This document shows positions 1-64,000 of a stretch of 64,000 bases of DNA, in pieces (position 1 is the stretch's first letter; every line of letters begins with the position of its first letter). The position numbers were made by a program, and so were the translations under genes. The notes beneath the pieces were generated by a model. That model saw nothing but the letters and a program-made list of their open reading frames with translations, searched no databases and was not told the origin of the DNA. The stretch spans positions 15,228-79,227 of the forward strand of contig JAUVXW010000016.1 in the NCBI GenBank assembly GCA_030603385.1, given 5' to 3'. This DNA comes from Promethearchaeota archaeon. Lineage in GTDB: Archaea; Asgardarchaeota; Lokiarchaeia; Sigyniarchaeales; SOKP01.

Positions 1-415
1 ATTGCATTTCCTACATTTTGAGAAAGATCGAAACCCAATAGGTTCAATCCCTAAATCTGGAAACTGATCAAAAATTTTGAGAGCATCATAAGGGCCATAA
101 TATTATGTATCTCATTTCAGTTTCAAAAGTGCTTAAAATAACCCGATCTTTTGGATAGTATTCATCAATTAAAACTCGATAAGATTCTATTTTAACTTCA
201 TCTAAGATATCTCCAAACTTCTTTTTACCAATTACAGGATTAATGAAAAGGCCATCACAATAAGTTAAACCAGCCTTCTGTACATATTCATGACCCAAAT
301 GAGGAGATTTCTTGTTTGAAACACTACTACTTTATCCCATTTCTTCTCTTTAAATAAAACTCTTGTATCAATTGGTTTTAAATCTACTTGAGGAGGAGGA
401 AGATCATCAAAGCAT
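1..415 (-). pseudogene. sat: Sulfate adenylyltransferase (ATP sulfurylase) remnant
   Basis: Minus strand reads ...WDKVVVFQTRN, frameshifts into (P)HLGHEYVQK...GLFINPVIGKKK...EMRY, then jumps in another frame to YYGPYDALKIFDQFPDLGIEP...CRKC. The QTRNxxHxGH motif is broken, the GRDHA segment is missing and there is no N-terminus. Confidence 0.85.
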
Positions 416-426
416 ATAAAGCTTAT

Positions 427-1527
427 TTAATCTAACAAAATCTTTTCTCTAATAATGTTTATAATTCTTTTTGCTGTGTTTCCATCCCATTTTTCAATTA
501 TTTGCCCTTTTTTATAATTATTAGATAAAATTCGATTAACATACATTTTAATTTTTTTAAAATCTTTATTAACAATAGTATTTGTTCCTTTTTCAACCGT
601 TATGGGTCTTTCTGTATTTTCACGTAGAGTTAACACAGGAATGTTAAGAAATGACGCCTCTTCTTGTATTCCTCCTGAATCTGTTAATATAAATTTAGAA
701 TTTTCCATTAAACTTAAAAACTCCAAGAATCCAACTGGTTCATTAATAAGAATATTTTGTTTTTTTATTTTAGAAATTAAATTAAATTTTTCCAAATTCT
801 TCTTCGTTCTAGGATGAACAGGAAAGAATAATTTGATTTTTTCTTGAATATAATTCAAAATTTCTATAATTTTTTCTAAATCTTCTTTATTATCTACATT
901 GGAAGGTCTATGACATGTAATTAATGCATATTTTTTTTTTTCTAAATTATATTTTTTAAGAACTTTAATATTCCTTGCTCTCTCTAAATTCATTAATAAA
1001 TTATCTATCATGATATTTCCAACAAAAAAAATCTTTTCTGGAGAGATACCTTCTTTTTTCAAATTAATTTCCGCACTTTTTTCACTTGTAAATAAATAAT
1101 CAGATAATTGGTCTGTTAAAATTCGATTAATTTCTTCAGGCATTCTAAAGTCGAAACTTCTTAGTCCGGCTTCAACATGGGCAACTTCTATGAAGAGTTT
1201 TTTAGCTACCAATGCGCATGCAATTGTAGAATTAACATCACCAACGACTATAACTAACTCTGGTGTTCTATCAGATAAAACTTTTTCAAATTCAATCATA
1301 ATCTTTGCTGTTTGAATTGCATGGGATGCTGAACCAATATTTAAATGAATATCTGGTTCTGGTATCCCAAAATTCTCAAAAAATATTTTAGACATATTAT
1401 AATCATAATGTTGTCCAGTGTGTATTAACTTAAACTCTATATTTTCTTTTTGAAATTCTTGAATTAATGGAGCAATTTTCATAAAATTGGGCCTTGCTCC
1501 AGCAATTAAATAAATTAAATTTGGCAT
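427..1527 (-). CDS. wecB: UDP-N-acetylglucosamine 2-epimerase (non-hydrolysing)
   Basis: GARPNFMK, HTGQHYD, GDVNST, HVEAGLRS, MPEEINR, TDSGGIQEEA and TERP motifs. Confidence 0.95.
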   Translation of the reverse strand: MPNLIYLIAGARPNFMKIAPLIQEFQKENIEFKLIHTGQHYDYNMSKIFFENFGIPEPDIHLNIGSASHAIQTAKIMIEFEKVLSDRTPELVIVVGDVNSTIACALVAKKLFIEVAHVEAGLRSFDFRMPEEINRILTDQLSDYLFTSEKSAEINLKKEGISPEKIFFVGNIMIDNLLMNLERARNIKVLKKYNLEKKKYALITCHRPSNVDNKEDLEKIIEILNYIQEKIKLFFPVHPRTKKNLEKFNLISKIKKQNILINEPVGFLEFLSLMENSKFILTDSGGIQEEASFLNIPVLTLRENTERPITVEKGTNTIVNKDFKKIKMYVNRILSNNYKKGQIIEKWDGNTAKRIINIIREKILLD

Positions 1528-1705
1528 TCTAAATTTAAACTTTTAAATTGGTTTTAAGTAAGAAAAACTAAGAAATAAATTAAAACTTAATTAAATATAA
1601 AGGATTTTGAAAGAAACTTCTATTTGAATTTAAATTATTGATAAAATTAATATCTCATATAAAAATCTATAATTTATTAAAAAACTTAAAGCAGTTTCCG
1701 TTAAA

Positions 1706-2881
1706 TTGAAGATAAAAATATTAAAAGATCTAATAAAAATAATTATTTCAAATCCACTTAATATTAACATTATCTTAAAGGATTTGTTAAAAATTGATGC
1801 TAAACCTTACTCAAATCAATATCATTTACAAAAAGGGATTAAATGGTTAATTTTAGCATTTAATAAAACAAAAGATGATGGTATTTCTTCTGACTATTCA
1901 TTAAAATCAGGTTGGAAACCTTCCTATCCCGAAACTTCGGGCTATATTATACCTACCTTGATTGAATATTATAATATGACACATAAAAATTATATAAAGC
2001 ATATTTGTAAAAAAATTGCAGAATGGTTAGTATCGATTCAGTTAGAAAATGGTGGATTTCAAGGAGGTTTGATTGGTGAAATTATTAAACCCTCTATTTT
2101 TAACACTGGTCAAATAATGTTTGGATTAATAGCTGCTTATAAAGAATTTGATGATGAAAAGTATTTAGATAGTTTAGTAAAAGCTGGTAACTTTTTGGTA
2201 CAAAATCAAGAAAATGATGGAAATTGGATAAATTATTGTTACAAAAACAAACCTCATACCTATAATGTTAGAGTTTCATGGGCTTTGTTAGAATTGTATA
2301 GAATCACTAAAATTGCTAAATATAAAAATACTGCTATTAAAAATTTAGATTGGGCTCTTATTCAACAAAAAAATAACTATTGGTTTGAAAATAATGATCC
2401 AAACATTAAATCTAAACCATTGCTCCATTATATAGCTTACACAATTAGAGGTTTCTTAGAATCAGGATTAATTTTAGAAAACAAAAATTACATTAAAACT
2501 GCATTTAGTGTGGCAAATAAACTATTAAATTATTTTGAAAAGCATAATAAATTACCCGCAAGGTTTAATTCTAATTGGGAAAGCACAGAATACTTTGCAT
2601 GTTTAACAGGAATTGCTCAAATCAATATTATTTGGTTTAAATTTTATGATATTTATCATAACCAAAAATTCTTAATAAATACTCTCAAATTAAATAATTA
2701 CTTAAAATCAACTCAGATTATTAATAAACATTACAAGGACGTTGATGGTGGTATTAAGGGATCAGATCCTATTTGGGGAAATTATATGAGATTTACCATT
2801 CTTAATTGGGCTGTAAAATTCTTTTGTGATTCATTACTTCTCGAAGAGAAAATAAAGGGAGAGTTAAATGATAATGATTAA
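1706..2881 (+). CDS. (alpha/alpha)-barrel protein with prenyltransferase/squalene-oxidase-like repeats, glycan-locus associated
   Basis: Repeated WL..Q..xGxW/F units (WLVSIQLENGGF, FLVQNQENDGNW), YPETSGY and NWAVKFF. TTG start. Confidence 0.6.
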   Translation: MKIKILKDLIKIIISNPLNINIILKDLLKIDAKPYSNQYHLQKGIKWLILAFNKTKDDGISSDYSLKSGWKPSYPETSGYIIPTLIEYYNMTHKNYIKHICKKIAEWLVSIQLENGGFQGGLIGEIIKPSIFNTGQIMFGLIAAYKEFDDEKYLDSLVKAGNFLVQNQENDGNWINYCYKNKPHTYNVRVSWALLELYRITKIAKYKNTAIKNLDWALIQQKNNYWFENNDPNIKSKPLLHYIAYTIRGFLESGLILENKNYIKTAFSVANKLLNYFEKHNKLPARFNSNWESTEYFACLTGIAQINIIWFKFYDIYHNQKFLINTLKLNNYLKSTQIINKHYKDVDGGIKGSDPIWGNYMRFTILNWAVKFFCDSLLLEEKIKGELNDND

Positions 2882-2883
2882 CT

Positions 2884-3873
2884 CTACTTTAAATATTCTT
2901 CTATCAATTCCAACGGATATAAGTTATTACTTTTTAAATAATCTTCCGTGGAGTAAATAGTAATCCCTATTTCTGCCAACTTTCTTAAATATATAATGAA
3001 ATCCCTAAGATTAAACCACCAAGACTCTGCATTTCCTATTTCTCCATGATGTAATATCTTTAAATAATCAAAAATCTCCTCCATATACTTACGAATAAAA
3101 GGATTTTTCTCTATTCTAGTTTTTGAGATTTTTGGATCATTTGGTTGAACCTCAACTTCGATTATATCACCATTTTCTAATTTACATTTTAATTTATAGG
3201 TCTCATCGACTTTTACTTTGACTGGAAAAGCATCTTCCATTATGTCCTCTAGATAATGATATTGGGTAGTCCAAGCAATTGTAATTCCAAGGCCAAAAAC
3301 TTTTCCATTCAACTCTATTATTTTTGCCCATGGCGAGTTTTTTCCACAAGTTCTATTACCTATATGATGGGTTTCAGTAACAAATTTAGAAAATTTTCCA
3401 AAAGCAGCAACAGAATGGCTTGGATGAATACTTCTATGAATTCCTTTGAATTTTAATAAAGCGTTTGGAATTGCTCCTGTATAGGCTTTACTTTTCTTAT
3501 GATCAAAAACAAAATCACCACTTTTACAATGTTTTAATACTCCTCCTCTCATGGGGTTTGTTGGCATTACTAAAGTCCCCTCTTCCCCTATTACTTCAAG
3601 TAATGCTTCAACTACAGTTTTAGGACCTCCTTTAACAAATCTAATACTGCTAAGTGAGCTATGTACCATTACAACATCTCCCCTTTCCAACCCAATCTCT
3701 TTGAAACCCTTAATTAAATCGACTTTAGTAAAGTGTTTCGATGTCTTTTTCAATGTTTTTTTTTTCTTTTTCGATTTTAAACTCTTTTTAATCTGAGAAC
3801 CCTTTTCTTTGAATTTTTTGAACAATTTTCCACCGTATAAATAAAAATACTTTTTTATACTAAATATTTTCAT
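2884..3873 (-). CDS. AAC(3)/YokD-family N-acetyltransferase
   Basis: GDVVMVHSSLS, GTLVMPT, RSIHPSHSVAAFG and SPW..I.ELNGKV.GLG motifs of the Antibiotic_NAT family. Confidence 0.85.
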   Translation of the reverse strand: MKIFSIKKYFYLYGGKLFKKFKEKGSQIKKSLKSKKKKKTLKKTSKHFTKVDLIKGFKEIGLERGDVVMVHSSLSSIRFVKGGPKTVVEALLEVIGEEGTLVMPTNPMRGGVLKHCKSGDFVFDHKKSKAYTGAIPNALLKFKGIHRSIHPSHSVAAFGKFSKFVTETHHIGNRTCGKNSPWAKIIELNGKVFGLGITIAWTTQYHYLEDIMEDAFPVKVKVDETYKLKCKLENGDIIEVEVQPNDPKISKTRIEKNPFIRKYMEEIFDYLKILHHGEIGNAESWWFNLRDFIIYLRKLAEIGITIYSTEDYLKSNNLYPLELIEEYLK

Positions 3874-3875
3874 TA

Positions 3876-4565
3876 TTAGACTCTTAAGCCTCCATTAACA
3901 TGTATTACTTGACCAACTAAATATTTTGATGATATTATATAATTAATAACCTTAAAAATTTCATCAGGATCTCCAAAATTTTTCAAAGGAATTTTCTCTT
4001 TAACCAATTTTTCGATTTTTTCACTCAATTGTAATCCCATTCCTATCTTAAAATAACCTAAAGCAACAGCATTTACAAATACTTTTCTTTTATGAAGACA
4101 CTCTAAAGCAAAAGATTTAGTGAATGCCTCAACACCACCTTTTGCTGCTACGTAATTAGAAGCACCAATCATTCCTGTGCTTCCTAAAATACTCGAAACA
4201 TTTATAATATGCCCATTATCAACTATTTTTTCAATTCCATATTTACAAGACAAGAAAACAGTCTTTAAATTTGATGTTATTACCCTATCCCATTCTTCCT
4301 CACTCATATTACATATTAAATTATTCTCAATAGTTCCCATAACATTAATTAAAACATCTAATGAATGAATTTCTGAAAAGATTTGTTTGGTTTCTTCCTC
4401 ATTAGTAAAATCACATTTAAAAACCTTTGATTTTGCTTTCATTGTTTCATAAATAGAATTTTTCGAAGTATTATATGTAAGATAAAGCTCATTTTCTTCA
4501 TTGTCAAATTCCTTTGTTAGATACCTGCCAATACCTCCGCTTGCACCACTTATCATAATTTTCAT
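3876..4565 (-). CDS. Short-chain dehydrogenase/reductase, FabG-like
   Basis: GASGGIG, NVSS, YVAAK (YxxxK), VNAVALG and GQVIHVNGG. Confidence 0.85.
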   Translation of the reverse strand: MKIMISGASGGIGRYLTKEFDNEENELYLTYNTSKNSIYETMKAKSKVFKCDFTNEEETKQIFSEIHSLDVLINVMGTIENNLICNMSEEEWDRVITSNLKTVFLSCKYGIEKIVDNGHIINVSSILGSTGMIGASNYVAAKGGVEAFTKSFALECLHKRKVFVNAVALGYFKIGMGLQLSEKIEKLVKEKIPLKNFGDPDEIFKVINYIISSKYLVGQVIHVNGGLRV

Positions 4566-4697
4566 TTAACTGACCTATCTAAACTAAATTAATTTTAAAT
4601 TTAATTCCAAGTCGTAATAACTAAAAAAATTAATAATAGAGTTTAAATTTTCTTTTTAAGAATAAAAAATATTTTTATCATCTAAAGCAACTTAACA

Positions 4698-5558
4698 ATG
4701 AAATATATTTGGAAAATCGTAAACAAAATTTGGAGTTATTTATTTACGAAAGAAAGATTAATGCATAAATTAGAAAGCGCTGATGATTATGCATTAAAAT
4801 CAGTAGCAAATGCACTAAGAAATGTTTTAAATTATATTATCCTTGATGCAGAAAAAGACTGGGTGGAAAAAATAGAATTAATTAGAAAAGAGCTATTGAA
4901 TTCAAAAAAAGTAATAACAATTGAAGATTATGGGGCACATGCTCCTAATTTAAATTTGACTGATGAAGATATGTACAAGGGGAAAATATTAAAAAAAACC
5001 GTAGGTGAAGCAACAAAATCTAGTATTTCATATAACAAAGGATTTCTATTATTTAAATTAATCAGAGAATTCAAACCATCTTTTTGTTTAGAACTTGGAA
5101 CAGCTTTGGGTATCTCCGCTTCATTTCAATTAGCGGCACTAGAAATGAATAATAAAGGAAGATTAATAACTATTGAAGGAGCTAAGTCGGTAGCAGAAAT
5201 TGCTAGAGAAAATTTTAAAAAGTTAGGATTATCAAGAATTTATAGCGAAATTGGTAGATTCCAAGATATTTTAGAATTAGTTATTAATGAAGTTAATCCT
5301 ATAGATTTTGTTTTTATTGATGGACACCATGATGAATACGCCACTTTAAATTACTTTGAAACAATATTTCCCTCTCTTTCTGATAATGCTATACTAGTAT
5401 TTGATGATATAAGATGGTCAAAAGGCATGAAAAGAGCTTGGAAAACTTTGATTAATGATGCACGTTTTAAATATACGATAGATTTATTTAAAATCGGCAT
5501 TTGTATTATTTCAAATTCAAACAATAAAAAAGAAAGTTTTAAATCATTTTTAAAGTAA
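4698..5558 (+). CDS. Class I SAM-dependent methyltransferase (Methyltransf_24-like)
   Basis: LELGTALGIS, FVFIDGHH and VFDDIRWS motifs. Confidence 0.85.
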   Translation: MKYIWKIVNKIWSYLFTKERLMHKLESADDYALKSVANALRNVLNYIILDAEKDWVEKIELIRKELLNSKKVITIEDYGAHAPNLNLTDEDMYKGKILKKTVGEATKSSISYNKGFLLFKLIREFKPSFCLELGTALGISASFQLAALEMNNKGRLITIEGAKSVAEIARENFKKLGLSRIYSEIGRFQDILELVINEVNPIDFVFIDGHHDEYATLNYFETIFPSLSDNAILVFDDIRWSKGMKRAWKTLINDARFKYTIDLFKIGICIISNSNNKKESFKSFLK

Positions 5559-6040
5559 ATGGTGAATCTTTATATATTGAACCAGGAAGTTTATATGCAT
5601 TATCAATGAATTTTTTTCATTATAGGGAAAGGTTAAGACTAAATGACCCTCTTTATTTAGAAGATTAAACATATTCAGAATTGCAGCTTCATGGTTCTTT
5701 ATATGTTCCAAAACGCTAATACATATGATAAAATCAAAAGTTTTGCTTAGTTTAGATTTTGTTATATCATCATTAATTATATAAATGTATATTAAATATT
5801 TGTTTACTCCAATAATCTTGAATGTTATCAATTGCTGTAACTAAAAAACCACAAGTTCTAATTAAACTAGGAAGTGTTGTTAATCATGTTCAAATATCAA
5901 GCACTGTTCTTGGCCATTCTTCTGTTAATGTTTTAAATACAAAACGATATTCTATAGATCTCTCTGACATCCTTTTGAAATTTTGGTTTTCATATTCTCT
6001 TTTACTTCTTTTTTTGTAATATATCCTAATAAAAGGTCTT
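5550..6040 (-). pseudogene. Degraded class I SAM methyltransferase
   Basis: Reads ERSIEYRFVF...VLDI*T*LTTLP (two TGA in motif I, at 5890-5892 and 5884-5886), then frameshifts into FDFIICISVLEHI...GHLVLTFPY, with a further frameshift near the end. Confidence 0.75.
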
Positions 6041-6084
6041 ATTAAAAATTCAAAAAGCTTCAATGAAAATTCCTCTCTTTCCTA

Positions 6085-6272
6085 TACCTAAAAAAGTATT
6101 GGTAAATAACATTAATTTAAGAATATTTGAATAAATTAAATAAGATTCTCCGTATATAAAAAATAAAAAAAATTCAACACAAAAGAATAATATTCCTGTT
6201 AATAATGCAAAAGAATATATTAGTATTAAATTATACAATTTTTTAATCTCTTCATTTTTATTCTTAGCTATT
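6085..6272 (-). pseudogene. Internal fragment of a flippase paralog
   Basis: LYNLILIYSFALLTGILFFCVEFFLFFIYGESYLIYSNILKLMLFT matches LYNLVLIYSIFLLTLITGVLFLCTEFFLVFIYGQSYLIYAKIFNLMLFT in 7719..9341. Confidence 0.8.
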
Positions 6273-6280
6273 TTTCATAC

Positions 6281-6703
6281 CAGACAGCTGCATTAGAATT
6301 GAATAATAGATAAAAATTAATAACAATCGAAGGATCAAAATCAATAGCAGAAATCACCAGGCAAAATTTTAAAGATCTAGGATTATCAAGAATTTATAGC
6401 GAAATTGGTAGATTCCAAGATATTTTAGAATTAGTTATTAAACCTATTGATTTAATTTTTATAGATAGTCATCACGAAGAAGTTACTACTTTAAACTATT
6501 TCAAAATAATAGTGCCATCACTTTCAGATCATGCAATACTTGTATTTAATGATTTAAATTGGTCAAAAGGTATGAAACGGGCATGGAAAGCAGTGAATAG
6601 TGATAATCGAATAAAATTTTCTATAAATTTAATAAAAATTGGTATATGTGTTATTTCGAAATCTAAAAACAAAAAAAGAAATTTCAAACTATTACTTATA
6701 TAG
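6281..6703 (+). pseudogene. 3' fragment of a paralog of methyltransferase 4698..5558
   Basis: Colinear with the C-terminal half of 4698..5558, including a 64-bp identical tract. It has an in-frame TAA near 6311 and no N-terminus. Confidence 0.8.
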
Positions 6704-6783
6704 AATATCTCTTAAAAATTTAAAATTGTTATCCTTATGAAAATCTTAAAAAAAAAATAACATTATGATTTAATTTATATTAT

Positions 6784-7686
6784 ATGAAAAAAGAAAGAGA
6801 ATTTTATTCTTACATCTATAATAGTAAAAATTATTTTTATGGCTTAGAATCAGAAAGAATTAATAGAATTTTAAAGAGAATTCCAAGTAAAGGTAGTATT
6901 TTAGAAATTGGATGTGGTGATGGAAGACTCCTCAATAAGATAAATGCAGATTTTAAAATTGGAATAGATTTTTCAATAAAACCTTTAATTCATGTTAAGA
7001 CTTTAACGTTTGCAGCAAACGTTAGTAATCTCCCTTTTTCTAATAATAGTTTTGACGTAGTAATATGTGCTGAAGTTCTAGAACACTTAGATAATACAAC
7101 CTATAACAAAACTCTTCATGAAATATTGAGAGTTTCTTCTCGATATATATTAATATCTGTTCCCTATAAGGAAAATTTAAATCAAAGAACCGCAAAATGT
7201 AAAAATTGCAATCGTTTTTTTAATGTAAGCTTACATTATAGAGCTTTTAATGAGGTTATGTTTGAAAAACTATTTCCAGATGCCTATATTATTTTAATTG
7301 AAAAATTTGGGTATAGAAACATTTTTCCTTACAATTTTAATAAATTAGAAAGATTAACAGGTAATTATTTTATCAAAAAAGAAATAATATGTCCTCACTG
7401 TGGAAAAAAAGACCCATGTAAGAGAAAAAATATAATAGGGAAGTTTTTAAACTTCATACTAATTATATTAAGAAATCTCTTTTTCTTTTACAAAAAGAAA
7501 AAATGCATTTGGATTTTAGCTATTTTTGAAAAAAGAGAACATCGGATTATTAAGAATTTTAAAATTGAAGATATTTTGATATGCCCATTATGTTTTAAAA
7601 GAATCACTATTAAAAATAATATAGCAAGATGTAATGAAGGGCATGAATTTTATTATATAGATAAAATCTTAGATCTAAGAGCATAA
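6784..7686 (+). CDS. Class I SAM methyltransferase with Cys-rich zinc-binding motifs and a Trm112-like C-terminal knuckle
   Basis: LEIGCGDG, LPFSNNSFDVVICAEVLEHL; CKNC, CPHC; C-terminal ILICPLC...CNEGHEF...ILDL. Confidence 0.75.
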   Translation: MKKEREFYSYIYNSKNYFYGLESERINRILKRIPSKGSILEIGCGDGRLLNKINADFKIGIDFSIKPLIHVKTLTFAANVSNLPFSNNSFDVVICAEVLEHLDNTTYNKTLHEILRVSSRYILISVPYKENLNQRTAKCKNCNRFFNVSLHYRAFNEVMFEKLFPDAYIILIEKFGYRNIFPYNFNKLERLTGNYFIKKEIICPHCGKKDPCKRKNIIGKFLNFILIILRNLFFFYKKKKCIWILAIFEKREHRIIKNFKIEDILICPLCFKRITIKNNIARCNEGHEFYYIDKILDLRA

Positions 7687-7718
7687 ATTTTCAGTTTTTA
7701 ATAATTTAAGAAGTCATT

Positions 7719-9341
7719 TTAATCTCTCACTATTTTCTTCAATAAGTTCATACATTTTCTAATAAAAATATGAGTCTTTGTATTTTTATCAAAAAAAGCT
7801 TTAATATATTCAATGTCTTTAGTAGTGAATACTTTTAAAATTACTAACAAAAATAAAAATATAAATATAAATGTGCAAATTGATAACAAATTTAATTTTT
7901 GGAAAAATGATAAGTTAAGTTTTTGAAGAATTAGATAATTTATTTTATCTAAAATTAAAATTTCTAAAAGCCATACTGCCCCTAAAGCTATAAAAAATGT
8001 TAAAAACAAAAATATTAATTTGATAACATTTAATTTAATTTTTCCAACTTTAATACTTAATACTAAAGCAATAATTGAAATTATTAAATTACTTATAATA
8101 ATGCCAAAAATCCCCCATAATAATCCAAAATTTATTAGAAATACCAAAAAGATTGGTATTCTTATTATAAAAGCAATTATCCTATAACTTAACATTATTT
8201 TCGTTTTTCCAATAGATAAAATCAATGCTTCAAAAGGCATTCCTATGCTTAAGAATATTAGAGTGAAAAGCATTAAATTAAAGATTTTTGCATAGATTAA
8301 ATAAGATTGTCCATAAATAAAAACCAAGAAGAATTCAGTACATAAGAATAATACTCCTGTTATTAATGTTAATAAAAATATCGAATATATTAGTACTAAA
8401 TTATACAATTTATTGATTTGATCATAATTATTTTTAGCGTTTAATCCTGAAAAAGTTATAATCAATGGATCAGAAAAAGTTCGAGCAGCATTGGAAGAAA
8501 CACCAATATAATTTTTCGAAATATTAAAGCCTGTTACTATTTCCACTGAAGTAAATGTTGCTATTGATTGAGTTTGGATCTCTGACCAAATTTCAGTGAA
8601 AAACCTTCCCAATCTGATAGGTCCACCATAATTTAGAGTTTTACTAATAAAATCTTTAAAATCTTCATTTCTTTTTTCTGTATGTTGAATTGTAGTATAT
8701 TTTATAATTACAATTAAACAACTTAAAATGAATGGAAATAAAAATGATAAAAGATTAATGTACGCCACAATTTCAATTTTAAGAGGGTTAAAAAAATAGA
8801 AACAAAATATTAAAGCGCTTATGTTAAAACAATATCTAATCAGTAATAATAAAAAAAGAACATTAAACATATTTAATCCTCTATAAATTGAAGCTAAAAC
8901 TTTATTTAAACTCAAAATTACTATAAGGGGAGACAAAATTATTAAAAGATTTGTATAATCTTTTAGAGTAGTTGTAAATATTTGACTAAAAAAAAAAAAT
9001 AAAAATAAACTGATGAGGAATAATGGACCTATAAATAATAATTTTAAGTAAATAGCTTTTTTTATGAAATATTTTAAATCACTATATTCTTTTAAAGCTA
9101 AATATCTTGGGATATGATAATTTAGAGTTGCGTCTAGTCCCGGAGGGAAAAAGCTTGAAATAATATTAAAAATTGCAATATATGAAAGAGTTATGATAAG
9201 AAAACCCCACAATTCTTTAGATATTAATCTTGCTAATAGAAATGAAGTTACTAATGAAAAAAAAAAAGATCCATAAGAATTTAAAAAAGAGTAAAGCGAA
9301 TTTTTAACTAAAATTCTATGATCTCTCGTGATTTTTGACAT
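7719..9341 (-). CDS. Oligosaccharide flippase (Wzx/MOP family)
   Basis: About 14 hydrophobic segments; N-terminal LVKNSLYSF...LLARLIS...WG pattern; glycosyltransferase context. Confidence 0.85.
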   Translation of the reverse strand: MSKITRDHRILVKNSLYSFLNSYGSFFFSLVTSFLLARLISKELWGFLIITLSYIAIFNIISSFFPPGLDATLNYHIPRYLALKEYSDLKYFIKKAIYLKLLFIGPLFLISLFLFFFFSQIFTTTLKDYTNLLIILSPLIVILSLNKVLASIYRGLNMFNVLFLLLLIRYCFNISALIFCFYFFNPLKIEIVAYINLLSFLFPFILSCLIVIIKYTTIQHTEKRNEDFKDFISKTLNYGGPIRLGRFFTEIWSEIQTQSIATFTSVEIVTGFNISKNYIGVSSNAARTFSDPLIITFSGLNAKNNYDQINKLYNLVLIYSIFLLTLITGVLFLCTEFFLVFIYGQSYLIYAKIFNLMLFTLIFLSIGMPFEALILSIGKTKIMLSYRIIAFIIRIPIFLVFLINFGLLWGIFGIIISNLIISIIALVLSIKVGKIKLNVIKLIFLFLTFFIALGAVWLLEILILDKINYLILQKLNLSFFQKLNLLSICTFIFIFLFLLVILKVFTTKDIEYIKAFFDKNTKTHIFIRKCMNLLKKIVRD

Positions 9342-9456
9342 ATTTGATATTCTAATAACTCATTTAAACAATTTAAATCAATTTTAGATTAAAGATATTA
9401 AAAATAAATTATTAGTTTAACTATATTTTTTTAAATTTTAAATAATATTTTGATAT

Positions 9457-10734
9457 ATGGGATATAATAAAGATTTTGAAATAGAAAATAAGTTTAAACC
9501 AAAAATATTTCATTTGCTCAATGTTTCTCTTCCAGATATATCTGGATATTCTATTCGAAGCCATAATATTCTTAAACATCAAAAGGAATATTGTTATATT
9601 TATGCAATAACAGAACCGGCTTATATTCAAAAGAAAACTCCAGATAATATTGAAAATATTTTATATTTCCGATTTCTACCAACTAAAGGTTATCAATTAT
9701 TTATCAATCCAAAAATAATAAAAATTGTGAGAAAAGCACAGATTTTAAATTGGTATTATCGTACAATTTTCAAAAACACACTATTTTCTCTAAAGAAATT
9801 AATTACTTTTTATAAACCCGATATACTACATGTTCATTCATCTAATTTCTATGGCTATTATATAAGTAAAATAGCAAAAAAACTTAAAATTCCTTTTATC
9901 TTTGAAGTTCGGGGTTTTATAGAGGATACACATGTAGGTTTAGGTATATTAAAACAAGGTTCCTTACAATACAATAATAAAAAAAAGTTTAGGCTGAAAA
10001 TAATCAAAAAAGCCGATGCAGTTATAACACTAGGACATGCTATGAAAAAAGAATTAATTTCTCAAGGTGTAGATAAAAATAAAATAAAAATCGTACCTAA
10101 TGGAGTTGATACAAAAGAATTACACCCAAAACCTCCCAAAATAACTTTAAAAGAAAAATTAAGCATTAAGAACGAAAAAATACTAGGATACATAGGATCT
10201 ATTCGAAGAATAGAGGGAATTGAAATACTTCTAAAAGCTATGGAAATTATTAAAAGAGAAATCAAAGATGTCTTTCTATTAATAATAGGTCCAGGTGATC
10301 CAATTTACATTAATGAATTAAAAATTATTGCTAAAAAATTAAAAATTAATAATTATGTTAAATTCCTAGGACCAGTTCCTAATTCTGAGATTGATGATTA
10401 TTATTCAATTTTAGATATTTGTATTATTCCAAGATTAAATATTCGAGTAAATCAACTTGTAACACCTTTAAAGCCCCTTGAAGTTATGGCAATGGGAAAA
10501 GTATTATTGGTTAGTGATCTTCCTGCACTAAAGGAATTAGTAAAACCAGATATATCAGGTGAATTATTTGAGACTGAAAATTCAGAGGATTTAGCAGATA
10601 AAATTATGAAATTTATCATTAATCCAGAGGAAACAAATCGATTGGGCCAAAGTGCTAGAAAATATGTTGAAAACAATTATAGCTGGCAAAAAATTATAAA
10701 AAAATACATCTCACTTTATGAGAGTTTATTATAA
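9457..10734 (+). CDS. Glycosyltransferase family 4
   Basis: GYSIRS, HVHS, FEVRGF, VPNGVD and PLKPLEVMAMGK motifs. Confidence 0.9.
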   Translation: MGYNKDFEIENKFKPKIFHLLNVSLPDISGYSIRSHNILKHQKEYCYIYAITEPAYIQKKTPDNIENILYFRFLPTKGYQLFINPKIIKIVRKAQILNWYYRTIFKNTLFSLKKLITFYKPDILHVHSSNFYGYYISKIAKKLKIPFIFEVRGFIEDTHVGLGILKQGSLQYNNKKKFRLKIIKKADAVITLGHAMKKELISQGVDKNKIKIVPNGVDTKELHPKPPKITLKEKLSIKNEKILGYIGSIRRIEGIEILLKAMEIIKREIKDVFLLIIGPGDPIYINELKIIAKKLKINNYVKFLGPVPNSEIDDYYSILDICIIPRLNIRVNQLVTPLKPLEVMAMGKVLLVSDLPALKELVKPDISGELFETENSEDLADKIMKFIINPEETNRLGQSARKYVENNYSWQKIIKKYISLYESLL

Positions 10735-10814
10735 TGAGAAATATAAAGAAAACAAAGATATTTTATAATACATAATGATATAATTAGACAATTATAAATC
10801 TATTTATCTGAGGT

Positions 10815-12014
10815 ATGTTTATGATTAATCTTTTAACAGAATTTCTTCAAACTATATGCAAATTTATATCCTCTGCTAATTTTGTTTTAATTCTCTTATT
10901 CTTTATATTATTTTCTCATTTAATTCTCTTTTTTGTAAGAGATAAAAATTATATTTCCGCATTAGAAAAAATTAAAGCTTTTAAGCCTCTTTCATTACAA
11001 GATTTTGATAATCTTCCTACCGTGAATATAATTGTTCCTGCTTGGAAAGAAGGAGAAATATTCAATGGTTGCTTATTACAAATTAGTAAATTGTCATATC
11101 CTAATTTGAAGGTTATTGTAAATGCAGGAGGATCTGATGAAACAATAAATATTGCGGAATCATTTAAAAAAAATACGAAGTTTTCTGTTATTTATCAAAA
11201 AACTGGTCAAGGAAAGATAAAAGCAATCAATGATTGCTTAAGACATGTTTCCGAAGGGATTATTTACTTAATAGACGCTGATGTTATTCTTACCGATCAA
11301 ATAATTCTTAATATTCTTTATTCTTTAATTTATGAGAATAACGAGGTCGTTGTTGCTCGTGTTAAACCACATAGTTCTATTCAAAATATGGATTTAGTCA
11401 AGTATTTAGAAATAAATCGAAATATTGATTTTTTAGGCAGTTTCTCCAATAAAGTAAATTATACGACTCAAAATACAGGAATAAAACATGAAGTTATTAA
11501 AACAATAGGTAAATTCTCAGAAGGAAGATTATCTGATGATGGAATTTCTATGGGTTCAGATATTCTTTCAAAAGGTTTTCAAATTCATTTAATTGATAAA
11601 AAAGTTGAATCCTTTAATTACCCTTATAAAATTAAAGATTATTTTAAACAAAATTTAAGGTGGCTTGAAAATTCTTTATACACACCTTATAAAAACCGAT
11701 TTTTAAAAAGGGTAAAATTTTTTGGCTTAGTTCTTATATCAATTTACATATTTATATCTCCTTTTTTATTGGTTTTTAATATCAATTTATTTTTAATTGG
11801 TTTAGTAATGCTTTTGAGTTCTTATTTAAAAAGAGTAAGAAAAACTGTTTTCTTTAAAATGACAAACTCAAATGAGAATATTAAAATTTCCACTTTTTTT
11901 TATATCAAACTCGTTCTCTATATAATTATTGATTTATTGATGAATATCATCGTTTTTATTGAAATAATATTTTACAGAAAGGCCTATAAAAAAAGGAAAA
12001 ATCTTTTTGGTTAA
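10815..12014 (+). CDS. Membrane glycosyltransferase family 2
   Basis: IIVPAWKE, GKIKAIN, DAD, DD and QNLRW (QxxRW) motifs; flanking TM helices. Confidence 0.85.
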   Translation: MFMINLLTEFLQTICKFISSANFVLILLFFILFSHLILFFVRDKNYISALEKIKAFKPLSLQDFDNLPTVNIIVPAWKEGEIFNGCLLQISKLSYPNLKVIVNAGGSDETINIAESFKKNTKFSVIYQKTGQGKIKAINDCLRHVSEGIIYLIDADVILTDQIILNILYSLIYENNEVVVARVKPHSSIQNMDLVKYLEINRNIDFLGSFSNKVNYTTQNTGIKHEVIKTIGKFSEGRLSDDGISMGSDILSKGFQIHLIDKKVESFNYPYKIKDYFKQNLRWLENSLYTPYKNRFLKRVKFFGLVLISIYIFISPFLLVFNINLFLIGLVMLLSSYLKRVRKTVFFKMTNSNENIKISTFFYIKLVLYIIIDLLMNIIVFIEIIFYRKAYKKRKNLFG

Positions 12015-12116
12015 AAAATTTATTTGAATTGAAAATCAGAAATTTTTTACAATAAAATTCATGTTTTACTATAATTTATAAAAATTTAAAAAAAAATCTT
12101 ATAAGTGATATAAAAC

Positions 12117-12848
12117 ATGAAATTACCTGCGTCTTTAAGGAAACTGCTTAATATTTTTTATCAGAACATTTATATTAACATGATTTATAAGAAGTTAAGT
12201 AGAAATAAAGGATTTAAAGACGACATTACCAATAATTTTCACAAACTCTTTTATAATGCCTATGCTGTGGAAGGCACATGGAAAGATATGAAATGGTTAG
12301 GAGTAAAAATCTTAAAAAATCCATTTGATTTATGGATATTTCAAGAAATTATTTTTAGATTAAAACCAGATGTTATTATAGAATGCGGGACGAAATATGG
12401 CGGTAGTGCATTATATTTTGCCTCTTTATGCGACTTATTAAATAATGGTAAAATAATAACAATTGATATTAAAGATCACAAAAATAAACCACAACATAAA
12501 AGAATTAAATATTTACTTGGTTCGTCTGTTTCTGAGGAAATTATCTCAAAAGTAAAAGAAAATATAAGCGAAAATGACAAGGTATTAGTTATCCTTGATT
12601 CAGATCACAGAAAAGAACATGTATTGAAAGAATTAAAAGCCTATAATCTTTTAGTAACAAAAGGAAGTTATCTCATTGTAGAAGATACACATTTAAATGG
12701 GCATCCAATAGATCCTCTATTTGGACCAGGTCCAATGGAAGCAGTCAATGAATTTTTAAAAGAGAATCAAAATTTCAAAATTGATCTTACGAAAGAAAAG
12801 TTTTACATGACATGGAATCCAAGGGGTTATCTCAAAAAGATAAATTAA
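12117..12848 (+). CDS. CmcI (cephalosporin hydroxylase)-family methyltransferase
   Basis: WLGV..LKNPFDLW..QEII...KPDVIIECGT..GGSA, LDSDH and GSYLIVEDT. Confidence 0.9.
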   Translation: MKLPASLRKLLNIFYQNIYINMIYKKLSRNKGFKDDITNNFHKLFYNAYAVEGTWKDMKWLGVKILKNPFDLWIFQEIIFRLKPDVIIECGTKYGGSALYFASLCDLLNNGKIITIDIKDHKNKPQHKRIKYLLGSSVSEEIISKVKENISENDKVLVILDSDHRKEHVLKELKAYNLLVTKGSYLIVEDTHLNGHPIDPLFGPGPMEAVNEFLKENQNFKIDLTKEKFYMTWNPRGYLKKIN

Positions 12849-12867
12849 TCTTGATTTTATAAAAATT

Positions 12868-14040
12868 TTACTTACTTATTTTCTCAATTAATTCTTTAAA
12901 CATATTTATTTCTTGAGCCATAGAGTAATTTTGAACAACAAATTTTCTCGCTGCTTCTTGAAGCTCTTTAATTTTTTGAGGATTTTCTAGCCATATATCA
13001 TACACTTCACTAATTTTTTCTTTTATTGCTCGTGGGTTCAGGTCATCGATAAAAAAGGCAAAATTTCTTCCTTTTAATAACTCAACTGATCCAATAGTTT
13101 TACTACTTATGATGATTAATTTTGATGCGAGTGCTTCCATGATAGCTCTTGGAAATGGTTCTACTCGTGAAGAAAATAAAAACACGTCATTTTGATTGTA
13201 ATAACGCGCAATTTTTTCATTATCAATATAACCATTAAATTGTAAATCTTCCGGAAATCGCTGTTCTAATTCCTTTACTGCGGATTTTAACGGACCCATT
13301 CCACAAAATTCGAAGATCACTTGAGCTTTTTCACATTCTTCCAAGAAAATTTCAATTGCCTTTAATAAAACAGCAACACCTTTATGAACATCATCAAGAA
13401 AACCAATGTAGACAAATTTCAATTTGTTTTCTGGTTCTTTTTTGCTTTCTGCACTGGTAAATTTATTTAGTTTAATTCCATGTATTATATGAATAATCTT
13501 CTTTGGATTATAGAAATTCTCTAGATACTTCTTAGCATTTTCAGATAGAGCATGATGGTATATATTTCTTTTAAAAAAAGATAAAAAAAGAAGAGAAATT
13601 CGATATTTCAAATTATATAAAGAAAATAACTTATCACTATGCAAAGGTTTTCTATAACCAATAATAAATTTTCCTTTTCGATGTAATAAGCTAAAGAACA
13701 TGAAAATTAAACTCTGCTTAATATCAGAGTAAGATAAATAAATGATTTCATTTCTTTTAATTAATTTGTATAATTTAAAAAGGTCCCAGGGATAAGGAAA
13801 ATTAAAATTTTTATTAAAAATAGTCAATGTAACAAATTTTACTCTTCCAATTTTTTTTAATCCTTTTAATTTTTTATTAATTGTCTCTTTTGATAATAAT
13901 TTTTTACCAATAAAAATATTAGTATCCATCAACATTATATTATAAAATTCCTGCAAACCAGAAGCCAATTCTATCGCGGAAATTTCTCCTCCTCTTCCAT
14001 TTTCTAATCCAAGAGGATTAAAGATCAATACATTTGTCAA
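12868..14040 (-). CDS. Glycosyltransferase family 4
   Basis: N-terminal GGE motif and EPFPRAIMEALA (EX7E). Confidence 0.85.
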   Translation of the reverse strand: MTNVLIFNPLGLENGRGGEISAIELASGLQEFYNIMLMDTNIFIGKKLLSKETINKKLKGLKKIGRVKFVTLTIFNKNFNFPYPWDLFKLYKLIKRNEIIYLSYSDIKQSLIFMFFSLLHRKGKFIIGYRKPLHSDKLFSLYNLKYRISLLFLSFFKRNIYHHALSENAKKYLENFYNPKKIIHIIHGIKLNKFTSAESKKEPENKLKFVYIGFLDDVHKGVAVLLKAIEIFLEECEKAQVIFEFCGMGPLKSAVKELEQRFPEDLQFNGYIDNEKIARYYNQNDVFLFSSRVEPFPRAIMEALASKLIIISSKTIGSVELLKGRNFAFFIDDLNPRAIKEKISEVYDIWLENPQKIKELQEAARKFVVQNYSMAQEINMFKELIEKISK

Positions 14041-14398
14041 ATCAAGTCAATACTCTAAAATAATAATAATTTTCGTTTATCTTATTATAGAATTTTATCC
14101 AAGATAAAAAATTTTAGGAATTTAATAAAAAATAATTCAAAGTAATTGAGTTCTTAACTTGAAAAATGACTGTAATTTATAAACACATAGATATTTAGAA
14201 TTGTGGTTATCTCCTTGTATATTATCAAAAAATTATTTATAAACAAAACAAAAGTTTGTAACCTATTTGAGAATTATATTTTAACATAAAGAGTATTTTC
14301 TATATTTTTTCTTAAAACTTTCATGAAAAAATTAAATCTATATTAAAATTCCTCTAAATAAATAACTTAAAAAAAAAATAAATTATAATAATGATAAT

Positions 14399-15550
14399 AT
14401 GAAAGATCTTGTTCCCATTGAAAAAGTAATAGAAGAAAATGTTCGAGTTAAAGAACTTGAAGATCAAGGATTTATAATAAATCCTGAAAAATTAGATGAA
14501 TATTTGAAAGAATTCAAGAATCGAACTAGTACTTCACCCAACAAAAACTATTGGAAAGATAAAAGAGCATTAATAACAGGAATAAGTGGTTTTGCTGGCA
14601 GTCATTTAGCTGAACAACTATTAGATTTAGGATGTGAAGTTCATGGAACTATTCGACGACATGCTGTTCCTATGCACGAAAATATAGAGCATTTAAGGGG
14701 TAAGGTATTATTACATGAAGCAGATATAACAAGCGCAGAAAGGATCCTTAGAATCTTTGAAGAAATTAGACCTAATGCTGTATTTCATCTTGCTGCAGAA
14801 TCATTTGTGCCTACTTCCTTTAGAGAACCAGCTAGAGTAAGTCATAACAATATTATAGGAACTATCATAATATTTGAAGCAGCAAGAAGGTTTGATGACG
14901 ATTTAGAAAGTATTCAGGTCGCCTGTAGCAGTGAGCAATATGGACTAGTTGATCCAAATGAAGTTCCTGTATCAGAAAATTTGAAAACGAATCCCTTTCG
15001 ACCAAGAAGTATTTATGGGATAACAAAAGTCGCCACTGAACAGATAGCGTGGTTATATCATAATTCCTATGGTGTTCCTAGTATAATTACAAGAGGATTT
15101 AATCATGAAGGACCAAGAAGAGGAATACAGTTTGTAACAAGTGTCATTCATCGACAAATTGTAGAAATTATAGAAGGGAAAAGGGATAATATTGTAATTG
15201 GAAATCCTAACGCTATTAGAGATTTCACCCATGTTAAAGATACTGTTAATGCATATATATTGGTTAGTGAAAAAAAGAAATATAGCGAACCATACAATGT
15301 TTGTTCTGGAAAGGGAATTATGATAGGCGACTATGTTGAATTAGCGAAAAAAACTTTTAACATTTCTGCTAAAGTATTTGTTGATCCAAACCGGTTGCGA
15401 CCAAGTGAAGTCCCTTTACTTATCGGAAGAAATGATAAAATCTTCAACGAAACTGGATGGAAACCTGTACGTTCAATTATTGATATTATAAAAGATGGTG
15501 TTGAATACTTCCAAATACATCCAGAACAATTAGGAATTGAAGCACATTAA
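14399..15550 (+). CDS. gmd: GDP-mannose 4,6-dehydratase
   Basis: ITGISGFAGSHL, HLAAESFV, SSEQYG, PRSIYGITK, FNHEGPRRG..FVT and RPSEV. Confidence 0.85.
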   Translation: MKDLVPIEKVIEENVRVKELEDQGFIINPEKLDEYLKEFKNRTSTSPNKNYWKDKRALITGISGFAGSHLAEQLLDLGCEVHGTIRRHAVPMHENIEHLRGKVLLHEADITSAERILRIFEEIRPNAVFHLAAESFVPTSFREPARVSHNNIIGTIIIFEAARRFDDDLESIQVACSSEQYGLVDPNEVPVSENLKTNPFRPRSIYGITKVATEQIAWLYHNSYGVPSIITRGFNHEGPRRGIQFVTSVIHRQIVEIIEGKRDNIVIGNPNAIRDFTHVKDTVNAYILVSEKKKYSEPYNVCSGKGIMIGDYVELAKKTFNISAKVFVDPNRLRPSEVPLLIGRNDKIFNETGWKPVRSIIDIIKDGVEYFQIHPEQLGIEAH

Positions 15551-15599
15551 ATTAAATTTCTCTTTCAAAAATTTTAAAAAAATTGAAATGATTTTGTAT

Positions 15600-16316
15600 T
15601 TAGATATTCAATTCTTTTTTTTGAATTTGGATTAAATCTAAAATACCCTTTTCCCCCAATTCCATTATTTCATCTAGTTTCTTTTTAGTGAAAGTAGCTC
15701 CTTCAGCAGTTCCTTGAATTTCAATAATTTCAGAATTCTCATTCATTACTAAATTAAAATCCACATCAACCTTAGAATCTTCAACATAGTTTAAATCAAG
15801 TAAGACTTGATCATCCTTTATCCCTAATGAAATTGCGGCTATTACCTTATAATCTGGAAAATCATAAATTAATTGTTGATTATAGAGATAATTTAATGCA
15901 TCAAATACTGCTATAAACGCTCCTGTTATTGAAGCACATCTAGTCCCACCATCCGCTTGTATCACATCACAATCAATTCTTATTGTTCTTTCACCGAGTT
16001 TCTCATAATTGAAAGCAGCACGCATACTACGCCCAATTAATCGTTGAATTTCCATAGATCTTCCTCTATTAGTGTCTCTCTGATTTCTTACATGTGTTGC
16101 TCTTGGTAACATTGAATATTCAGCAGTAATCCAACCGGTTCCAGTATCAACTAGAAATCTTGGTACTGAATCCATAACTGATGCGGTTACAATAACTTTA
16201 GTACTTCCTTGAGTTAATAGTACAGAACCTTCTGGATACTTAAGAAAATTTCTTTTTATCGTTGTTTTTCTAATTTCATTAAATTTCCGTCCATCAAACC
16301 TTATATTCCCAACCAT
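15600..16316 (-). CDS. rph: Ribonuclease PH (bacterial type)
   Basis: GWITAEYSMLPRAT, EIQRLIGRS.RA, DCDVIQADGGTRCASITG and EIQGTAEG are signatures of bacterial RNase PH. Confidence 0.9.
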   Translation of the reverse strand: MVGNIRFDGRKFNEIRKTTIKRNFLKYPEGSVLLTQGSTKVIVTASVMDSVPRFLVDTGTGWITAEYSMLPRATHVRNQRDTNRGRSMEIQRLIGRSMRAAFNYEKLGERTIRIDCDVIQADGGTRCASITGAFIAVFDALNYLYNQQLIYDFPDYKVIAAISLGIKDDQVLLDLNYVEDSKVDVDFNLVMNENSEIIEIQGTAEGATFTKKKLDEIMELGEKGILDLIQIQKKELNI

Positions 16317-16452
16317 CTATAAAAAACCTAATTTTATCCGTCTAATAATCAGTAAAAATTTAAAATTCTTTAATTAATGAAAAGAGTATATTATAATATA
16401 TTTCGCTAAGTAAAAAAGTTACTAAAAATAGAAAATATGCCAAATTATATTA

Positions 16453-17553
16453 TTATACCATTGGATAAGACCCTAATATTTTACACCAGATTACATCCTC
16501 ATTAATTTTTTCAAAAACCTGTACAACTTTCTCTTCATCTTTATTACCCTCAAAATCCATCAGAAAAATGTACTCCCAACGTCCTCTTCTCCTTGGACGA
16601 GATTCAATTTTTAATAAATTAATATTTGCATCAGCAAAAATCTTCAATACACGATATAAAGCTCCTGGAGTATGCTTTGTGACAAAGACCACTGAGGTTT
16701 TGATTTTTCCCTCTTTATGATCATTTTCTCTTTTAGAAATTATTAGAAACCTAGTAAAATTTAATGGGTTATCTTCAATATTAGTGCTTAGAACTTTCAA
16801 ATTATAGATTTGGCTTGAAAATTCAGTTCCTATTGCAGAATACGATTCATCATTTAATTCTTGAACTCTTCGAACTGCTTCAGCCGTTGAATTTACACTA
16901 ATCAATTTAACATTGGGCAGATTAGTTTTAATCCAGATCCTAGTTTGAGCAAAAGCTTGAGGATGAGAAATTATTGTTTGGATTTTTGATAAATCAGAGT
17001 TTTTCACAGATATTAGATTTTGAATAATTCTTAACTCAATTTCTCCGTATATGATGAGATTTTTCTCAATTAATAAATCAAGTGTTTCCCTAACCGTGCC
17101 TTGAAGGCTATTTTCAATGGGAATGACTCCAAAATCGATTAGACCTTTTTCTACATTTTCGAATATTTCTAGTGAACTACTGGCTGTTCTTAATTCTGAT
17201 CCTGCTTTAGGGAAAGATTCTAAAGCTGCTTGATGGGTAAAGGTTCCTTTTGGGCCTAAGTATCCAACTTTTGTTATCGAACCTTGAATTAACTTACTTG
17301 CGCTCATGATTTCTTTCCAAATAGCTTCTATGCTCGAATCTTTGAAAATAGATGACTTACTTTTCAACCTATCAATAATTTCCTTTTCTCTTTGTGGTTG
17401 AAACACCTTCATATCTAATCGATCTTTTAGATCTCCTATCGCAGCTACAATGTTCCCACGTTTGTTTAGGAGTTCTACAATAGTATCATCGATTTTATCG
17501 ATTTCTTCCCTTAACTTTCTTAATTCTTTTTTCAAATTGTTTTGATTGTTCAT
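16453..17553 (-). CDS. pheA: Chorismate mutase/prephenate dehydratase (P-protein)
   Basis: N-terminal LREEIDKID...LLNKR chorismate mutase domain; YLGPKGTF, PIENS, SHPQA, NFTRF; ACT-domain IESRP. Confidence 0.95.
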   Translation of the reverse strand: MNNQNNLKKELRKLREEIDKIDDTIVELLNKRGNIVAAIGDLKDRLDMKVFQPQREKEIIDRLKSKSSIFKDSSIEAIWKEIMSASKLIQGSITKVGYLGPKGTFTHQAALESFPKAGSELRTASSSLEIFENVEKGLIDFGVIPIENSLQGTVRETLDLLIEKNLIIYGEIELRIIQNLISVKNSDLSKIQTIISHPQAFAQTRIWIKTNLPNVKLISVNSTAEAVRRVQELNDESYSAIGTEFSSQIYNLKVLSTNIEDNPLNFTRFLIISKRENDHKEGKIKTSVVFVTKHTPGALYRVLKIFADANINLLKIESRPRRRGRWEYIFLMDFEGNKDEEKVVQVFEKINEDVIWCKILGSYPMV

Positions 17554-17586
17554 ATCAGAATATTTAATATAATTGATTTAAAATTA

Positions 17587-19278
17587 TTAATAATTAAAAA
17601 AGTGTTCAATATTTAGTTCAAATGCCGAAACAGGAAACTCTAGTTTAAAATTCAACAAAATTTCTGGATGTAGCTCACCAATTTCACCAATAATCAAATC
17701 TTTTAAATAAATTTCCCCATATCGACCATCGATATAACTTGGATTTTTCCCAGGTTTTATTTCATAATCATCAAAGTATCCAAGTGAAGTCATTATAAAG
17801 TCTAAAGAAGATTTTATTTCAGTATAATCTGCATCTTCATGATAAGAAACAGCAGATAAATGTACTTCTCTTTTAGTTCCTGTTTCTTCTTTTTTTGATA
17901 GTAAGATAACATCACCAACTTCAAATATTCTTATAGGTTTTTCTTCAGATCGATTTAAAAGCAAAGTATCCATTAATTTAGGAAGTATCCTTGTTCTAGT
18001 TGTATTATACTCTTTAGAGACAGGATTAGCAATTTCAACAATTTCCCCAATCTCAGATTCTTGTTTCATATAGTTAAATTGCTTATCTGAACTTGCAAGA
18101 ATGAAATTTATAACCTCTAAATATCCTGCCCCTATCATAATCTTTCTTATCCTATTTGAGTAGTCTTGTATTGGATGATATTGCCCTATACCCCCCTCGT
18201 GAATTGTAAGAGGTAAATTAAAGTAGCCATAACCAATAGCACATTCCTCAGTGAAGTCAATTGGATGCATAAGATCCCCCCTATAAGCAGGTACTACAAC
18301 ATCTAAGTGTCCTTTCTTTTTAGATTTTTCTGCATCCATTCTAACTTTTTTAAAACATTTTATCATTTCTGAAGTTGATAAATTCAAACCAATAACACTA
18401 TTAATATAATCAACATTAACTTCCCATTTTTTTGGTTCTAAATTAGGTGTGACTATTTCACTTTCTCCTTCATAGTTTACTTTAACAGTCTCTAATTTTG
18501 CACCCATATCGGCTAATGTAGTAGATAGGATATTTAAAGCTAAGTTTATTGCATTAAAATCCGTACCAGTTAAATCTAAAAATAAGTTTTTTGTTTCATC
18601 TGTTACCGTAGTAAGAACTCCATTTATAACAGGTGGAAAGGACAATACTTCGTTATTACTGTCAAAAATAATTGGATATACTTCTTTACCTTCTAAAATA
18701 TGAGCATATTCAATACCCTTTTCATGTAATAATAATATCTCTTCTAAATTCATTGGATATCCATCCCCATGTAATGGAACAAAGCTAACAGAATCTGGTT
18801 TTACAGCAGTATATCTGTAAGGAGAAACAACTTTATCTAAATCATGTACTCCAATTGCTACTTTTCTTCTATCCCTTCCAACCGCCCAATGTAAATGTTC
18901 TTGAATATTCATTAATGTAGCAACTTCATCTTCATCTAAATCAATATCACGAATAATTCCACAGACTATATATGGTCGAACTTTTTTTACGCTGGGATCT
19001 ACATTCAAGACTATGTCTCCTGAAATAACATCAAAAGATGGGAGACCTTCCTCAATTTCATAATATCCTTTAAGAGCTCTAGCAATACCTTCAGGACTAG
19101 AAAAATCTGGTCTATTAGGACTATATTCAACTTTTACTTTTTGTTCTTTCTCATTGATATCTTCCAAATCTAGACTAATCCCTTGTAGATCATATTCTAA
19201 TTCTTTCAGATCTAATTTTTTTCCGACTAATCTTTCTAATCTTTCAACTTTTAATTCAATTGTAGGCACATTAATCAC
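17587..19278 (-). CDS. pheT: Phenylalanine--tRNA ligase beta subunit (archaeal type)
   Basis: NRPD, GRDRRKVAIGVHD, SFPPVIN, VPAYRGD.MHP.D and GELHP; adjacent to pheS. Confidence 0.95.
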   Translation of the reverse strand: MINVPTIELKVERLERLVGKKLDLKELEYDLQGISLDLEDINEKEQKVKVEYSPNRPDFSSPEGIARALKGYYEIEEGLPSFDVISGDIVLNVDPSVKKVRPYIVCGIIRDIDLDEDEVATLMNIQEHLHWAVGRDRRKVAIGVHDLDKVVSPYRYTAVKPDSVSFVPLHGDGYPMNLEEILLLHEKGIEYAHILEGKEVYPIIFDSNNEVLSFPPVINGVLTTVTDETKNLFLDLTGTDFNAINLALNILSTTLADMGAKLETVKVNYEGESEIVTPNLEPKKWEVNVDYINSVIGLNLSTSEMIKCFKKVRMDAEKSKKKGHLDVVVPAYRGDLMHPIDFTEECAIGYGYFNLPLTIHEGGIGQYHPIQDYSNRIRKIMIGAGYLEVINFILASSDKQFNYMKQESEIGEIVEIANPVSKEYNTTRTRILPKLMDTLLLNRSEEKPIRIFEVGDVILLSKKEETGTKREVHLSAVSYHEDADYTEIKSSLDFIMTSLGYFDDYEIKPGKNPSYIDGRYGEIYLKDLIIGEIGELHPEILLNFKLEFPVSAFELNIEHFFNY

Positions 19279-19279
19279 C

Positions 19280-20821
19280 TTATTTAAGATATGATTGTTG
19301 TCTTAACCAATTAATTGGGTTAATATAAAAATCTCTAATATCTTTCCGACCGTAATAAAGCATAGCGATTCTCTCAAGACCTTGACCCCATGCTAAAACA
19401 CGTGTAGGTTCCTTAATCCCCCATGGATAAGTAACCTCTGGTCTAAATATCCCTGATCCGCCCATTTCTAGCCATTCATCCAATTTATCATAATATACAG
19501 AAACTTCCATACTAGGCTCTGTATAAGGAAAAAATCCTGGTCTTGTTATGATCTTTTTGAAGCCCATTTTTCTATAAAATTCTGATAGTAATCCAATTAA
19601 ATCACATAGAGTAACATTATCATCAATCACAATTCCTTCTATTTGGGTAAATTCAGCTAGATGAGACTTATCAACTTTTTCATTTCGAAATACTCTATCA
19701 ACACAAAATACTTTTACTGGAACTTTTTCATTGTTTCTATAAAACTGAGCCAACCTACGCATTGTAGTGGCGGTAGTATGAGTTCTTAAAACTGTTTTCT
19801 TGGCAGTATTGATGTCCCATGCATATCTCCATCCAGAAGAGCCTGAATCACCTCCATTTTCATGTATTTCTTTTACAGCTAAAACTCTTTCTTTTTCTGG
19901 TAATTTTGCTGTTTTTGGATTATTAAGGTAGAATGTATCTTGCATTTCACGAGCGGGATGATCTTGAGGTTGAAATAATGCATCAAAATTATAAAAAGCA
20001 CTTTCAATAATAGGGCCTCTTATTTCAGTAAAACCCATTGATAAGAAAATTTCTCTTATTTCATTTATTAGATTAATTAAAGGGTGAATCTTTCCCGCTT
20101 TTAATAATGGACCAGGTTTGGAAACATCAAAAGGTTTTAAATCAAAATTTTTCCAGGTCCCTGAACTTAGCATCTCAGAAGTTATTTTACTTACTTGTGT
20201 TAGCTCATTAATCTCCGAAATAGAGATCTTTTTACCTTTTTCAGTTAAGTATAGAATACGTTGAGTTTTACGATTCTTTTCTATTAATTTTCTTTTATTT
20301 AGAACATCTATTAGCTTTTGGTCATCTTTAGAAAATTTAGAAAAATCAATTGCAAGATTTTCTTCAAATTTTTTTAAAACTTTTTCCAGTTCTGTTGGTG
20401 GAAACTCTTCAGCAACTATAAATATCTTGTTTTCCCCTGAAGCTTTGCTTTGACTAATCCACCTATTTTTTTTTAGATTTGAAATTCCAACATAAAAAAT
20501 GTTTCTATCTAAATTTGATCGTTTCAGCAAGTCATCTAAAGTAATTTCTTTAATTTCATCTTTTATCATTATATTTATTAATTTGCGTTCGGGTAATTCA
20601 TTTTTCAAATATGCCCTCCCTTCATCATTTAAAGAAATCTGATATATATCTTCTTCTTTAAATCCTCCTAAATTATGTTCAATGAAATCATTCACTGCTG
20701 ACATAAGAACTATATAATCAATTCCCATTTCTTCAGCGACTTTAGTAGCTATTACATTAGATCGCTTTTTCTTAAGCAATTTTAGAATTTCAATCGTTCG
20801 TTTTTTAAGCTTGATTATCAT
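19280..20821 (-). CDS. pheS: Phenylalanine--tRNA ligase alpha subunit (archaeal/eukaryotic type)
   Basis: NFDALFQPQDHPAREMQDTF, LRTHTT, FRNE.VD..HLAEF, FPYTEPS and WGQGLER. Confidence 0.97.
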   Translation of the reverse strand: MIIKLKKRTIEILKLLKKKRSNVIATKVAEEMGIDYIVLMSAVNDFIEHNLGGFKEEDIYQISLNDEGRAYLKNELPERKLINIMIKDEIKEITLDDLLKRSNLDRNIFYVGISNLKKNRWISQSKASGENKIFIVAEEFPPTELEKVLKKFEENLAIDFSKFSKDDQKLIDVLNKRKLIEKNRKTQRILYLTEKGKKISISEINELTQVSKITSEMLSSGTWKNFDLKPFDVSKPGPLLKAGKIHPLINLINEIREIFLSMGFTEIRGPIIESAFYNFDALFQPQDHPAREMQDTFYLNNPKTAKLPEKERVLAVKEIHENGGDSGSSGWRYAWDINTAKKTVLRTHTTATTMRRLAQFYRNNEKVPVKVFCVDRVFRNEKVDKSHLAEFTQIEGIVIDDNVTLCDLIGLLSEFYRKMGFKKIITRPGFFPYTEPSMEVSVYYDKLDEWLEMGGSGIFRPEVTYPWGIKEPTRVLAWGQGLERIAMLYYGRKDIRDFYINPINWLRQQSYLK

Positions 20822-21185
20822 AACCTTCAGTTGTTACACTTTATTCTTTCGTTATTATTTTTAAAATCTCAAATGTTTATAAATCTTTCGTGAATGAAAT
20901 CGTTTAATTTTGCTCGTTCTTGAATTAGAACAAACATCTAACTTTTTTTATTTTTTAATAATTTAGCTTTAAGATTTAGTAAATTAAAACTCATCCGCAG
21001 CCAAGGGATCAGTCTCTATATTGAATTTTTAATCCCTTGGCAAATTAAAGAAATTAACAAAAAATAGAGCTTGATTGAGACTTACGTCTATATAGACAAG
21101 ATAGGTTAATGAACACATAAATTTCTCTTCTCAAGCTATAATTACTTTTTAAAATAAATATAGAAATAATTGTTAAAAATTTTTT

Positions 21186-21614
21186 TTATTGCATATTATC
21201 TCTTATAGATGTAGAACTAATTTTCTTTTTGTTTTTATCTTTAATTATAGGAATCACAATAAGAATGAGTGGTTTTAATCCCATTTCTTCTCTGTTATTA
21301 TTTAACTTTGAAGCATTTTCATATGTTTCTTGGCTTACAATTAATCCCTCATATTCCGGATCTTGAGCATATTTATTCATATCATCCCAATTTTTTATAT
21401 CAACAATATTAATCCGCTTTAAATCTGCAATAGACTTAATATAAGTTTTCAGATTCTCTTTTCTGGTTTCATAATCTTCTAATTTTGAAGCAAATTGCTT
21501 ATTCTCTAAAAGATTCTGAGTGGTTAATCCAATCTCTATATAATCAGAAAGAGATAAAGCAGTTTTTAATAAGAATTTATGTCCTTCATGAAGATGATCG
21601 AATGTTCCCCCCAA
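21186..21614 (-). CDS. coaD: Phosphopantetheine adenylyltransferase (archaeal type)
   Basis: GGTFDHLHEGH, VSQET and KISSTSIR. The true start is probably ATT at 21632 (see findings). Confidence 0.9.
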   Translation of the reverse strand: MGGTFDHLHEGHKFLLKTALSLSDYIEIGLTTQNLLENKQFASKLEDYETRKENLKTYIKSIADLKRINIVDIKNWDDMNKYAQDPEYEGLIVSQETYENASKLNNNREEMGLKPLILIVIPIIKDKNKKKISSTSIRDNMQ

Positions 21615-21663
21615 TCCAACTTTCTTTAGAATTAGACAATCACCTTATCGCTAAGACAAATTT

Positions 21664-22104
21664 TCATAATTTTTCCTTAGATTTCAGAATTTGTTTCGGC
21701 TTTTCTGCGGTTTTACTAGATTCAGTAGGTTTTTTCAATCTTACAGAATAAATTTGCTTAACCTCCATCATATCATCGCATTTAACACATTTATCTATTT
21801 TGCTAAAAACAAAATCTCCTTTCTCATAATTTCTAACTTTTGTAAGTCCACATAGATTGCAGATTAAAATCGTCAACGTTTGTCTTATAGGTTCTGATGG
21901 TCTTTTTTGCATTTGTATCAACGTTGCACCTAAACAGATTAGCATAAATCCCATTGTCCATCCTGAAACTTCATCAGGAAGAATCCCGGTATAAATAAAA
22001 AGTGCTCCTAAAATAATTAAAAATATAGAAAGTAAATTTTTTAGGACGCTTTTGAAAGTAATTCCTTTTTTTAATATATCCTCGTCGTCTTCTTCTTCTA
22101 TCAT
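21664..22104 (-). CDS. Conserved archaeal membrane protein with zinc ribbon
   Basis: Two TM helices, then C..C...R.Y.KGDFV...C.KC; divergent from the DUF1512 gene. Confidence 0.7.
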   Translation of the reverse strand: MIEEEDDEDILKKGITFKSVLKNLLSIFLIILGALFIYTGILPDEVSGWTMGFMLICLGATLIQMQKRPSEPIRQTLTILICNLCGLTKVRNYEKGDFVFSKIDKCVKCDDMMEVKQIYSVRLKKPTESSKTAEKPKQILKSKEKL

Positions 22105-22224
22105 GGAAAATGTTCTAATATCTCGTTTTCTATGCTTAATAATCGAAAAGAATAAATAAATTTTGTTATTATAAAACCTTAATAGATAAAAGTATTCAAT
22201 TTTAAGTTAAGGTATCTAACAAAA

Positions 22225-23367
22225 ATGTTTAGTATTTTTCAATTTGGTGCTGATGGAGCTGATCCGATAAGTTTAGTTATCCAACTTTTATGGTTTGTTC
22301 TTATTTTTGTAAGTATTTTTTATGGACAGAAAATTCAAGGTTGGAAAGCTGCTAAAGAAATACAAGGGGGATTAGAAAAATTAAAAAAATGGAATGATGA
22401 ATGTAAGGAAATTTTGGTTAGTAATTTTAAAGAATTTGCTGATAAAAAGAAAACTCAAAAAGATTTAATGCTTCAACTTGAAGATTTCATTACTTTTGTT
22501 ACAATTCCTCCTGTTTCACTAGATCCATATGGTATTATTTCAAAATTCGATCATGTTGTTGATGTTAGGGATTACCGATTTAAAGAAGAAGTTGAGTTAT
22601 TGGCACCGAAAGCTGATATTGTTCAAAGATATAATTTAGAGAATTTGTTGGAAGTTACAATGGCTATTGATTTTATATATAGACTTATAAGACATTATCT
22701 CATACTTGGTAAGAAATCAAAATCAATGATTTTACTATTACAAATCTCAATGCAATTAGGATTAATATTAAGTATGGCAAAAGCCTATTATTATGCGGCA
22801 AAAGCTTTTTCAGAAGGGAGTCCCATTGGAGACGCTCTAGGCCCATTAGTCACTGCTAGCTTCGTAAGGGATGTTTCAGATGGAGAGGTGGAATCAAAAG
22901 AAATTGTTAGAGATACTATTGTACAAGAAGTGGATTTTGAAGATCGTAAGATTTTTGTAGTGAGGGCAAAAGGACCTGGTGGAACCGTAGGAAAACTAGG
23001 GAAAGCTATTAAGATGCTGATTGATGAGCATGGTGACGAAATTTCTCGAATAATTATGATTGATGCGGGATTAAAATTAACAGGAGATAAAACAGGATCA
23101 ATTGCTGTAGGTGTTGGTGCTGCTATAGGAGGAATTGGTATTGAAAAACATTTTATAGAAGAATCTTCTACAAGTAAATCAATTCCAATCGATGCTCTTA
23201 TTTGTAAACAATCACTAGAAGATGCTATTACCACAATGAAGAGACCCATAACCCAAAGTGTGCCAAAATTTATTGAAAAAATAAAGATGGCTCTGAGGAA
23301 AAGGACAGAAAAAGGCTCCAAAGTAATTATTGCAGGAATTGGAAACTCAATTGGAATAGGTATTTAA
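22225..23367 (+). CDS. DUF1512 family protein
   Basis: PVSLDPYGI, PIGDALGPL, RAKGPGGTVG, MIDAGLKL.G and GIGNSIGI. Confidence 0.8.
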   Translation: MFSIFQFGADGADPISLVIQLLWFVLIFVSIFYGQKIQGWKAAKEIQGGLEKLKKWNDECKEILVSNFKEFADKKKTQKDLMLQLEDFITFVTIPPVSLDPYGIISKFDHVVDVRDYRFKEEVELLAPKADIVQRYNLENLLEVTMAIDFIYRLIRHYLILGKKSKSMILLLQISMQLGLILSMAKAYYYAAKAFSEGSPIGDALGPLVTASFVRDVSDGEVESKEIVRDTIVQEVDFEDRKIFVVRAKGPGGTVGKLGKAIKMLIDEHGDEISRIIMIDAGLKLTGDKTGSIAVGVGAAIGGIGIEKHFIEESSTSKSIPIDALICKQSLEDAITTMKRPITQSVPKFIEKIKMALRKRTEKGSKVIIAGIGNSIGIGI

Positions 23368-23600
23368 TTATTTTACTTTTTATTCTGTTTAGTTTTTAAT
23401 ACTTTTTATTTATTTCACTCTTTAAAAACTGATCCGTTATAATCTTAATAGAATTTTTATAATCTCCTAAATGAGAAAATAGAAATTGTTTTATAATTAA
23501 GCAAATAAGATTACTTAATTGAACTAATTAATAAAATGGAATTAAAGTCAAAAAAAATATATATTACATGATTTGAGGTGTAAAGAAAATTTACGGATAT

Positions 23601-25460
23601 ATGGGTAAAATTTTAAGAATTGATTTATCTAGTGGACAAATTACTGAAGAATTTCCTGATGAAGAAACATTAAAAATGTATTTAGGAGGATCAGGCTTAG
23701 CTACAAAATATTTAATTGATGAAACATCAAAAGGAATCGATCCATTAGGACCGGAAAATAAACTGATCTTTATGACTGGACCATTAACTGGAACTCCATC
23801 ACCTAGTACAGGAAGGTATAGCGTAGTTGCAAAATCACCACTTACAGGTGTCTGGGGACAGGCGAATTCTGCTGGTTTTTGGGGTCGAGATTTAAAAAGA
23901 TCTGGCTTCGATGGGGTAATTTTTGAGAATATTTCCCCCAAACCAGTATATCTTGTCACTGAAGATGGGAAAGCAGAACTCAGAGATGCATCGCACCTCT
24001 GGGGTAAAAATACTTCAGAAACAACAAGGATAATAAGAGAAGAATTAGGTGAAAAATTCAATGTGTCTTGTATTGGTATTGGAGGAGAAAATTTAGTCAA
24101 ATATGCAGCTATTATGAATGATTGTGATAAACCGAATTATGGAAGAGCTGCTGGAAGATGCGGGATGGGTACGGTTATGGGATCCAAGAAAGTTAAAGCA
24201 ATAGCATCTAAAGGTACTGCTAAGATTGAAGTAGCAAAACCAGAGGAATATAAGGCAGAAGCTAAACAAAGGTATGATTGGGTAAATCAGAGTATGTTAA
24301 AAATGACCCTTGAAGTATTTGGAACTGCTACAATGGTAGATTTGGTGAACATTAAGGGTGGTTTGCCGACGAAGAATTGGCAAACCGGAGTTTTTCCTGC
24401 CGCAGATAAAATTAATGGTACAGCAATAAATGAAACAATTCTCACGGGGCGTAAACCATGTTTTGCTTGTCCAGTAGCTTGTGGACGTATTGCAGAAATT
24501 AAAGAGGGAAAATATAAAAGCGCAGGTGAAGGTCCTGAATATGAATCACTTGGAGCACTTGGAACAATGTGCGGAGTTGATAATTTAGAAGCAATCACTT
24601 TGGCACATTTTCTTTGTAATGAATATGGTCTCGACGTTATATCTGCAGGCAATACAATTGGATTTGCTATGGAGTGTTATGAGAAAGGGATATTAACTAA
24701 TGAAGACACCGGTGGTCTTGAATTTAATTTCGGTAACGCAGATCTCGTTATAGATCTTATTGCTAAAATAAGTAAAAGAGAAGGAATTGGGGATTTACTT
24801 GCTGAAGGAACAAGAAAGATGGCAGAAAAATTAGGGAAGGATTCTCACAAATTCGCTATGCATGTTAAAGGGTTAGAACTTCCTGCTTATGATAGTCGGG
24901 CCGCGAAAATTACTGGATTAGCTTATGCTACGGCAAATCGAGGTGGGTGTCATATAACAGGTTATATTGAAGGACCAGCATTCTTATCAATGCCTTTTAT
25001 GATTGTAGAAGATGCCATGGTTGGGGATGTTCTTTCAGAAAATCCGGAAGATACTAAGATTGTTAAAGATTTCGAAGATGCGTTTGGTTTATTTGATGCT
25101 ATTGGAGGTTGTAAATTTATGGGTATGGTTTTAACTTCAGAGGATTGGGCAGCACTCATAGAAAAACTTTTAGGTTATGATTTTTCTAAAGAAGATTTTG
25201 CTAAAATGGGTGAAAGGCTATATAATTTAGCTAGAATTTATAATATAAGAGAAGGAGTCACTAGAGCTGATGATACGCTTCCACCACGGTTGTTAGAGGA
25301 ACCTATGCCTGATGGCCCAGCTAAGGGAGAAACTGTAAACTTAGATCCTTTATTGGATGCATATTATGAATATCGTGGATGGGATAAAGAGACGGGGAAA
25401 CCAACTAAGGAGAAATTAAAAGAACTAGGGTTGGAATGGGCGATTAATGAGATATACTAA
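23601..25460 (+). CDS. aor: Tungsten-containing aldehyde:ferredoxin oxidoreductase
   Basis: KSPLTG, AAGR.G.G.VMGSK, CFACPVACG (4Fe-4S), GPEYE and GLD.IS.G. Probable ATT start at 23589. Confidence 0.93.
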   Translation: MGKILRIDLSSGQITEEFPDEETLKMYLGGSGLATKYLIDETSKGIDPLGPENKLIFMTGPLTGTPSPSTGRYSVVAKSPLTGVWGQANSAGFWGRDLKRSGFDGVIFENISPKPVYLVTEDGKAELRDASHLWGKNTSETTRIIREELGEKFNVSCIGIGGENLVKYAAIMNDCDKPNYGRAAGRCGMGTVMGSKKVKAIASKGTAKIEVAKPEEYKAEAKQRYDWVNQSMLKMTLEVFGTATMVDLVNIKGGLPTKNWQTGVFPAADKINGTAINETILTGRKPCFACPVACGRIAEIKEGKYKSAGEGPEYESLGALGTMCGVDNLEAITLAHFLCNEYGLDVISAGNTIGFAMECYEKGILTNEDTGGLEFNFGNADLVIDLIAKISKREGIGDLLAEGTRKMAEKLGKDSHKFAMHVKGLELPAYDSRAAKITGLAYATANRGGCHITGYIEGPAFLSMPFMIVEDAMVGDVLSENPEDTKIVKDFEDAFGLFDAIGGCKFMGMVLTSEDWAALIEKLLGYDFSKEDFAKMGERLYNLARIYNIREGVTRADDTLPPRLLEEPMPDGPAKGETVNLDPLLDAYYEYRGWDKETGKPTKEKLKELGLEWAINEIY

Positions 25461-25490
25461 GTAAAACTTCCAGCTTTCTATTAAAAAAAG

Positions 25491-27212
25491 GTGAAAATGA
25501 TGGGTGAAGAAAAGAAACTAACTTATGCAGATAAACCATGGCTAAAATCTTATTCTGTAGGACCTTTTAAACTCAAACATACTATGGAACCGTACCCTAA
25601 AATGAATGTTTACAAGTTTCTTGAAGATAGCGCAACAAATTTCCCGGATAATATTGCATGCGTTTATTTAGATGATGAGATTACCTATAAAGATTTAAAA
25701 TTAAAGGTTGATAAGTTAGCAAATGCTTTTATTGATTTGGGTTTGAAAAAGGGAGACACCGTAGCATCAGTCCTTCCATCATGTCTTGAGTTCATTTTAG
25801 TAGATTATGCTGCAATGAAAATGGCTGCAATACATGTGCCTTTAAGTATTTTACATAAAACTGATGATTTAGTACATGAGTTAAAAGAAAGTAATGCTAA
25901 AACGGTAGTATGTTCGTACAGGCGCCTTGAACGCATCTATGAAGTAAAAAATGAAGTCGAAATTGAAACTGTTATTTATACTCCAACAAAATTATTTCCT
26001 GATTACAAGCTCCCTGAAATGAAGGATATATCAGAAGAAGGTTATTATTCTTTAGATGATTTATTAGAGAAATATGATCCACTCGAAAAAGCAATTGAAA
26101 TAGATCCTGTGGAAGATATAGCTCTTCTACCTTTTACTGGTGGCACAACAGGACTTCCAAAGGGGACAATGATAACTCATTATAACATTACAACTAATGT
26201 ACTTCAATTAATGCATTGGATGTTGGATCCTATAAAACTCGGGGTAATTGGGAAAGCAGCTATAGTAATTTGCGTTCCTATTTTTCATGCGTATGGACAT
26301 TTTACAATACATTCTTGTATTTCGATGGGATTAAAAATGTTATTAATGGATCCAAGAGATATGGTAAGGATTGCTGAAGTTATAAAAAAGATTCGCCCCT
26401 TTATGGTGATTGGTGTTCCTGCTCATTATATGAGGTTTATAGATTTAGATCTTCCTAAGGCGCCCATTTTCTACTTATCTGGAGCTGCACCAATGCCCCC
26501 TGATCTTGCTGACCAATTTGAACAAAAAACAGGCGTTCCGATGGCTGAAGGGTATGGAGCGACAGAAACATGTGCCGCTTCAACTGTTAATATTTCACCA
26601 CTATCTAAGATTACAGGATTTATGGCTTCGAAGAAAAATGGTGTTGGTGTACCTTTACCAGACACAGAAGTAAAAATTGTTGATCCAGAAACAAGAGAGG
26701 AAACGCCTTTTGGTGAATCCGGTGAGATATGGATCCGTGGACCACAGATAATGAAAGGATATTGGCCAACACCAGGTAGTGGTTTAACTGATGATGGATG
26801 GCTTCCTATGGGTGATATAGGAAGAATGGATGAAGATGGTTATTTCTACATTGAAGATCGTATCAAAGATATGATTAATGTATCAGGAAATAAAGTTTAT
26901 TCAAGATTGATTGATGATATTTTACATGAACATCCCGCAGTAAGCGTAGCAGGTGTAATAGGAGTTCCTGATCCAGAACGACCTGGTAGTGAAAGAGTTA
27001 AGGCGTTTATAACGCTAAATAGAGAATCTGAGGGAAAAGTTACTGAACAGGATATAATCAACTACTTAAAGGATAAAGTTAAACCTTATGCTGTTCCTAA
27101 GTATGTGGAGTTTAGGAATGATTTACCTTTGACATTGGCAATGAAACTCTTTAAACGGAAACTCAGAAACGAAGAAATTGCTAAAATGAAAGAAAGAGGA
27201 GAAATCAAGTAG
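25491..27212 (+). CDS. Long-chain-fatty-acid--CoA ligase (AMP-forming)
   Basis: FTGGTTGLPKG, EGYGATE, GPQIMKGYW and GDIGRMDEDGY...DRIKDMI. Confidence 0.9.
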   Translation: MKMMGEEKKLTYADKPWLKSYSVGPFKLKHTMEPYPKMNVYKFLEDSATNFPDNIACVYLDDEITYKDLKLKVDKLANAFIDLGLKKGDTVASVLPSCLEFILVDYAAMKMAAIHVPLSILHKTDDLVHELKESNAKTVVCSYRRLERIYEVKNEVEIETVIYTPTKLFPDYKLPEMKDISEEGYYSLDDLLEKYDPLEKAIEIDPVEDIALLPFTGGTTGLPKGTMITHYNITTNVLQLMHWMLDPIKLGVIGKAAIVICVPIFHAYGHFTIHSCISMGLKMLLMDPRDMVRIAEVIKKIRPFMVIGVPAHYMRFIDLDLPKAPIFYLSGAAPMPPDLADQFEQKTGVPMAEGYGATETCAASTVNISPLSKITGFMASKKNGVGVPLPDTEVKIVDPETREETPFGESGEIWIRGPQIMKGYWPTPGSGLTDDGWLPMGDIGRMDEDGYFYIEDRIKDMINVSGNKVYSRLIDDILHEHPAVSVAGVIGVPDPERPGSERVKAFITLNRESEGKVTEQDIINYLKDKVKPYAVPKYVEFRNDLPLTLAMKLFKRKLRNEEIAKMKERGEIK

Positions 27213-27362
27213 TAACTATTGAAATATATGAAATTTACTAATTTGAAAATATTTTTTATATTTTTTTTTAATAAAAACTAGAATATTTATAACACTCTTT
27301 ATTAAATAAAATATACAAATAAATAACCTATTTAAAAATTAAGCGAAATTTACTTATTTTGA

Positions 27363-27794
27363 GTGATAATTATGAAATTTGGAACTCCGGAATGGGCAAA
27401 TGCCTATTGCAAAGCTATTAATGAAAACGAAAACTATAGAGATGCTGCCGACGAAAATGGTTTTCCTCCTAATGGCTGGGAGGGTGATTTTCTCTTTGTC
27501 ATAGACCCTTCAGGGAATTTAGATCATGAGATTAGGATGTTTGTAGGACTTTATCATGGTGAATGTACAGGAGCAAGAATATTAGATGAAGGAGAAGAAG
27601 TAGACGCGGAATTTGAATACTCAGGATCATATGACTCATGGGTGCAAGTCTTAAAAAAAGAATTAGATCCAATACGTGGTTTGCTCGCAGGTAAATTTAA
27701 ACTAAAAGGCGATATGGCTAAAGTTTTAAGAGCTACAAGAGCAGCACAGGAACTTGTTGTTTCCACCACAATGATTGAGACTGAATTTTACTGA
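27363..27794 (+). CDS. SCP2 sterol/lipid-binding domain protein
   Basis: F.TPEWA..Y..AIN and W..VL..ELDPI..L..GKFKLKGD pattern. Likely start is ATG 27372. Confidence 0.85.
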   Translation: MIIMKFGTPEWANAYCKAINENENYRDAADENGFPPNGWEGDFLFVIDPSGNLDHEIRMFVGLYHGECTGARILDEGEEVDAEFEYSGSYDSWVQVLKKELDPIRGLLAGKFKLKGDMAKVLRATRAAQELVVSTTMIETEFY

Positions 27795-27861
27795 AATAAA
27801 GAAAATTTATTTAATCTTTTTTCCTTTTTTATCATATCTTAAATACTCTTTTTAATTTGAA

Positions 27862-28671
27862 ATGGATAACTACAAAAGCAACATCTTTGAATTAACGAAA
27901 AAACAAGTTTTCTTTTTTGACTTAGATGGAACCATATATTTAGGAAAAAAATTATTTAAAGGTGTTCCGGAATTAATTACATCATTAAAGAAAAATGATA
28001 AGTACTTCTTTTTCCTCTCAAACAATTCAAGTTTATCAACAAGTGATTATCTTAAAAAATTAAATGCTTTTAATCTAAATATTACTCGTAACCATCTTAT
28101 TTTATCACAACATCCAACATTAGATTACCTAAAGAAAAATAGATTTAGAAAACTATTTTTAATGGGTACTCAATCACTCAAAAAAGAATTTGAACGAGAA
28201 GGGTTTAAATTAACTGAAGACGATCCTGAAATTATTGTTCTTGCATTTGATAAAGAATTAACCTATGAACGGCTAGCAAAAGTAACCCAATTTCTTTTAA
28301 AAAAGGATTTTCCTTATATTGCTACTCATCTTGACAATAGATGCCCTACTGAGAAGGGATATATTCCAGATGCTGGTGGCATAGCGGCTTTATTACATAA
28401 AGCAGTAGAAAGGATGCCAAGAGTTTTTGGGAAACCAGATAAAGAAATGCTTTTGTTTAAATTAAATGAATTAGAGATCTCAACTAAAGATGCTGTAATA
28501 TTTGGTGACAGGCTTTATACAGATATTAAAATGGGTAAAAATGCTGGAGTGTCGACTTGTTTGTGTCTTTCAGGGGAATCAACTTTAGATATGATAAAAA
28601 ATGGTGAATATAAACCCGATTTCATTATAAATGGAATTTGGGAGCTTTTAAATGAATTTAATAAAATTTAA
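27862..28671 (+). CDS. HAD-IIA (NagD-like) hydrolase
   Basis: FDLDGTIY, LSNNS, GKP and GDRLYTDI. Confidence 0.9.
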   Translation: MDNYKSNIFELTKKQVFFFDLDGTIYLGKKLFKGVPELITSLKKNDKYFFFLSNNSSLSTSDYLKKLNAFNLNITRNHLILSQHPTLDYLKKNRFRKLFLMGTQSLKKEFEREGFKLTEDDPEIIVLAFDKELTYERLAKVTQFLLKKDFPYIATHLDNRCPTEKGYIPDAGGIAALLHKAVERMPRVFGKPDKEMLLFKLNELEISTKDAVIFGDRLYTDIKMGKNAGVSTCLCLSGESTLDMIKNGEYKPDFIINGIWELLNEFNKI

Positions 28672-28825
28672 TTGACTAGCTTTAATTTAAAATTTCAATT
28701 TTAGTAAGATTTTTTTCATTATTGTAATTACTATATATTGTAAGTTATTATCATAAAAAATAAAAATATGAAATTCTGTTTTTAATTTGTTAAATCTTGA
28801 TGATTAAAGAGATTGGTATAAAAAA

Positions 28826-31519
28826 ATGACAACTAGTGAAAAAAATAAATTTATTTATGACTTCACCGAAGGAAATAAAGATTTAAAGAATTTGCTTGGA
28901 GGAAAAGGTGCAAATCTGGCCGAAATGACAAAACTAGGTCTAAATATTCCACCTGGTTTTACTATTACCACTGAAGCTTGCCTAATTTATTTTCGTGAAC
29001 CTGAAAAAGTCATGAAAGAATTAGAACCTAGCGTAATGAAGAATTTAAAAGCTCTGGAAGAAAGTTCAGGAAAAAAATTTGGTGACATGAAAAATCCTTT
29101 GTTAGTGAGTGTCCGAAGTGGTGCTCCAATGTCCATGCCAGGGATGATGGATACTGTTTTGAATCTTGGTTTAAATAATCAAAGTGTTTTAGGTTTAGCT
29201 GAACAAACTGAAAATCCCCGCTTTGCATATGATTCATATCGTAGATTTATCCAAATGTTTGGTGACGTTGTAATGGCTATTGGAGCTGAAAAATTCGAGA
29301 GAATTTTGACGAAATATAAAAGATTAATAGGAAGAGATGCTCAAGATACAGATTTAAAAGTTACTGATCTACAAAAAATAATAGCTGATTATAAGGCATT
29401 ATATGAAAAAGAAATTGGCTCAGCATTTCCTCAAGATCCACTTAAACAATTATTTCTTGCAATAGATGCCGTATTTAAATCTTGGAATAATAGACGAGCT
29501 ATTACATATAGAAGAATCAATAATATTCCTAATTTTGGTACTGCTGTAAACATTCAAGTAATGGTGTTTGGCAATAAAGGAGAAAATTCTGCTACAGGTG
29601 TCGTGTTTACGAGAGATCCATCAACTGGGGAGAATAAAAAGTTCGGTGAATATTTAACTAATGCTCAAGGAGAGGATGTTGTTGCTGGTATTCGAACTCC
29701 AAAAAAATTAGAAGTTATGGAAGAAGAATTCCCAACAATATATACTCAATTATTGGACACAATGGATAGATTGGAAAAGCATTATAGAGACATGCAAGAT
29801 ATTGAATTTACAATTGAGGATGGAAAATTAAATATTTTACAGACCCGAAATGGTAAGCGTACTCCTTCAGCAGCTGTGAAAATTGCTGTTGATATGGTTA
29901 AAGAAGGATTAATTACAAAAGAAGAAGCAATCATGAGTCTGGATCCTAATAAAGTTTCAAAATTATTATTTAAAAGTATAGATGAGAGTGCTATTGTCCA
30001 TGTTTTGGCTCATAGTATTAATGCTTCCCCTGGTGCTGTTTCTGGAATAGCTATTTTTGATCCTGATACTGCAGAGGAATTAGCAAACCAAGGAGAAAAT
30101 GAAATCATACTTTGTCGACCACAGACAAAACCTGAAGATGTCCATGGATTATATGCATCTAGTGGTGTTTTAACACAATTTGGTGGAAAAACGTCTCATG
30201 CTGCTGTCGTTGCCAGAGGTATGGGTAAACCTGCAATTGTAGGGGCTTCAGATATAGAAATCGATGAAGAAAACAAAGAATTCAGGGTTGGAGAAATGGT
30301 TATTCATGAAGGAGACTACATAACTATTGATGGAACTACTGGAAAAGTCATAGAAGGGATAGTTCCATTAATTGAACCTGAAATTAAGGATGAATTTTTA
30401 GAATTATTACAAATAGCAGATGAAATTAAAACTCTCGGTGTTAGAGCTAATGCAGATACACCTCTTGATGCTCTAAAGGCTTTAGAATTCGGTGCCGAGG
30501 GAATTGGGCTTTGCAGGACAGAACATATGTTTATGGCACAAGATCGCTTGCCCACAGTTCAAAATATGATATTAGCAAGGACCAAAGAAGTACGGCAAGA
30601 TGCTCTAAATAAAATTTTACCTTGGCAAAAACAGGATTTTTATGAAATTTTCAAAATAATGGAAGGAAGACCAGTAACAATCAGATTATTAGATCCACCT
30701 TTACATGAGTTTCTACCTGAATTATCACTAGTTCAATTGGAAAGACAAGAACTCAAAATGACTAATGCCTTATCAAAATCTTTATTAAACACAAGCCCCT
30801 TAGACGAAGAAATTAAGAAAAAGAATAAAGTTATTAGCCTAATTAGATCACTCTCTGAGGAGAATCCCATGATGGGCTTAAGAGGTTGTAGATTGGGAAT
30901 TGTATGGCCTGAGATCAATGAAATGCAAGTTAAGGCAATATTTCAAGCCGCCTGCGAACTCAAACTACAAGGAATCAATGTAATGCCTGAGGTTATGATC
31001 CCTCTTGTAGGAATGCTCTCTGAATTGCAATACGTGAAAGCACAATTAATGCAGGTCGCATTAGAAACTATTAATGAATATGATGTAGAACTTGATTATA
31101 AATTTGGGACTATGATTGAAATCCCAAGAGCGGCTTTAACGGCTGACGAAATTGCTATTGAGGCAGAATTTTTCTCATTTGGTACTAATGACTTAACACA
31201 GATGACTTATGGTTTTTCTCGCGATGATGCAGAAGGAAAGTTCTTACCCGTATATTTGAATAAGGAGATATTAGAAGATAATCCATTTGAGATTTTAGAT
31301 CAAGAAGGAGTGGGACAATTAATGAAGATGGCAATTAAACTTGGGAAGAAGGCTCGGCCAGATTTAAAAACCGGAATATGTGGTGAACATGGAGGAGAGC
31401 CAAGCTCAATAAAATTCTCTCATGATATAGGATTGGATTATGTTTCTTGCTCCCCATTTAGAATTCCAGTTGCTCGGATTGCCGCTGCTCAAGCAGTTAT
31501 TGAAAATAAGAAAGAATAG
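28826..31519 (+). CDS. ppdK: Pyruvate, phosphate dikinase
   Basis: LGGKGANLAEM, SVRSGA..SMPGMMDT, GGKTSHAAVVARG (catalytic His), GTNDLTQ and CGEHGG. Confidence 0.97.
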   Translation: MTTSEKNKFIYDFTEGNKDLKNLLGGKGANLAEMTKLGLNIPPGFTITTEACLIYFREPEKVMKELEPSVMKNLKALEESSGKKFGDMKNPLLVSVRSGAPMSMPGMMDTVLNLGLNNQSVLGLAEQTENPRFAYDSYRRFIQMFGDVVMAIGAEKFERILTKYKRLIGRDAQDTDLKVTDLQKIIADYKALYEKEIGSAFPQDPLKQLFLAIDAVFKSWNNRRAITYRRINNIPNFGTAVNIQVMVFGNKGENSATGVVFTRDPSTGENKKFGEYLTNAQGEDVVAGIRTPKKLEVMEEEFPTIYTQLLDTMDRLEKHYRDMQDIEFTIEDGKLNILQTRNGKRTPSAAVKIAVDMVKEGLITKEEAIMSLDPNKVSKLLFKSIDESAIVHVLAHSINASPGAVSGIAIFDPDTAEELANQGENEIILCRPQTKPEDVHGLYASSGVLTQFGGKTSHAAVVARGMGKPAIVGASDIEIDEENKEFRVGEMVIHEGDYITIDGTTGKVIEGIVPLIEPEIKDEFLELLQIADEIKTLGVRANADTPLDALKALEFGAEGIGLCRTEHMFMAQDRLPTVQNMILARTKEVRQDALNKILPWQKQDFYEIFKIMEGRPVTIRLLDPPLHEFLPELSLVQLERQELKMTNALSKSLLNTSPLDEEIKKKNKVISLIRSLSEENPMMGLRGCRLGIVWPEINEMQVKAIFQAACELKLQGINVMPEVMIPLVGMLSELQYVKAQLMQVALETINEYDVELDYKFGTMIEIPRAALTADEIAIEAEFFSFGTNDLTQMTYGFSRDDAEGKFLPVYLNKEILEDNPFEILDQEGVGQLMKMAIKLGKKARPDLKTGICGEHGGEPSSIKFSHDIGLDYVSCSPFRIPVARIAAAQAVIENKKE

Positions 31520-31641
31520 TTTCTTGTTTATTCTATTTCTTTTTAATATAAAGTTAAATAAGAATAATCTTATACTAAAACGTTGTATACTGTAAAATTC
31601 GAAAAAGTTTTATCGAATTATTTATTTACTAATTTATAAAA

Positions 31642-32763
31642 TTGTTAGGTAAAGACTATATGCCTCTAACTTTAGATGAAAAAATTTCTTTATTAAAGGA
31701 AGTTGGAGAAGAAATTATTGATTTAGATGAATTAAGAGATTTAATTCAATGGAAGGCTGATCATAATGAAGAAATTTATGCTTATGATGGATTTGAACCT
31801 TCTGGGATATTACATATTGCTCAAGGACTTTTAAGAGCTATTAATGTTAATAAAATCACAAAAGCAGGAATTAAATTCAAATTTTTAGTTGCTGATTGGC
31901 ATGCTGCTGCGAATCTAAAATTTGGTGGAGATTTAGAAGTTATTAAAAAAATAGGAGACTTTTTAATCGAAACATGGAAAGTTTGCAACATGGATTTAAG
32001 CAATGTTGAATTTATTTATGCTTCAGATTTAGTTAAAGAACCACCATACTGGCAACTAGTATTGAAGATAGCTATTAATAGTTCTTTAAATAGAGTTAAA
32101 CGATGTACTCAAATAATGGGGAGAAGTGAGTCAGAGCAACTTGCTGCTTCCCAAATTTTATACCCTTTAATGCAAGCAGCAGATATATTTTATCTTCCTA
32201 CAGATATATGCCAACTAGGAATGGATCAACGAAAAGTAAATATGTTGGCAAGAGAAGTTGCTAAAAAGATAAATAGACCAAAACCAGTAGCAATTCATCA
32301 TCATATGTTAATGGGTTTATATAAACCGCCTTCAACAAACTTAGAAGGAGTAGATAGGACGATAGAGATCAAAATGTCAAAATCAGACCCAGATTCTGCA
32401 ATTTTTATGTTAGATTCTCCACATGATGTGAAACGTAAAATAAATAAGGCATATTGTCCTCAAAAACAAATCATTGAAAATCCTGTTTTAGAATATTGTA
32501 AATATATTATATTTGAACTTATCGATGTCTTTAAAGTAAAGAGACCTGAAAAATATGGTGGTAATATTGAATATTCCTCCTATGAGGAGCTAGAAATAGA
32601 TTACCAGAAAGGGAAGTTGAATCCACCTGATTTGAAACCAGCAGTTATAAAATATTTAAATCAATTTCTAGCACCTGTAATAGAACATTTTGAAAAAGAT
32701 GTAAATGCCCATAAATTATATGAATTTGTTCAAGCAGAATCTAAAAAATATAAAGCTAACTAA
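31642..32763 (+). CDS. tyrS: Tyrosine--tRNA ligase (archaeal type)
   Basis: YDGFEPSG.LHIAQ, ADWHA, YPLMQAAD, GMDQRK and KMSKS. Start may be ATG 31660. Confidence 0.95.
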   Translation: MLGKDYMPLTLDEKISLLKEVGEEIIDLDELRDLIQWKADHNEEIYAYDGFEPSGILHIAQGLLRAINVNKITKAGIKFKFLVADWHAAANLKFGGDLEVIKKIGDFLIETWKVCNMDLSNVEFIYASDLVKEPPYWQLVLKIAINSSLNRVKRCTQIMGRSESEQLAASQILYPLMQAADIFYLPTDICQLGMDQRKVNMLAREVAKKINRPKPVAIHHHMLMGLYKPPSTNLEGVDRTIEIKMSKSDPDSAIFMLDSPHDVKRKINKAYCPQKQIIENPVLEYCKYIIFELIDVFKVKRPEKYGGNIEYSSYEELEIDYQKGKLNPPDLKPAVIKYLNQFLAPVIEHFEKDVNAHKLYEFVQAESKKYKAN

Positions 32764-32785
32764 AAATAAATAAAGGAGTATAGAA

Positions 32786-34252
32786 TTGTCAGGTAATCAT
32801 GTAGTTGACATATTTTTGAATCCAAAATCAGTAGCAGTAATTGGAGCATCAAAGAACCCCATGAAAGGTGGGCATCGTATTATAAATAATTTAATTGTCA
32901 ACAATTATAAAGGAAAAATTTTTCCTGTAAATCCAAATTCAGACGGTGAAATATTCGGTTTAAAATTTAAGAAATCGATATCAGAAATTGAAGAAGAAGT
33001 CGATTTAGCAATTTTTTATGTAGGTAACCATATTATTCCGGAAATATTAAGAGATTGTATCAAGAAACGTGTTAAAGCCGCACTAATTGAAACGTCAGGA
33101 TTTGAAGAAGTGGGGGAAAAAGGACTTAAATTGAGAGATGAAATATTGAAAATAACGGATAATTTTTCTAAGATACGGATTGTAGGTCCGAATTGTATGG
33201 GACTCACAAAGATTGATGGGGATAGTGATAGTGAAGAAAGAGGAGGCTTTTTTTCAGGTTTCGGTGTTTTTGATAAATATCGACGAGGAAACATCGCAAT
33301 TATAACTCAATCAGGGATGTTAAATGGAGGATATCTAATGAATCTAATGCGAAATTATCCTGAAGTAGGAATTAGATATTCATGTTCAATAGGTAATAAA
33401 ATGGATTTAAGTGAAATAGAATTTTTGGAGTACTTTCTTGATGATCCTACAGTAAATGTTATAGTTTTATATCTTGAATCATTTAAAGATCCTCGGAAAT
33501 TTATTGAATTATGTAAGAAAACGAAAAAAATTCCTAATAAAACGATTATATTATTAAAAGGGGGAACTACATCTTTAGGGCAAAAAGCTTCTTTAAGTCA
33601 TACAGGTTCGCTAGCAGAAAGCAAAAAACTAATCAATGCTATAATTAGACAATCAGGTGTAATTCAAGCAGAAAGTTTGCACGATTTATTTCAATTCGCG
33701 AGAACATTTTCAATGATATATAAATCTGGAAAAAAATTACCTATATATGGTAAAGTATCTATGATGGCAGGATCTGGTGGAGCTGGCACTATTTCTGCTG
33801 ATCTAACAATGAAATATGGATTAACCTTTCCAATCATGGGAGAAAAGACATATCAGGTTCTGAAAGATCTCTATCCTGAATGGATGCCTCCAAATCGATT
33901 CGCACTTCTAGATTTATGGCCAACATTTGAAAAAGCGATGATGAACAAGGTCAGTCAAAAAGATGTAATGACAAAGATTTGGAAGGCAGTATTAGATGAT
34001 CCTAATATTGAGGGAGTCTTCAATATGATGTTCATATCAAAACGATTTAGTAATAGGTATGATGTTGAAGCAATGACACAGTATAAAACAGATAAAATAA
34101 TATTTATGTGGATGGTTGGTGATATTCACGGAGTTCAGCGTATGACAACATTATTTAATAAATTTAATATACCCACCTTTCCAACATTGGAAGAGATGAT
34201 AAGAAATTTTTCGATATTAGTTCAAGAATCAAAAAATAAAAGCAAGAAGTAA
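32786..34252 (+). CDS. Acyl-CoA synthetase (NDP-forming) alpha-subunit-like, CoA-binding protein
   Basis: PKSVAVIGAS, GPNCMG, QSG, GNKMD, SHTGSLA (phospho-His) and SGGAG. Confidence 0.85.
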   Translation: MSGNHVVDIFLNPKSVAVIGASKNPMKGGHRIINNLIVNNYKGKIFPVNPNSDGEIFGLKFKKSISEIEEEVDLAIFYVGNHIIPEILRDCIKKRVKAALIETSGFEEVGEKGLKLRDEILKITDNFSKIRIVGPNCMGLTKIDGDSDSEERGGFFSGFGVFDKYRRGNIAIITQSGMLNGGYLMNLMRNYPEVGIRYSCSIGNKMDLSEIEFLEYFLDDPTVNVIVLYLESFKDPRKFIELCKKTKKIPNKTIILLKGGTTSLGQKASLSHTGSLAESKKLINAIIRQSGVIQAESLHDLFQFARTFSMIYKSGKKLPIYGKVSMMAGSGGAGTISADLTMKYGLTFPIMGEKTYQVLKDLYPEWMPPNRFALLDLWPTFEKAMMNKVSQKDVMTKIWKAVLDDPNIEGVFNMMFISKRFSNRYDVEAMTQYKTDKIIFMWMVGDIHGVQRMTTLFNKFNIPTFPTLEEMIRNFSILVQESKNKSKK

Positions 34253-34264
34253 ATCAGATATATC

Positions 34265-34897
34265 ATGGTTCGAATATTATGTATAGGAGATTCTCATATA
34301 CCTAATCGGGCTAAAGATCTTCCTGAAAAAATTTATATTAAGTTAGATAATTTAACCAAAGAGGGCCTTTTTGACTTTACCTTCTTTACTGGGGATGTTA
34401 TTAAATTCCCAAAATTATTAGACTCCTTGAACCTAAAGACTAAAAAAAAATTATATATAGTTATGGGAAATATGGATTACTACTATGATAATCGAAATGC
34501 CCCAATATATCAAAAATTAGAGGTTATTTTTGAAGATAAAGATAAGATGACTTTAGGCTTAACACACGGAACACAAATTAGACCGCGAGGAGACCATTCT
34601 CAATTAGAAAATCTTGCTATTGAAAAAAAATACAATATAATAGTTTCGGGTCATACACATAAAGAAGAGATTTTTCTTACAGATAAAGGAATTCTATTGA
34701 TAAATCCAGGAAGTGTTACGGGAGCATGGTCATTTGTAGCTAGTGGTGTTCCTTCTTTTATTGAATTAAATGTAAATGAATCAACAAAAGAAATACTTAT
34801 AGATCTTATTCAAATTGATAAACGTTCAAGAGAAATCATTGCTTTAAAAAGTAAATATTTCTTTCAAAATAATCGAATTACTGATTCTCTAATCTAA
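34265..34897 (+). CDS. Vps29/MJ0936-family metallophosphoesterase
   Basis: GDSHIP.R, TGD, GNMD, HG.QI.P.GD, SGHTH, NPGS.TGA and PSF. Confidence 0.85.
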   Translation: MVRILCIGDSHIPNRAKDLPEKIYIKLDNLTKEGLFDFTFFTGDVIKFPKLLDSLNLKTKKKLYIVMGNMDYYYDNRNAPIYQKLEVIFEDKDKMTLGLTHGTQIRPRGDHSQLENLAIEKKYNIIVSGHTHKEEIFLTDKGILLINPGSVTGAWSFVASGVPSFIELNVNESTKEILIDLIQIDKRSREIIALKSKYFFQNNRITDSLI

Positions 34898-35305
34898 AAC
34901 AAGAATCTTAGGAAGTTTTAATAATACTCCAAGATTCCTCTTTCCATTTGAGCTTTTTGAAAATCTTAATTTTCTATATCCAAAACTATTTTTTTTCATC
35001 ATCATATTGAGTATAGAATTCTCTCCATTTGAAAAGAATAACATATCTTCAGGAGTCATCATTAATTCTAAATCATATTCCTCTAATCTTCCTCTATTTA
35101 AGGAGTAATTTCCTTCTTTTGCCAATAAATTTACCCAAAAATAGTAATCTTCATCAATTTGAAGACCTAAATTTATTTTTGCATTAAAATTATTTAGTAG
35201 TTTCTCATTTTTGGGATTCTTCTGTTTATCAATTATTATGCTTTCAATAGTTTGTTGAAATGTAATAAAAAGATTTTCTTTTTCTTCTTCTTTCATTCCT
35301 ACCAA
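34889..35305 (-). CDS. SCP2-like lipid-binding fold protein (putative)
   Basis: Size and the pattern ...G.L..YDLEL.M.PED.L....G resemble SCP2 domains; weak match. Confidence 0.5.
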   Translation of the reverse strand: MVGMKEEEKENLFITFQQTIESIIIDKQKNPKNEKLLNNFNAKINLGLQIDEDYYFWVNLLAKEGNYSLNRGRLEEYDLELMMTPEDMLFFSNGENSILNMMMKKNSFGYRKLRFSKSSNGKRNLGVLLKLPKILVLD

Positions 35306-35486
35306 TTTCCTAATCTCTTAATTTTATTTTTGAATTAATTAAAGTACTAAAATTCTTGATATAATTTTTGATTTATGTTTTTATTAATTTATTAAATTTA
35401 ATAAAAATAAAAATACTATTAACAAATTAAGCAAGAACTTCTAATTTTTAAATTTAAAACGCAAATTTTGAAGGTGAAAAATAAAA

Positions 35487-36686
35487 ATGTGGCATTTCTA
35501 TTGCCCTAATATTACATATGGAGAGGACGCACTAAATTTTATAGAAAAAATCAAAGGTGAAAAATGCTTTATTGTGACTGATAAGGTTGTTGAAGAATTA
35601 GGTTATTTAAAGATTCTAACAGACAAACTTGATAATTTTGGAAAGAAATATACTGTATTTACTGATGTTATACCAGATCCTCATGAAGAAGATGTAATTA
35701 AGGGTAAAGAAAAATGTATTGATTATGCACCTGATTTAATTATTGCATTAGGTGGGGGTTCTGTCATAGATACTGCAAAAGCAATTTGGGTTATGTATGA
35801 ATATCCAGATTATAACCTTGATAACATTAATCCCTTTGATGAAAAATTATATGATTTTGCAAATAAGGCAAAAATGATTGCTATTCCAACTACTTCAGGA
35901 ACAGGTTCGGAAGCTACATGGGCAGCAATTATTTCTAGATTTCAAGATGGTGCTTGGAGAAAGATGTCATTACCCCATATGTCATTAGTTCCAACATATG
36001 CGATAGTAGACCCTATCTTTCCTAAGGGGATGCCTCCAGCCCTTACTGTTAACACAGCATTTGATGCATTAGCACATGCTATAGAAGCATATATATCTAG
36101 TTGGAGAAATGAATTTTGTAATGCTTTAGGAATAAAAGCTATCGAACTTATTTTTAAGTATTTACCAATTGCCTATAAAGACGGAAATAATATGGAAGCT
36201 AGAGATTTTCTGCATCAAGCATCTACTATGGCAGGTTTAGCTTTTAGCAATTCTCAGCTTCATATAGGACATGCTATGGGTCATAGCTTAGCTGCTGTAT
36301 TTCCCATTCCCCACGGTCAAACAGTAGGGCTTTTTCTTAAATATATTACACAATACTGTTTAAATGATCCAGGAGAGATTAATGAATCTATTGAAGTCTA
36401 TTCAACTTTAGCAAAAAAATTGGGTTGGGCAAAATGGGATTATCCCCCTAAGAAAGCATCTTATATAGTAGTTGAAAAAATTAATGAACTCCAAGATAAA
36501 GTGGATTTTATCAAAAATATAAAAGATTTGGGAATAACTCAAGAAGATTTTAACAATAATTTAAATAAATTGATTGGTTTATGTTATCAGGATCCGAGCA
36601 GTGTTATGGCCCCAAGAACCCCAAATAAAGAAGAATTTACTAAGCTTTATACTTATGCGTATGAGGGAAAAGACATCGACTTTTAA
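35487..36686 (+). CDS. Iron-containing alcohol dehydrogenase
   Basis: ALGGGSVIDTAK, IPTTSGTGSE, DALAHAIEAY and HAMGH...PHG. Confidence 0.93.
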   Translation: MWHFYCPNITYGEDALNFIEKIKGEKCFIVTDKVVEELGYLKILTDKLDNFGKKYTVFTDVIPDPHEEDVIKGKEKCIDYAPDLIIALGGGSVIDTAKAIWVMYEYPDYNLDNINPFDEKLYDFANKAKMIAIPTTSGTGSEATWAAIISRFQDGAWRKMSLPHMSLVPTYAIVDPIFPKGMPPALTVNTAFDALAHAIEAYISSWRNEFCNALGIKAIELIFKYLPIAYKDGNNMEARDFLHQASTMAGLAFSNSQLHIGHAMGHSLAAVFPIPHGQTVGLFLKYITQYCLNDPGEINESIEVYSTLAKKLGWAKWDYPPKKASYIVVEKINELQDKVDFIKNIKDLGITQEDFNNNLNKLIGLCYQDPSSVMAPRTPNKEEFTKLYTYAYEGKDIDF

Positions 36687-36857
36687 ATTTTAATTTTTCT
36701 TTACTTTTTTTTAATGTCTGTTTTAATAATTTTGCATTTTTTCTTCAATACAACTAAAAATTTTTACTGATAAAAATAAATATAGCGAGATGATATTATC
36801 TTTTTATAGCAATCTTAAATATAGAATTATTAGAAAATTAATAGATTATAAATAAAT

Positions 36858-38591
36858 ATGAACATTCCTGAGATGGAAAGAGAAGCACTAGAAATATTGG
36901 AAGCGCAGATTGAAGGTACTATGCCGGAGATCTCAGAGTTAGAGCGTTATAAGCTTGGTTTTTGCATGTTAGATGGGCATGTTACGGGTTTGAGTCTCTT
37001 TTCTTGTGGGTTATCTTACATTCCAAAAACAATTGAGTCTTTGTCTTTTATAAAAGAAATCTATTTAAGAGGTAACATCTTAAGTTCGATTCCTGATGAA
37101 TTATGCTCTTTACCTGTTCTACAAATACTTGATATCAGCGAAAATCGTTTGAATAAATTACCAGAATTAATAAGATCCCTTTCAGCTCTTAAAGAGCTGC
37201 ATTTGGAATCAAATCATTTGAAAAATTTACCAAACTCAATAGGTGATCTTAGATCCTTAGAGATCCTAGATTTAAGCGAAAATGAATTAATTGATCTTCC
37301 ATCTACTTTGGGAAGTTTAGATAAATTAAAAACCTTAGATTTAAGTAATAATGAAATAGTGGAATTACCGGATTCTATAGGGAAGCTTAATTCACTGGAA
37401 ACATTTTATTTAGGAAATAATAAATTGAATAATCTTCCTGAATCAATTGGTTCATTACCATCCCTTAAAAGACTAAATCTTAGAAATAATAAATTAATAA
37501 GTCTTCCAGAGTCCATTGGAGAACTAGTTACTTTAACTTCATTATTTTTAAAAGGAAACTTTTTAAAAAGCTTGCCAAGTTCAATCAGAAAATTAAATTG
37601 TTTGAAATATCTGGGATTAGCATCGAATCAAATAAATTCACTGCCTAATACTATTGGTTCACTTTCTTCTCTGGAGAATTTAACTATATCATCGAATGAA
37701 CTACTCGAACTACCTTCTTCAATAGGATCTCTTAAAAAGCTGTTAAGGCTTGAATTAACTGATAATAAACTACAGAATTTACCTGATTCGATTGGTGGTC
37801 TTTCTTCTCTAAATATACTTAGGTGTGACCGAAATCAAATAAATAAAATTCCAGACTCAATTGGAGAATTGAATTCACTTGAATCATTAAAATTGGATAT
37901 TAATGCTATAAATAGTTTACCAGATAGTATTGGTAAATTAAAACTTTTAAAAGAATTAATTCTGTATGATAACAAATTGGCTGATCTCCCAGAGTCCATT
38001 GGAAATCTTTCATCATTAGAAGTATTAGATTTGAGTAAAAATGAATTAACAAAGCTTCCTGAATCGATTGGTTCACTTGATTCACTTTTAGATATAGATA
38101 TATCTACAAACAAATTGACATATATCCCTCCTTCAATAGGAGCTTTATCACTGCTAAAAAGTTTAATTTTAGGTTTTAATCGATTAGTAGATGTTCCAAA
38201 ATCAATAGGTTTTCTCACTACATTGGAAGTTTTAGATTTAGGTAAAAATCGTTTAAGTTTTATTCCAGAGACTTTAGGATCTCTAACATCTCTTAAGCAT
38301 TTATATCTCTATTATAATGAATTGAGTAGCGTTCCAGAATCTATAGGGTCTTTACAATCATTAAAATACTTATATTTAGGAAATAACAAACTAATAATAC
38401 TTCCAGAATCAATTGGAAGATTAAAATCTCTAAAATATTTATTCTTAAGAGCAAATTATTTAGCTGAATTACCAGAATCACTAGAATTACTCCCATCCTT
38501 AAAATATTTAAATATTGAAAAAAATAATCTTAAGGGTTATCTTGATTTTTTACATAAATTAGAAGTTAGAGGAATTAAAATTTTGAAATAA
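36858..38591 (+). CDS. Leucine-rich repeat protein (about 21 tandem 23-residue LRRs)
   Basis: Regular LxxLxLxxNxLxxLPxSIGxLxx repeats throughout; short N-terminal cap. Confidence 0.95.
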   Translation: MNIPEMEREALEILEAQIEGTMPEISELERYKLGFCMLDGHVTGLSLFSCGLSYIPKTIESLSFIKEIYLRGNILSSIPDELCSLPVLQILDISENRLNKLPELIRSLSALKELHLESNHLKNLPNSIGDLRSLEILDLSENELIDLPSTLGSLDKLKTLDLSNNEIVELPDSIGKLNSLETFYLGNNKLNNLPESIGSLPSLKRLNLRNNKLISLPESIGELVTLTSLFLKGNFLKSLPSSIRKLNCLKYLGLASNQINSLPNTIGSLSSLENLTISSNELLELPSSIGSLKKLLRLELTDNKLQNLPDSIGGLSSLNILRCDRNQINKIPDSIGELNSLESLKLDINAINSLPDSIGKLKLLKELILYDNKLADLPESIGNLSSLEVLDLSKNELTKLPESIGSLDSLLDIDISTNKLTYIPPSIGALSLLKSLILGFNRLVDVPKSIGFLTTLEVLDLGKNRLSFIPETLGSLTSLKHLYLYYNELSSVPESIGSLQSLKYLYLGNNKLIILPESIGRLKSLKYLFLRANYLAELPESLELLPSLKYLNIEKNNLKGYLDFLHKLEVRGIKILK

Positions 38592-38715
38592 TAACCTTTC
38601 CTTCTTCCTTATTCTCTTCGTGAAAATGTATTTCAAAATGAACAAATTCAAAATAAGGAGAAACATTATTCTTTTTAAGATAGGTATCTAAAAAATAATA
38701 TAATTTAAATATTAA

Positions 38716-40755
38716 ATGCCGTTAGATAAAAGTATGGATATTTCAAAAGCGATGAGTATTAAATTATCTTCCGAGCTACCATCATATCCAAAATTCATTG
38801 AGGGAATAAGACGAGCACCATCAAGAGGTTATCTACTTAATCCTTCACAAACAAAATTAGCGTTAAAGAATGCATTAAGATATATTCCTACATCTTTACA
38901 TGAAAAAGTGGCATCAGAATTCTTAGAAGAATTAATAACAAGGGGCAGAATCTATGGTTATAGATTCAGACCTGAAGGAAATATAAAAGCTAAACCTATC
39001 AACGAATATGTTGGAAATATACTTGAATGTAAAGCCTTACAAGTTATGATTGATAACAATCTCGATTTTGACGTGGCTCTTTATCCATATGAATTGACAA
39101 CTTATGGTGAAACTGGGCAAGTTTTTCAAAATTGGATGCAATTTAAATTAGTTAAAATTTATCTGGAACAAATGACTGAAAATCAAACACTAATTATAGC
39201 CTCTGGGCATCCAGTTGGACTTTTTCCTACATCATTACATGCTCCTAGAGTAATTTCAACTAATGGTTTAATGGTGGGTATGTTTGACAACGCAGACGAT
39301 TTCGCAATAGCAGCAGCTATGGGTGTAGCTAATTATGGCCAAATGACAGCCGGTGGATGGATGTATATCGGTCCTCAAGGAATTGTGCATGGTACTTATA
39401 TTACGTTACTAAATGCAGGAAGGTTATACCTAAATATACCTCAAAATGAAGATTTAAAAGGTATTTTATACATTTCATCTGGACTTGGTGGAATGAGTGG
39501 AGCACAAGCGAAAGCAGTGGAAATTGCTGGTGGAATCGGTGTTATTGCTGAAGTAGATAAATCAAGGATAAAAACAAGATATGATCAAGGATGGATTTCT
39601 AAAATTTCTGATGATTTGGACGAGATCTTTCAATGGGTTGAAAATGCGAGAAAATCTGGTGGACCACTCTCAATAGCATATCATGGAAATGTTGTTAATC
39701 TTTGGAAATATATAGTAGAAAATAACATCATGGTAGAACTGGCATCTGATCAAACTTCCTGCCATGCCGTTTACGAAGGTGGATATACTCCGTTTCAAAT
39801 TAGTTTTAAAGAAGGTAGAGATTTGATTAAAAATGATATTGATCGATTTAAACAATTGGTTGATGAATCTTTGAAGGAGCAATTTAAACTTATTAATATA
39901 ATGACTAAAAAGGGTACTTATTTTTGGGATTATGGTAATTCTTTTCTGAAGGCAGTATACGATGCAGGAGTCAAAGAAATAGCAAAGAATCAAACTAATC
40001 CCTCTGAAGGATTTATTTTTCCATCTTATGTAGAGGATATAATGGGGCCTATATGTTTTGATTATGGCTATGGACCTTTTAGATGGGTTTGCCTTTCTGG
40101 AAAAGAAGAGGATTTAGATAAAACTGATCAAACTGCAATGATTTCTATTAACCCAGAAAGAAGAGCTCAAGATAGAGACAATTATATTTGGATAAGAGAC
40201 GCAAAAAAAAATAATCTAGTAGTAGGTACAAAAGCTAGAATATTATATGCTGATGCTGAAGAGAGAATTGAAATAGCATTAAAATTTAATAGTTTAGTAA
40301 GAAGAGGAAAAGTTGGACCTATAATGCTCGGAAGGGATCACCATGATGTTTCTGGAACAGATTCACCTTTCAGAGAAACATCTAACATAAGAGATGGAAG
40401 TAATGTGATGGCAGAAATGGCTATACACTGCTTCACGGGAAATGCAATCAGAGGTATGACTTATGTAGTTCTTTCCAATGGTGGTGGAGTGGGCATAGGG
40501 AAATGCTTTAATGGCGGATTTGGGTTGGTGTTAGATGGCTCTGAAAAAGTTGATAATGTAATAAGGAATTCTGTTGAATGGGATGTCATGGGTGGAATTG
40601 CAAGAAGAAGTTGGGCTAGAAATCCTCATGCTTATGAAACAGCATATAATTGGAATATTAAGAACAAAGAAAAAGGTCATATTACCCTTCCATTCATTGC
40701 AGAAGATAAGATTTTAGATAATATAGTAGAAAATTTCTTTGAAAAACTTAAATAA
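38716..40755 (+). CDS. hutU: Urocanate hydratase (long form)
   Basis: GQMTAGGWMYIGPQGIVHGT, GLGGMSGAQ, SDQTSCH, GPFRW, GRDHHD and NGGGVG. Confidence 0.95.
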   Translation: MPLDKSMDISKAMSIKLSSELPSYPKFIEGIRRAPSRGYLLNPSQTKLALKNALRYIPTSLHEKVASEFLEELITRGRIYGYRFRPEGNIKAKPINEYVGNILECKALQVMIDNNLDFDVALYPYELTTYGETGQVFQNWMQFKLVKIYLEQMTENQTLIIASGHPVGLFPTSLHAPRVISTNGLMVGMFDNADDFAIAAAMGVANYGQMTAGGWMYIGPQGIVHGTYITLLNAGRLYLNIPQNEDLKGILYISSGLGGMSGAQAKAVEIAGGIGVIAEVDKSRIKTRYDQGWISKISDDLDEIFQWVENARKSGGPLSIAYHGNVVNLWKYIVENNIMVELASDQTSCHAVYEGGYTPFQISFKEGRDLIKNDIDRFKQLVDESLKEQFKLINIMTKKGTYFWDYGNSFLKAVYDAGVKEIAKNQTNPSEGFIFPSYVEDIMGPICFDYGYGPFRWVCLSGKEEDLDKTDQTAMISINPERRAQDRDNYIWIRDAKKNNLVVGTKARILYADAEERIEIALKFNSLVRRGKVGPIMLGRDHHDVSGTDSPFRETSNIRDGSNVMAEMAIHCFTGNAIRGMTYVVLSNGGGVGIGKCFNGGFGLVLDGSEKVDNVIRNSVEWDVMGGIARRSWARNPHAYETAYNWNIKNKEKGHITLPFIAEDKILDNIVENFFEKLK

Positions 40756-40813
40756 AAATTAAAGGTCCATTAACTTATTTACGAGCATGATAAAGAATTA
40801 AAGGGGAGACTTT

Positions 40814-42325
40814 ATGGAAAACAATTTTCGATATGGAATAGATAAGTTAACAGTAAATATAGCATTGAAAATAGCTCACGATCAAATAAGAGGTGTTTTA
40901 ACAAAAGAAACAAAGGCAAAAATAGAAAAGAGTTTTAAAGCAGTTCAATCAATAGCTAAAGGAGATCGATTAGTGTATAGCATTAATACAGGATTTGGAT
41001 CACTGTGTACTACTAAAATTTCAATGGAAGAAACAGGAATGTTACAGGAAAATCTTCTTAAAAGCCATAGTGTAGGTGTAGGTTCTCCAATAGACAAAGA
41101 ACTTTCAAAATTAATGTTAATTCTAAAAGTACAAGCTCTTTCTAAAGGTTATTCTGGAAGCTCATTACAAGTTGTGGAAAGAATTTGTTGGCATATTGAA
41201 AATAATTATATTCCATTAGTACCTGAGCAAGGTTCAGTTGGGGCTTCAGGAGATTTGGCACCATTAGCACATTTATTTCTACCATTGATTGGATTAGGTT
41301 ACTTAACAAGGGATGGCAGATCTTACATTGAATCTGAAAAAGTTTTAAAAGAACATAACTTAGAACCTCTAAAATTACAAGCAAAAGAGGGGTTAGCTTT
41401 AATCAACGGAACTCAATTTATTGCTGCTCATGCTATAAAAATTGTTGAAGATTTTTCAAGGGCTCTTGATCACGCTGATCTTATTGGTGCTTTAACTCTT
41501 GAGAGTTACCTAGCATCTCCGCAACCTTTTGCTGAGAAATTAATAGAATTAAGACCGCATAGAGGAAGTTTATTGGTAGCAAAAAGGATGAGAAGATTTT
41601 TACAAAATTCTCAATTAGTAGAATCCCATAAAGATTGCGGGCGAGTTCAAGATCCTTATTCCATAAGATGTATTCCCCAAGTTCACGGTGCATCAAGAGA
41701 TGCACTATACCATTTAAATGAGAAATTAGAGTGTGAGTTAAATTCTGTTACCGATAACCCAATCATTTTTAGTGAAAATGAAACATATAGTGGAGGAAAT
41801 TTTCATGGACAACCGCTTGCTTTACCTTTAGATTATGTGAGTCTGGCTGCATCTGAAATTGGAAATATATCTGATCGTCGAGTTTTTTTGTTACTCGAAG
41901 GGAAATGGGGATTACCTTCCTGCTTAATCAAGGATGCAGGATTAAACTCTGGTTTCATGATGATACAATATACTTCAGCGGCTCTAGCTAGCGAAAACAA
42001 ATCTCTTTGCTTTCCTGCCAGTGCAGATAGTATTCCTACAGGAGGAGGACAAGAAGACCATGTAAGTATGGGTTCAATTAGTGCAAGAAAAGCTCTTAGA
42101 ATTATTAACAACCTCGAAAATATTCTTGCTGTTGAACTCCTATGCGCAGCACAAGCATTTGATTTTAGAAGACCCTTGAAATCCAGTAAAATTATAGAAG
42201 AATGCCACAAGTACATACGAGACAAGATACCTCATATTTCTGAAGATAGAATTTTATCTAAATATATTAACTCTGCAAGAGAAATTATAAAGAGTAATGA
42301 ATTATTAAAAATTGCCCAAAAATAA
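40814..42325 (+). CDS. hutH: Histidine ammonia-lyase
   Basis: GSVGASGDLAPL (MIO), KEGLALINGTQ, QDPYSIRC.PQVHG, GGNFHG and QEDHVSMG. Confidence 0.97.
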   Translation: MENNFRYGIDKLTVNIALKIAHDQIRGVLTKETKAKIEKSFKAVQSIAKGDRLVYSINTGFGSLCTTKISMEETGMLQENLLKSHSVGVGSPIDKELSKLMLILKVQALSKGYSGSSLQVVERICWHIENNYIPLVPEQGSVGASGDLAPLAHLFLPLIGLGYLTRDGRSYIESEKVLKEHNLEPLKLQAKEGLALINGTQFIAAHAIKIVEDFSRALDHADLIGALTLESYLASPQPFAEKLIELRPHRGSLLVAKRMRRFLQNSQLVESHKDCGRVQDPYSIRCIPQVHGASRDALYHLNEKLECELNSVTDNPIIFSENETYSGGNFHGQPLALPLDYVSLAASEIGNISDRRVFLLLEGKWGLPSCLIKDAGLNSGFMMIQYTSAALASENKSLCFPASADSIPTGGGQEDHVSMGSISARKALRIINNLENILAVELLCAAQAFDFRRPLKSSKIIEECHKYIRDKIPHISEDRILSKYINSAREIIKSNELLKIAQK

Positions 42326-42341
42326 TTAGAGTTGTACTGAT

Positions 42342-43646
42342 TTGTTTGTAGCATCGACTTATGTGAAAAAAGAAATGTTTTTAGAAAGTGAACCCGATCT
42401 TGTGATTATTCATGCAAATGAATTAATTACGATGAATACTGCTTTTGGAGCTCCAAGAAAAGGCGAAAGTATGTCAGAACTGGCTATTTTTTATGATGGC
42501 GCGATAGCAATTAAAGATGACAGAATTATTTTTGTAGGAAGTACTGACGAATTAATGTCAAAATTTTCCTTTGGAGAAATAACAAGAAAGATAGATGCTT
42601 CGAATAAACTAGTTACACCTGGATTTGTCGATCCCCATACACACATTATCTTTGATGGGACTAGAGAAAATGAATTATCTATGAAACTAAAGGGAAAATC
42701 ATATCTCGAAATTCTCAAGGAAGGAGGGGGTATATTAAAAACTGTTCGAGAAACAAGGAATGCTCCAATAGAGAAATTAATAGAAAACGGTAAAAAAATT
42801 TTATATCGAATGATCTCGTATGGTACAACTACTCTTGAAACAAAATCAGGTTACGGGCTAACTACTGAAAGTGAAATAAAAATTTTGAAAGCTATTAAGG
42901 TTTTAAATGAAGTACACCCTATAGATATAGTTTCAACTTTTTTAGGTGCCCATGCGATACCAACGGAATACGAAAATAGAGCAAATGAGTATGTTGATCT
43001 CATAATTTCTGAAATGATTCCGAGAATTGTTAAAGAAAATCTTGCTGAATTTTGTGATGTATTTTGTGAAAAAGGTATATTTTCTATAAAACAAACAAGA
43101 AAAATATTAGAAACTGCTAAGAGATATGGATTAACTCCTCAAATTCATATCGATGAGATTGTAGATACATACGGTGCGAAGTTAGCGGCAGATATAAATG
43201 CTATTCAAGCAGGACATTTATTAAAATCAAACGATGAAGGTTTAAAAGCAATGGCAGAAGCTGATGTTATTGCTACACTCTTACCTGGGACCCCTTTCTG
43301 TTTAATGTCTAATGAATATGCACCAGCTAGAAAAATGATTGATCTAGGTATACCTATTGCTTTAGCAACGGATTTAAATCCTAATTGTTGGACGGAATCA
43401 ATGCAAATGATTATTGCATTAGCTTGTTATAATATGCGACTCTCACCTGCAGAAGCATTAGCTGCTTCTACTATAAACAGTGCTTGCGCACTCCAAAGGC
43501 AAGATGAGATTGGAAGCTTAGAAATTGGTAAAAAGGCGGATTTAATTATATTTGATGTTCCTAATCATAATTTTCTTCCTTACCAATTTGGTGTAAACTT
43601 AGTGTCAATGGTTGTAAAAAACGGGAAGGTTGTGGTTGATATTTAG
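42342..43646 (+). CDS. hutI: Imidazolonepropionase
   Basis: PGFVDPHTH, GGGI, ETKSGYGL, FLGAHA, DVFCE and ATDLNP. Start may be ATG 42376. Confidence 0.95.
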   Translation: MFVASTYVKKEMFLESEPDLVIIHANELITMNTAFGAPRKGESMSELAIFYDGAIAIKDDRIIFVGSTDELMSKFSFGEITRKIDASNKLVTPGFVDPHTHIIFDGTRENELSMKLKGKSYLEILKEGGGILKTVRETRNAPIEKLIENGKKILYRMISYGTTTLETKSGYGLTTESEIKILKAIKVLNEVHPIDIVSTFLGAHAIPTEYENRANEYVDLIISEMIPRIVKENLAEFCDVFCEKGIFSIKQTRKILETAKRYGLTPQIHIDEIVDTYGAKLAADINAIQAGHLLKSNDEGLKAMAEADVIATLLPGTPFCLMSNEYAPARKMIDLGIPIALATDLNPNCWTESMQMIIALACYNMRLSPAEALAASTINSACALQRQDEIGSLEIGKKADLIIFDVPNHNFLPYQFGVNLVSMVVKNGKVVVDI

Positions 43647-43664
43647 AATATAACCTCGAAAATT

Positions 43665-44582
43665 TTAAAAATCAAAATAATGCTCTAATAAATGCTTTTC
43701 TTCGAGCTTTTGAGGGGTGTCAAGTTGTAAATAATACTCTAAAGAGGTTAACACAGCATCTAAAGGTAAAACCCCTACTAACTCTGTTCCAATAATTGAC
43801 ACGCCATAACGAGCAGCTTCAATTCTTACAAGCTCCATTTGTCTATAAAGAGGTGTTTTCCTATAATTAATATTACTAATCCCAACTTGAACGTAGTTTT
43901 TTTTAGCTAGTTCTGTTCCCATTGCTTTAATGTTAACTAAACCACCAGAGCGAAGATGAATAGCTTTTGCAACTTTTTTAGCCACTTTGATATCTTTTGT
44001 TCCTAGATTAATGTTAAAGCTTATTAATGGAGGTCTAGCACCTGTTATCATAGCACCTGCAGTAGGATGAAGCTCAGGTGGACCAAAATCAGGTTTTCTT
44101 TCAGGATCGGTTTTAATACTCTCCTTTAGTCCTTCATATTCTCCTACACGAATGTTATCAATGTTTTTTCTTTCCATTTTTCTTGCTGATTCTTCATAAA
44201 GGTATACGGGAATTCCTTCTTGTGCCATAGTTTCAGCAAACTTGATAGATAAATCAATGCATTCTTCTATACTGACATTCTGTGCGGGAACAAAAGGAAC
44301 AACATCAATTGCTCCAATCCGAGGATGTTGCCCTTTATGTTTATTCATATCAATTAAATCAATTGCTTTCTTAGCAGCAACCACATTGGCTTTTAAAACC
44401 GCATCAGGCGTTCCCACAAAGGTAACAACTGCTCTATTATAATCTGTATCGTACTGAACATCAACAATACGTGTATTAGGGGTGTTCTTAATTTCCTTTA
44501 CAATTTCTTCAATTTTCTCTCCATCAACCCCCTCACTATAGTTTGGGACAGATTCTATAATTTTCTTTTTTCCTTTCTCCAT
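43665..44582 (-). CDS. ftcD: Glutamate formiminotransferase
   Basis: ESVPNYSEG, NRAVVT, HKGQHPRIGAIDVVPFVP, IRVGEYEGL, PDFGP and GAR.PL..FNINL. Confidence 0.93.
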   Translation of the reverse strand: MEKGKKKIIESVPNYSEGVDGEKIEEIVKEIKNTPNTRIVDVQYDTDYNRAVVTFVGTPDAVLKANVVAAKKAIDLIDMNKHKGQHPRIGAIDVVPFVPAQNVSIEECIDLSIKFAETMAQEGIPVYLYEESARKMERKNIDNIRVGEYEGLKESIKTDPERKPDFGPPELHPTAGAMITGARPPLISFNINLGTKDIKVAKKVAKAIHLRSGGLVNIKAMGTELAKKNYVQVGISNINYRKTPLYRQMELVRIEAARYGVSIIGTELVGVLPLDAVLTSLEYYLQLDTPQKLEEKHLLEHYFDF

Positions 44583-44746
44583 AAAACCAGCCTTTATTAA
44601 AAAAATCTAAAGTTAATATAATATTTATGAAAAGGTAAAATTAAATTTTATCTATAATGAGTAGACTTTTTTATAATAAGTTTTATCAGTGAATTAATAC
44701 AAATCTATATATTTCTTCTAACTTTAAAAGTTTAAATTCATATAAA

Positions 44747-45862
44747 TTGATAATAAAAATGCAGATTGGTAGATATATTTTATTAAGGGATAAATATCTA
44801 GAAGGGTTTACTACTTTTTCTGAACAAACCATAAGGTGTTATCGAACATCAATAAATAGCTTTGGTAAATTTATTAATTTTAAAGATATCTTTGATCCAA
44901 ATGATATGAAGAACTACTTGAATTCTAAAGAATTCAAAAAACTCCAAATCTCAACTCAGAATTTATATAGAATAAAATTATCGAAATTCTTTTTATGGAT
45001 CGGATTCAGGAAAAGCGAGATTGCTGAATTACTGAAAAAGAAAAAAGATATCAAAAAAACATTGCAAAAAAATGATCTTTTAACAAAAGAAGAAATTAGA
45101 TTCATCTTAGGTAAAATGAAGAGACCAATTGATAAAGCCATATTCATGATGATTTTAGAAACTAAAGGTAGAAAATCAGAAATTAGAAAATTGAAAATTA
45201 AGGATGTTGTATTTTATGAATCCTATGCTATGGTATATATAAGAAATTCAAAAACCTCACAAAGAAATATCCCAATTGTCGAAAGTATTCCTTATCTTAC
45301 TCGATATTTAGAGGATCATCCTTTAATAGACGATCTTGAAGCTCCATTTTTTATAACCCTCTATGGAGGAGAATTTAAAGGTTATTCTGAGAATGCTTTT
45401 AATGGAATTTTTAAAAGATATACTAAAAATATGAAAAAAAAAGTATATCCACATCTACTAAGACATACTGGATTAACTGAAATGGCCAAACATCTTACAG
45501 AATTTCAATTAAAACAATTAGCAGGTTGGACTATGGATTCTAAACAAGCTTCAAGATATGTTCATTTATCAAATCAAGACTTAGAAAATAAAATGCTTGA
45601 ACTACATGGTATAAAACCTCCTGAAGAACAAGAAGAAGTTAAGCATATTGAGATAATTCGATGCCCAAGATGTGATTTTGCTAATAGTGACCTAGATAAA
45701 TATTGCTCCAGGTGTGGAAGTGTTCTAGATATTAAAACGGTAATTAAACACCAAGAAAAAGCAAGAGAATTAGAAGAAATAATAAGCGCTTCAGAAATTA
45801 AGCAATATATAGATAAATTATTCGAAGAAAAAGTCTTTAATATCCTTGATAAAAAAGCGTAA
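44747..45862 (+). CDS. Tyrosine recombinase/integrase with C-terminal zinc ribbon
   Basis: Catalytic R (KGRKSE), K (NSKT), HLLRH, AGW and Y (RYVH); CPRC...CSRC tail. Confidence 0.92.
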   Translation: MIIKMQIGRYILLRDKYLEGFTTFSEQTIRCYRTSINSFGKFINFKDIFDPNDMKNYLNSKEFKKLQISTQNLYRIKLSKFFLWIGFRKSEIAELLKKKKDIKKTLQKNDLLTKEEIRFILGKMKRPIDKAIFMMILETKGRKSEIRKLKIKDVVFYESYAMVYIRNSKTSQRNIPIVESIPYLTRYLEDHPLIDDLEAPFFITLYGGEFKGYSENAFNGIFKRYTKNMKKKVYPHLLRHTGLTEMAKHLTEFQLKQLAGWTMDSKQASRYVHLSNQDLENKMLELHGIKPPEEQEEVKHIEIIRCPRCDFANSDLDKYCSRCGSVLDIKTVIKHQEKARELEEIISASEIKQYIDKLFEEKVFNILDKKA

Positions 45863-45863
45863 T

Positions 45864-46028
45864 TTACTCGCTCCATTTAATCTCTTCAGCAATTTTTAAC
45901 AATTCATCAACATTTAATTTACTTAAATCTCCACTAACATGAATATGAAATGTTTTAGCTATAATTTCAACTTGTTTTTCAAAAAGCTTATCTAAATCTT
46001 CTTTATTTTTTTTATAATAAACACCCAA
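45864..46028 (-). CDS. Small hypothetical protein (54 aa) convergent with the integrase
   Basis: Manual translation from TTG: MGVYYKKNKEDLDKLFEKQVEIIAKTFHIHVSGDLSKLNVDELLKIAEEIKWSE. Confidence 0.35.
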   Translation of the reverse strand: MGVYYKKNKEDLDKLFEKQVEIIAKTFHIHVSGDLSKLNVDELLKIAEEIKWSE

Positions 46029-46287
46029 AAAGTAAATTTTTTAATTGAATTTTTAATGAGTTGATATCTTTATTGGATTAATCTAAAATACACCCTAATT
46101 TTTTATGTTTTTTAGGTCCGCTTTTATTATGGTTAGAATTGTAAAGAACCAATTTCTTAAGATTATACTAAATAGGTAAGATTTTTTTTCTTGAAGTCTT
46201 TATTTCTGATGAGTAGAACAAATTTTAAGGATTATAAAAGGTAAGATTATTTAAAAAAAGAAAAAAAATTAAAATCAAATAGTCAAT

Positions 46288-47043
46288 TTATAGATTTGTA
46301 AATATATATCCTATATCTTGATTTGAAAAGTGATCAACTGCTATTTTTCCAAATCTACTACTTATAACAGAGCCAAATCTCTCTTTCCAAGGAGAACTAA
46401 TAGAAATTTTGGTATATTTTATAATTTCAATTAAATTTTCTAAGTCTTTTTTAATTGAAACAAGTGTTTGTATATCAGCATAACTCCAATTATCTCTCAA
46501 TTCCTTATGAGGACATAATAGAAAGTAGTTTCTATTTTTAAATTGAAATATACTCCGTATATACTCAATAAATTTTTGTTTTTCTTTTGTTCCTAATTTA
46601 TCAAAATTTTGTTTTAAATCAGTTGGATTTTCAAAATTTACTTTACTTCTTGTTTTTTTGGTAGCCAAGGTTTCTACAAAAGTTTGAAGTAATTTATAAC
46701 TTAAAATCTTGAGTGGAAAAACAGGTAATACATATAACCTTGTTGTTTCTCTTTTTGGAATATCACACGTGTAATTACTAATAATTAAACCTATAGGTTC
46801 TTTAAGTTCGAGATTTAAAAAACTCTTTGGATAATCAACAAGGATATCTCCCTGTTCCATCTCATATTCTTCAGACTCTTTAAATAAATTGAGATTGGTA
46901 TTAACTTTAAGGTTATCGATTTGGCTATCTCCTGTTATATTTGTTAAAAATGTGATACCATCTTTTTCTGTATAAAAAGATTTAGTTAACTTCTCGATAG
47001 AAGATTTGACGTCTAAATCCTTTTGATCATTTTTCTTCGCCAT
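46288..47043 (-). CDS. Hypothetical protein, possible MazF/PemK-like fold (QGD...TCD family)
   Basis: EQGDIL...IISNYTCDI...VLPV...YFLL...ADIQTL.SI...SPWKERF...FGKI pattern; last gene of a coupled three-gene operon. Confidence 0.5.
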   Translation of the reverse strand: MAKKNDQKDLDVKSSIEKLTKSFYTEKDGITFLTNITGDSQIDNLKVNTNLNLFKESEEYEMEQGDILVDYPKSFLNLELKEPIGLIISNYTCDIPKRETTRLYVLPVFPLKILSYKLLQTFVETLATKKTRSKVNFENPTDLKQNFDKLGTKEKQKFIEYIRSIFQFKNRNYFLLCPHKELRDNWSYADIQTLVSIKKDLENLIEIIKYTKISISSPWKERFGSVISSRFGKIAVDHFSNQDIGYIFTNL

Positions 47044-47543
47044 TAATAGTCATCATCGACAATTTCTTCCTCTGTAAGAATATCGTCCCAAAAATCTTTT
47101 GGTATATCGATTTTAAAAATCTCTTTATCAATGATAGACTCTTTTTTATCTTTTTGTTCCGTTAATTTTTGGAAATTCTCATTAAATTCTCTTATTAATT
47201 CAAAATTATTATTAAATCTTTTAAGTTCTTCAATTAATCCTTCAAAGACATTGAATGTTTTATTAGAGCTCTCTAATAACTCTTTTAATTGATCTTCATT
47301 AAAATCTTCTTTAATTTGTTCTCGAAATTTTTTTACGGTTTCACTATCAAAATATAATTTAGTTATTGTTTCTAATACTTCTTTAGCATCATCGGAATGT
47401 AGTGCTAATTCTTGTTTTATTTTATCAAAGGGATTAATTTCTGGTTTAATAATAAATTCTTCTTCGGGGGGAATTTGACCTGTGTTTATTAGGTAATTCA
47501 TAAGTTTTTGTTTAGCATCCGATCTTTTTAACCTTTTACTCAT
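47043..47543 (-). CDS. Hypothetical helical protein with acidic tail
   Basis: 166-aa ORF overlapping both neighbours (ATGA and TAATG overlaps). Confidence 0.7.
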   Translation of the reverse strand: MSKRLKRSDAKQKLMNYLINTGQIPPEEEFIIKPEINPFDKIKQELALHSDDAKEVLETITKLYFDSETVKKFREQIKEDFNEDQLKELLESSNKTFNVFEGLIEELKRFNNNFELIREFNENFQKLTEQKDKKESIIDKEIFKIDIPKDFWDDILTEEEIVDDDY

Positions 47544-48307
47544 ATAATTTTCAACTCCTCCATTAATTCGTTAAATTTATTTAGATTTGTTATTAAAATA
47601 TCCTGTAATTTATTTTCCATTATGGATAATTTTGAATCTGGATATATAAACGAACATAATATATTATTTGAACTCTGGTGTAATGAAAAGAAATATTTAT
47701 TCTCTTCTTCATCAATTTCAAAATTAACATCTTCAAAAACCATTTTTTTTGTATTTAATAAACTTTCTTCAATAATCTTACTCATACTCTCTATTTTTGG
47801 TTCTCCCTTTAGTTCAACTCCAAATATTACAGAAACTTCATTTAATTTAGGGATTTTCTCTTCTAAAATCTTAGGGATGAGAAACATCTTAATTAATAAA
47901 TCAACTTGATCTAAATCACTTAAATTTATTGGTTCTCTTTTTGTTTCACTTTTCCTTGGATAAGAAGGCATTATTCTCATACTTTTGTCATTCCCTCGGT
48001 AAAACATCCTTCCAGATCGCGAAAAATCTTTGGGATATGAGAGAGTAATTTTTTTCTTACTTAAAAAAATCTCGAAATCCTTAGAACTTAAAGTTAAATT
48101 TGGAGTAATTCCTAATTCTGGTATTATTTCCTCTATTATAGAAATTTTATCTAAGTTGTAATCAACAGTTATGTCTTTAAAATCCAGTAAAGTTAATTTT
48201 GATAAAATGTCTTTTATATTTGTTGATTTATCTGATTCGATGAATCTAAATGTTACATTAAAAAAACTAAGATTTTCTAATAGTTTAGGTTTTTCCTTCT
48301 TTCCCAT
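47540..48307 (-). CDS. Hypothetical protein, possibly TIGR04255-like
   Basis: 255-aa ORF, first gene of the operon. Family resemblance rests on size, N-terminal strand and gene context only. Confidence 0.5.
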   Translation of the reverse strand: MGKKEKPKLLENLSFFNVTFRFIESDKSTNIKDILSKLTLLDFKDITVDYNLDKISIIEEIIPELGITPNLTLSSKDFEIFLSKKKITLSYPKDFSRSGRMFYRGNDKSMRIMPSYPRKSETKREPINLSDLDQVDLLIKMFLIPKILEEKIPKLNEVSVIFGVELKGEPKIESMSKIIEESLLNTKKMVFEDVNFEIDEEENKYFFSLHQSSNNILCSFIYPDSKLSIMENKLQDILITNLNKFNELMEELKII

Positions 48308-48440
48308 CTCTTTATTAATTATAATATTGATTTAAAGTACAAAAATTTTTGTATTATGTTAATATTTGTTAGAACTTAAATTTTTTATAAAATCTTTTAT
48401 CTTTCCATTTTTTTAAAAATTCATTCACTTCCTTATTATA

Positions 48441-48593
48441 TTAATTTTCTTTTTCTAATAATAATTTATTTGCTATTAATTTAGTAACAGGATCTTCAAT
48501 TTGGTTAATAACTGATTTAAGATCTTCAGGAGTAAGATCTTTTTTCCACTCTTTTATTTTTTTTTCTAAAGTTGATTTTTCTTGTAAAGTCAT
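48441..48593 (-). CDS. Small hypothetical protein (50 aa)
   Basis: ATGA overlap with the stop of 48590..49537; MTLQEKSTLEKKIKEWKKDLTPEDLKSVINQIEDPVTKLIANKLLLEKEN. Confidence 0.55.
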   Translation of the reverse strand: MTLQEKSTLEKKIKEWKKDLTPEDLKSVINQIEDPVTKLIANKLLLEKEN

Positions 48594-49537
48594 CTATACA
48601 TACTTCCTCCTGGATCTGTTTTAACTTCGATTGTTTGTTCCTGTGGTTTTACTAAATTTGTTATTGATTTTGCCATTTCTTTAATTCCCTTGGCCATCTC
48701 AAACATAGCATCTTTAAGCTCGGAAATTTCTGTTTCAATATTTTCAAGTTTGTTTGGCATATCAAAATAAGATTTTACTTTTTCGATATTATCAGTTTCT
48801 TCCTCTCCATCTCCAGTTTTAGGAGAATCATCAACTTCTCTTACTTCTGTTGGTGTTTTAATAGTAAGAATTAGTTGTTTTCCTAAGCTCCCAAGAGCAT
48901 TAGGATCTCCATTTGATTTTATAGCAAAATGAGGTTTTTGACAAAACTCAGGATCTCTTTCATCAATAATAAACCCTTTCTTTTGTAAAAATAATCTAGC
49001 TTGTTTACAATCGGAAATTATATCTTCAAAATACTTTTCTAACTCGTTATTAGAAGAAACATATTGCTCATCTATATTCCGGTTAAAATTATAAATAATT
49101 ACGTTATTGCACACTTCAATTTTTTCTAAACCATTAAAATCCTGATAATTAAAAAAGATTAAAAATTTGGTCCAATTATTTAACTCAATTCTTTTTATAT
49201 GTAATCCATAAATAAACCCTTCATTCTGAATTCTATTTAACCATGAAGGTTTTTGAACTATTTTATTTTTAAACCTTAATTTATGAACCCTTACACTTTC
49301 TATCCCTTTTGGCAAAAGTTCCTTATCAGATGTGAATTCTTGTATTCTCTTCTGATTCAGATCACCTTGTTCTAAAAACATTGTTCCTAAATTGGTACAT
49401 TTATATTTCTTAGGATATGACTGGATCTGCTCTATTAGGTTTCGAGATTTAAAGTAAGTAATAATTTTGGATAAAAAACCTTTAGAAACTATACCCTTTT
49501 GGACAATCTCCTGAGCGTAAAAACCTTTATCTAACAT
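48590..49537 (-). CDS. wHTH-containing mobile-element protein, putative replication protein
   Basis: N-terminal wHTH-like segment (EIVQKG.VSK..LSK.I...KSRNLIE...YK.T.LG), HKLRF, PHFA, DDS...EEE and a C-terminal coiled coil. Confidence 0.5.
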   Translation of the reverse strand: MLDKGFYAQEIVQKGIVSKGFLSKIITYFKSRNLIEQIQSYPKKYKCTNLGTMFLEQGDLNQKRIQEFTSDKELLPKGIESVRVHKLRFKNKIVQKPSWLNRIQNEGFIYGLHIKRIELNNWTKFLIFFNYQDFNGLEKIEVCNNVIIYNFNRNIDEQYVSSNNELEKYFEDIISDCKQARLFLQKKGFIIDERDPEFCQKPHFAIKSNGDPNALGSLGKQLILTIKTPTEVREVDDSPKTGDGEEETDNIEKVKSYFDMPNKLENIETEISELKDAMFEMAKGIKEMAKSITNLVKPQEQTIEVKTDPGGSMYR

Positions 49538-49690
49538 TTCAGCTTATATAAGACCTGTAATTCATAAAGAAATAAATAGAATGTTAGATGAACTAGATTC
49601 TGAGAGAGAAAAAAATATTGAACTACAAGAATTATTAAAAAGTGAAGAATATAAGGAAATATTAAAAATGTTAGAAACTAATAAAAGATA

Positions 49691-49831
49691 CTAGAAATTT
49701 CCTACTTCAGAACTATCAATAGCATTTATGAGAATTTCTTTTACTTTCTCTTCTATTTTCTGGTTGGTTTTTTTACATAAAAATATTAATTCTTTATATT
49801 TATCATCAGGAAGTTCAATTTCGATTTTTAT
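49691..49831 (-). CDS. Small RHH-like protein (KIEIELPD family), probable ATA start
   Basis: IKIEIELPDDKYKELIFLCKKTNQKIEEKVKEILINAIDSSEVGNF; AGGTG 8 nt upstream; paralogous to 56763..56909 and to the C-terminus of 58188..58760. Confidence 0.6.
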   Translation of the reverse strand: MKIEIELPDDKYKELIFLCKKTNQKIEEKVKEILINAIDSSEVGNF

Positions 49832-49886
49832 TTTTATGACACCTAAATTTAATAATTCTTAAATCTTTTGTTCCAAATTGTATATA

Positions 49887-50050
49887 TTTTTGTCGAATAT
49901 TTAACATTTTAGTAATTCAGAAAATTCTTACCGTGTAATGATATTTCTGAGAGAGGGAAGGGGGTGATTGGAAGTAAAAGTAAGATTTAAATTTTGTCGG
50001 AATATTCTTCTTATTTGTAATAAATCCTATAGAATCTTCTATAAAAAAAG
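49887..50050 (+). repeat. Element X copy 1 (site - hairpin - purine tract - site - operator)
   Basis: Highly similar to 56968..57133; contains the TCAGAAA...TTTCTGA hairpin at 49917-49950. Confidence 0.9.
50028..50043. promoter_or_regulatory. Palindromic operator TATAGA-N4-TCTATA
   Basis: Perfect copies here and at 57111-57126; one-mismatch copies at 56932, 59133 and 59436. Confidence 0.6.
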
Positions 50051-50059
50051 AGGTTTTAA

Positions 50060-50674
50060 ATGTTGGAATTAAACAAGAAAAGATATATATTGATTAGAAA
50101 AATCATAAAAATTGTTATTATTTTGTTTTGGATTTTTACTTTTTTTACTCCCTTCCTTATACTTGTTTATACAAATTCATTACCTGTAGCAGATGATTAT
50201 ACATATATATGTTGGGGGCATGGATTTGTGGATTCTTCTCCCTATCCTTTATATTGGTTATTCTTTGCTCTATTTTTAGGGGGATTTTTCCTTAGTTTCG
50301 GAAATATAAAAACAAATTATAAAAATCAGATAATTAACAGAAACATTGGAAATATTAGTGGAACAATCATTTTAATGAGTGGAATAGGAATGAGTATATT
50401 AATCCAATTTATTAGAACAGATGTTTCATATGAAGTGAAAACAGGAATAGGAATGTACTTTCCAATAATAATAGCAATTCTTGTTTTTGGTGAAACATTC
50501 TTTTTAAACAGAGTCAAGATTATGGAGGCAGAGATTGTTAAAGAAGAACCGATTGAAGTACAAGAAAGAGAAGTAAAGGAAATCTCTGGAAAACTTTATT
50601 GCTCTTCATGTGGAGAAGAAATCTTGGATAAAACAGGTGATTTCTGTTCTAAATGTGGCGCTCCTTTAAAATAA
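50060..50674 (+). CDS. 4-TM membrane protein with C-terminal zinc ribbon, paralog 1
   Basis: Four hydrophobic helices; CSSC...CSKC tail nearly identical to paralogs 2 and 3. Confidence 0.85.
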   Translation: MLELNKKRYILIRKIIKIVIILFWIFTFFTPFLILVYTNSLPVADDYTYICWGHGFVDSSPYPLYWLFFALFLGGFFLSFGNIKTNYKNQIINRNIGNISGTIILMSGIGMSILIQFIRTDVSYEVKTGIGMYFPIIIAILVFGETFFLNRVKIMEAEIVKEEPIEVQEREVKEISGKLYCSSCGEEILDKTGDFCSKCGAPLK

Positions 50675-50811
50675 TGTTTTTATTTTTTTACTGCTAGATT
50701 GGAGGTAAAACCAAAGTTTAAATTTTGTCGGTCAAAATAAATTATTGATTAAAGACAAATAATGACTTAAAAGATTGAGTTATATTATAATTAAAAAAGT
50801 GGTGTTATTTC

Positions 50812-52458
50812 ATGAAAATTCTAAATATTCAAGCATCAAATTTTAAATCATTTAAAGAGTTCAATTTCGATTTTAAAAAAATCAATGTGATTTTAGGACC
50901 AAACAATAGTGGGAAAAGTAATATATTAAAACTTTTACTTTTGTTGAAGCAGACTTTCACATCTTCTCTGGAATCACCATTAATTTTAAATGGTAATATT
51001 ATTACCTTAGGATCCTATAAAGATATCACTTATAGACACAATAATAGGGACATAGGAATAAATTATCAAATTATAACCCCTTATGAAACAGATAGTAGAT
51101 TTTTTGATTTTATATCTGAGGAGAATCATTACGATTTACAGACTCAATATACTTTTGATGATAAATTAAATATCATTTATTTATCAAATGTAAAAATAAA
51201 TAATTTAAAACAAAATAATCAAATCTTAGATTTTCAAAAAGATAAGAAAATAGTTATAAATAACCGACCAATAGGATACTATTTAACTAAACTTAATACA
51301 GATCTCGATAATTTAATCAAAAAACTTGAAGTATTTCCAAAACTATCTATAAAAAAAAGTCATTTATTAAGACTACTTCGTGTACGATTAGAAATCGCAG
51401 AGATTGATTTAAAAAAAGTCTCTGATTTAAAGGATATATTTGACTATTTCAAAGAGATTTTTTTAAGAGCATTATCACGTAAATTGGATTTAAAAATTAA
51501 ATATAATAAAAAATTTATTGAATTTTTCCCGATTTACTCAAGCGATTTAGAACAAATTTATGATTTTAGTAATATACTTGAAAGACTAAATTCCCCTTTG
51601 TTTAGAAGGTTTATCTCAAATGAAATAAACGAAATAATTGGTAGTTGCAATGAATTAACCAATGAAATTATCAAGGTATATGATGAATTAAGAGCTGTCG
51701 CATATAAGTTAGATGTATTAAAAGATGGATTTTCTTCTTATTGTGAAAGAATGCGTTATATTGGACCATTAAGAGAATATCCTAAAAGATACTATCCAAT
51801 TATAGGAGAATCAGCAGAAGATGTCGGGGTTAAAGGGGAATTTGTACCATATTTATTAAAAAAATCTAAAGAAAAATTAGATCCTTGGGCTTATCGTTTA
51901 AGGGGTTTAAATAAAAGAATTCAAGATTGGCTTGTAAAGTTTGAAATGGCAAAAGAAACTGATATTAAGCGATATAAAGAAATTAATGAATTTATATCTA
52001 TTTTTTGTCAGGAATATTTTTCGGGAGTAAAAGTAAACATAAGTGATATGGGGTTTGGAACCTCTCAGGTATTACCAATAATAATTGAGGGCTTTTTTAT
52101 TGAAAGAAATTCTGTATTGATTATTGAACAACCTGAAATTCACCTTCATCCAAAAGCACAATCAACCTTAGGTGATTTATTTATCGAGATTGCAAATGAA
52201 AATAAAATTATAATAGTAGAAACTCATAGTGAACATTTAATCCGAAGAATTCAACGTCGTATAGCTGAAAATAAAATTTCTAATAAAGATGTAATATTCT
52301 ATTATGTTACTATAGGAAAGGAAGGATCTCAATTACAACGATTAGAAATTGATGAGGAAGGATACATAGAAAAGATCCCAGAAGGGTTCTTCGACGAAGA
52401 TTATAAAGAAGCATCTGAACATTTAAGGATTTTAGCAGAAAAAAAAGAAAATAGGTAA
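50812..52458 (+). CDS. ABC-type (AAA_15/AAA_21-like) ATPase with DUF3696-like C-terminus
   Basis: NFKSF, Walker A GPNNSGKS, YIGPLR, signature GFGTSQVLPI, Walker B IEQPEIHLHP, ETHSEH and PEGFFDE. Confidence 0.9.
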   Translation: MKILNIQASNFKSFKEFNFDFKKINVILGPNNSGKSNILKLLLLLKQTFTSSLESPLILNGNIITLGSYKDITYRHNNRDIGINYQIITPYETDSRFFDFISEENHYDLQTQYTFDDKLNIIYLSNVKINNLKQNNQILDFQKDKKIVINNRPIGYYLTKLNTDLDNLIKKLEVFPKLSIKKSHLLRLLRVRLEIAEIDLKKVSDLKDIFDYFKEIFLRALSRKLDLKIKYNKKFIEFFPIYSSDLEQIYDFSNILERLNSPLFRRFISNEINEIIGSCNELTNEIIKVYDELRAVAYKLDVLKDGFSSYCERMRYIGPLREYPKRYYPIIGESAEDVGVKGEFVPYLLKKSKEKLDPWAYRLRGLNKRIQDWLVKFEMAKETDIKRYKEINEFISIFCQEYFSGVKVNISDMGFGTSQVLPIIIEGFFIERNSVLIIEQPEIHLHPKAQSTLGDLFIEIANENKIIIVETHSEHLIRRIQRRIAENKISNKDVIFYYVTIGKEGSQLQRLEIDEEGYIEKIPEGFFDEDYKEASEHLRILAEKKENR

Positions 52459-52482
52459 TAATATCTTAAAAGAATGTAAACT

Positions 52483-52950
52483 ATGACTTGTCGGAAAATA
52501 GTAATAGATACAAATGTGTTCTATACTCTTATTAAAGAATCCCCTTATAAAGACAAATTTGGTATATGTCGTGAATTATTAGATAATATACTAAACCATT
52601 GCTATAATAGAGTTTGTCGCAATACAAAAATTAATGAAGAATACAAAAATTTTGAACGAAAGACGGAAAGATGTAAATATAGGACATATTATAATAAATG
52701 GTACGGACAAATGATGCAGCATCATAAATTTGAGTGGGTAGAATTGGCCAATATTAATGTAAATATTTCCCATGATGATGATCATAAATTTTTTCAAACA
52801 GCTTATAATACCAACGATAAAATAGTCATTACACAAGAAGAGAAATTATTAGAAAAAAGAGATGAAGTATTTGAGAATCATGGAATTAATATTTTAACAA
52901 TTGAAGATGCTAATGAAGTAGTTGCTATAGATGGTCCTGTTAATGCTTAA
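52483..52950 (+). CDS. PIN-domain protein (putative nuclease)
   Basis: IVIDTNVF, EEY, DDDHKF and IVITQE spacing typical of PIN acidic residues. Confidence 0.75.
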   Translation: MTCRKIVIDTNVFYTLIKESPYKDKFGICRELLDNILNHCYNRVCRNTKINEEYKNFERKTERCKYRTYYNKWYGQMMQHHKFEWVELANINVNISHDDDHKFFQTAYNTNDKIVITQEEKLLEKRDEVFENHGINILTIEDANEVVAIDGPVNA

Positions 52951-53000
52951 AAAAAAAGTAAATTGAAATAAAACTATAGGTTTAGATAATAAAAATTTAA

Positions 53001-53110
53001 ATTTTGTCGGTTTAATTAATTTTGATTCTCTTTTTTTCGCTTTTTCTACAAAAATTAGTTAAAATTGATCATTTTAGACATCAAAGTAAAGATTTAAATT
53101 TTTTGTCGTT
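53001..53110 (+). repeat. Element Y copy 1
   Basis: Similar to 57839..57946 and 63294..63402; bounded by TTTGTCG sites. Confidence 0.85.
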
Positions 53111-53202
53111 AAAATAAGGATATATGAGATAAGATCAAATTCAGAAATATACTATTTATTTTATTTCATATTTGAAAAGATTCAATAATAAGGTGTTAAA
53201 AA

Positions 53203-53367
53203 ATATCTCAAGAAAAAAATCGTTTAAAAGTTAAAGATTTTGAAATAGAAATTGAGGGAACTGAATCGTTCATTAATGATAATATTAAGGAAAGTAAAGC
53301 GATTGCTATTCTCTTAAAGACCTTTTCAAAAGACTTATCCCAAAAACAGCAAGAAGACAATAAATAA
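53203..53367 (+). CDS. Small hypothetical protein (54 aa), probable ATA start
   Basis: ISQEKNRLKVKDFEIEIEGTESFINDNIK...; AGGTG 7 nt upstream and an in-frame TAA two codons upstream. Confidence 0.5.
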   Translation: MSQEKNRLKVKDFEIEIEGTESFINDNIKESKAIAILLKTFSKDLSQKQQEDNK

Positions 53368-53414
53368 TCCTCTTTTTACTTTTTCTTTTTTACTTAACTA
53401 AGAAAAAGGAAGTA

Positions 53415-53573
53415 TTGGAAGTAAAAAGAAATATATTGATTGCAAAAGGATTAAAATATTTTGGGTTCGTTATGATTAATAATGGAGATTGGAAGTTTCA
53501 CTTCAACAGAAGAGAAGATATTACCTCAATAGAGAATTTTATCAAAGAGGTTTATTTTATTAAAGGTGAATAA
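53415..53573 (+). CDS. Small hypothetical protein (52 aa)
   Basis: C-terminus EDITSIENFIKEVYFIKGE is paralogous to 53923..54018. Confidence 0.5.
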   Translation: MEVKRNILIAKGLKYFGFVMINNGDWKFHFNRREDITSIENFIKEVYFIKGE

Positions 53574-53811
53574 AATGGTAGGTTGTGAAATCTTAACGCT
53601 TAGGTTGGAGGATGATATTAAATTAGAAATTAATAATTGGCTTTTATCAAACAAGGAAAAAAAAATTAAATTCATTCAACACACTTACATTCCACCAGTA
53701 ATTATTCCCATTTCTGAGAAGGATCCTATAAAAAACCAACCCAGGATGGAGAATGTCGCTTACGCAAAAAAACGAGGTTATCTCTTAGTTTTTTTTTATT
53801 TTGAAACTTAA
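53566..53811 (+). CDS. Small protein, Cse60/DUF2758-like (putative)
   Basis: EINNWL..N..KKIKFI.HTY...F.F pattern; paralog of 54011..54223. Likely start is ATG 53575. Confidence 0.6.
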   Translation: MNKMVGCEILTLRLEDDIKLEINNWLLSNKEKKIKFIQHTYIPPVIIPISEKDPIKNQPRMENVAYAKKRGYLLVFFYFET

Positions 53812-53922
53812 AACCTATAATCTTTTTCTTTTTTTTTATTTAACTATGCATTTTTATTTGCTTTAAATATGATATTCAAAAATATATAGTAACTAAATTT
53901 AATTAATAGAAGAGTGATAAAT

Positions 53923-54018
53923 TTGTTAAAATGCGAAATTCTAAAAATAGATCCAAAAGAAGATGTTAAAAAAATAGAGGATTTTATTCGAGAGATCTAT
54001 TTTATAGAAGGTGAGTAA
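53923..54018 (+). CDS. Mini-protein (31 aa)
   Basis: MLKCEILKIDPKEDVKKIEDFIREIYFIEGE; paralogous to the neighbouring ORFs. Confidence 0.5.
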   Translation: MLKCEILKIDPKEDVKKIEDFIREIYFIEGE

Positions 54019-54223
54019 AATGTTAGGATGTAAAACTTTAACTTTTAGGAATTACAATGAAATCGAGACTGGATTAAACAACTGGATTTTATTAAACCAA
54101 GAGAAAAAAGTTCGATTTATAACTCAATCATATATCCCACCAGATAGGACACCTGTAAATGAAGAAGGGGGGGATGAAGAAAAAGCAGGATTTCATCTAT
54201 ATACGATTTTCTTTGTAAGTTAA
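54011..54223 (+). CDS. Small protein, Cse60/DUF2758-like (putative)
   Basis: Paralog of 53566..53811. Likely start is ATG 54020. Confidence 0.6.
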   Translation: MSKMLGCKTLTFRNYNEIETGLNNWILLNQEKKVRFITQSYIPPDRTPVNEEGGDEEKAGFHLYTIFFVS

Positions 54224-54449
54224 ATTCAAAATTTAATCTTGATTTTTTATATTTAACATATAGAAGTTTTATTGATAAAGAGAGGGATTCTATACAATTG
54301 AAAATTGATAAGATTGAAGAAAAAGATTAAAAACAAATCATAATTTCAATAGAGTTTTCTTTTTTCTTAATATCCATCTAATTTAATATCAGATAGAATT
54401 AATTATAGTTTAATAGAAACTTTAATATTTTTATTCTAAATATAAATCA

Positions 54450-54972
54450 ATGAAAATGACATCATTGAAAAAAGATAATCTAAAAAATAATCACAACAGC
54501 AAAAAATTAAATAATTTAAACGGAAAGGAATGGTTAAGGTATTCTATTAGTGTTTGGGATATTTTTAAAACTCCTGAAGAGAGAAAATTAAATCATCCTG
54601 CAATGTTTCCTTTAGAACTTTGTGAAAGATTGATTAAAATTTTTACAAAAGAAGACGATATTGTATTTGATCCTTTTTTTGGATCAGGAAGCACTTTAAT
54701 TGCAGCAAAAAAGCATAAAAGAAAAGCAATTGGTTTCGAGATTAATAAAGATTATGTTGAACTATTCAAAGATAGAATTAAACAAACTAATCTATTAAAT
54801 TTTGATACTCAGAAACAAGAGAAACTAATCAAAATTCATCAAAAAAATGCTAATCTGATTTCGGAAAAATTGGATAAAAATTCAATTGATCTATGTTTAA
54901 CGTCCCCCCATATTGGGATATCTTAAGAATGAAGCGATCAGCAACTATTTCGAATACAGCCTTTTTAAATGA
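54450..54972 (+). pseudogene. Truncated, frameshifted N4/N6 DNA methyltransferase
   Basis: HPAMFP and DPFFGSGST are present. The SPPY motif is split by a C6 tract at 54904-54909 (C7 would give TSPPYWDIL), and the restored frame stops at 54972. Confidence 0.85.
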
Positions 54973-55083
54973 CGCCTAAAAAAGTAAAACCTAAAAAAGT
55001 TTAAATATCAATAACTCAAATATATTAGTGAAAAAAATCCACACTGAAAAAAAATTTTAAAATATTAAAAATAGGTTAATTTC

Positions 55084-56553
55084 TTGGAGACTCCAGAAAA
55101 AATTTTTTCATATTTGGAAGATAATAGTTATATGCATGAAATAGGGAATGCGGATATTAAACAAGAATGGAGTGATGAGACAGGAGAGTGGGTCAGATTT
55201 TATTTAATAATTAAAGATGATGGATTAATTCAAGATATCAGTTTCTTAAGCAGTGAACACAATGTAGTTAAAGCTACTGCAACTTATCTTTGTCAAAAAT
55301 GGAAAGGCCAACAGTTAAAAAAACTTAAGAGCTTAATTGTGACAAAATATATTGATCGTGAAAAAGTATTGGAGGATTTAGGTAATCCTTCAAAAGATTT
55401 TCATCCTTATATAGAGCTTGCCATTAAAACACTCGAACATTGCTTTGATATATGGCAGTGGAAAAAGGCTGCCACATCAAATTTGATGGTAAAGACAGGT
55501 CTTTTCTATAATTTTAAAAAAACTATCTTATTTTTTTGGATATTTTATATTCTTATGTGGGGTTGTTGGGTATTAAGTGATATTGAATTGTGGTTGGATG
55601 TTTTTAGTCTAACTTTTGTAATTCAAACTATTGGTGCATTTCTTTCTATTATTGCTACTATATTTTTAGTTAGAGGAACCCGTGATGGGGTCAGAAAAAT
55701 CACTTTCGAGAAACCAGATGATTTTCGTAACCTTTTCTGCCACGATTATTATTTCGACAAATATCGTTATGAACTAGACCGGAGAATTAATAGTACTCGT
55801 TGTAAATATCTTGGTCTTATCTTTATGGGAATTATTGAAATTTTTCATATATTAGATTTTATACCGCATATTTACACTAGTTTTATTAAACAAGATTGGC
55901 TTGCTGTTATTGGTTTTATAACAAACATAATCTGGTGGGTAGTATTTTATTTTTTTATTTTTATTGTGGCTTATCAAGTATTAATTGTAATAATTACTAT
56001 TGCTCAATTGGGAACTCATGTAAAACAGTTAAGTATTACACCATTTCTTAAACTTGACTTTGAGAAACTAACTAAGATTAATACTGATGATATGGTGACC
56101 TATTTACAGTTTCATAGATATACACGAATATTCGGTGAATTCCTGTTTAAATTTACACTAAAGGTAATAATCTTCATTGTTTGCATGGATTTAGCTTTTA
56201 TGCACATGGGGGGGATTATAGTATCTCTTTTGATGTTTGGGACTTTTTTTTGTGTCTCAATATTCATTCTTCCGCAATTTTCAATCCATAATATTCTTAA
56301 AAAAACAAAGAACAAGATAATAATATTTTACGAAGATTTATACGATAAAATTAAGCTAGAGATATTCAAAATATATGCTTCTGAAAAAAAGGAGGGGTTG
56401 CAAGATAAAATTTCTCAAGTTGAATTTATTAAAGCCGAGATAAAATTTACTGGTGATCTTGGTACTTGGGCCTATGATTTCCCTAAAGTTATGAGACTTG
56501 TTTATGCTGCTTGTTTATCGTTTATCCCATTAGTGATTGAGATATTCATTTAG
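55084..56553 (+). CDS. Multi-pass membrane protein with an N-terminal Cys-less IscU/NifU_N-like domain
   Basis: The first ~125 aa follow IscU/SufU spacing (TGE.V.FYL.I.DDG.IQDISF...ATA..L....KG...L...L); about 7 TM helices follow. Confidence 0.6.
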   Translation: METPEKIFSYLEDNSYMHEIGNADIKQEWSDETGEWVRFYLIIKDDGLIQDISFLSSEHNVVKATATYLCQKWKGQQLKKLKSLIVTKYIDREKVLEDLGNPSKDFHPYIELAIKTLEHCFDIWQWKKAATSNLMVKTGLFYNFKKTILFFWIFYILMWGCWVLSDIELWLDVFSLTFVIQTIGAFLSIIATIFLVRGTRDGVRKITFEKPDDFRNLFCHDYYFDKYRYELDRRINSTRCKYLGLIFMGIIEIFHILDFIPHIYTSFIKQDWLAVIGFITNIIWWVVFYFFIFIVAYQVLIVIITIAQLGTHVKQLSITPFLKLDFEKLTKINTDDMVTYLQFHRYTRIFGEFLFKFTLKVIIFIVCMDLAFMHMGGIIVSLLMFGTFFCVSIFILPQFSIHNILKKTKNKIIIFYEDLYDKIKLEIFKIYASEKKEGLQDKISQVEFIKAEIKFTGDLGTWAYDFPKVMRLVYAACLSFIPLVIEIFI

Positions 56554-56618
56554 CATTTGTTGTAATCTCTCTTGAATCTCTGTCAATATGGCATTATCAA
56601 CTGTTCCCATGAAATACT

Positions 56619-56771
56619 ATGAAAATCCCAAGAGATTTGAAAGATCTTTTTCAAAAATACATCGAAAAAAATCCAGGTCTAGGGTTTAATAAAGTTTCTC
56701 AACTTGTATTACATATTTTACAAGAAAAAGCATTTGAATTAAAAAAAGAACTGAAAGAAAAATCAAAATAA
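56619..56771 (+). CDS. Ribbon-helix-helix (CopG-like) protein
   Basis: MKIPRDLKDLFQKYIEKNPGLGFNKVSQLVLHILQEKA; strand-helix-G-helix pattern. Confidence 0.6.
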   Translation: MKIPRDLKDLFQKYIEKNPGLGFNKVSQLVLHILQEKAFELKKELKEKSK

Positions 56772-56909
56772 GTTTAAATCTTCATTCCTGCTTTTTATTT
56801 CTGTTTTTAAAGTATTTTCAATATATTTCTTTCTTTTTATTCCAAAATTTAGTTCTAAATATTCAAAAAAAGTTATATATTCATCAGGAAGTTCAATTTC
56901 GATTTTTAT
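56763..56909 (-). CDS. Small RHH-like protein (KIEIELPD family), probable ATA start
   Basis: IKIEIELPDEYITFFEYLELNFGIKRKKYIENTLKTEIKSRNEDLNLF; AGGTG 7 nt upstream. Confidence 0.6.
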   Translation of the reverse strand: MKIEIELPDEYITFFEYLELNFGIKRKKYIENTLKTEIKSRNEDLNLF

Positions 56910-56967
56910 TATCTTACACCTTTGAATCTTATATAGAATTCTTTATAGAATACCTCAAGTATTGATA

Positions 56968-57133
56968 ATTTTTGTCGGATATTTAACAGTTTACTAATTC
57001 AGAAAATTATTACCGTGTAATGATATTTCTGAGAGAGGGAGAGGGGTGATTGGAAGTAAAAGTAAAGATTTAAATTTTGTTGGAATATTCTTCTTATTTA
57101 TAATAAACTCTATAGAAAACTCTATAAAAAAAA
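56968..57133 (+). repeat. Element X copy 2
   Basis: Near-duplicate of 49887..50050; hairpin at 56999-57032; operator at 57111-57126. Confidence 0.9.
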
Positions 57134-57154
57134 ATATGATGAAATAGATGAATT

Positions 57155-57796
57155 ATGTTAATAACAAAAGATAGATATAACCTATTTAGAAAGCTTGTTA
57201 AAGGAATTATTATTATTCTATGGATTGCGTTATTTATTTGCCCGATAGTAACTTTTAATTGGAAAGATGTATGGGGTTCATATTCTTTTCCTTATTTCGT
57301 ATGTTATTGGCATGGTGGAGATGATTTTGCTCCTTACCCTCTTTATTGGTTCTTTGTGATTTTATACTTCATTGGATTTTTTCTCAATTTTGGAAATATA
57401 AAGAGAGATTACAAAAAACAAATCATTAATAAAAATCTTGGATATATTAGTGGATTACTTGTTTTATTAGGAATAGTAGGATTATCTTTTATGTCAATTA
57501 CATCAACGATTGGAATTAATGATAGATTAAGCCTACCTCCAGAGGTAATTATTCATACAAATATAGGGATAGGAATGATTTTTGCGATAATGATGATATT
57601 TATTATCTTTGCTGAGACAATATTCTTAAACAGAGTCAAGATTATGGAAGCAGAGATTGTTAAAGAAGAACCAATTGAAGTACAAGAAAGAGAAGTAAAA
57701 GAAATCTCTGGAAAAATTTTTTGCTCTTCATGTGGAGAAGAAATCTTGGATAAAACAGGTGATTTCTGTTCTAAATGTGGATCACCTTTAAAATAA
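57155..57796 (+). CDS. 4-TM membrane protein with C-terminal zinc ribbon, paralog 2
   Basis: Divergent N-terminal region but near-identical last ~55 codons versus paralogs 1 and 3. Confidence 0.85.
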   Translation: MLITKDRYNLFRKLVKGIIIILWIALFICPIVTFNWKDVWGSYSFPYFVCYWHGGDDFAPYPLYWFFVILYFIGFFLNFGNIKRDYKKQIINKNLGYISGLLVLLGIVGLSFMSITSTIGINDRLSLPPEVIIHTNIGIGMIFAIMMIFIIFAETIFLNRVKIMEAEIVKEEPIEVQEREVKEISGKIFCSSCGEEILDKTGDFCSKCGSPLK

Positions 57797-57838
57797 TTAT
57801 CTTCTTTTTTATTGTCAGACTGGAAATAAAAATAGGAT

Positions 57839-57946
57839 ATTTATCGGTTTAATGACTTTTGGTTCTCTTTTTTTCGCTTTTTCTACAAAAATTAATTAAA
57901 ATTGATTATTTTCGACATTGAAGTAAAGATTTAAATTTTATGTCGG
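57839..57946 (+). repeat. Element Y copy 2
   Basis: Near-identical to 63294..63402; ends in a CGACAT...ATGTCG imperfect inverted repeat. Confidence 0.85.
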
Positions 57947-58002
57947 GGAAATTACTTTTGATTCTCTTTTTTCTCTTTTCTTACAAAATTTAATTTATTA
58001 TT

Positions 58003-58179
58003 ATGACTAAAAAAGAAGAAATGATACGATTAATTCTTAATCCTGACAAAGATCAACCAATTTATGATTTTTTTATAGAAATCAAAAAGCAGTTAGGGTT
58101 AAAAGTAAATACAGAAGTAGCTAGATATTGCATTAAAAAAACATATCAACTTATATTTACAAATAGAAAAGAAGATTAA
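58003..58179 (+). CDS. Ribbon-helix-helix protein
   Basis: MTKKEEMIRLILNPDKDQPIYDFFIEIKKQLGLKVNTEVARYCIKKTY; clear paralog of 59156..59359. Confidence 0.75.
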   Translation: MTKKEEMIRLILNPDKDQPIYDFFIEIKKQLGLKVNTEVARYCIKKTYQLIFTNRKED

Positions 58180-58187
58180 CGCTTTAG

Positions 58188-58760
58188 TTAAAAAATTGCT
58201 TCTCTAAAAGTTGAATTTTTTAATACTTTGGTTTCTATTATTAAAAATTCGGAGATTTCTTCCTCGAGATTTTTATTTTTAATCATTGCTCGAATAGAAA
58301 AAAATTTATAAACTTCATCAGGTATTTCAATTTCGATTTTTACTTTTTCTTTACTTGAATTTTTATTATTTATTTGTCTGTCTAAATTGACATAGCTACT
58401 CAAATAAGCATTTTTATTGTTATAGGTAATTCTACATACATAATTCTCAATTGGAATGATTTTCCCTTTTTTTGTGATCCCTCTGAATTGAACAATAGCA
58501 GTTTTATCATTTTCGATTTGAAAATTTTGTAATATTTTTTTCAAATCTTCAGGATGCACTATTTTATAAAATTCTCTCTTTTTCCATTTAGAAATATCGT
58601 CTTGGGAATATCCAAAGATTTTACTGAATTCTTTATTGTAATAAAGTAGATGTCCTCTTTGGATCAAAAGAAACCCTAATTTTGATCGTTCTGCAAAATA
58701 TAGGAACTGTTTATCTTGGAATTTTGTAATAAATTCTCCTTTAATATCTATTTCTGACAA
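58188..58760 (-). CDS. PAS-domain protein with C-terminal RHH-like domain
   Basis: Y.N..F.KIFGYS..., VHPED and TKKG...IE PAS hallmarks; tail KVKIEIEIPDEVYKFF matches the mini RHH-like genes. Confidence 0.8.
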   Translation of the reverse strand: MSEIDIKGEFITKFQDKQFLYFAERSKLGFLLIQRGHLLYYNKEFSKIFGYSQDDISKWKKREFYKIVHPEDLKKILQNFQIENDKTAIVQFRGITKKGKIIPIENYVCRITYNNKNAYLSSYVNLDRQINNKNSSKEKVKIEIEIPDEVYKFFSIRAMIKNKNLEEEISEFLIIETKVLKNSTFREAIF

Positions 58761-58910
58761 TTTTTATAAATCACTTTCGTATGTTATTAGATAAAAAAAC
58801 TCTCGTTATGTATGTAGGGACTAACTTTTTAAACATTTTTGTTAAAATAATATATCTGTTGCGATAATACATATTAGTAATAGGAATTTCTTCCCATTAA
58901 TTTTTATATA

Positions 58911-59035
58911 TTTTTGTCGGTATGTCTCAATCTAGTAATTTCTATAATGATATTTAAGGATTTATTAAATTGGAAATTCTTTACTGTGTAATGGTACTTT
59001 TGAGAGAGGGAGAGAGGTAATTGGAAGTAAAAGTA
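58911..59035 (+). repeat. Element X copy 3 (diverged)
   Basis: TTTTTGTCGG...TTACTGTGTAATG...GAGAGAGGGAGAGAGGTAATTGGAAGTAAAAGTA. Confidence 0.75.
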
Positions 59036-59155
59036 GAAAAATTGCTTGTTTTAATATGGTTTCACTCTATAATAAATTTGACAGTTTATACTTCCCAATC
59101 GTATTTTTACTGCGGATAGACACATTATGCTATATAGAATTCTTTATAGAATAAT

Positions 59156-59359
59156 TTAAATGTGTTCTATCTTGTCTTTATTAAACCAATATTCATACGC
59201 TTTCTTTATACATATCCTTGCGACTTCTGTATTAGTTTTTAGTCCTAAATCTTCCTTTATTTGTTGAAAATAGTCATATAATGGCTGATCTAATTCTTTT
59301 GAAAGATTTAGTCTAATCCCTATTTCTTCTTCGGTTTCGTTGGTTCTATCCATAGACAT
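59156..59359 (-). CDS. Ribbon-helix-helix transcriptional regulator
   Basis: IRLNL...PLYDYFQQIKEDLGLKTNTEVARICIKKAY. Confidence 0.75.
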   Translation of the reverse strand: MSMDRTNETEEEIGIRLNLSKELDQPLYDYFQQIKEDLGLKTNTEVARICIKKAYEYWFNKDKIEHI

Positions 59360-59503
59360 ATATATTTTGAAGAAAATTTAACCTTTTGTAAATTACTCCA
59401 AGTTTATCCTAATTTATCACAAAAACTTATATATCTATAAAAATATCTATAGAGTAACAAAATTGGACAAAAAAAATTAATTAACACAAAAGAGGTAAAA
59501 AAT

Positions 59504-59743
59504 ATGACTATTAATGAAAATATTGAACTAAGACTTACCCTTACCCAAAAAGATCCGTTATATCAACCCTTTTCGAAAATCAAGAAATCCTCAGGAATAA
59601 AATCTAATTCGGAAGTACTTCGTTTTATCATAAAACAGATTTCAAAAATCCCTATTTCTGCTTTAATTCTTGATTTTATGGGTAAAGATGATGTTTCAAT
59701 AAAAAAAATAAAATCTACAAAAAAAGAGGTAATAGGAAAATGA
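59504..59743 (+). CDS. Ribbon-helix-helix transcriptional regulator
   Basis: LRLTL...PLY..F.KIK...GIKSNSEVLRFIIK; divergent from 59156..59359. Confidence 0.7.
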   Translation: MTINENIELRLTLTQKDPLYQPFSKIKKSSGIKSNSEVLRFIIKQISKIPISALILDFMGKDDVSIKKIKSTKKEVIGK

Positions 59744-60966
59744 GTAAAACAAAAACGTATTTATTCCATGAGTTATCTTCATATCTTCCATTATTAGAGG
59801 GGGATGAATTTGATGATTTAGTAGAGGATATTAAACAACATGGACAAATAGAACCTGTTACTATTTATGAAGGTAAGATACTTGATGGGAGAAATCGGTA
59901 TAGAGCTTGTAAGATATTGGAACAAGAGTTAATAATAAGAGAATGGAAACCAAGTACTGCAACTGGATCAACTCCATTACAGTATGTTATTAGTGAGAAT
60001 ATTATGAGAAGACATTTAAATGATAAACAAAAAGCTGAGATTGGGATGTTGTTATATCCTGAGATTGAAAAACAAGTAGAAGAAGAAAGAGTTAAAAAGA
60101 TGGTTGAAACAAAAAAAGAGCAGTTTGGAAAAGGTGAACTTAAATCTTTAGGTGGTCGAGAAGGTTTTGCTACACTAATTAAAAAAGAAAATAGTGTAGC
60201 AAAAAAATGGAAAAAAGAAGATACAACTGCTTATAAGGTTGCTCAAAAAGTTAGAGTTAAACCCGATACGATAATAAAGGTTAAAAAGATCAGAGAATCG
60301 GCATACGATAAAAGTACAGGTGAAATAAAAGATAAAGAGATTGCCGAAAAATGGGAAGAAGCTAAAAGAGAAGATACATCATTAGATGCTGTATATAAAG
60401 AGGCTGTAGAGAAAGAAATTATTGAGGACTTACCTGAAGATTTAAAAGAAGAAGTAAAGAGGGAAAAAGTTAAGGTTAAAGAAGCTAAAGAGAAAAAAAT
60501 TACTTATGAACCAAAGATTACAGTAAAAAAAGCCAAGGCAATTAAAGATTTGCCTAAAGATGTACGAGAAGCTGTTGTGCATTCAGAAGCAGAAATAACT
60601 GTTGAAGAAGCTAAAGAAATTGCTAAGATTCCAAGCGAAGTACTAAGAAAGCAAGAAGTACTTGAGAGAGAAAGAGTCAAAAAACGCCAAGAATCAGAAA
60701 TTAAAAAGAAGAAAGATTTGGCAGAAGGAAAAACTTTACCTAAAGTTAAATATTTTGACAAAGACGCAAATAAAGTTAATAATGTAGAAGTCATTTGTAA
60801 AAAAGCCATTACTGAGCTTACATTTGCTGGTTTAGAAGGATATGGTGAATCTGCCAGAAAAACTTGTATTGAAATGATGAAAGCTGTATTTGAGCATTTG
60901 AGAAAAGAATTGAAAAAAGCAGGAGAAGTAGCACCACGTGTGGTGATAGACGTCGATGCCGATTGA
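59740..60966 (+). CDS. ParB/Srx N-terminal domain protein
   Basis: L.EDIKQHGQ.EPV...ILDGRNRYRAC and SENIMRRHL; HTH-like and charged C-terminal region. Confidence 0.85.
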   Translation: MSKTKTYLFHELSSYLPLLEGDEFDDLVEDIKQHGQIEPVTIYEGKILDGRNRYRACKILEQELIIREWKPSTATGSTPLQYVISENIMRRHLNDKQKAEIGMLLYPEIEKQVEEERVKKMVETKKEQFGKGELKSLGGREGFATLIKKENSVAKKWKKEDTTAYKVAQKVRVKPDTIIKVKKIRESAYDKSTGEIKDKEIAEKWEEAKREDTSLDAVYKEAVEKEIIEDLPEDLKEEVKREKVKVKEAKEKKITYEPKITVKKAKAIKDLPKDVREAVVHSEAEITVEEAKEIAKIPSEVLRKQEVLERERVKKRQESEIKKKKDLAEGKTLPKVKYFDKDANKVNNVEVICKKAITELTFAGLEGYGESARKTCIEMMKAVFEHLRKELKKAGEVAPRVVIDVDAD

Positions 60967-61555
60967 AATAGATGCTGTAGAAAGTGCTATTAGAGAAATG
61001 ACTAAAGCAAGAAGACCAATAAATCCATTAGAAATTTGCTTATATATGGGAATAGAACCTTTTATGATATTACCACATAAAGAAGGAGAATGGGTAGGTA
61101 AAATAGATAATGTGGCAATAATTTATGGTCATATTCGTAAACTACATGAGATACATAATAAATGGCAAAGAAGGTATCGTGAAGCTTATGCGTCTTATAG
61201 AGAAGGATATCTAAATGCGTCTCATTGGGATGTAAAACTGATGAAAATGATTTATTATAAAGATGAAATGACTTACAAAGAATTTATTGATATGCGAGAG
61301 CCAGAAGAGGGTTTAGTTAGGATACCTGATCCTAATAACCCAGATGTATATATTGAGCCAAACCCACAAGAAATAAAAAATTGGCGTATGAAATATATTT
61401 CAGGAGGAAAAAAGACACTTATAACCAGAATCGAAGATGGGATAGATGATGGTACAATTGAAGATACCAGAAAGACCAGAAAAGCCCTTGATAAATTCGA
61501 TCCACAAAAATTCTTAAAATATAAAGAAGAGGAAGAATATGAAGAAGCTCAATAG
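60956..61555 (+). CDS. Hypothetical protein
   Basis: 199-aa ORF overlapping the ParB-like gene; GTGGTG upstream. Confidence 0.7.
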   Translation: MPIEIDAVESAIREMTKARRPINPLEICLYMGIEPFMILPHKEGEWVGKIDNVAIIYGHIRKLHEIHNKWQRRYREAYASYREGYLNASHWDVKLMKMIYYKDEMTYKEFIDMREPEEGLVRIPDPNNPDVYIEPNPQEIKNWRMKYISGGKKTLITRIEDGIDDGTIEDTRKTRKALDKFDPQKFLKYKEEEEYEEAQ

Positions 61556-61682
61556 AGATGGAATCAAATATTCTCTAAGATTAGAAGCTCTTGATAAATT
61601 TTGGGTTAATGATATTACATTTGAGCAATTTAAAGACGAGATAAAAGAGATAGATAAAAAATATCCAAAAGGAACTTATTAA
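61539..61682 (+). CDS. Small hypothetical protein (47 aa)
   Basis: MKKLNRDGIKYSLRLEALDKFWVNDITFEQFKDEIKEIDKKYPKGTY; GAGG upstream and T-rich tract downstream. Confidence 0.5.
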   Translation: MKKLNRDGIKYSLRLEALDKFWVNDITFEQFKDEIKEIDKKYPKGTY

Positions 61683-61736
61683 ATTTTTTAATAATTAATT
61701 TTTTTTATTTTTTGGTTTAATCTTGAACTAATTCGG

Positions 61737-62039
61737 TTGAGAAAACAGACAGGAAATAAATTTAAATTAAAAAAGAAGTTGAATGAATTGGAAATTAGAG
61801 CGATATGTCATAATGGAAAAATCGAGAAAAGAATACATTTTATAAATGGAAGAATTAAACAACTTCTTTATCATAGATGTAAAGAGCTTATAATTTGCAG
61901 AAACACTTTACTTGAACGTGATCCTGTGGTTTCTATATATCCATCACCAAAAACGTTAATTGGGAGATTTAAATCTATGATGTTCAAGAGATATAAAGAA
62001 AAAGAGTTAGATTGGGATGATATATTTAGATTTAGTTAA
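61737..62039 (+). CDS. Hypothetical protein
   Basis: ORF in a co-oriented run; start uncertain. Confidence 0.45.
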   Translation: MRKQTGNKFKLKKKLNELEIRAICHNGKIEKRIHFINGRIKQLLYHRCKELIICRNTLLERDPVVSIYPSPKTLIGRFKSMMFKRYKEKELDWDDIFRFS

Positions 62040-62056
62040 AAAAAGGGTTTAATAGA

Positions 62057-62167
62057 ATGAACTATATAGAACAGATTTTAGTAGTAATGTTTTTATTTGC
62101 TATAATTATCGAGAATTACCTTATATATCATTACCTAAAGAAGTTTTGGGAGTTTTTAAGAGAGTAA
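62057..62167 (+). CDS. Single-TM micropeptide (36 aa)
   Basis: MNYIEQILVVMFLFAIIIENYLIYHYLKKFWEFLRE; stop is 1 nt from the next ATG. Confidence 0.45.
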   Translation: MNYIEQILVVMFLFAIIIENYLIYHYLKKFWEFLRE

Positions 62168-62168
62168 A

Positions 62169-62288
62169 ATGGTTCTATGTGATAATTGTTTGAATAAAGA
62201 TTGTTGTGAATTTGCTTATGATGAAGAGCATCAAGAAAATTGCTCAGATTTCAAAACCGATGAGTATTTTGTAAGAATGATGTTTTAA
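62169..62288 (+). CDS. Cys-rich mini-protein (39 aa)
   Basis: MVLCDNCLNKDCCEFAYDEEHQENCSDFK...; CxxC-x4-C...C pattern. Confidence 0.5.
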   Translation: MVLCDNCLNKDCCEFAYDEEHQENCSDFKTDEYFVRMMF

Positions 62289-62364
62289 TTAGTTTTTATT
62301 GTAAGTGTGTTTAGGTTTCCTGAGCACCAATAAGAATAAATTTAAATAAAAAGAGGTTTAAAAA

Positions 62365-62616
62365 ATGAAATATAAAGATTTAAAATATGTAAGAAGAATA
62401 GTTCAAATTTTTGCGATAGTTAGTATCATTTTAGTATTGCCGTGGTTTTTGTTTTTCTTAGTTGATCCAAATATTCTTATTCCTGAATATAGCTACGATA
62501 AATATTCACTACTTTATATAAACTATTCGATATTATTTTGCTTCTTATTTATAATAATTATAGTGACTAATGCTGGAGTTAAAAGATACTATAATTTAAA
62601 GAAAAAAGAGGTTTAA
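62365..62616 (+). CDS. Small 2-TM membrane protein
   Basis: Two hydrophobic helices with basic termini; GAGG RBS. Confidence 0.7.
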   Translation: MKYKDLKYVRRIVQIFAIVSIILVLPWFLFFLVDPNILIPEYSYDKYSLLYINYSILFCFLFIIIIVTNAGVKRYYNLKKKEV

Positions 62617-62620
62617 AATA

Positions 62621-63250
62621 TTGGAATTAAGCAAGAAAAGATATATATTGATTAGAAAAATCATAAAAATTGTTATTATTTTGTTTTGGATTTTTACTTT
62701 TATTACACCATTCCTTATACATGTTTCTACATCACAATACGATGTGGTAGATGAACACACATTCATATGTTGGGGTCGTGGATTTATAGGTGGTATATCT
62801 CCATATCATTCATTACATTTGTTATTATTTGTTCTATTTTTAATAGGATTTTTCCTTAGTTTTGGAAATGTAAAAACAAATTATAAAAATCGGATAATCA
62901 ATAGAAACATTGGAAATATTAGTGGAATAATTGTTTTAATAAGTGGAATAGGAATGAGTATATCAATCCAATTTATATTTGTTGGAATAGATGTTTTAGA
63001 TGGTTATGAAACAAAAGATGGAGTGGGAATGTATTTTCCAATAATAATAGCAATTCTTGTTTTTGGTGAAACATTCTTTTTAAACAGAGTCAAGATTATG
63101 GAAGCAGAGATTGTTAAAGAAGAACCGATTGAAGTACAAGAAAGAGAAGTGAAGGAAATCTCTGGAAAACTTTATTGCTCTTCCTGTGGTGCTGAAATTT
63201 TAGATAAAACTGGAGATTTCTGTTCTAAATGTGGATCACCTTTAAAATAA
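62621..63250 (+). CDS. 4-TM membrane protein with C-terminal zinc ribbon, paralog 3
   Basis: Nearly identical to paralog 1 except in the two predicted outer loops. Confidence 0.85.
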   Translation: MELSKKRYILIRKIIKIVIILFWIFTFITPFLIHVSTSQYDVVDEHTFICWGRGFIGGISPYHSLHLLLFVLFLIGFFLSFGNVKTNYKNRIINRNIGNISGIIVLISGIGMSISIQFIFVGIDVLDGYETKDGVGMYFPIIIAILVFGETFFLNRVKIMEAEIVKEEPIEVQEREVKEISGKLYCSSCGAEILDKTGDFCSKCGSPLK

Positions 63251-63293
63251 TTTATCTTCTTTTTTATTGTCAGACTGGAAATAAAAATAGGAT

Positions 63294-63402
63294 ATTTATC
63301 GGTTTAATTACTTTTGATTCTTTTTTTTTCCCCTTTTTCTACAAAAATTAATTAAAATTGATTATTTTCGACATTGAAGTAAAGACTTAAATATTTGATT
63401 GG
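63294..63402 (+). repeat. Element Y copy 3
   Basis: Near-identical to 57839..57946; the shared sequence extends back through the 3' end of the TM gene. Confidence 0.85.
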
Positions 63403-63890
63403 GGTTATAAAAATAGGGAAATTTATTCAAAGATAATTTGAGTTAAACATTGGATTTCGCCCTCTATTAAATTCTATTGAGTTTAATCTCTCCCTGATTT
63501 TTTTTATAATTGCTCATATTTCTTTTCCCTTCTCTTTAGGTAAGAATTTAGGATCGATCCAATTAGAAAAATCATAATCATTATATTTTAAAAATTGTAA
63601 TTTTTCAAGGAGTAAACATTCTTTTGAATAGAGTTCGAACAATATTTTTTATTTTCATATTAATTTTGAGTGTAATTTATCATAATTTTCAATTTGTAAT
63701 ATTGAACCTTTTTATCGTTATAATTAATCTTTTCTCTATTTTTGGATGTTTCAATTTTACCACAAAAATCCTATTAAAGTATCAAAAAGAGCCATTATTT
63801 CTTAAAAAAAGAGAAGATTTAAATTTTTTGTCGGTATGATAAGAATGAATAATATTAAAATATTAAAAAAGACATAAATGAGGAATAAAA

Positions 63891-64000
63891 ATGATTTTTC
63901 AAGAGACTATTTTTACAATTTCATGGCTAAGTGTAATTATTATAATAGTCATTATTTATGTAATAGCAATAGCTTTAGCTGTATGGGTTTACAACGATGC
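63891..64000 (+). CDS. Membrane protein, partial (runs off the window)
   Basis: MIFQETIFTISWLSVIIIIVIIYVIAIALAVWVYNDA (WVYxDA motif); GAGG RBS; follows a TTTTGTCGG site. Confidence 0.6.
   Translation, partial: MIFQETIFTISWLSVIIIIVIIYVIAIALAVWVYND

Follow-up and report, generated by a model that had tools for sequence, protein, structure and literature searches.

As a Lokiarchaeal island in which the same short motif stands again and again between the genes, the locus analysed here raises the question of whether its modules are captured and shuffled by a site-specific recombination system comparable to the integrons, as the original prediction had proposed, or are brought together in some other way. 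The window, by which we mean the whole stretch of 64,000 nt that was analysed (Promethearchaeota archaeon, GCA_030603385.1, JAUVXW010000016.1:15228-79227), ends where its contig ends and belongs to a Lokiarchaeial (Asgard) genome with an assembly of 3.89 Mb and an estimated contamination of 7%. Our results revealed a gene island made of swappable modules, several of them antiviral, which are joined by conserved short non-coding linkers, and the shuffling at these linkers is real, while none of our tests gave any sign of a recombination machinery like that of the integrons. The acquisition and rearrangement of accessory and antiviral genes in Asgard archaea are still poorly known, and the linkers provide one concrete architecture for them.

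The island and its insertion

The region was predicted to be an integrase-bearing element, and this is what it turned out to be. At its left edge lies a 14-nt att core (attL, 44677-44690), followed by a Xer-like tyrosine recombinase with a C-terminal zinc ribbon (44747-45862, + strand; PF00589, 2.1e-15; 90.5 bits on the NCBIfam XerA model, below the cut-off of 220 bits), which is the integrase of the island. The same 14 nt recur as a direct repeat on contig C50 (C50:38666-38679), inside the 3' end of a 420-aa core gene. In the relatives G028 and G023 this gene and the FTCD gene are neighbours, and in the window's genome the island splits the pair, so that the whole island was put into the 3' end of a core gene by a tyrosine integrase, at an att differing from the motif. 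The contiguity of the island is only inferred, because its right end sits on the other contig. Between the integrase and the array are four genes on the - strand for which no family was found (46288-49537; 251, 166, 255 and 315 aa).

Distribution of the site motif

The core of the motif has 15-17 nt, consisting of a TATA-like box, a T-run and GTCGG, with a conserved A-rich prefix ahead, and it occurs from 49.9 to 63.8 kb on the + strand only, just as had been claimed. Most of the predicted end positions were also confirmed: full copies end at 50000, 50731, 53010, 53108, 57946 and 63834, a GTTGG variant ends at 57083, and shorter cores with TATA, T-run and GTCG(A/G) end at 49895, 56978 and 58920; those near 57847, 63302 and 63402 proved degenerate, with the TATA part gone or with ATCGG or GATTGG instead of GTCGG. 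The exact 15-mer is found three times in the 14-kb array and never in the other 3.88 Mb of the assembly, and when 0-2 extra bases are allowed in the T-run the whole assembly has five forward and no reverse matches, all within the array. With at most one mismatch there are four matches inside the array vs six outside, an enrichment of about 180-fold. Each of 60 relatives has 0-2 copies, equal to a reversed control pattern and thus at chance level. A generic host promoter was rejected, since host genes show no enrichment of GTCGG in their upstream regions and the rest of the genome lacks the motif. One further copy is found at the end of a second contig of the window's genome, upstream of a small-GTPase gene (C48:62656-62708).

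Anatomy of the linkers and their cargo

Two conserved non-coding linkers, X (about 115 nt) and Y (about 110 nt), have the core as their 3' end. At this end both show an A-rich BRE-like stretch and then a TATA box, after which the T-run and GTCGG often come, while the start of Y is made of oligo-T tracts of the type that terminates archaeal transcription. The array begins behind a small RHH-like ORF of the KIEIELPD type without a canonical start codon (49700-49843, - strand) with linker X1 (49882-50000, +), which is composed of a short core ending at 49895, a hairpin region d (49896-49965) and a 35-nt site with prefix (49966-50000). TM gene 1 follows, encoding four TM helices and a zinc ribbon (50060-50674, +), and then a second copy of the 35-nt site (50697-50731, +; 86% identical to 49966-50000). 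Next come a defence-type ATPase (AAA_15/AAA_21 and DUF3696; PADLOC NsnB/HEC-03B/PDC-M55A) and a weak PIN-like protein (50812-52950, +). This pair was said to sit exactly between two sites, and in fact identical 15-mers flank it (50717-50731 and 52996-53010), with homology to the sequence downstream of TM genes 2 and 3 restarting at 53011. The second of these 15-mers is already the first core of linker Y1 (52996-53108, +), whose T-rich part c (53011-53082) is followed by prefix b and another core (53059-53108).

Behind Y1 stands mixed cargo (53110-56771, +): a 489-aa membrane protein and part of a DNA methylase (54450-54926) are encoded there, along with two small ORFs that are paralogous and one ORF of 50 aa. 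After a second small RHH-like ORF (56780-56935, -), linker X2 (56965-57083, +), whose site is the variant ending in GTTGG, leads to TM gene 2 (57155-57796, +) and to a stretch (57818-58002, +) in which linker Y2 (57848-57946) stands between a degenerate site (57818-57847) and an incomplete second c (57947-58002). The segment 58003-58760 holds a 58-aa ORF (+) and a PAS and RHH-like regulator (58188-58760, -), which is found again in the arrays of relatives. Linker X3 (58907-59036, +) stops after the site prefix, with TATA and GTCGG missing. The cargo behind it (59156-62616), partly common to G063:C11, contains ORFs of 199, 100 and 83 aa besides a 408-aa protein and small RHH-like genes. TM gene 3 (62621-63250, +) has no site upstream, and behind it (63273-63402, +) lie a degenerate site, linker Y3 and a TATA variant that lacks GTCGG. 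A conserved unit of about 95 nt ending in CTGA and T8 (63409-63505, +) comes next, which is also located 3' of Y in eight other loci, reaches a metagenome depth of 2000-3000 and is a candidate small RNA. A core with a T6 run (63818-63834, +) finally precedes the last cargo gene, which is open at the contig end. The three-fold backbone described in the original prediction is real, X1 and X2 being 84% identical, the Y copies 85-95%, TM1 and TM3 85% and TM1 and TM2 about 70%, but it is uneven, X3 being truncated at 59036 in the site prefix and TM3 lying 3.5 kb away.

Arrays of X and Y are also present in 36 metagenome contigs and in a few other genomes, which belong to the same Lokiarchaeial genus. 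Among 37 distinct copies of Y, each column is 90-100% conserved over a length of about 110 nt that starts with the T-run/GTCGG and extends as far as the next TATA, and the conservation falls off on either side. GTCGG itself follows the Y prefix and TATA in only about 12 of 23 copies, which does not support it as a universal core. In relatives X can directly abut Y with no TM gene between them, an "empty" form. Since the cargo across the arrays includes Gabija, a Pycsar effector, a reverse transcriptase and ATPase-nuclease pairs, the arrays are modular variable or defence islands.

Exchange of modules at the linkers

That the sites are module boundaries is borne out by other genomes and metagenomes, where the cargo beside identical sites differs. 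In the 36 metagenome contigs the identical core combines freely with at least six upstream and at least eight downstream contexts: upstream of it are Y, X, the 3' end of a TM gene or other DNA, and downstream at least eight unrelated sequences. The fixed crossover point that a cassette system implies is not found, for homology breaks at no fewer than five different positions in and around the site, namely 3' of GTCG, at the joint of prefix and TATA, behind the prefix (59036), behind a 45-nt leader, and within the prefix itself. The last case is seen where X2 of the window is 96.8% identical to metagenome contig L154 upstream of the break and other cargo follows downstream there. Moreover, the T-run length and a GTCA variant co-vary with the downstream gene, and the TM3 and X3 junctions fall outside any site.

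Linkers as putative portable promoters and terminators

To understand this pattern, we propose that the linkers would act as portable terminator/promoter modules, that is, as mobile promoters, and that the cassette-like mosaic would arise by homologous recombination or gene conversion between linker copies, a proposition which we prefer to the others and hold to be about as likely as not. The recombining copies may belong to the array itself, to a further copy of the island or to incoming DNA, and the linkers probably bear operators for the island's own RHH and PAS-RHH regulators. The scattered break points are as expected of homology-driven exchange, and near-identical upstream sequence does stand before non-homologous genes. 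The geometry of the sites fits a promoter as well: in 25 of 34 distinct non-linker downstream contexts a same-strand ORF starts 27-138 nt after the core, and the TTTAAA boxes of the host peak 30-40 nt ahead of start codons. Furthermore, the TATA part behaves as if selected only where needed, being intact in 16-21 of the 23 prefix-found copies where cargo follows and in 6 of the 18 where only the gene-less part c follows, counts that are not independent because the compared copies are related; the variants ahead of genes are still good TATA boxes.

Several observations speak against such promoter activity as the full account. GTCGG is G+C-rich where host promoters are almost pure A+T, and it is retained ahead of part c even with a decayed TATA, so that it has a function beyond plain promoter activity. 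The order of site, c and site, in which a site comes before a terminator-like tract, makes little sense for a promoter, and many cargo genes do not use the motif at all (PAS-RHH, reverse transcriptase, GajA and PycTM). The distance from site to start has a median of about 74 nt, greater than the host norm, and in G063:C79 the gene of a Xer-like recombinase ends 57 nt ahead of the start of X-Y. The near-uniform conservation of Y across species also exceeds what a promoter needs, suggesting a recent spread.

Alternative explanations

One alternative is a site-specific system dedicated to cassettes and functionally analogous to integrons or pdif modules, in which a recombinase acting on a core of about 25 nt would excise and insert units each ending in a site, and so build the arrays. 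The units are bounded by co-oriented cores and carry varied cargo, the ATPase/PIN pair and TM1 each standing between direct repeats of the site; the X-Y form without a TM gene, the free combination of flanks around an identical core and the persistence of GTCGG after TATA decay would all be natural for it, and the gene-less Y resembles an empty cassette. The arrays start beside tyrosine recombinases at the island edge in the window, in G063:C79 and, as a remnant, in metagenome contig L147. We nevertheless consider such a system unlikely. Architectures of the attC and dif kinds were rejected: X and Y have no better folds on either strand than their shuffled versions (z from -0.44 to +1.25, with 0.0 to +1.25 for an attC-like single-strand fold), and the best match to dif-like inverted arms, 7-8 of 11, equals that of shuffles, whence the integron-analogous mechanism of the original prediction is not upheld. 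The breaks lack a single position, the T-run differs in length by 0-2 nt within the supposed core, about half of the Y copies end without GTCGG, and the TM3 and X3 junctions escape the sites altogether. Nor does the integrase at 44747 appear to serve the sites, as had been thought possible, since its own att core is unrelated to the motif and it has no homologue at E ≤ 1e-10 in the array-rich genomes G061, G012 and G019, the best match in the genus being 33% identical and on another contig. The arrays share no recombinase family, the two adjacent integrases being just 23% identical; that of the window has no match to the integron-integrase model, and that of G063:C79 gets 31 bits on TIGR02249 (cut-off 265). 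A recombinase hidden among the unknown proteins of the array was rejected too, Pfam (E ≤ 1), NCBIfam and PADLOC finding none and the 408-aa protein giving only a faint ParB_N hint. A variant in which the island's Xer-like recombinase or the host XerA would act on a core of about 25 nt doubling as a promoter, at sites unrelated to those of integrons, is in our opinion just as doubtful; every captured unit would therefore be expressed, and Lokiarchaeia would assemble and reshuffle their defence islands unit by unit.

Rather improbable in our view is that X and Y are non-autonomous, MITE-like elements which carry promoters and insert at TATA-like targets, with the core repeats as target duplications. 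Y is multi-copy and uniformly conserved across species, it breaks assemblies and has many copies at contig ends, it is covered 10-100 times as deeply as the cargo in metagenomes from sediment, and the same TATA and T-run on its two sides could be read as a duplication. However, terminal inverted repeats amount to nothing beyond a 6-nt pair, no transposase is associated, and the copies are always co-oriented with their neighbours and confined to islands, the window's genome having only this array and the copy at the C48 end; neither a solitary insertion in an otherwise conserved core intergenic region nor an empty/filled orthologous pair was found. As to an assembly artefact, by which the array would be a chimeric path through repeats common to several strains or elements, the contig does end within the array, the genome has the contamination given above, and exact repeats of 60-80 nt join TM1 and TM3; in four metagenomes the depth of cargo segments is very unequal and no contig spans the linkers, the contigs over the region being short and ending at linkers, with Y and 63.4-63.6 kb in high copy and some joints at sites. 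Yet the same grammar of linkers and cargo is found in independent assemblies that come from other studies (Loki_b32, G063, G018, G019, G012 and the 36 metagenome contigs), and most joins are unambiguous because the linker copies of the window differ by 5-30%. We thus regard an artefact as highly improbable, although the module order of a metagenome-assembled contig is not guaranteed when exact repeats of at least 60 nt link TM1 and TM3.

Relation to known systems

One close likeness is to mobile promoters (Nijveen, Matus-Garcia and van Passel, Mob Genet Elements 2012, PMC3575422), non-coding sequences of high similarity that are reused upstream of genes with no relation to each other, both in a single genome and across genomes. 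Here, in contrast, the two linkers are clustered and co-oriented in integrase-borne islands, are composite with a terminator-like part, and mark the breaks of module exchange. Classical integrons have been reported in Archaea (Ghaly et al., Sci Adv 2022, PMC9668308), and they share with our arrays the small co-oriented units, a varied and partly defence-related cargo, a short boundary sequence and a tyrosine recombinase at the island edge; the arrays differ by having no IntI-type integrase, attC hairpin, GTTRRRY core (G|TTRRRY) or fixed crossover, and their sites carry TATA boxes of their own whereas integron cassettes are promoterless. Dif-type sites are 28 bp long and consist of a pair of inverted arms of 11 bp each and a spacer of 6 bp (Cortez et al., PLoS Genet 2010, PMC2958812). 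As in our arrays, the swappable units of pdif or Xer modules and of archaeal XerA/dif stand between short sites and are accompanied by Xer-like recombinases, but pdif sites alternate in orientation while ours have no such arms and are all direct repeats.

Defence islands and integration hot spots resemble the present islands in the clustering of Gabija, Pycsar effector, reverse transcriptase and ATPase-nuclease pairs in an insertion beside an integrase; here conserved non-coding linkers of one common family stand between the systems, an arrangement of which we found no report. T7-like phages have repeated 23-nt promoters, and conserved boundary or promoter sequences stand at the mosaic joints of phage genomes. 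Such joints are alike in that intergenic repeats of 20-25 nt, all in one orientation, also serve the homology-driven exchange of modules, and differ in that our arrays have no element-specific RNA polymerase and reside in an archaeal host with TBP/TFB promoters. Rudivirus promoters may carry GTC after the TATA box, which we did not use as evidence; a virus origin was rejected, neither the core nor the 63.4-kb unit having an exact match in IMG/VR.

This linker family of about 100 nt, at which modules are exchanged, crosses species and is common in metagenomes of marine sediment. Should the linkers prove to be portable regulated promoters, they would offer natural expression signals for Lokiarchaeia, useful for future genetics, and the stretches between them would lead to new cargo, including unknown defence systems. 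If a recombinase acts on them, they would be an archaeal counterpart of integrons that has arisen independently.

Some minor features of the sites may be added. Rfam at E ≤ 1 gave no known RNA family save one chance match to a CRISPR repeat, and the window's genome has no CRISPR array, its sole candidate being a coding repeat. In its prefix the site is similar to some CRISPR repeats at their ends. A possible 71-aa ORF has its end within the copy at 63818-63834, and sequences similar to the hairpin and prefix are located in two conserved core intergenic regions of other species.

Gene content and insertion site

The window (G000:C54:15228-79227, with the contig end as its right edge) has a G+C content of 25-30%. 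Starting at 44.6 kb, it encodes a Xer-like tyrosine recombinase (44747-45862) and then four unknown minus-strand genes; from 49.8 kb on the plus strand predominates, with three mutually paralogous 4-TM/zinc-ribbon genes (TM1-TM3), a defence-type ATPase with a PIN-like partner (PADLOC NsnB/HEC-03B/PDC-M55A), a methylase fragment, a PAS + RHH-like regulator, small RHH-like genes and several unknowns.

The insertion locus takes in window 44583-44746, G000:C50:38600-38800 and L191 (G077:C1). FTCD has a 420-aa core gene as its direct neighbour in G028 and G023; here the island lies between the two, the 420-aa gene being on contig C50. A 14-nt direct repeat (44677-44690 = C50:38666-38679, the latter in the 3' end of the 420-aa gene) is likely the att core of the island, of which C50:38705-61376 may be the remainder. 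This 3' end is an integration hot spot, occupied by the full island in this genome, by a 3.3-kb remnant including the integrase 3' end in G077, and by an integrase remnant in metagenome contig L147, which carries FTCD, the remnant, a PAS-like gene, the core and a GTPase. Moreover, on G063:C79 a different Xer-like tyrosine recombinase (41255-42308; L095 9256-10309; 23% identical to that at 44747), directly after the core genes RNase P component 4 and Nep1, ends 57 nt 5' of an X-Y start, and the contig terminates within Y. From the insertion locus, the att repeat, the remnants and this neighbouring recombinase, it follows that the arrays are carried on integrative islands.

Linkers X and Y

Self-comparison and element mapping revealed that the motif is the terminal part of two linkers, X and Y. 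X opens with a short core, continues with a stretch of ~70 nt that holds a hairpin and a purine tract, and closes with the prefix and the core; Y runs from a core through the T-rich part c to a second prefix and the core. The motif copies listed in the original prediction were recovered by repeat finding and direct reading, and their confinement to the array (49.9-63.8 kb) was upheld: three copies of the exact 15-mer (TATA-like box, T4, GTCGG) lie there and none in the rest of the 3.89 Mb, and with 0-2 additional T-run bases there are five forward and no reverse copies, every one inside the array. In 60 relatives the motif count equals that of a reversed control pattern, so a generic promoter of the lineage is ruled out. 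An extended pattern, searched against 185,579 species genomes, matched only Promethearchaeota (Lokiarchaeia) MAGs, apart from scattered chance bacterial matches.

X and Y are multi-copy in a few same-genus genomes (G061, which is Loki_b32, G063, G018, G019, G012 and G065), many copies lying at contig ends. Across ~110 nt, Y is conserved at 90-100% per column (37 distinct copies), declining 5' of the first T-run/GTCGG and 3' of the second TATA.

Some related elements were also observed. Within this genome a site variant (G000:C56:13089-13125, L167) of prefix, TTTATAA-type TATA box and GTCGG is present on a third contig. In genus g9 of the same order (G054, G048), a different promoter-like repeat, TATA box + T5 + GTCGG, has three copies (L010, L015, L016), each ahead of the same gene start. 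Eight further species of the genus to which this genome belongs (L060, L061, L063, L064, L070, L071, L075, L077) carry, single-copy and within two conserved core intergenic regions, a G-rich hairpin that precedes the site's prefix (ATTGGAAGTAAAA...); this has the look of a solitary element, either CRISPR-repeat-like or regulatory.

Shuffling of modules

The arrays are modular islands, antiviral in part. For example on G063:C11, the linkers separate a Pycsar effector, an ATPase-Schlafen protein, HD proteins, a 906-aa reverse transcriptase, GajA + GajB and DUF3800; among further cargo, the PAS-RHH regulator recurs, as does a small Ras-like GTPase, multi-copy in array-bearing genomes. Across 36 metagenome contigs a core of 23-25 nt, taken as the fixed point, is freely combined with six or more kinds of context upstream and eight or more downstream. 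Window X2 and metagenome contig L154 share 96.8% identity across 187 nt, and the X2-like linker of L154 is followed by the cargo found 3' of 63834 in the window instead of by TM2. X and Y are directly contiguous in relatives, and the window has a TM gene between two 35-nt site copies. Shuffling at the linkers is thus real. A chimeric assembly of this particular contig is a very improbable alternative.

Nature of the linkers

Swappable modules at conserved sites in an integrase-borne island, as originally predicted, are therefore retained, but the integron-like mechanism is not. In a search for attC-like folds, single-stranded X and Y were no more strongly folded than shuffles, and the 11-6-11 inverted arms that define dif-type sites (PMC2958812) are not found above shuffles. 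Nor is GTC supported as the crossover point: homology breaks lie past GTCG, at the prefix-TATA junction, within the prefix, directly after it (59036; L081 5320) and after a 45-nt leader, and of 23 copies of Y prefix + TATA only about 12 are followed by GTCGG. The break at TM3 lies outside any site, and T-run length and the GTCA variant go with the downstream gene. Service by the 44747 integrase is likewise unsupported: the 14-nt repeat has no relation to the motif, no homologue reaches E<=1e-10 in G061, G012 or G019, and none in the genus exceeds 33% identity. The mechanism is probably not integron-like, and a site-specific cassette system of any kind is unlikely.

The core combines an A-rich stretch with a TATA box, and the TTTAAA boxes of the host itself are most frequent 30-40 nt 5' of start codons. 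A same-strand ORF starts 27-138 nt past the core in 25 of 34 cargo-type contexts. When copies are ascertained through the prefix alone, 16-21 of 23 before cargo have an intact TATA vs 6 of 18 before part c alone, a comparison that is indicative at most, as the copies are related. Part c has T7 and T5 tracts, and such oligo-T tracts terminate archaeal transcription. Some features do not fit a plain promoter: GTCGG is atypical of host promoters and is retained where TATA decays, the upstream regions of many cargo genes are unrelated to the motif, and Y is conserved far beyond promoter needs. Y and the 63.4-63.6-kb unit reach depths of hundreds to thousands in four sediment metagenomes, where cargo has 1-60; MITE-like linkers are nevertheless slightly less likely still than a site-specific system. 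The best explanation, at about even chances, is that the linkers would act as portable terminator/promoter units, at which modules would be exchanged via homology. Literature searches for linkers of this kind in Asgard archaea found no published account and gave only general mobile-element surveys and reports of classical integrons in Archaea; the closest concept is promoter reuse (PMC3575422).

Other observations in the array

The cargo includes two pairs of small paralogous ORFs, one direct (53510-53698 / 53955-54143, 69% identical) and one inverted (58010-58172 / 59331-59170, 64%). Two minus-strand RHH-like ORFs (49700-49843 and 56780-56935; 48-52 aa) are intact without an ATG/GTG/TTG start, with an ATA codon a few nt 3' of an AGGTG Shine-Dalgarno motif, an arrangement suggestive of non-canonical initiation. 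Finally, a conserved ~95-nt unit 3' of Y (63409-63505; nine loci including L082, L083, L085-L088, L090 and L091), without a match in Rfam, combines a TATA of its own with a hairpin that shows one compensatory change and with a CTGA + T7-8 terminus; at a sediment metagenome depth of 2000-3000, it is a candidate small RNA.

Follow-up and report, generated by a model that had tools for sequence, protein, structure and literature searches.

A mosaic family of four-helix membrane proteins with a zinc-ribbon tail on a mobile element of a Promethearchaeota archaeon

Three copies of a rare membrane protein

The window, by which we mean the whole stretch of 64,000 nucleotides analyzed here, holds three forward-strand open reading frames, A (50060..50674), B (57155..57796) and C (62621..63250), which are best read from their sequences as functional copies of an undescribed and rare family of membrane proteins carried on a mobile element. 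At the sequence level, the genes are shown to be built from separately inherited modules, that is, promoter/operator/5'UTR, membrane body, linker, zinc ribbon and a 3' element that combines a terminator with the next promoter. We are highly confident of this anatomy and of the mosaicism of the three genes.

The three frames were present as the sequence-only reading had claimed, free of stops and frameshifts, and their paralogy was far above chance (within-genome E-values of 1e-66 to 1e-102). Compared to A (204 aa), protein identity was 81% for C (209 aa) and 55% for B (213 aa), whose body is diverged. C begins at a TTG codon, and ATA stands where A has ATG; its homology with A starts at 62602, just 16-19 nt before the C start codon. 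Values of dN/dS of 0.05-0.14 in the tail and of pN/pS of 0.4-0.67 in the core indicated purifying selection on intact reading frames.

In each of the three proteins, four membrane helices precede an acidic linker, and a zinc ribbon with four cysteines stands at the C-terminus. In A, the forward-strand segments are TM1 (50108-50167), outer loop 1 (50168-50245), TM2 (50246-50305), the inner loop (50306-50350), TM3 (50351-50410), outer loop 3 (50411-50446), TM4 (50447-50509), the acidic linker (50510-50593) and the C4 zinc ribbon (50594-50671). A Kyte-Doolittle scan detected four hydrophobic segments per protein. Since lysine and arginine residues are concentrated in the N-terminus (3-6) and the TM2-3 loop (3-4), with just 0-1 in loops 1 and 3, an N-in/C-in topology is predicted, in line with the earlier use of the positive-inside rule to place the variable loops outside and the zinc-ribbon tail inside. 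The AF2 model of A (pLDDT 72) contained four confident membrane helices (pLDDT 83-93) and a separate zinc-ribbon knuckle, while the acidic linker (residues 155-175) had a pLDDT below 50 and the outer loops (12-49 aa) were modeled with low confidence. Together, topology and model describe an integral membrane protein whose zinc ribbon lies in the cytoplasm at the end of a flexible linker. Conserved features on the inside are the TM2-TM3 loop, FGNIKxNYKxxIINRNLG, and a glutamate at the inner end of TM4; at least 90% of 27 sequences had the membrane-embedded E145, and the four cysteines of the zinc ribbon were invariant in 27-32 sequences.

The chromosome-proximal end of the element that bears the paralogs is marked by a forward-strand tyrosine integrase (44747..45862; Pfam Phage_integrase, 2.1e-15), which likewise has a zinc ribbon at its C-terminus. 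Genes upstream of the integrase are housekeeping genes for histidine utilisation, and the contig runs no further than window base 64000. Homologs of A, B and C were found in sediment metagenomes only; the query used did not detect the family in any of 36 congeneric genomes, and a search of 185,579 species genomes returned no relative.

Recombination between modules

Recombinational mosaicism, proposed in the sequence-only reading, was recovered as a pattern of clean blocks among A, B and C (102 pattern switches versus about 240 expected; permutation p<=1e-4) and as incongruent nearest neighbours, segment by segment, among the metagenome homologs. The body is shared by A and C, the linker by A, B and C, the first half of the zinc ribbon by A and B, and the zinc-ribbon end with the 3' flank by B and C. 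The body of B is about 63-70% identical to A at the nucleotide level, with a sharp switch about 172 nt before the stop codon, and from there to its end B matches A and C at 92-95% of positions. The near-identity earlier noted for the last ~169 nt of B thus stood (161 identical bases of 169 for A-B, 156 for A-C and 156 for B-C), but the accompanying notion of a uniformly homogenised tail did not. As its three blocks are shared in different combinations of A, B and C, the tail is a mosaic rather than plainly homogenised, and synonymous divergence between A and C was higher in the tail (dS 0.40) than in the body (0.10-0.19).

Similar exchanges were observed in natural homologs. The body of L025 is 83% nucleotide-identical to A as far as the border between TM4 and tail, beyond which the tail differs, and the metagenome protein P0010 joins a near-identical B-type body to a C-type zinc ribbon. 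Breakpoints of recombination lay at or near the borders of modules.

The flanks, all described on the forward strand, are modular as well. The module upstream of A (49886..50059) is about 90% identical to positions 56968-57132 upstream of B and comprises, in this order, a repeated element of about 100 nt, a TATA-like site (AAGATTTAAATTTTGTCGG, 49982-50000), the palindrome TATAGA-N4-TCTATA and a Shine-Dalgarno-like AGAGGT. The module upstream of B (56968..57154) holds the same element, with its TATA-like site at 57065-57083 and the palindrome. On the other side, the 3' element of A (52988..53115), made up of a T-rich terminator-like tract and the next TATA-like site, is 85-88% identical to positions 57825-57945 and 63280-63396 in the 3' elements of B (57825..57995, including a partial second copy) and C (63280..63408). 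It was displaced by an insertion relative to B and C (50711..52987), which parts A from its own 3' element, encodes an AAA_15/DUF3696 ATPase (50812-52458) and a PIN-like protein (52483-52950), and is flanked by direct site copies at 50713-50731 and 52992-53010.

Directly before paralog C, with 4 nt between them, lies a forward-strand ORF for an 83-aa protein with two membrane helices (62365..62616), for which BLASTP aligned 72 aa with P0018 at 49% identity (E 1e-21). It stops right before the position of the tail, and the usual ending of the related 2-TM family is the same linker and zinc-ribbon tail. In related DNA, genes for GOLD/Ig-like single-pass proteins and for 2-TM proteins, both with the shared tail, adjoin 4-TM genes; in L026, the promoter-to-start part of the upstream module recurs as an 80-nt promoter/5'UTR module (86-91% identical) before a non-homologous, GOLD-like gene, and a 4-TM gene follows directly. 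The window has no such GOLD-like partner gene, and its 2-TM gene is without the tail.

Outer loops and alternative roles

In the homolog alignment, the outer loops were the most variable segments in both sequence and length, as had been proposed, and the loop sequences quoted earlier for A and C proved right, with substitutions and indels located in loops TM1-2 and TM3-4. The further claim of diversifying selection was not borne out: loop pN/pS (Nei-Gojobori) ranged from 0.52 to 1.88 over ten pairs and was never significantly above 1 (one-sided binomial P of 0.22 or higher throughout, from five DNA sequences and with low power). Since these values are about 1, relaxed constraint fits equally well and, as they do not significantly exceed 1, the outer face need not be a recognition surface.

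Such values are also in line with an alternative that we consider somewhat doubtful, namely that the proteins are inside-facing membrane anchors whose cytoplasmic surface tethers a cytoplasmic factor of the element (such as a regulator, DNA, or a protein for partition or replication), the loops being neutral, unconstrained connectors and the mosaic the product of ordinary gene conversion between tandem duplicates. An anchor would agree with the inner loop and the zinc ribbon being the most conserved segments (mean pairwise identity 0.72 and 0.76, respectively), with the resemblance of the three units to decayed segmental duplications with PAS gene remnants upstream of A and B, and with the RHH regulators and ParB-like gene nearby. 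However, pS between A and C was 0.36 and 0.73 in the loops, higher than the 0.10-0.17 of the helices on either side, a divergence that relaxed constraint alone does not predict. Further, loops 1 and 3 reassort independently among natural homologs, and the same tail occurs on proteins with large extracellular domains.

Neisserial Opa proteins and porins, and the variable lipoproteins of mycoplasmas, have conserved 5' and 3' segments around variable exposed segments that are reassorted by recombination. A, B and C resemble these families in their conserved flanks, variable exposed loops and segments reassorting among paralogs or alleles, and differ from them in that loop pN/pS does not exceed 1; neither a phase-variation repeat nor a silent cassette store nor an invertase target was seen at A, B and C.

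Small polytopic membrane proteins of plasmids and phages act in TraS/Eex exclusion and in immunity to pore-forming colicins. An equivalent function for A, B and C, in which each paralog would keep a related element or virus from being taken up or would neutralise a membrane-acting toxin, with the variable loops determining specificity and three alleles widening protection, appears unlikely. It would suit accessory, multi-copy genes with exposed variable parts whose carriage on a mobile element with an integrase is shared with entry-exclusion proteins, and whose neighbours in the element, AAA_15/DUF3696 and PIN, are of the defence type. Yet entry-exclusion proteins sit with transfer or virion functions, and no transfer apparatus, virion gene or cognate toxin was recognised beside the paralogs; positive selection was not seen in the loops by the pN/pS test, and the conserved cytoplasmic zinc ribbon, common to large surface proteins, would be left without a role.

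The tetraspan arrangement had also been likened to claudins, with a beta-rich first loop. The proteins do resemble claudin, PMP22 and TARP in forming an up-down, left-handed bundle of four membrane helices, in having both termini inside and in that the first outer loop is the larger one. In VIA-align, Cav gamma, TARP, MP20 and claudin-15 and -19 topped the list (Z 8.5-10.5, rmsd 3.1-4.0 over 123-142 residues), and chains of the claudin superfamily were also among the weak Foldseek rows. These Z values fall short of the value of about 13 taken as meaningful for helical bundles and, since soluble four-helix bundles in the same list reached Z 8-9, the likeness is generic; Foldseek E-values were 0.6 or worse. 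Residues 40-62 of loop 1 were modeled as coil by AF2 (pLDDT 41-55) and as a short helix in an earlier model, again at low confidence, so that neither of the two models gave beta strands there, in the loop that forms most of the extracellular beta sheet in claudins. The claudin signature, W-(G/N)LW-C-C, lies in the same first extracellular loop and includes a disulfide pair. This W-x-x-W-C-C pattern is absent here: loop 1 has a single cysteine, in the context Y-x-C-W-G in A and C, of which the wider family keeps only a glycine. With no sequence similarity either, a true relative of the claudin/PMP22 superfamily mediating cell-cell contact in an Asgard archaeon is extremely improbable. No family match for the four-helix body was found in searches that included Pfam and PHROGs, the PHROGs match being to the zinc knuckle alone.

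The zinc-ribbon tail as a candidate docking module

The tail matched the Pfam families Zn_Ribbon_1, Zn_ribbon_3 and DZR (PF13240, PF13248 and PF12773) with E-values of 5e-5 to 1e-4; its knuckle pair, CxxC-x(10-12)-CxxC, scored 22.6-23.3 bits against a Pfam gathering cut-off of 25 bits, and the homologs P0006, P0007 and P0016 have a precomputed PF13240 match. These models cover just the 23-26-residue knuckle and have no function attached. The zinc ribbon is a generic knuckle: among solved zinc-ribbon domains, including those of ZitP and GltJ, there was no significant match, the best (E 0.015) being to an uncharacterised protein.

The sequence-only reading had envisaged a variable receptor on a constant signalling tail. 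The variable outer part stood, but the constancy of the tail did not, as the tails of the metagenome homologs are of at least three types and reassort with the bodies. Moreover, the type 1 tail also occurs on non-homologous proteins, i.e. GOLD/Ig-like (GOLD/Kre9-like) single-pass proteins, 2-TM proteins and one soluble protein, and is, therefore, an exchangeable module rather than a constant of the family. A zinc ribbon of 25 residues recurs with its acidic linker, nearly unchanged, in membrane proteins of three unrelated kinds, which points to a single cytoplasmic partner for all of them, although shared tail and promoter could stem from common descent within one element lineage instead.

We tentatively favor the view that A, B and C are element-encoded surface proteins docked through the shared zinc-ribbon tail. 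Each protein would be inserted as an N-in/C-in four-helix bundle, exposing two short, poorly constrained loops outside and presenting inside the conserved TM2-TM3 loop, the TM4 glutamate, the flexible acidic linker and the C4 zinc ribbon. The tail would recruit co-regulated surface proteins of the element to one cytoplasmic partner, and recombination would keep re-pairing exposed bodies with tails. That these proteins act at the cell surface in the interplay between elements, or between element and host, by entry exclusion or recognition, is a guess, and a doubtful one.

Recruitment of this kind would be similar to that by known zinc ribbons. In Caulobacter crescentus, the cytoplasmic zinc ribbon of ZitP binds PopZ (PMC5182065, PMC5182063), and in Myxococcus xanthus that of GltJ binds the linker and MglB (PMC11135422). 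Both resemble A, B and C in having a cytoplasmic C4 zinc ribbon, a flexible linker and a modular build with differing extracytoplasmic parts. They are, however, bacterial, bitopic proteins with an N-terminal zinc ribbon, encoded by chromosomal housekeeping or motility genes, whereas A, B and C are archaeal, four-helix proteins with a C-terminal zinc ribbon, multi-copy on a mobile element and without detectable sequence relation to them. In Haloferax volcanii, a zinc-ribbon domain of CdpC binds the cytoskeletal protein FtsZ1 and so holds it at the membrane, and the authors describe CdpC as fast-evolving except for its zinc ribbons (preprint 10.64898/2026.07.16.738847). CdpC differs in its membrane association by an amphipathic helix, its two zinc ribbons, its long disordered linker and its role in cell division, and is likened here with no claim of homology.

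Two barely explored subjects are the surface proteins placed on their hosts by the mobile elements and viruses of Asgard archaea, and the coupling of Asgard membrane proteins to cytoplasmic machinery. The family offers a compact, testable case in which a common partner of the tail could be fished out, and its block mosaic shows recombination between paralogs and between elements shaping accessory genes of these archaea. Should the tail serve as a signal for sorting or anchoring, it would be relevant to membrane-protein targeting in the lineage ancestral to eukaryotes; if not, A, B and C would be another orphan membrane family of a mobile element.

A bolder version of the docking view, which we regard as quite unlikely, is that the promoter/5'UTR module and the linker/zinc-ribbon tail are recombination handles with which the element regularly swaps the exposed bodies of its surface proteins (4-TM, 2-TM and GOLD/Ig-like). 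All variants would then be held under one regulator and docked to one partner, possibly a host cytoskeletal or membrane-remodelling protein, and archaea would have a counterpart of cassette-based surface variation, combined with a sorting tail resembling those of eukaryotes. A membrane-damaging or holin-like effector, permeabilising the membrane when its zinc ribbon senses a cytoplasmic cue, is very improbable; small size, the membrane-embedded E145, a charged C-terminal tail and the location in a defence-rich island would agree with it, but the three copies are constitutively equipped with promoters, the tail is common to GOLD/Ig-like surface proteins, and there is neither an adjacent lysis or sensor gene nor a family match. 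Look-alike clusters retrieved with a language model consisted of zinc-ribbon membrane proteins; one of these clusters, with 193 members, was from Promethearchaeota.

Genes A, B and C as cargo of an integrated mobile element

Genes A, B and C, three paralogs encoding membrane proteins with four transmembrane helices (4-TM) and a C-terminal four-cysteine zinc ribbon, are cargo of an integrated mobile element. The histidine-utilisation housekeeping genes stop at approximately 44.6 kb and are followed by a tyrosine integrase gene (44747-45862); beyond it, the contig encodes an ATPase/PIN pair, part of a DNA methylase and a ParB-like protein (59740-60966), along with several small RHH-like proteins. 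The pyruvate phosphate dikinase of the window shares a 90%-identity cluster with a protein that NCBI lists under a Candidatus Thorarchaeota MAG, which makes the host an Asgard archaeon. The integrase has a C-terminal CxxC-x11-CxxC zinc ribbon of its own (residues ~304-327). Two paralogous small ORFs with GTG starts and a common N-terminal M-x-K-M-x-GC motif (53566-53811, 81 aa; 54011-54223, 70 aa) adjoin the methylase fragment, which is of the N6/N4 type (54450-54926, 158 aa).

A (50060-50674, 204 aa), B (57155-57796, 213 aa) and C (62621-63250, 209 aa, TTG start) are intact ORFs on the + strand, and the genes are real and constrained. Protein identity to A was 81% for C and 55% for B. A search of the whole 3.9-Mb assembly returned only these three copies, all on the same contig, whose end is window base 64000; two more matches in this genome were weak and limited to the last 70-80 residues, around TM4 and the tail. 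Pfam recognised in A, B and C only the C-terminal zinc-ribbon knuckle (Zn_Ribbon_1, 22.6-23.3 bits, cut-off 25), and its four cysteines were invariant in alignments of 27-32 sequences. For the membrane body, no family was found in Pfam, PHROGs or ESM Atlas; faint Pfam matches to SMR and DUF4293 (E 0.004-0.006) were discarded as likely compositional. Searches of the tail against PDB sequences gave generic knuckle matches only.

A hydropathy scan of A delimited four segments (approximately residues 17-36, 63-82, 98-117 and 130-150). The TM2-TM3 loop holds 3-4 lysine plus arginine residues and, in A and C, no acidic residue; the N-terminus holds 3-6. Loops 1 (TM1-2) and 3 (TM3-4) are acidic and hold 0-1. 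The positive-inside rule thus predicts a cytoplasmic N-terminus, TM2-3 loop and tail, with loops 1 and 3 outside, in line with the placement made in the sequence-only reading. An AlphaFold2 model built with 27 aligned sequences (mean pLDDT 72, pTM 0.61) showed helices at pLDDT 83-93, loops at 41-56, a linker below 50 and a separate zinc knuckle at approximately 77. A Foldseek search against the PDB gave no match at E<=0.001. In VIA-align (48,161 chains), claudin-superfamily and other tetraspan proteins came out on top, in the order Cav gamma (Z 10.5), TARPs, MP20, and claudin-15 and -19. Since the guidance for helical bundles is Z ~13 and soluble four-helix bundles reached Z 8-9 here, the claudin likeness suspected earlier is no more than that of a generic four-helix bundle. 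In addition, the loop signature of claudins is absent, and the model has no beta strands in loop 1 (loop pLDDT 41-56).

No full-length relatives of the query protein were detected in 36 congeneric genomes and 24 further relatives. Weak matches in congeners (query residues 65-203, 31-37% identity) were rejected as orthologs, as they belong to a chromosomal 2-TM, winged-helix-like, zinc-ribbon family. A search with the 4-TM family alignment across 185,579 species, one genome per species, was negative, as was one of the IMG/VR viral contigs, where the 2-TM and GOLD-like families described below were likewise not found. Among 1.8 billion representatives there were approximately 17 close homologs, with some 25 clusters at 50% identity, and all homologs with a named source came from marine sediment metagenomes. 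One homolog is on L025, a 24-kb metagenome contig of virus- or plasmid-like appearance, although no Pfam or PHROGs family supports either assignment. An RHH-like gene and a cluster for large proteins, secreted or single-pass, flank the 4-TM gene here; one of these proteins exceeds 1500 aa and has YYDGYWW-type repeats. Opposite them are an 815-aa protein and many small ORFs.

Variable outer loops and block mosaicism

Variation clusters in the outer loops. In a comparison of 13 complete close homologs, loops 1 and 3 varied most (mean pairwise identity 0.37 and 0.30; lengths 26-49 and 12-22 aa), and conservation was highest in the zinc ribbon (0.76) and the inner loop (0.72). Codon analysis was confined to five DNA sequences (A, B, C and the homologs on L025 and L026, a second metagenome contig). 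Over the ten pairs of these five, loop pN/pS ranged from 0.52 to 1.88 and was never significantly above 1, so that the diversifying selection proposed in the sequence-only reading was not demonstrated; the membrane core gave 0.38-0.67. Still, divergence was not uniform along the gene, loop values were not low and the loops were not predicted to be cytoplasmic. The main alternative is that the cytoplasmic face alone matters and the loops simply drift, and relaxed constraint indeed fits the loop pN/pS values equally well. However, between A and C synonymous divergence, too, was greater in the loops than in the adjacent helices, which argues against pure neutrality and points to the exchange or retention of old loop segments.

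We aligned the three loci with their flanks and classified every informative site by which two copies match. In the upstream block (49886-50043, A coordinates), 80 sites united A and B, five A and C, and two B and C; the sequence of C is just unlike the other two here. From the Shine-Dalgarno motif to TM4 (50044-50505), agreement of A with C was dominant (approximately 140 of 190 sites), with both other patterns in the minority. The 95-nt linker was almost invariant, its six informative sites being divided into one (A with B), four (A with C) and one (B with C). All eight sites in the first half of the zinc ribbon paired A with B, and all 13 at its end and in the 3' flank paired B with C, a pattern that runs on downstream. 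The pattern switched 102 times vs. approximately 240 times in permutations (p<=1e-4). A, B and C are therefore block mosaics, as the sequence-only reading had supposed, and natural homologs are reassorted likewise. Among the metagenome proteins, P0003 matches P0006 in loop 1, C in the core and loop 3, and A in the zinc ribbon, and P0010 joins the body of B to the zinc ribbon of C; P0008 and P0009 have exactly the same loop 1 and a different loop 3.

Synonymous divergence agreed with this block pattern. Between A and C, dS was 0.10-0.19 in the body and 0.40 in the tail; between A and B, it was 0.8-1.7 and 0.17, respectively. Tail dN/dS was 0.05-0.14. The tail is thus strongly constrained and recombinant rather than simply homogenised: the near-identity that had suggested homogenisation is real (of the last 169 nt, 161 are identical between A and B, and 156 each between A and C and between B and C), but it spans a three-block mosaic in which the tails of A and C are more divergent at synonymous sites than their bodies.

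Tail and promoter modules on other membrane-protein genes

Promoter and tail modules are common to genes for non-homologous membrane proteins. The tail, made up of linker and zinc ribbon (…EEP…EISGK-x-x-CSSCG-x-EILDKTGDFCSKCGAP-x-K), is also attached, with a local identity of 57-92%, to several unrelated metagenome proteins: single-pass proteins whose extracellular domains are of the emp24/GOLD type and the Kre9/KNH Ig-like type, a 2-TM family (P0018, P0022-P0028) and one soluble protein (P0024). Conversely, the 4-TM family has at least three tail types; L025 and A are 83% identical over 500 nt to the TM4/tail border, and beyond it the tail is unalignable. The tail, earlier taken to be constant for the family, is therefore neither universal within it nor restricted to it.

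Within the single-pass group, P0019 and P0021 scored 52 and 41 bits for the emp24/GOLD-type domain (cut-off 25.9) and also passed the Pfam cut-off for Kre9/KNH. P0175 has precomputed Kre9_KNH and Big_7 matches, with an N-terminal region that is GOLD-like by eye; it and the 4-TM protein P0014 probably come from one contig, as both are on 4064-nt contigs. On L026, a TM/zinc-ribbon gene (278-940) is located 60 nt upstream of the 4-TM gene; Pfam matched its zinc ribbon only, and we call it GOLD-like from the likeness of its N-terminal part to P0020. The 80-nt promoter/palindrome/5'UTR module of A and B also precedes this gene, at 86-91% identity. In Asgard-associated DNA, a tail-anchored architecture that resembles a cargo receptor and bears a GOLD domain may merit separate study. 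A relationship between the 2-TM family and the second hairpin of the 4-TM family is conceivable and is not claimed here: P0018 is colinear with residues 85-209 of C, but the match is not significant without the tail.

By analogy with ZitP-PopZ (PMC5182065), GltJ (PMC11135422) and CdpC-FtsZ1 (preprint 10.64898/2026.07.16.738847), we infer that the zinc-ribbon tail may be a module that docks onto a common cytoplasmic partner. The 4-TM, 2-TM and GOLD/Ig-like proteins would then represent a co-regulated surface set of the element, and we guess that at the cell surface they act in exclusion or recognition.

Repeated sites and flanking sequences

A and B are homologous for approximately 266 nt upstream, where a repeated ~100-nt element, a TATA-like site (AAGATTTAAATTTTGTCGG), a palindrome and a Shine-Dalgarno-like motif accompany what is left of a PAS-domain gene's 3' end. 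The PAS remnants, of approximately 58 nt (49793-49850 for A, 56871-56928 for B), match 58305-58362, within the intact PAS-domain gene on the minus strand (58188-58760), and indicate that the units of A and B arose by duplication of a longer segment and have since decayed. The palindrome TATAGA-N4-TCTATA lies between the TATA-like site and the start codon (50028-50045 for A, 57111-57128 for B, ~245-262 for the GOLD-like gene on L026), and is a likely operator for one of several small RHH-like proteins that the element encodes (56619-56771, 58003-58179, 59156-59359 and 59504-59743).

Downstream, B and C have in common a ~120-nt 3' element of T-rich tracts followed by the next TATA-like site. The 3' element of A is displaced by 2.3 kb, to 52988; between them (50711-52987) are an inserted AAA_15/DUF3696 ATPase and a PIN-like gene, with a direct 19-nt copy of AAAxTTTAAATTTTGTCGG on either side (50713 and 52992). 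This looks like a defence pair gained at a repeated site. The sites are 70-90 nt ahead of + strand starts and are read as putative core promoters doubling as recombination points; the flank analysis agrees with repeated sites that bracket exchangeable units. Rfam gave no match in 44000-64000, and a promoter/terminator scan was uninformative, as its bacterial-type models do not suit an archaeon.

C is without the upstream module of A and B, its homology to A beginning 16-19 nt ahead of the start codon. Directly upstream is an 83-aa 2-TM ORF (62365-62616) without a tail; the ribosome-binding region of C supplies the final codons of this ORF. It shows 49% identity (E 1e-21) to the 2-TM family that usually ends in the same linker and zinc ribbon, and is probably what remains after a deletion; most simply, sequence was lost between the tail of a 2-TM gene and the ribosome-binding site of the 4-TM gene behind it. 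Elsewhere in the assembly, a second contig (C48, 62656-62707) carries a 52-nt copy of the 3'-element/site sequence, 93% identical, which may be a continuation of the element past the contig end.

Population data came from contigs of four sediment runs in four studies; among the sequencing runs listed for the stretch, none was of RNA. Contig depth was approximately 50 or less over the gene bodies, too thin to show rare loop variants, vs. 260-800 over the intergenic 3' elements and sites; summed depth was high at 52636-53152, 57806-58322 and 62976-64000. Alternative junctions at the sites were many, e.g., 49993 to 63295 (two runs) and 57007 to 59002 (all four runs), and serve as support only, as their sides are short. 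Together, the depth contrast and these junctions show the regulatory/recombination modules to be far more widespread than any single cargo gene. Near-identical copies of the body of A were found in two runs, with 3-5 differences per 315-390 nt.
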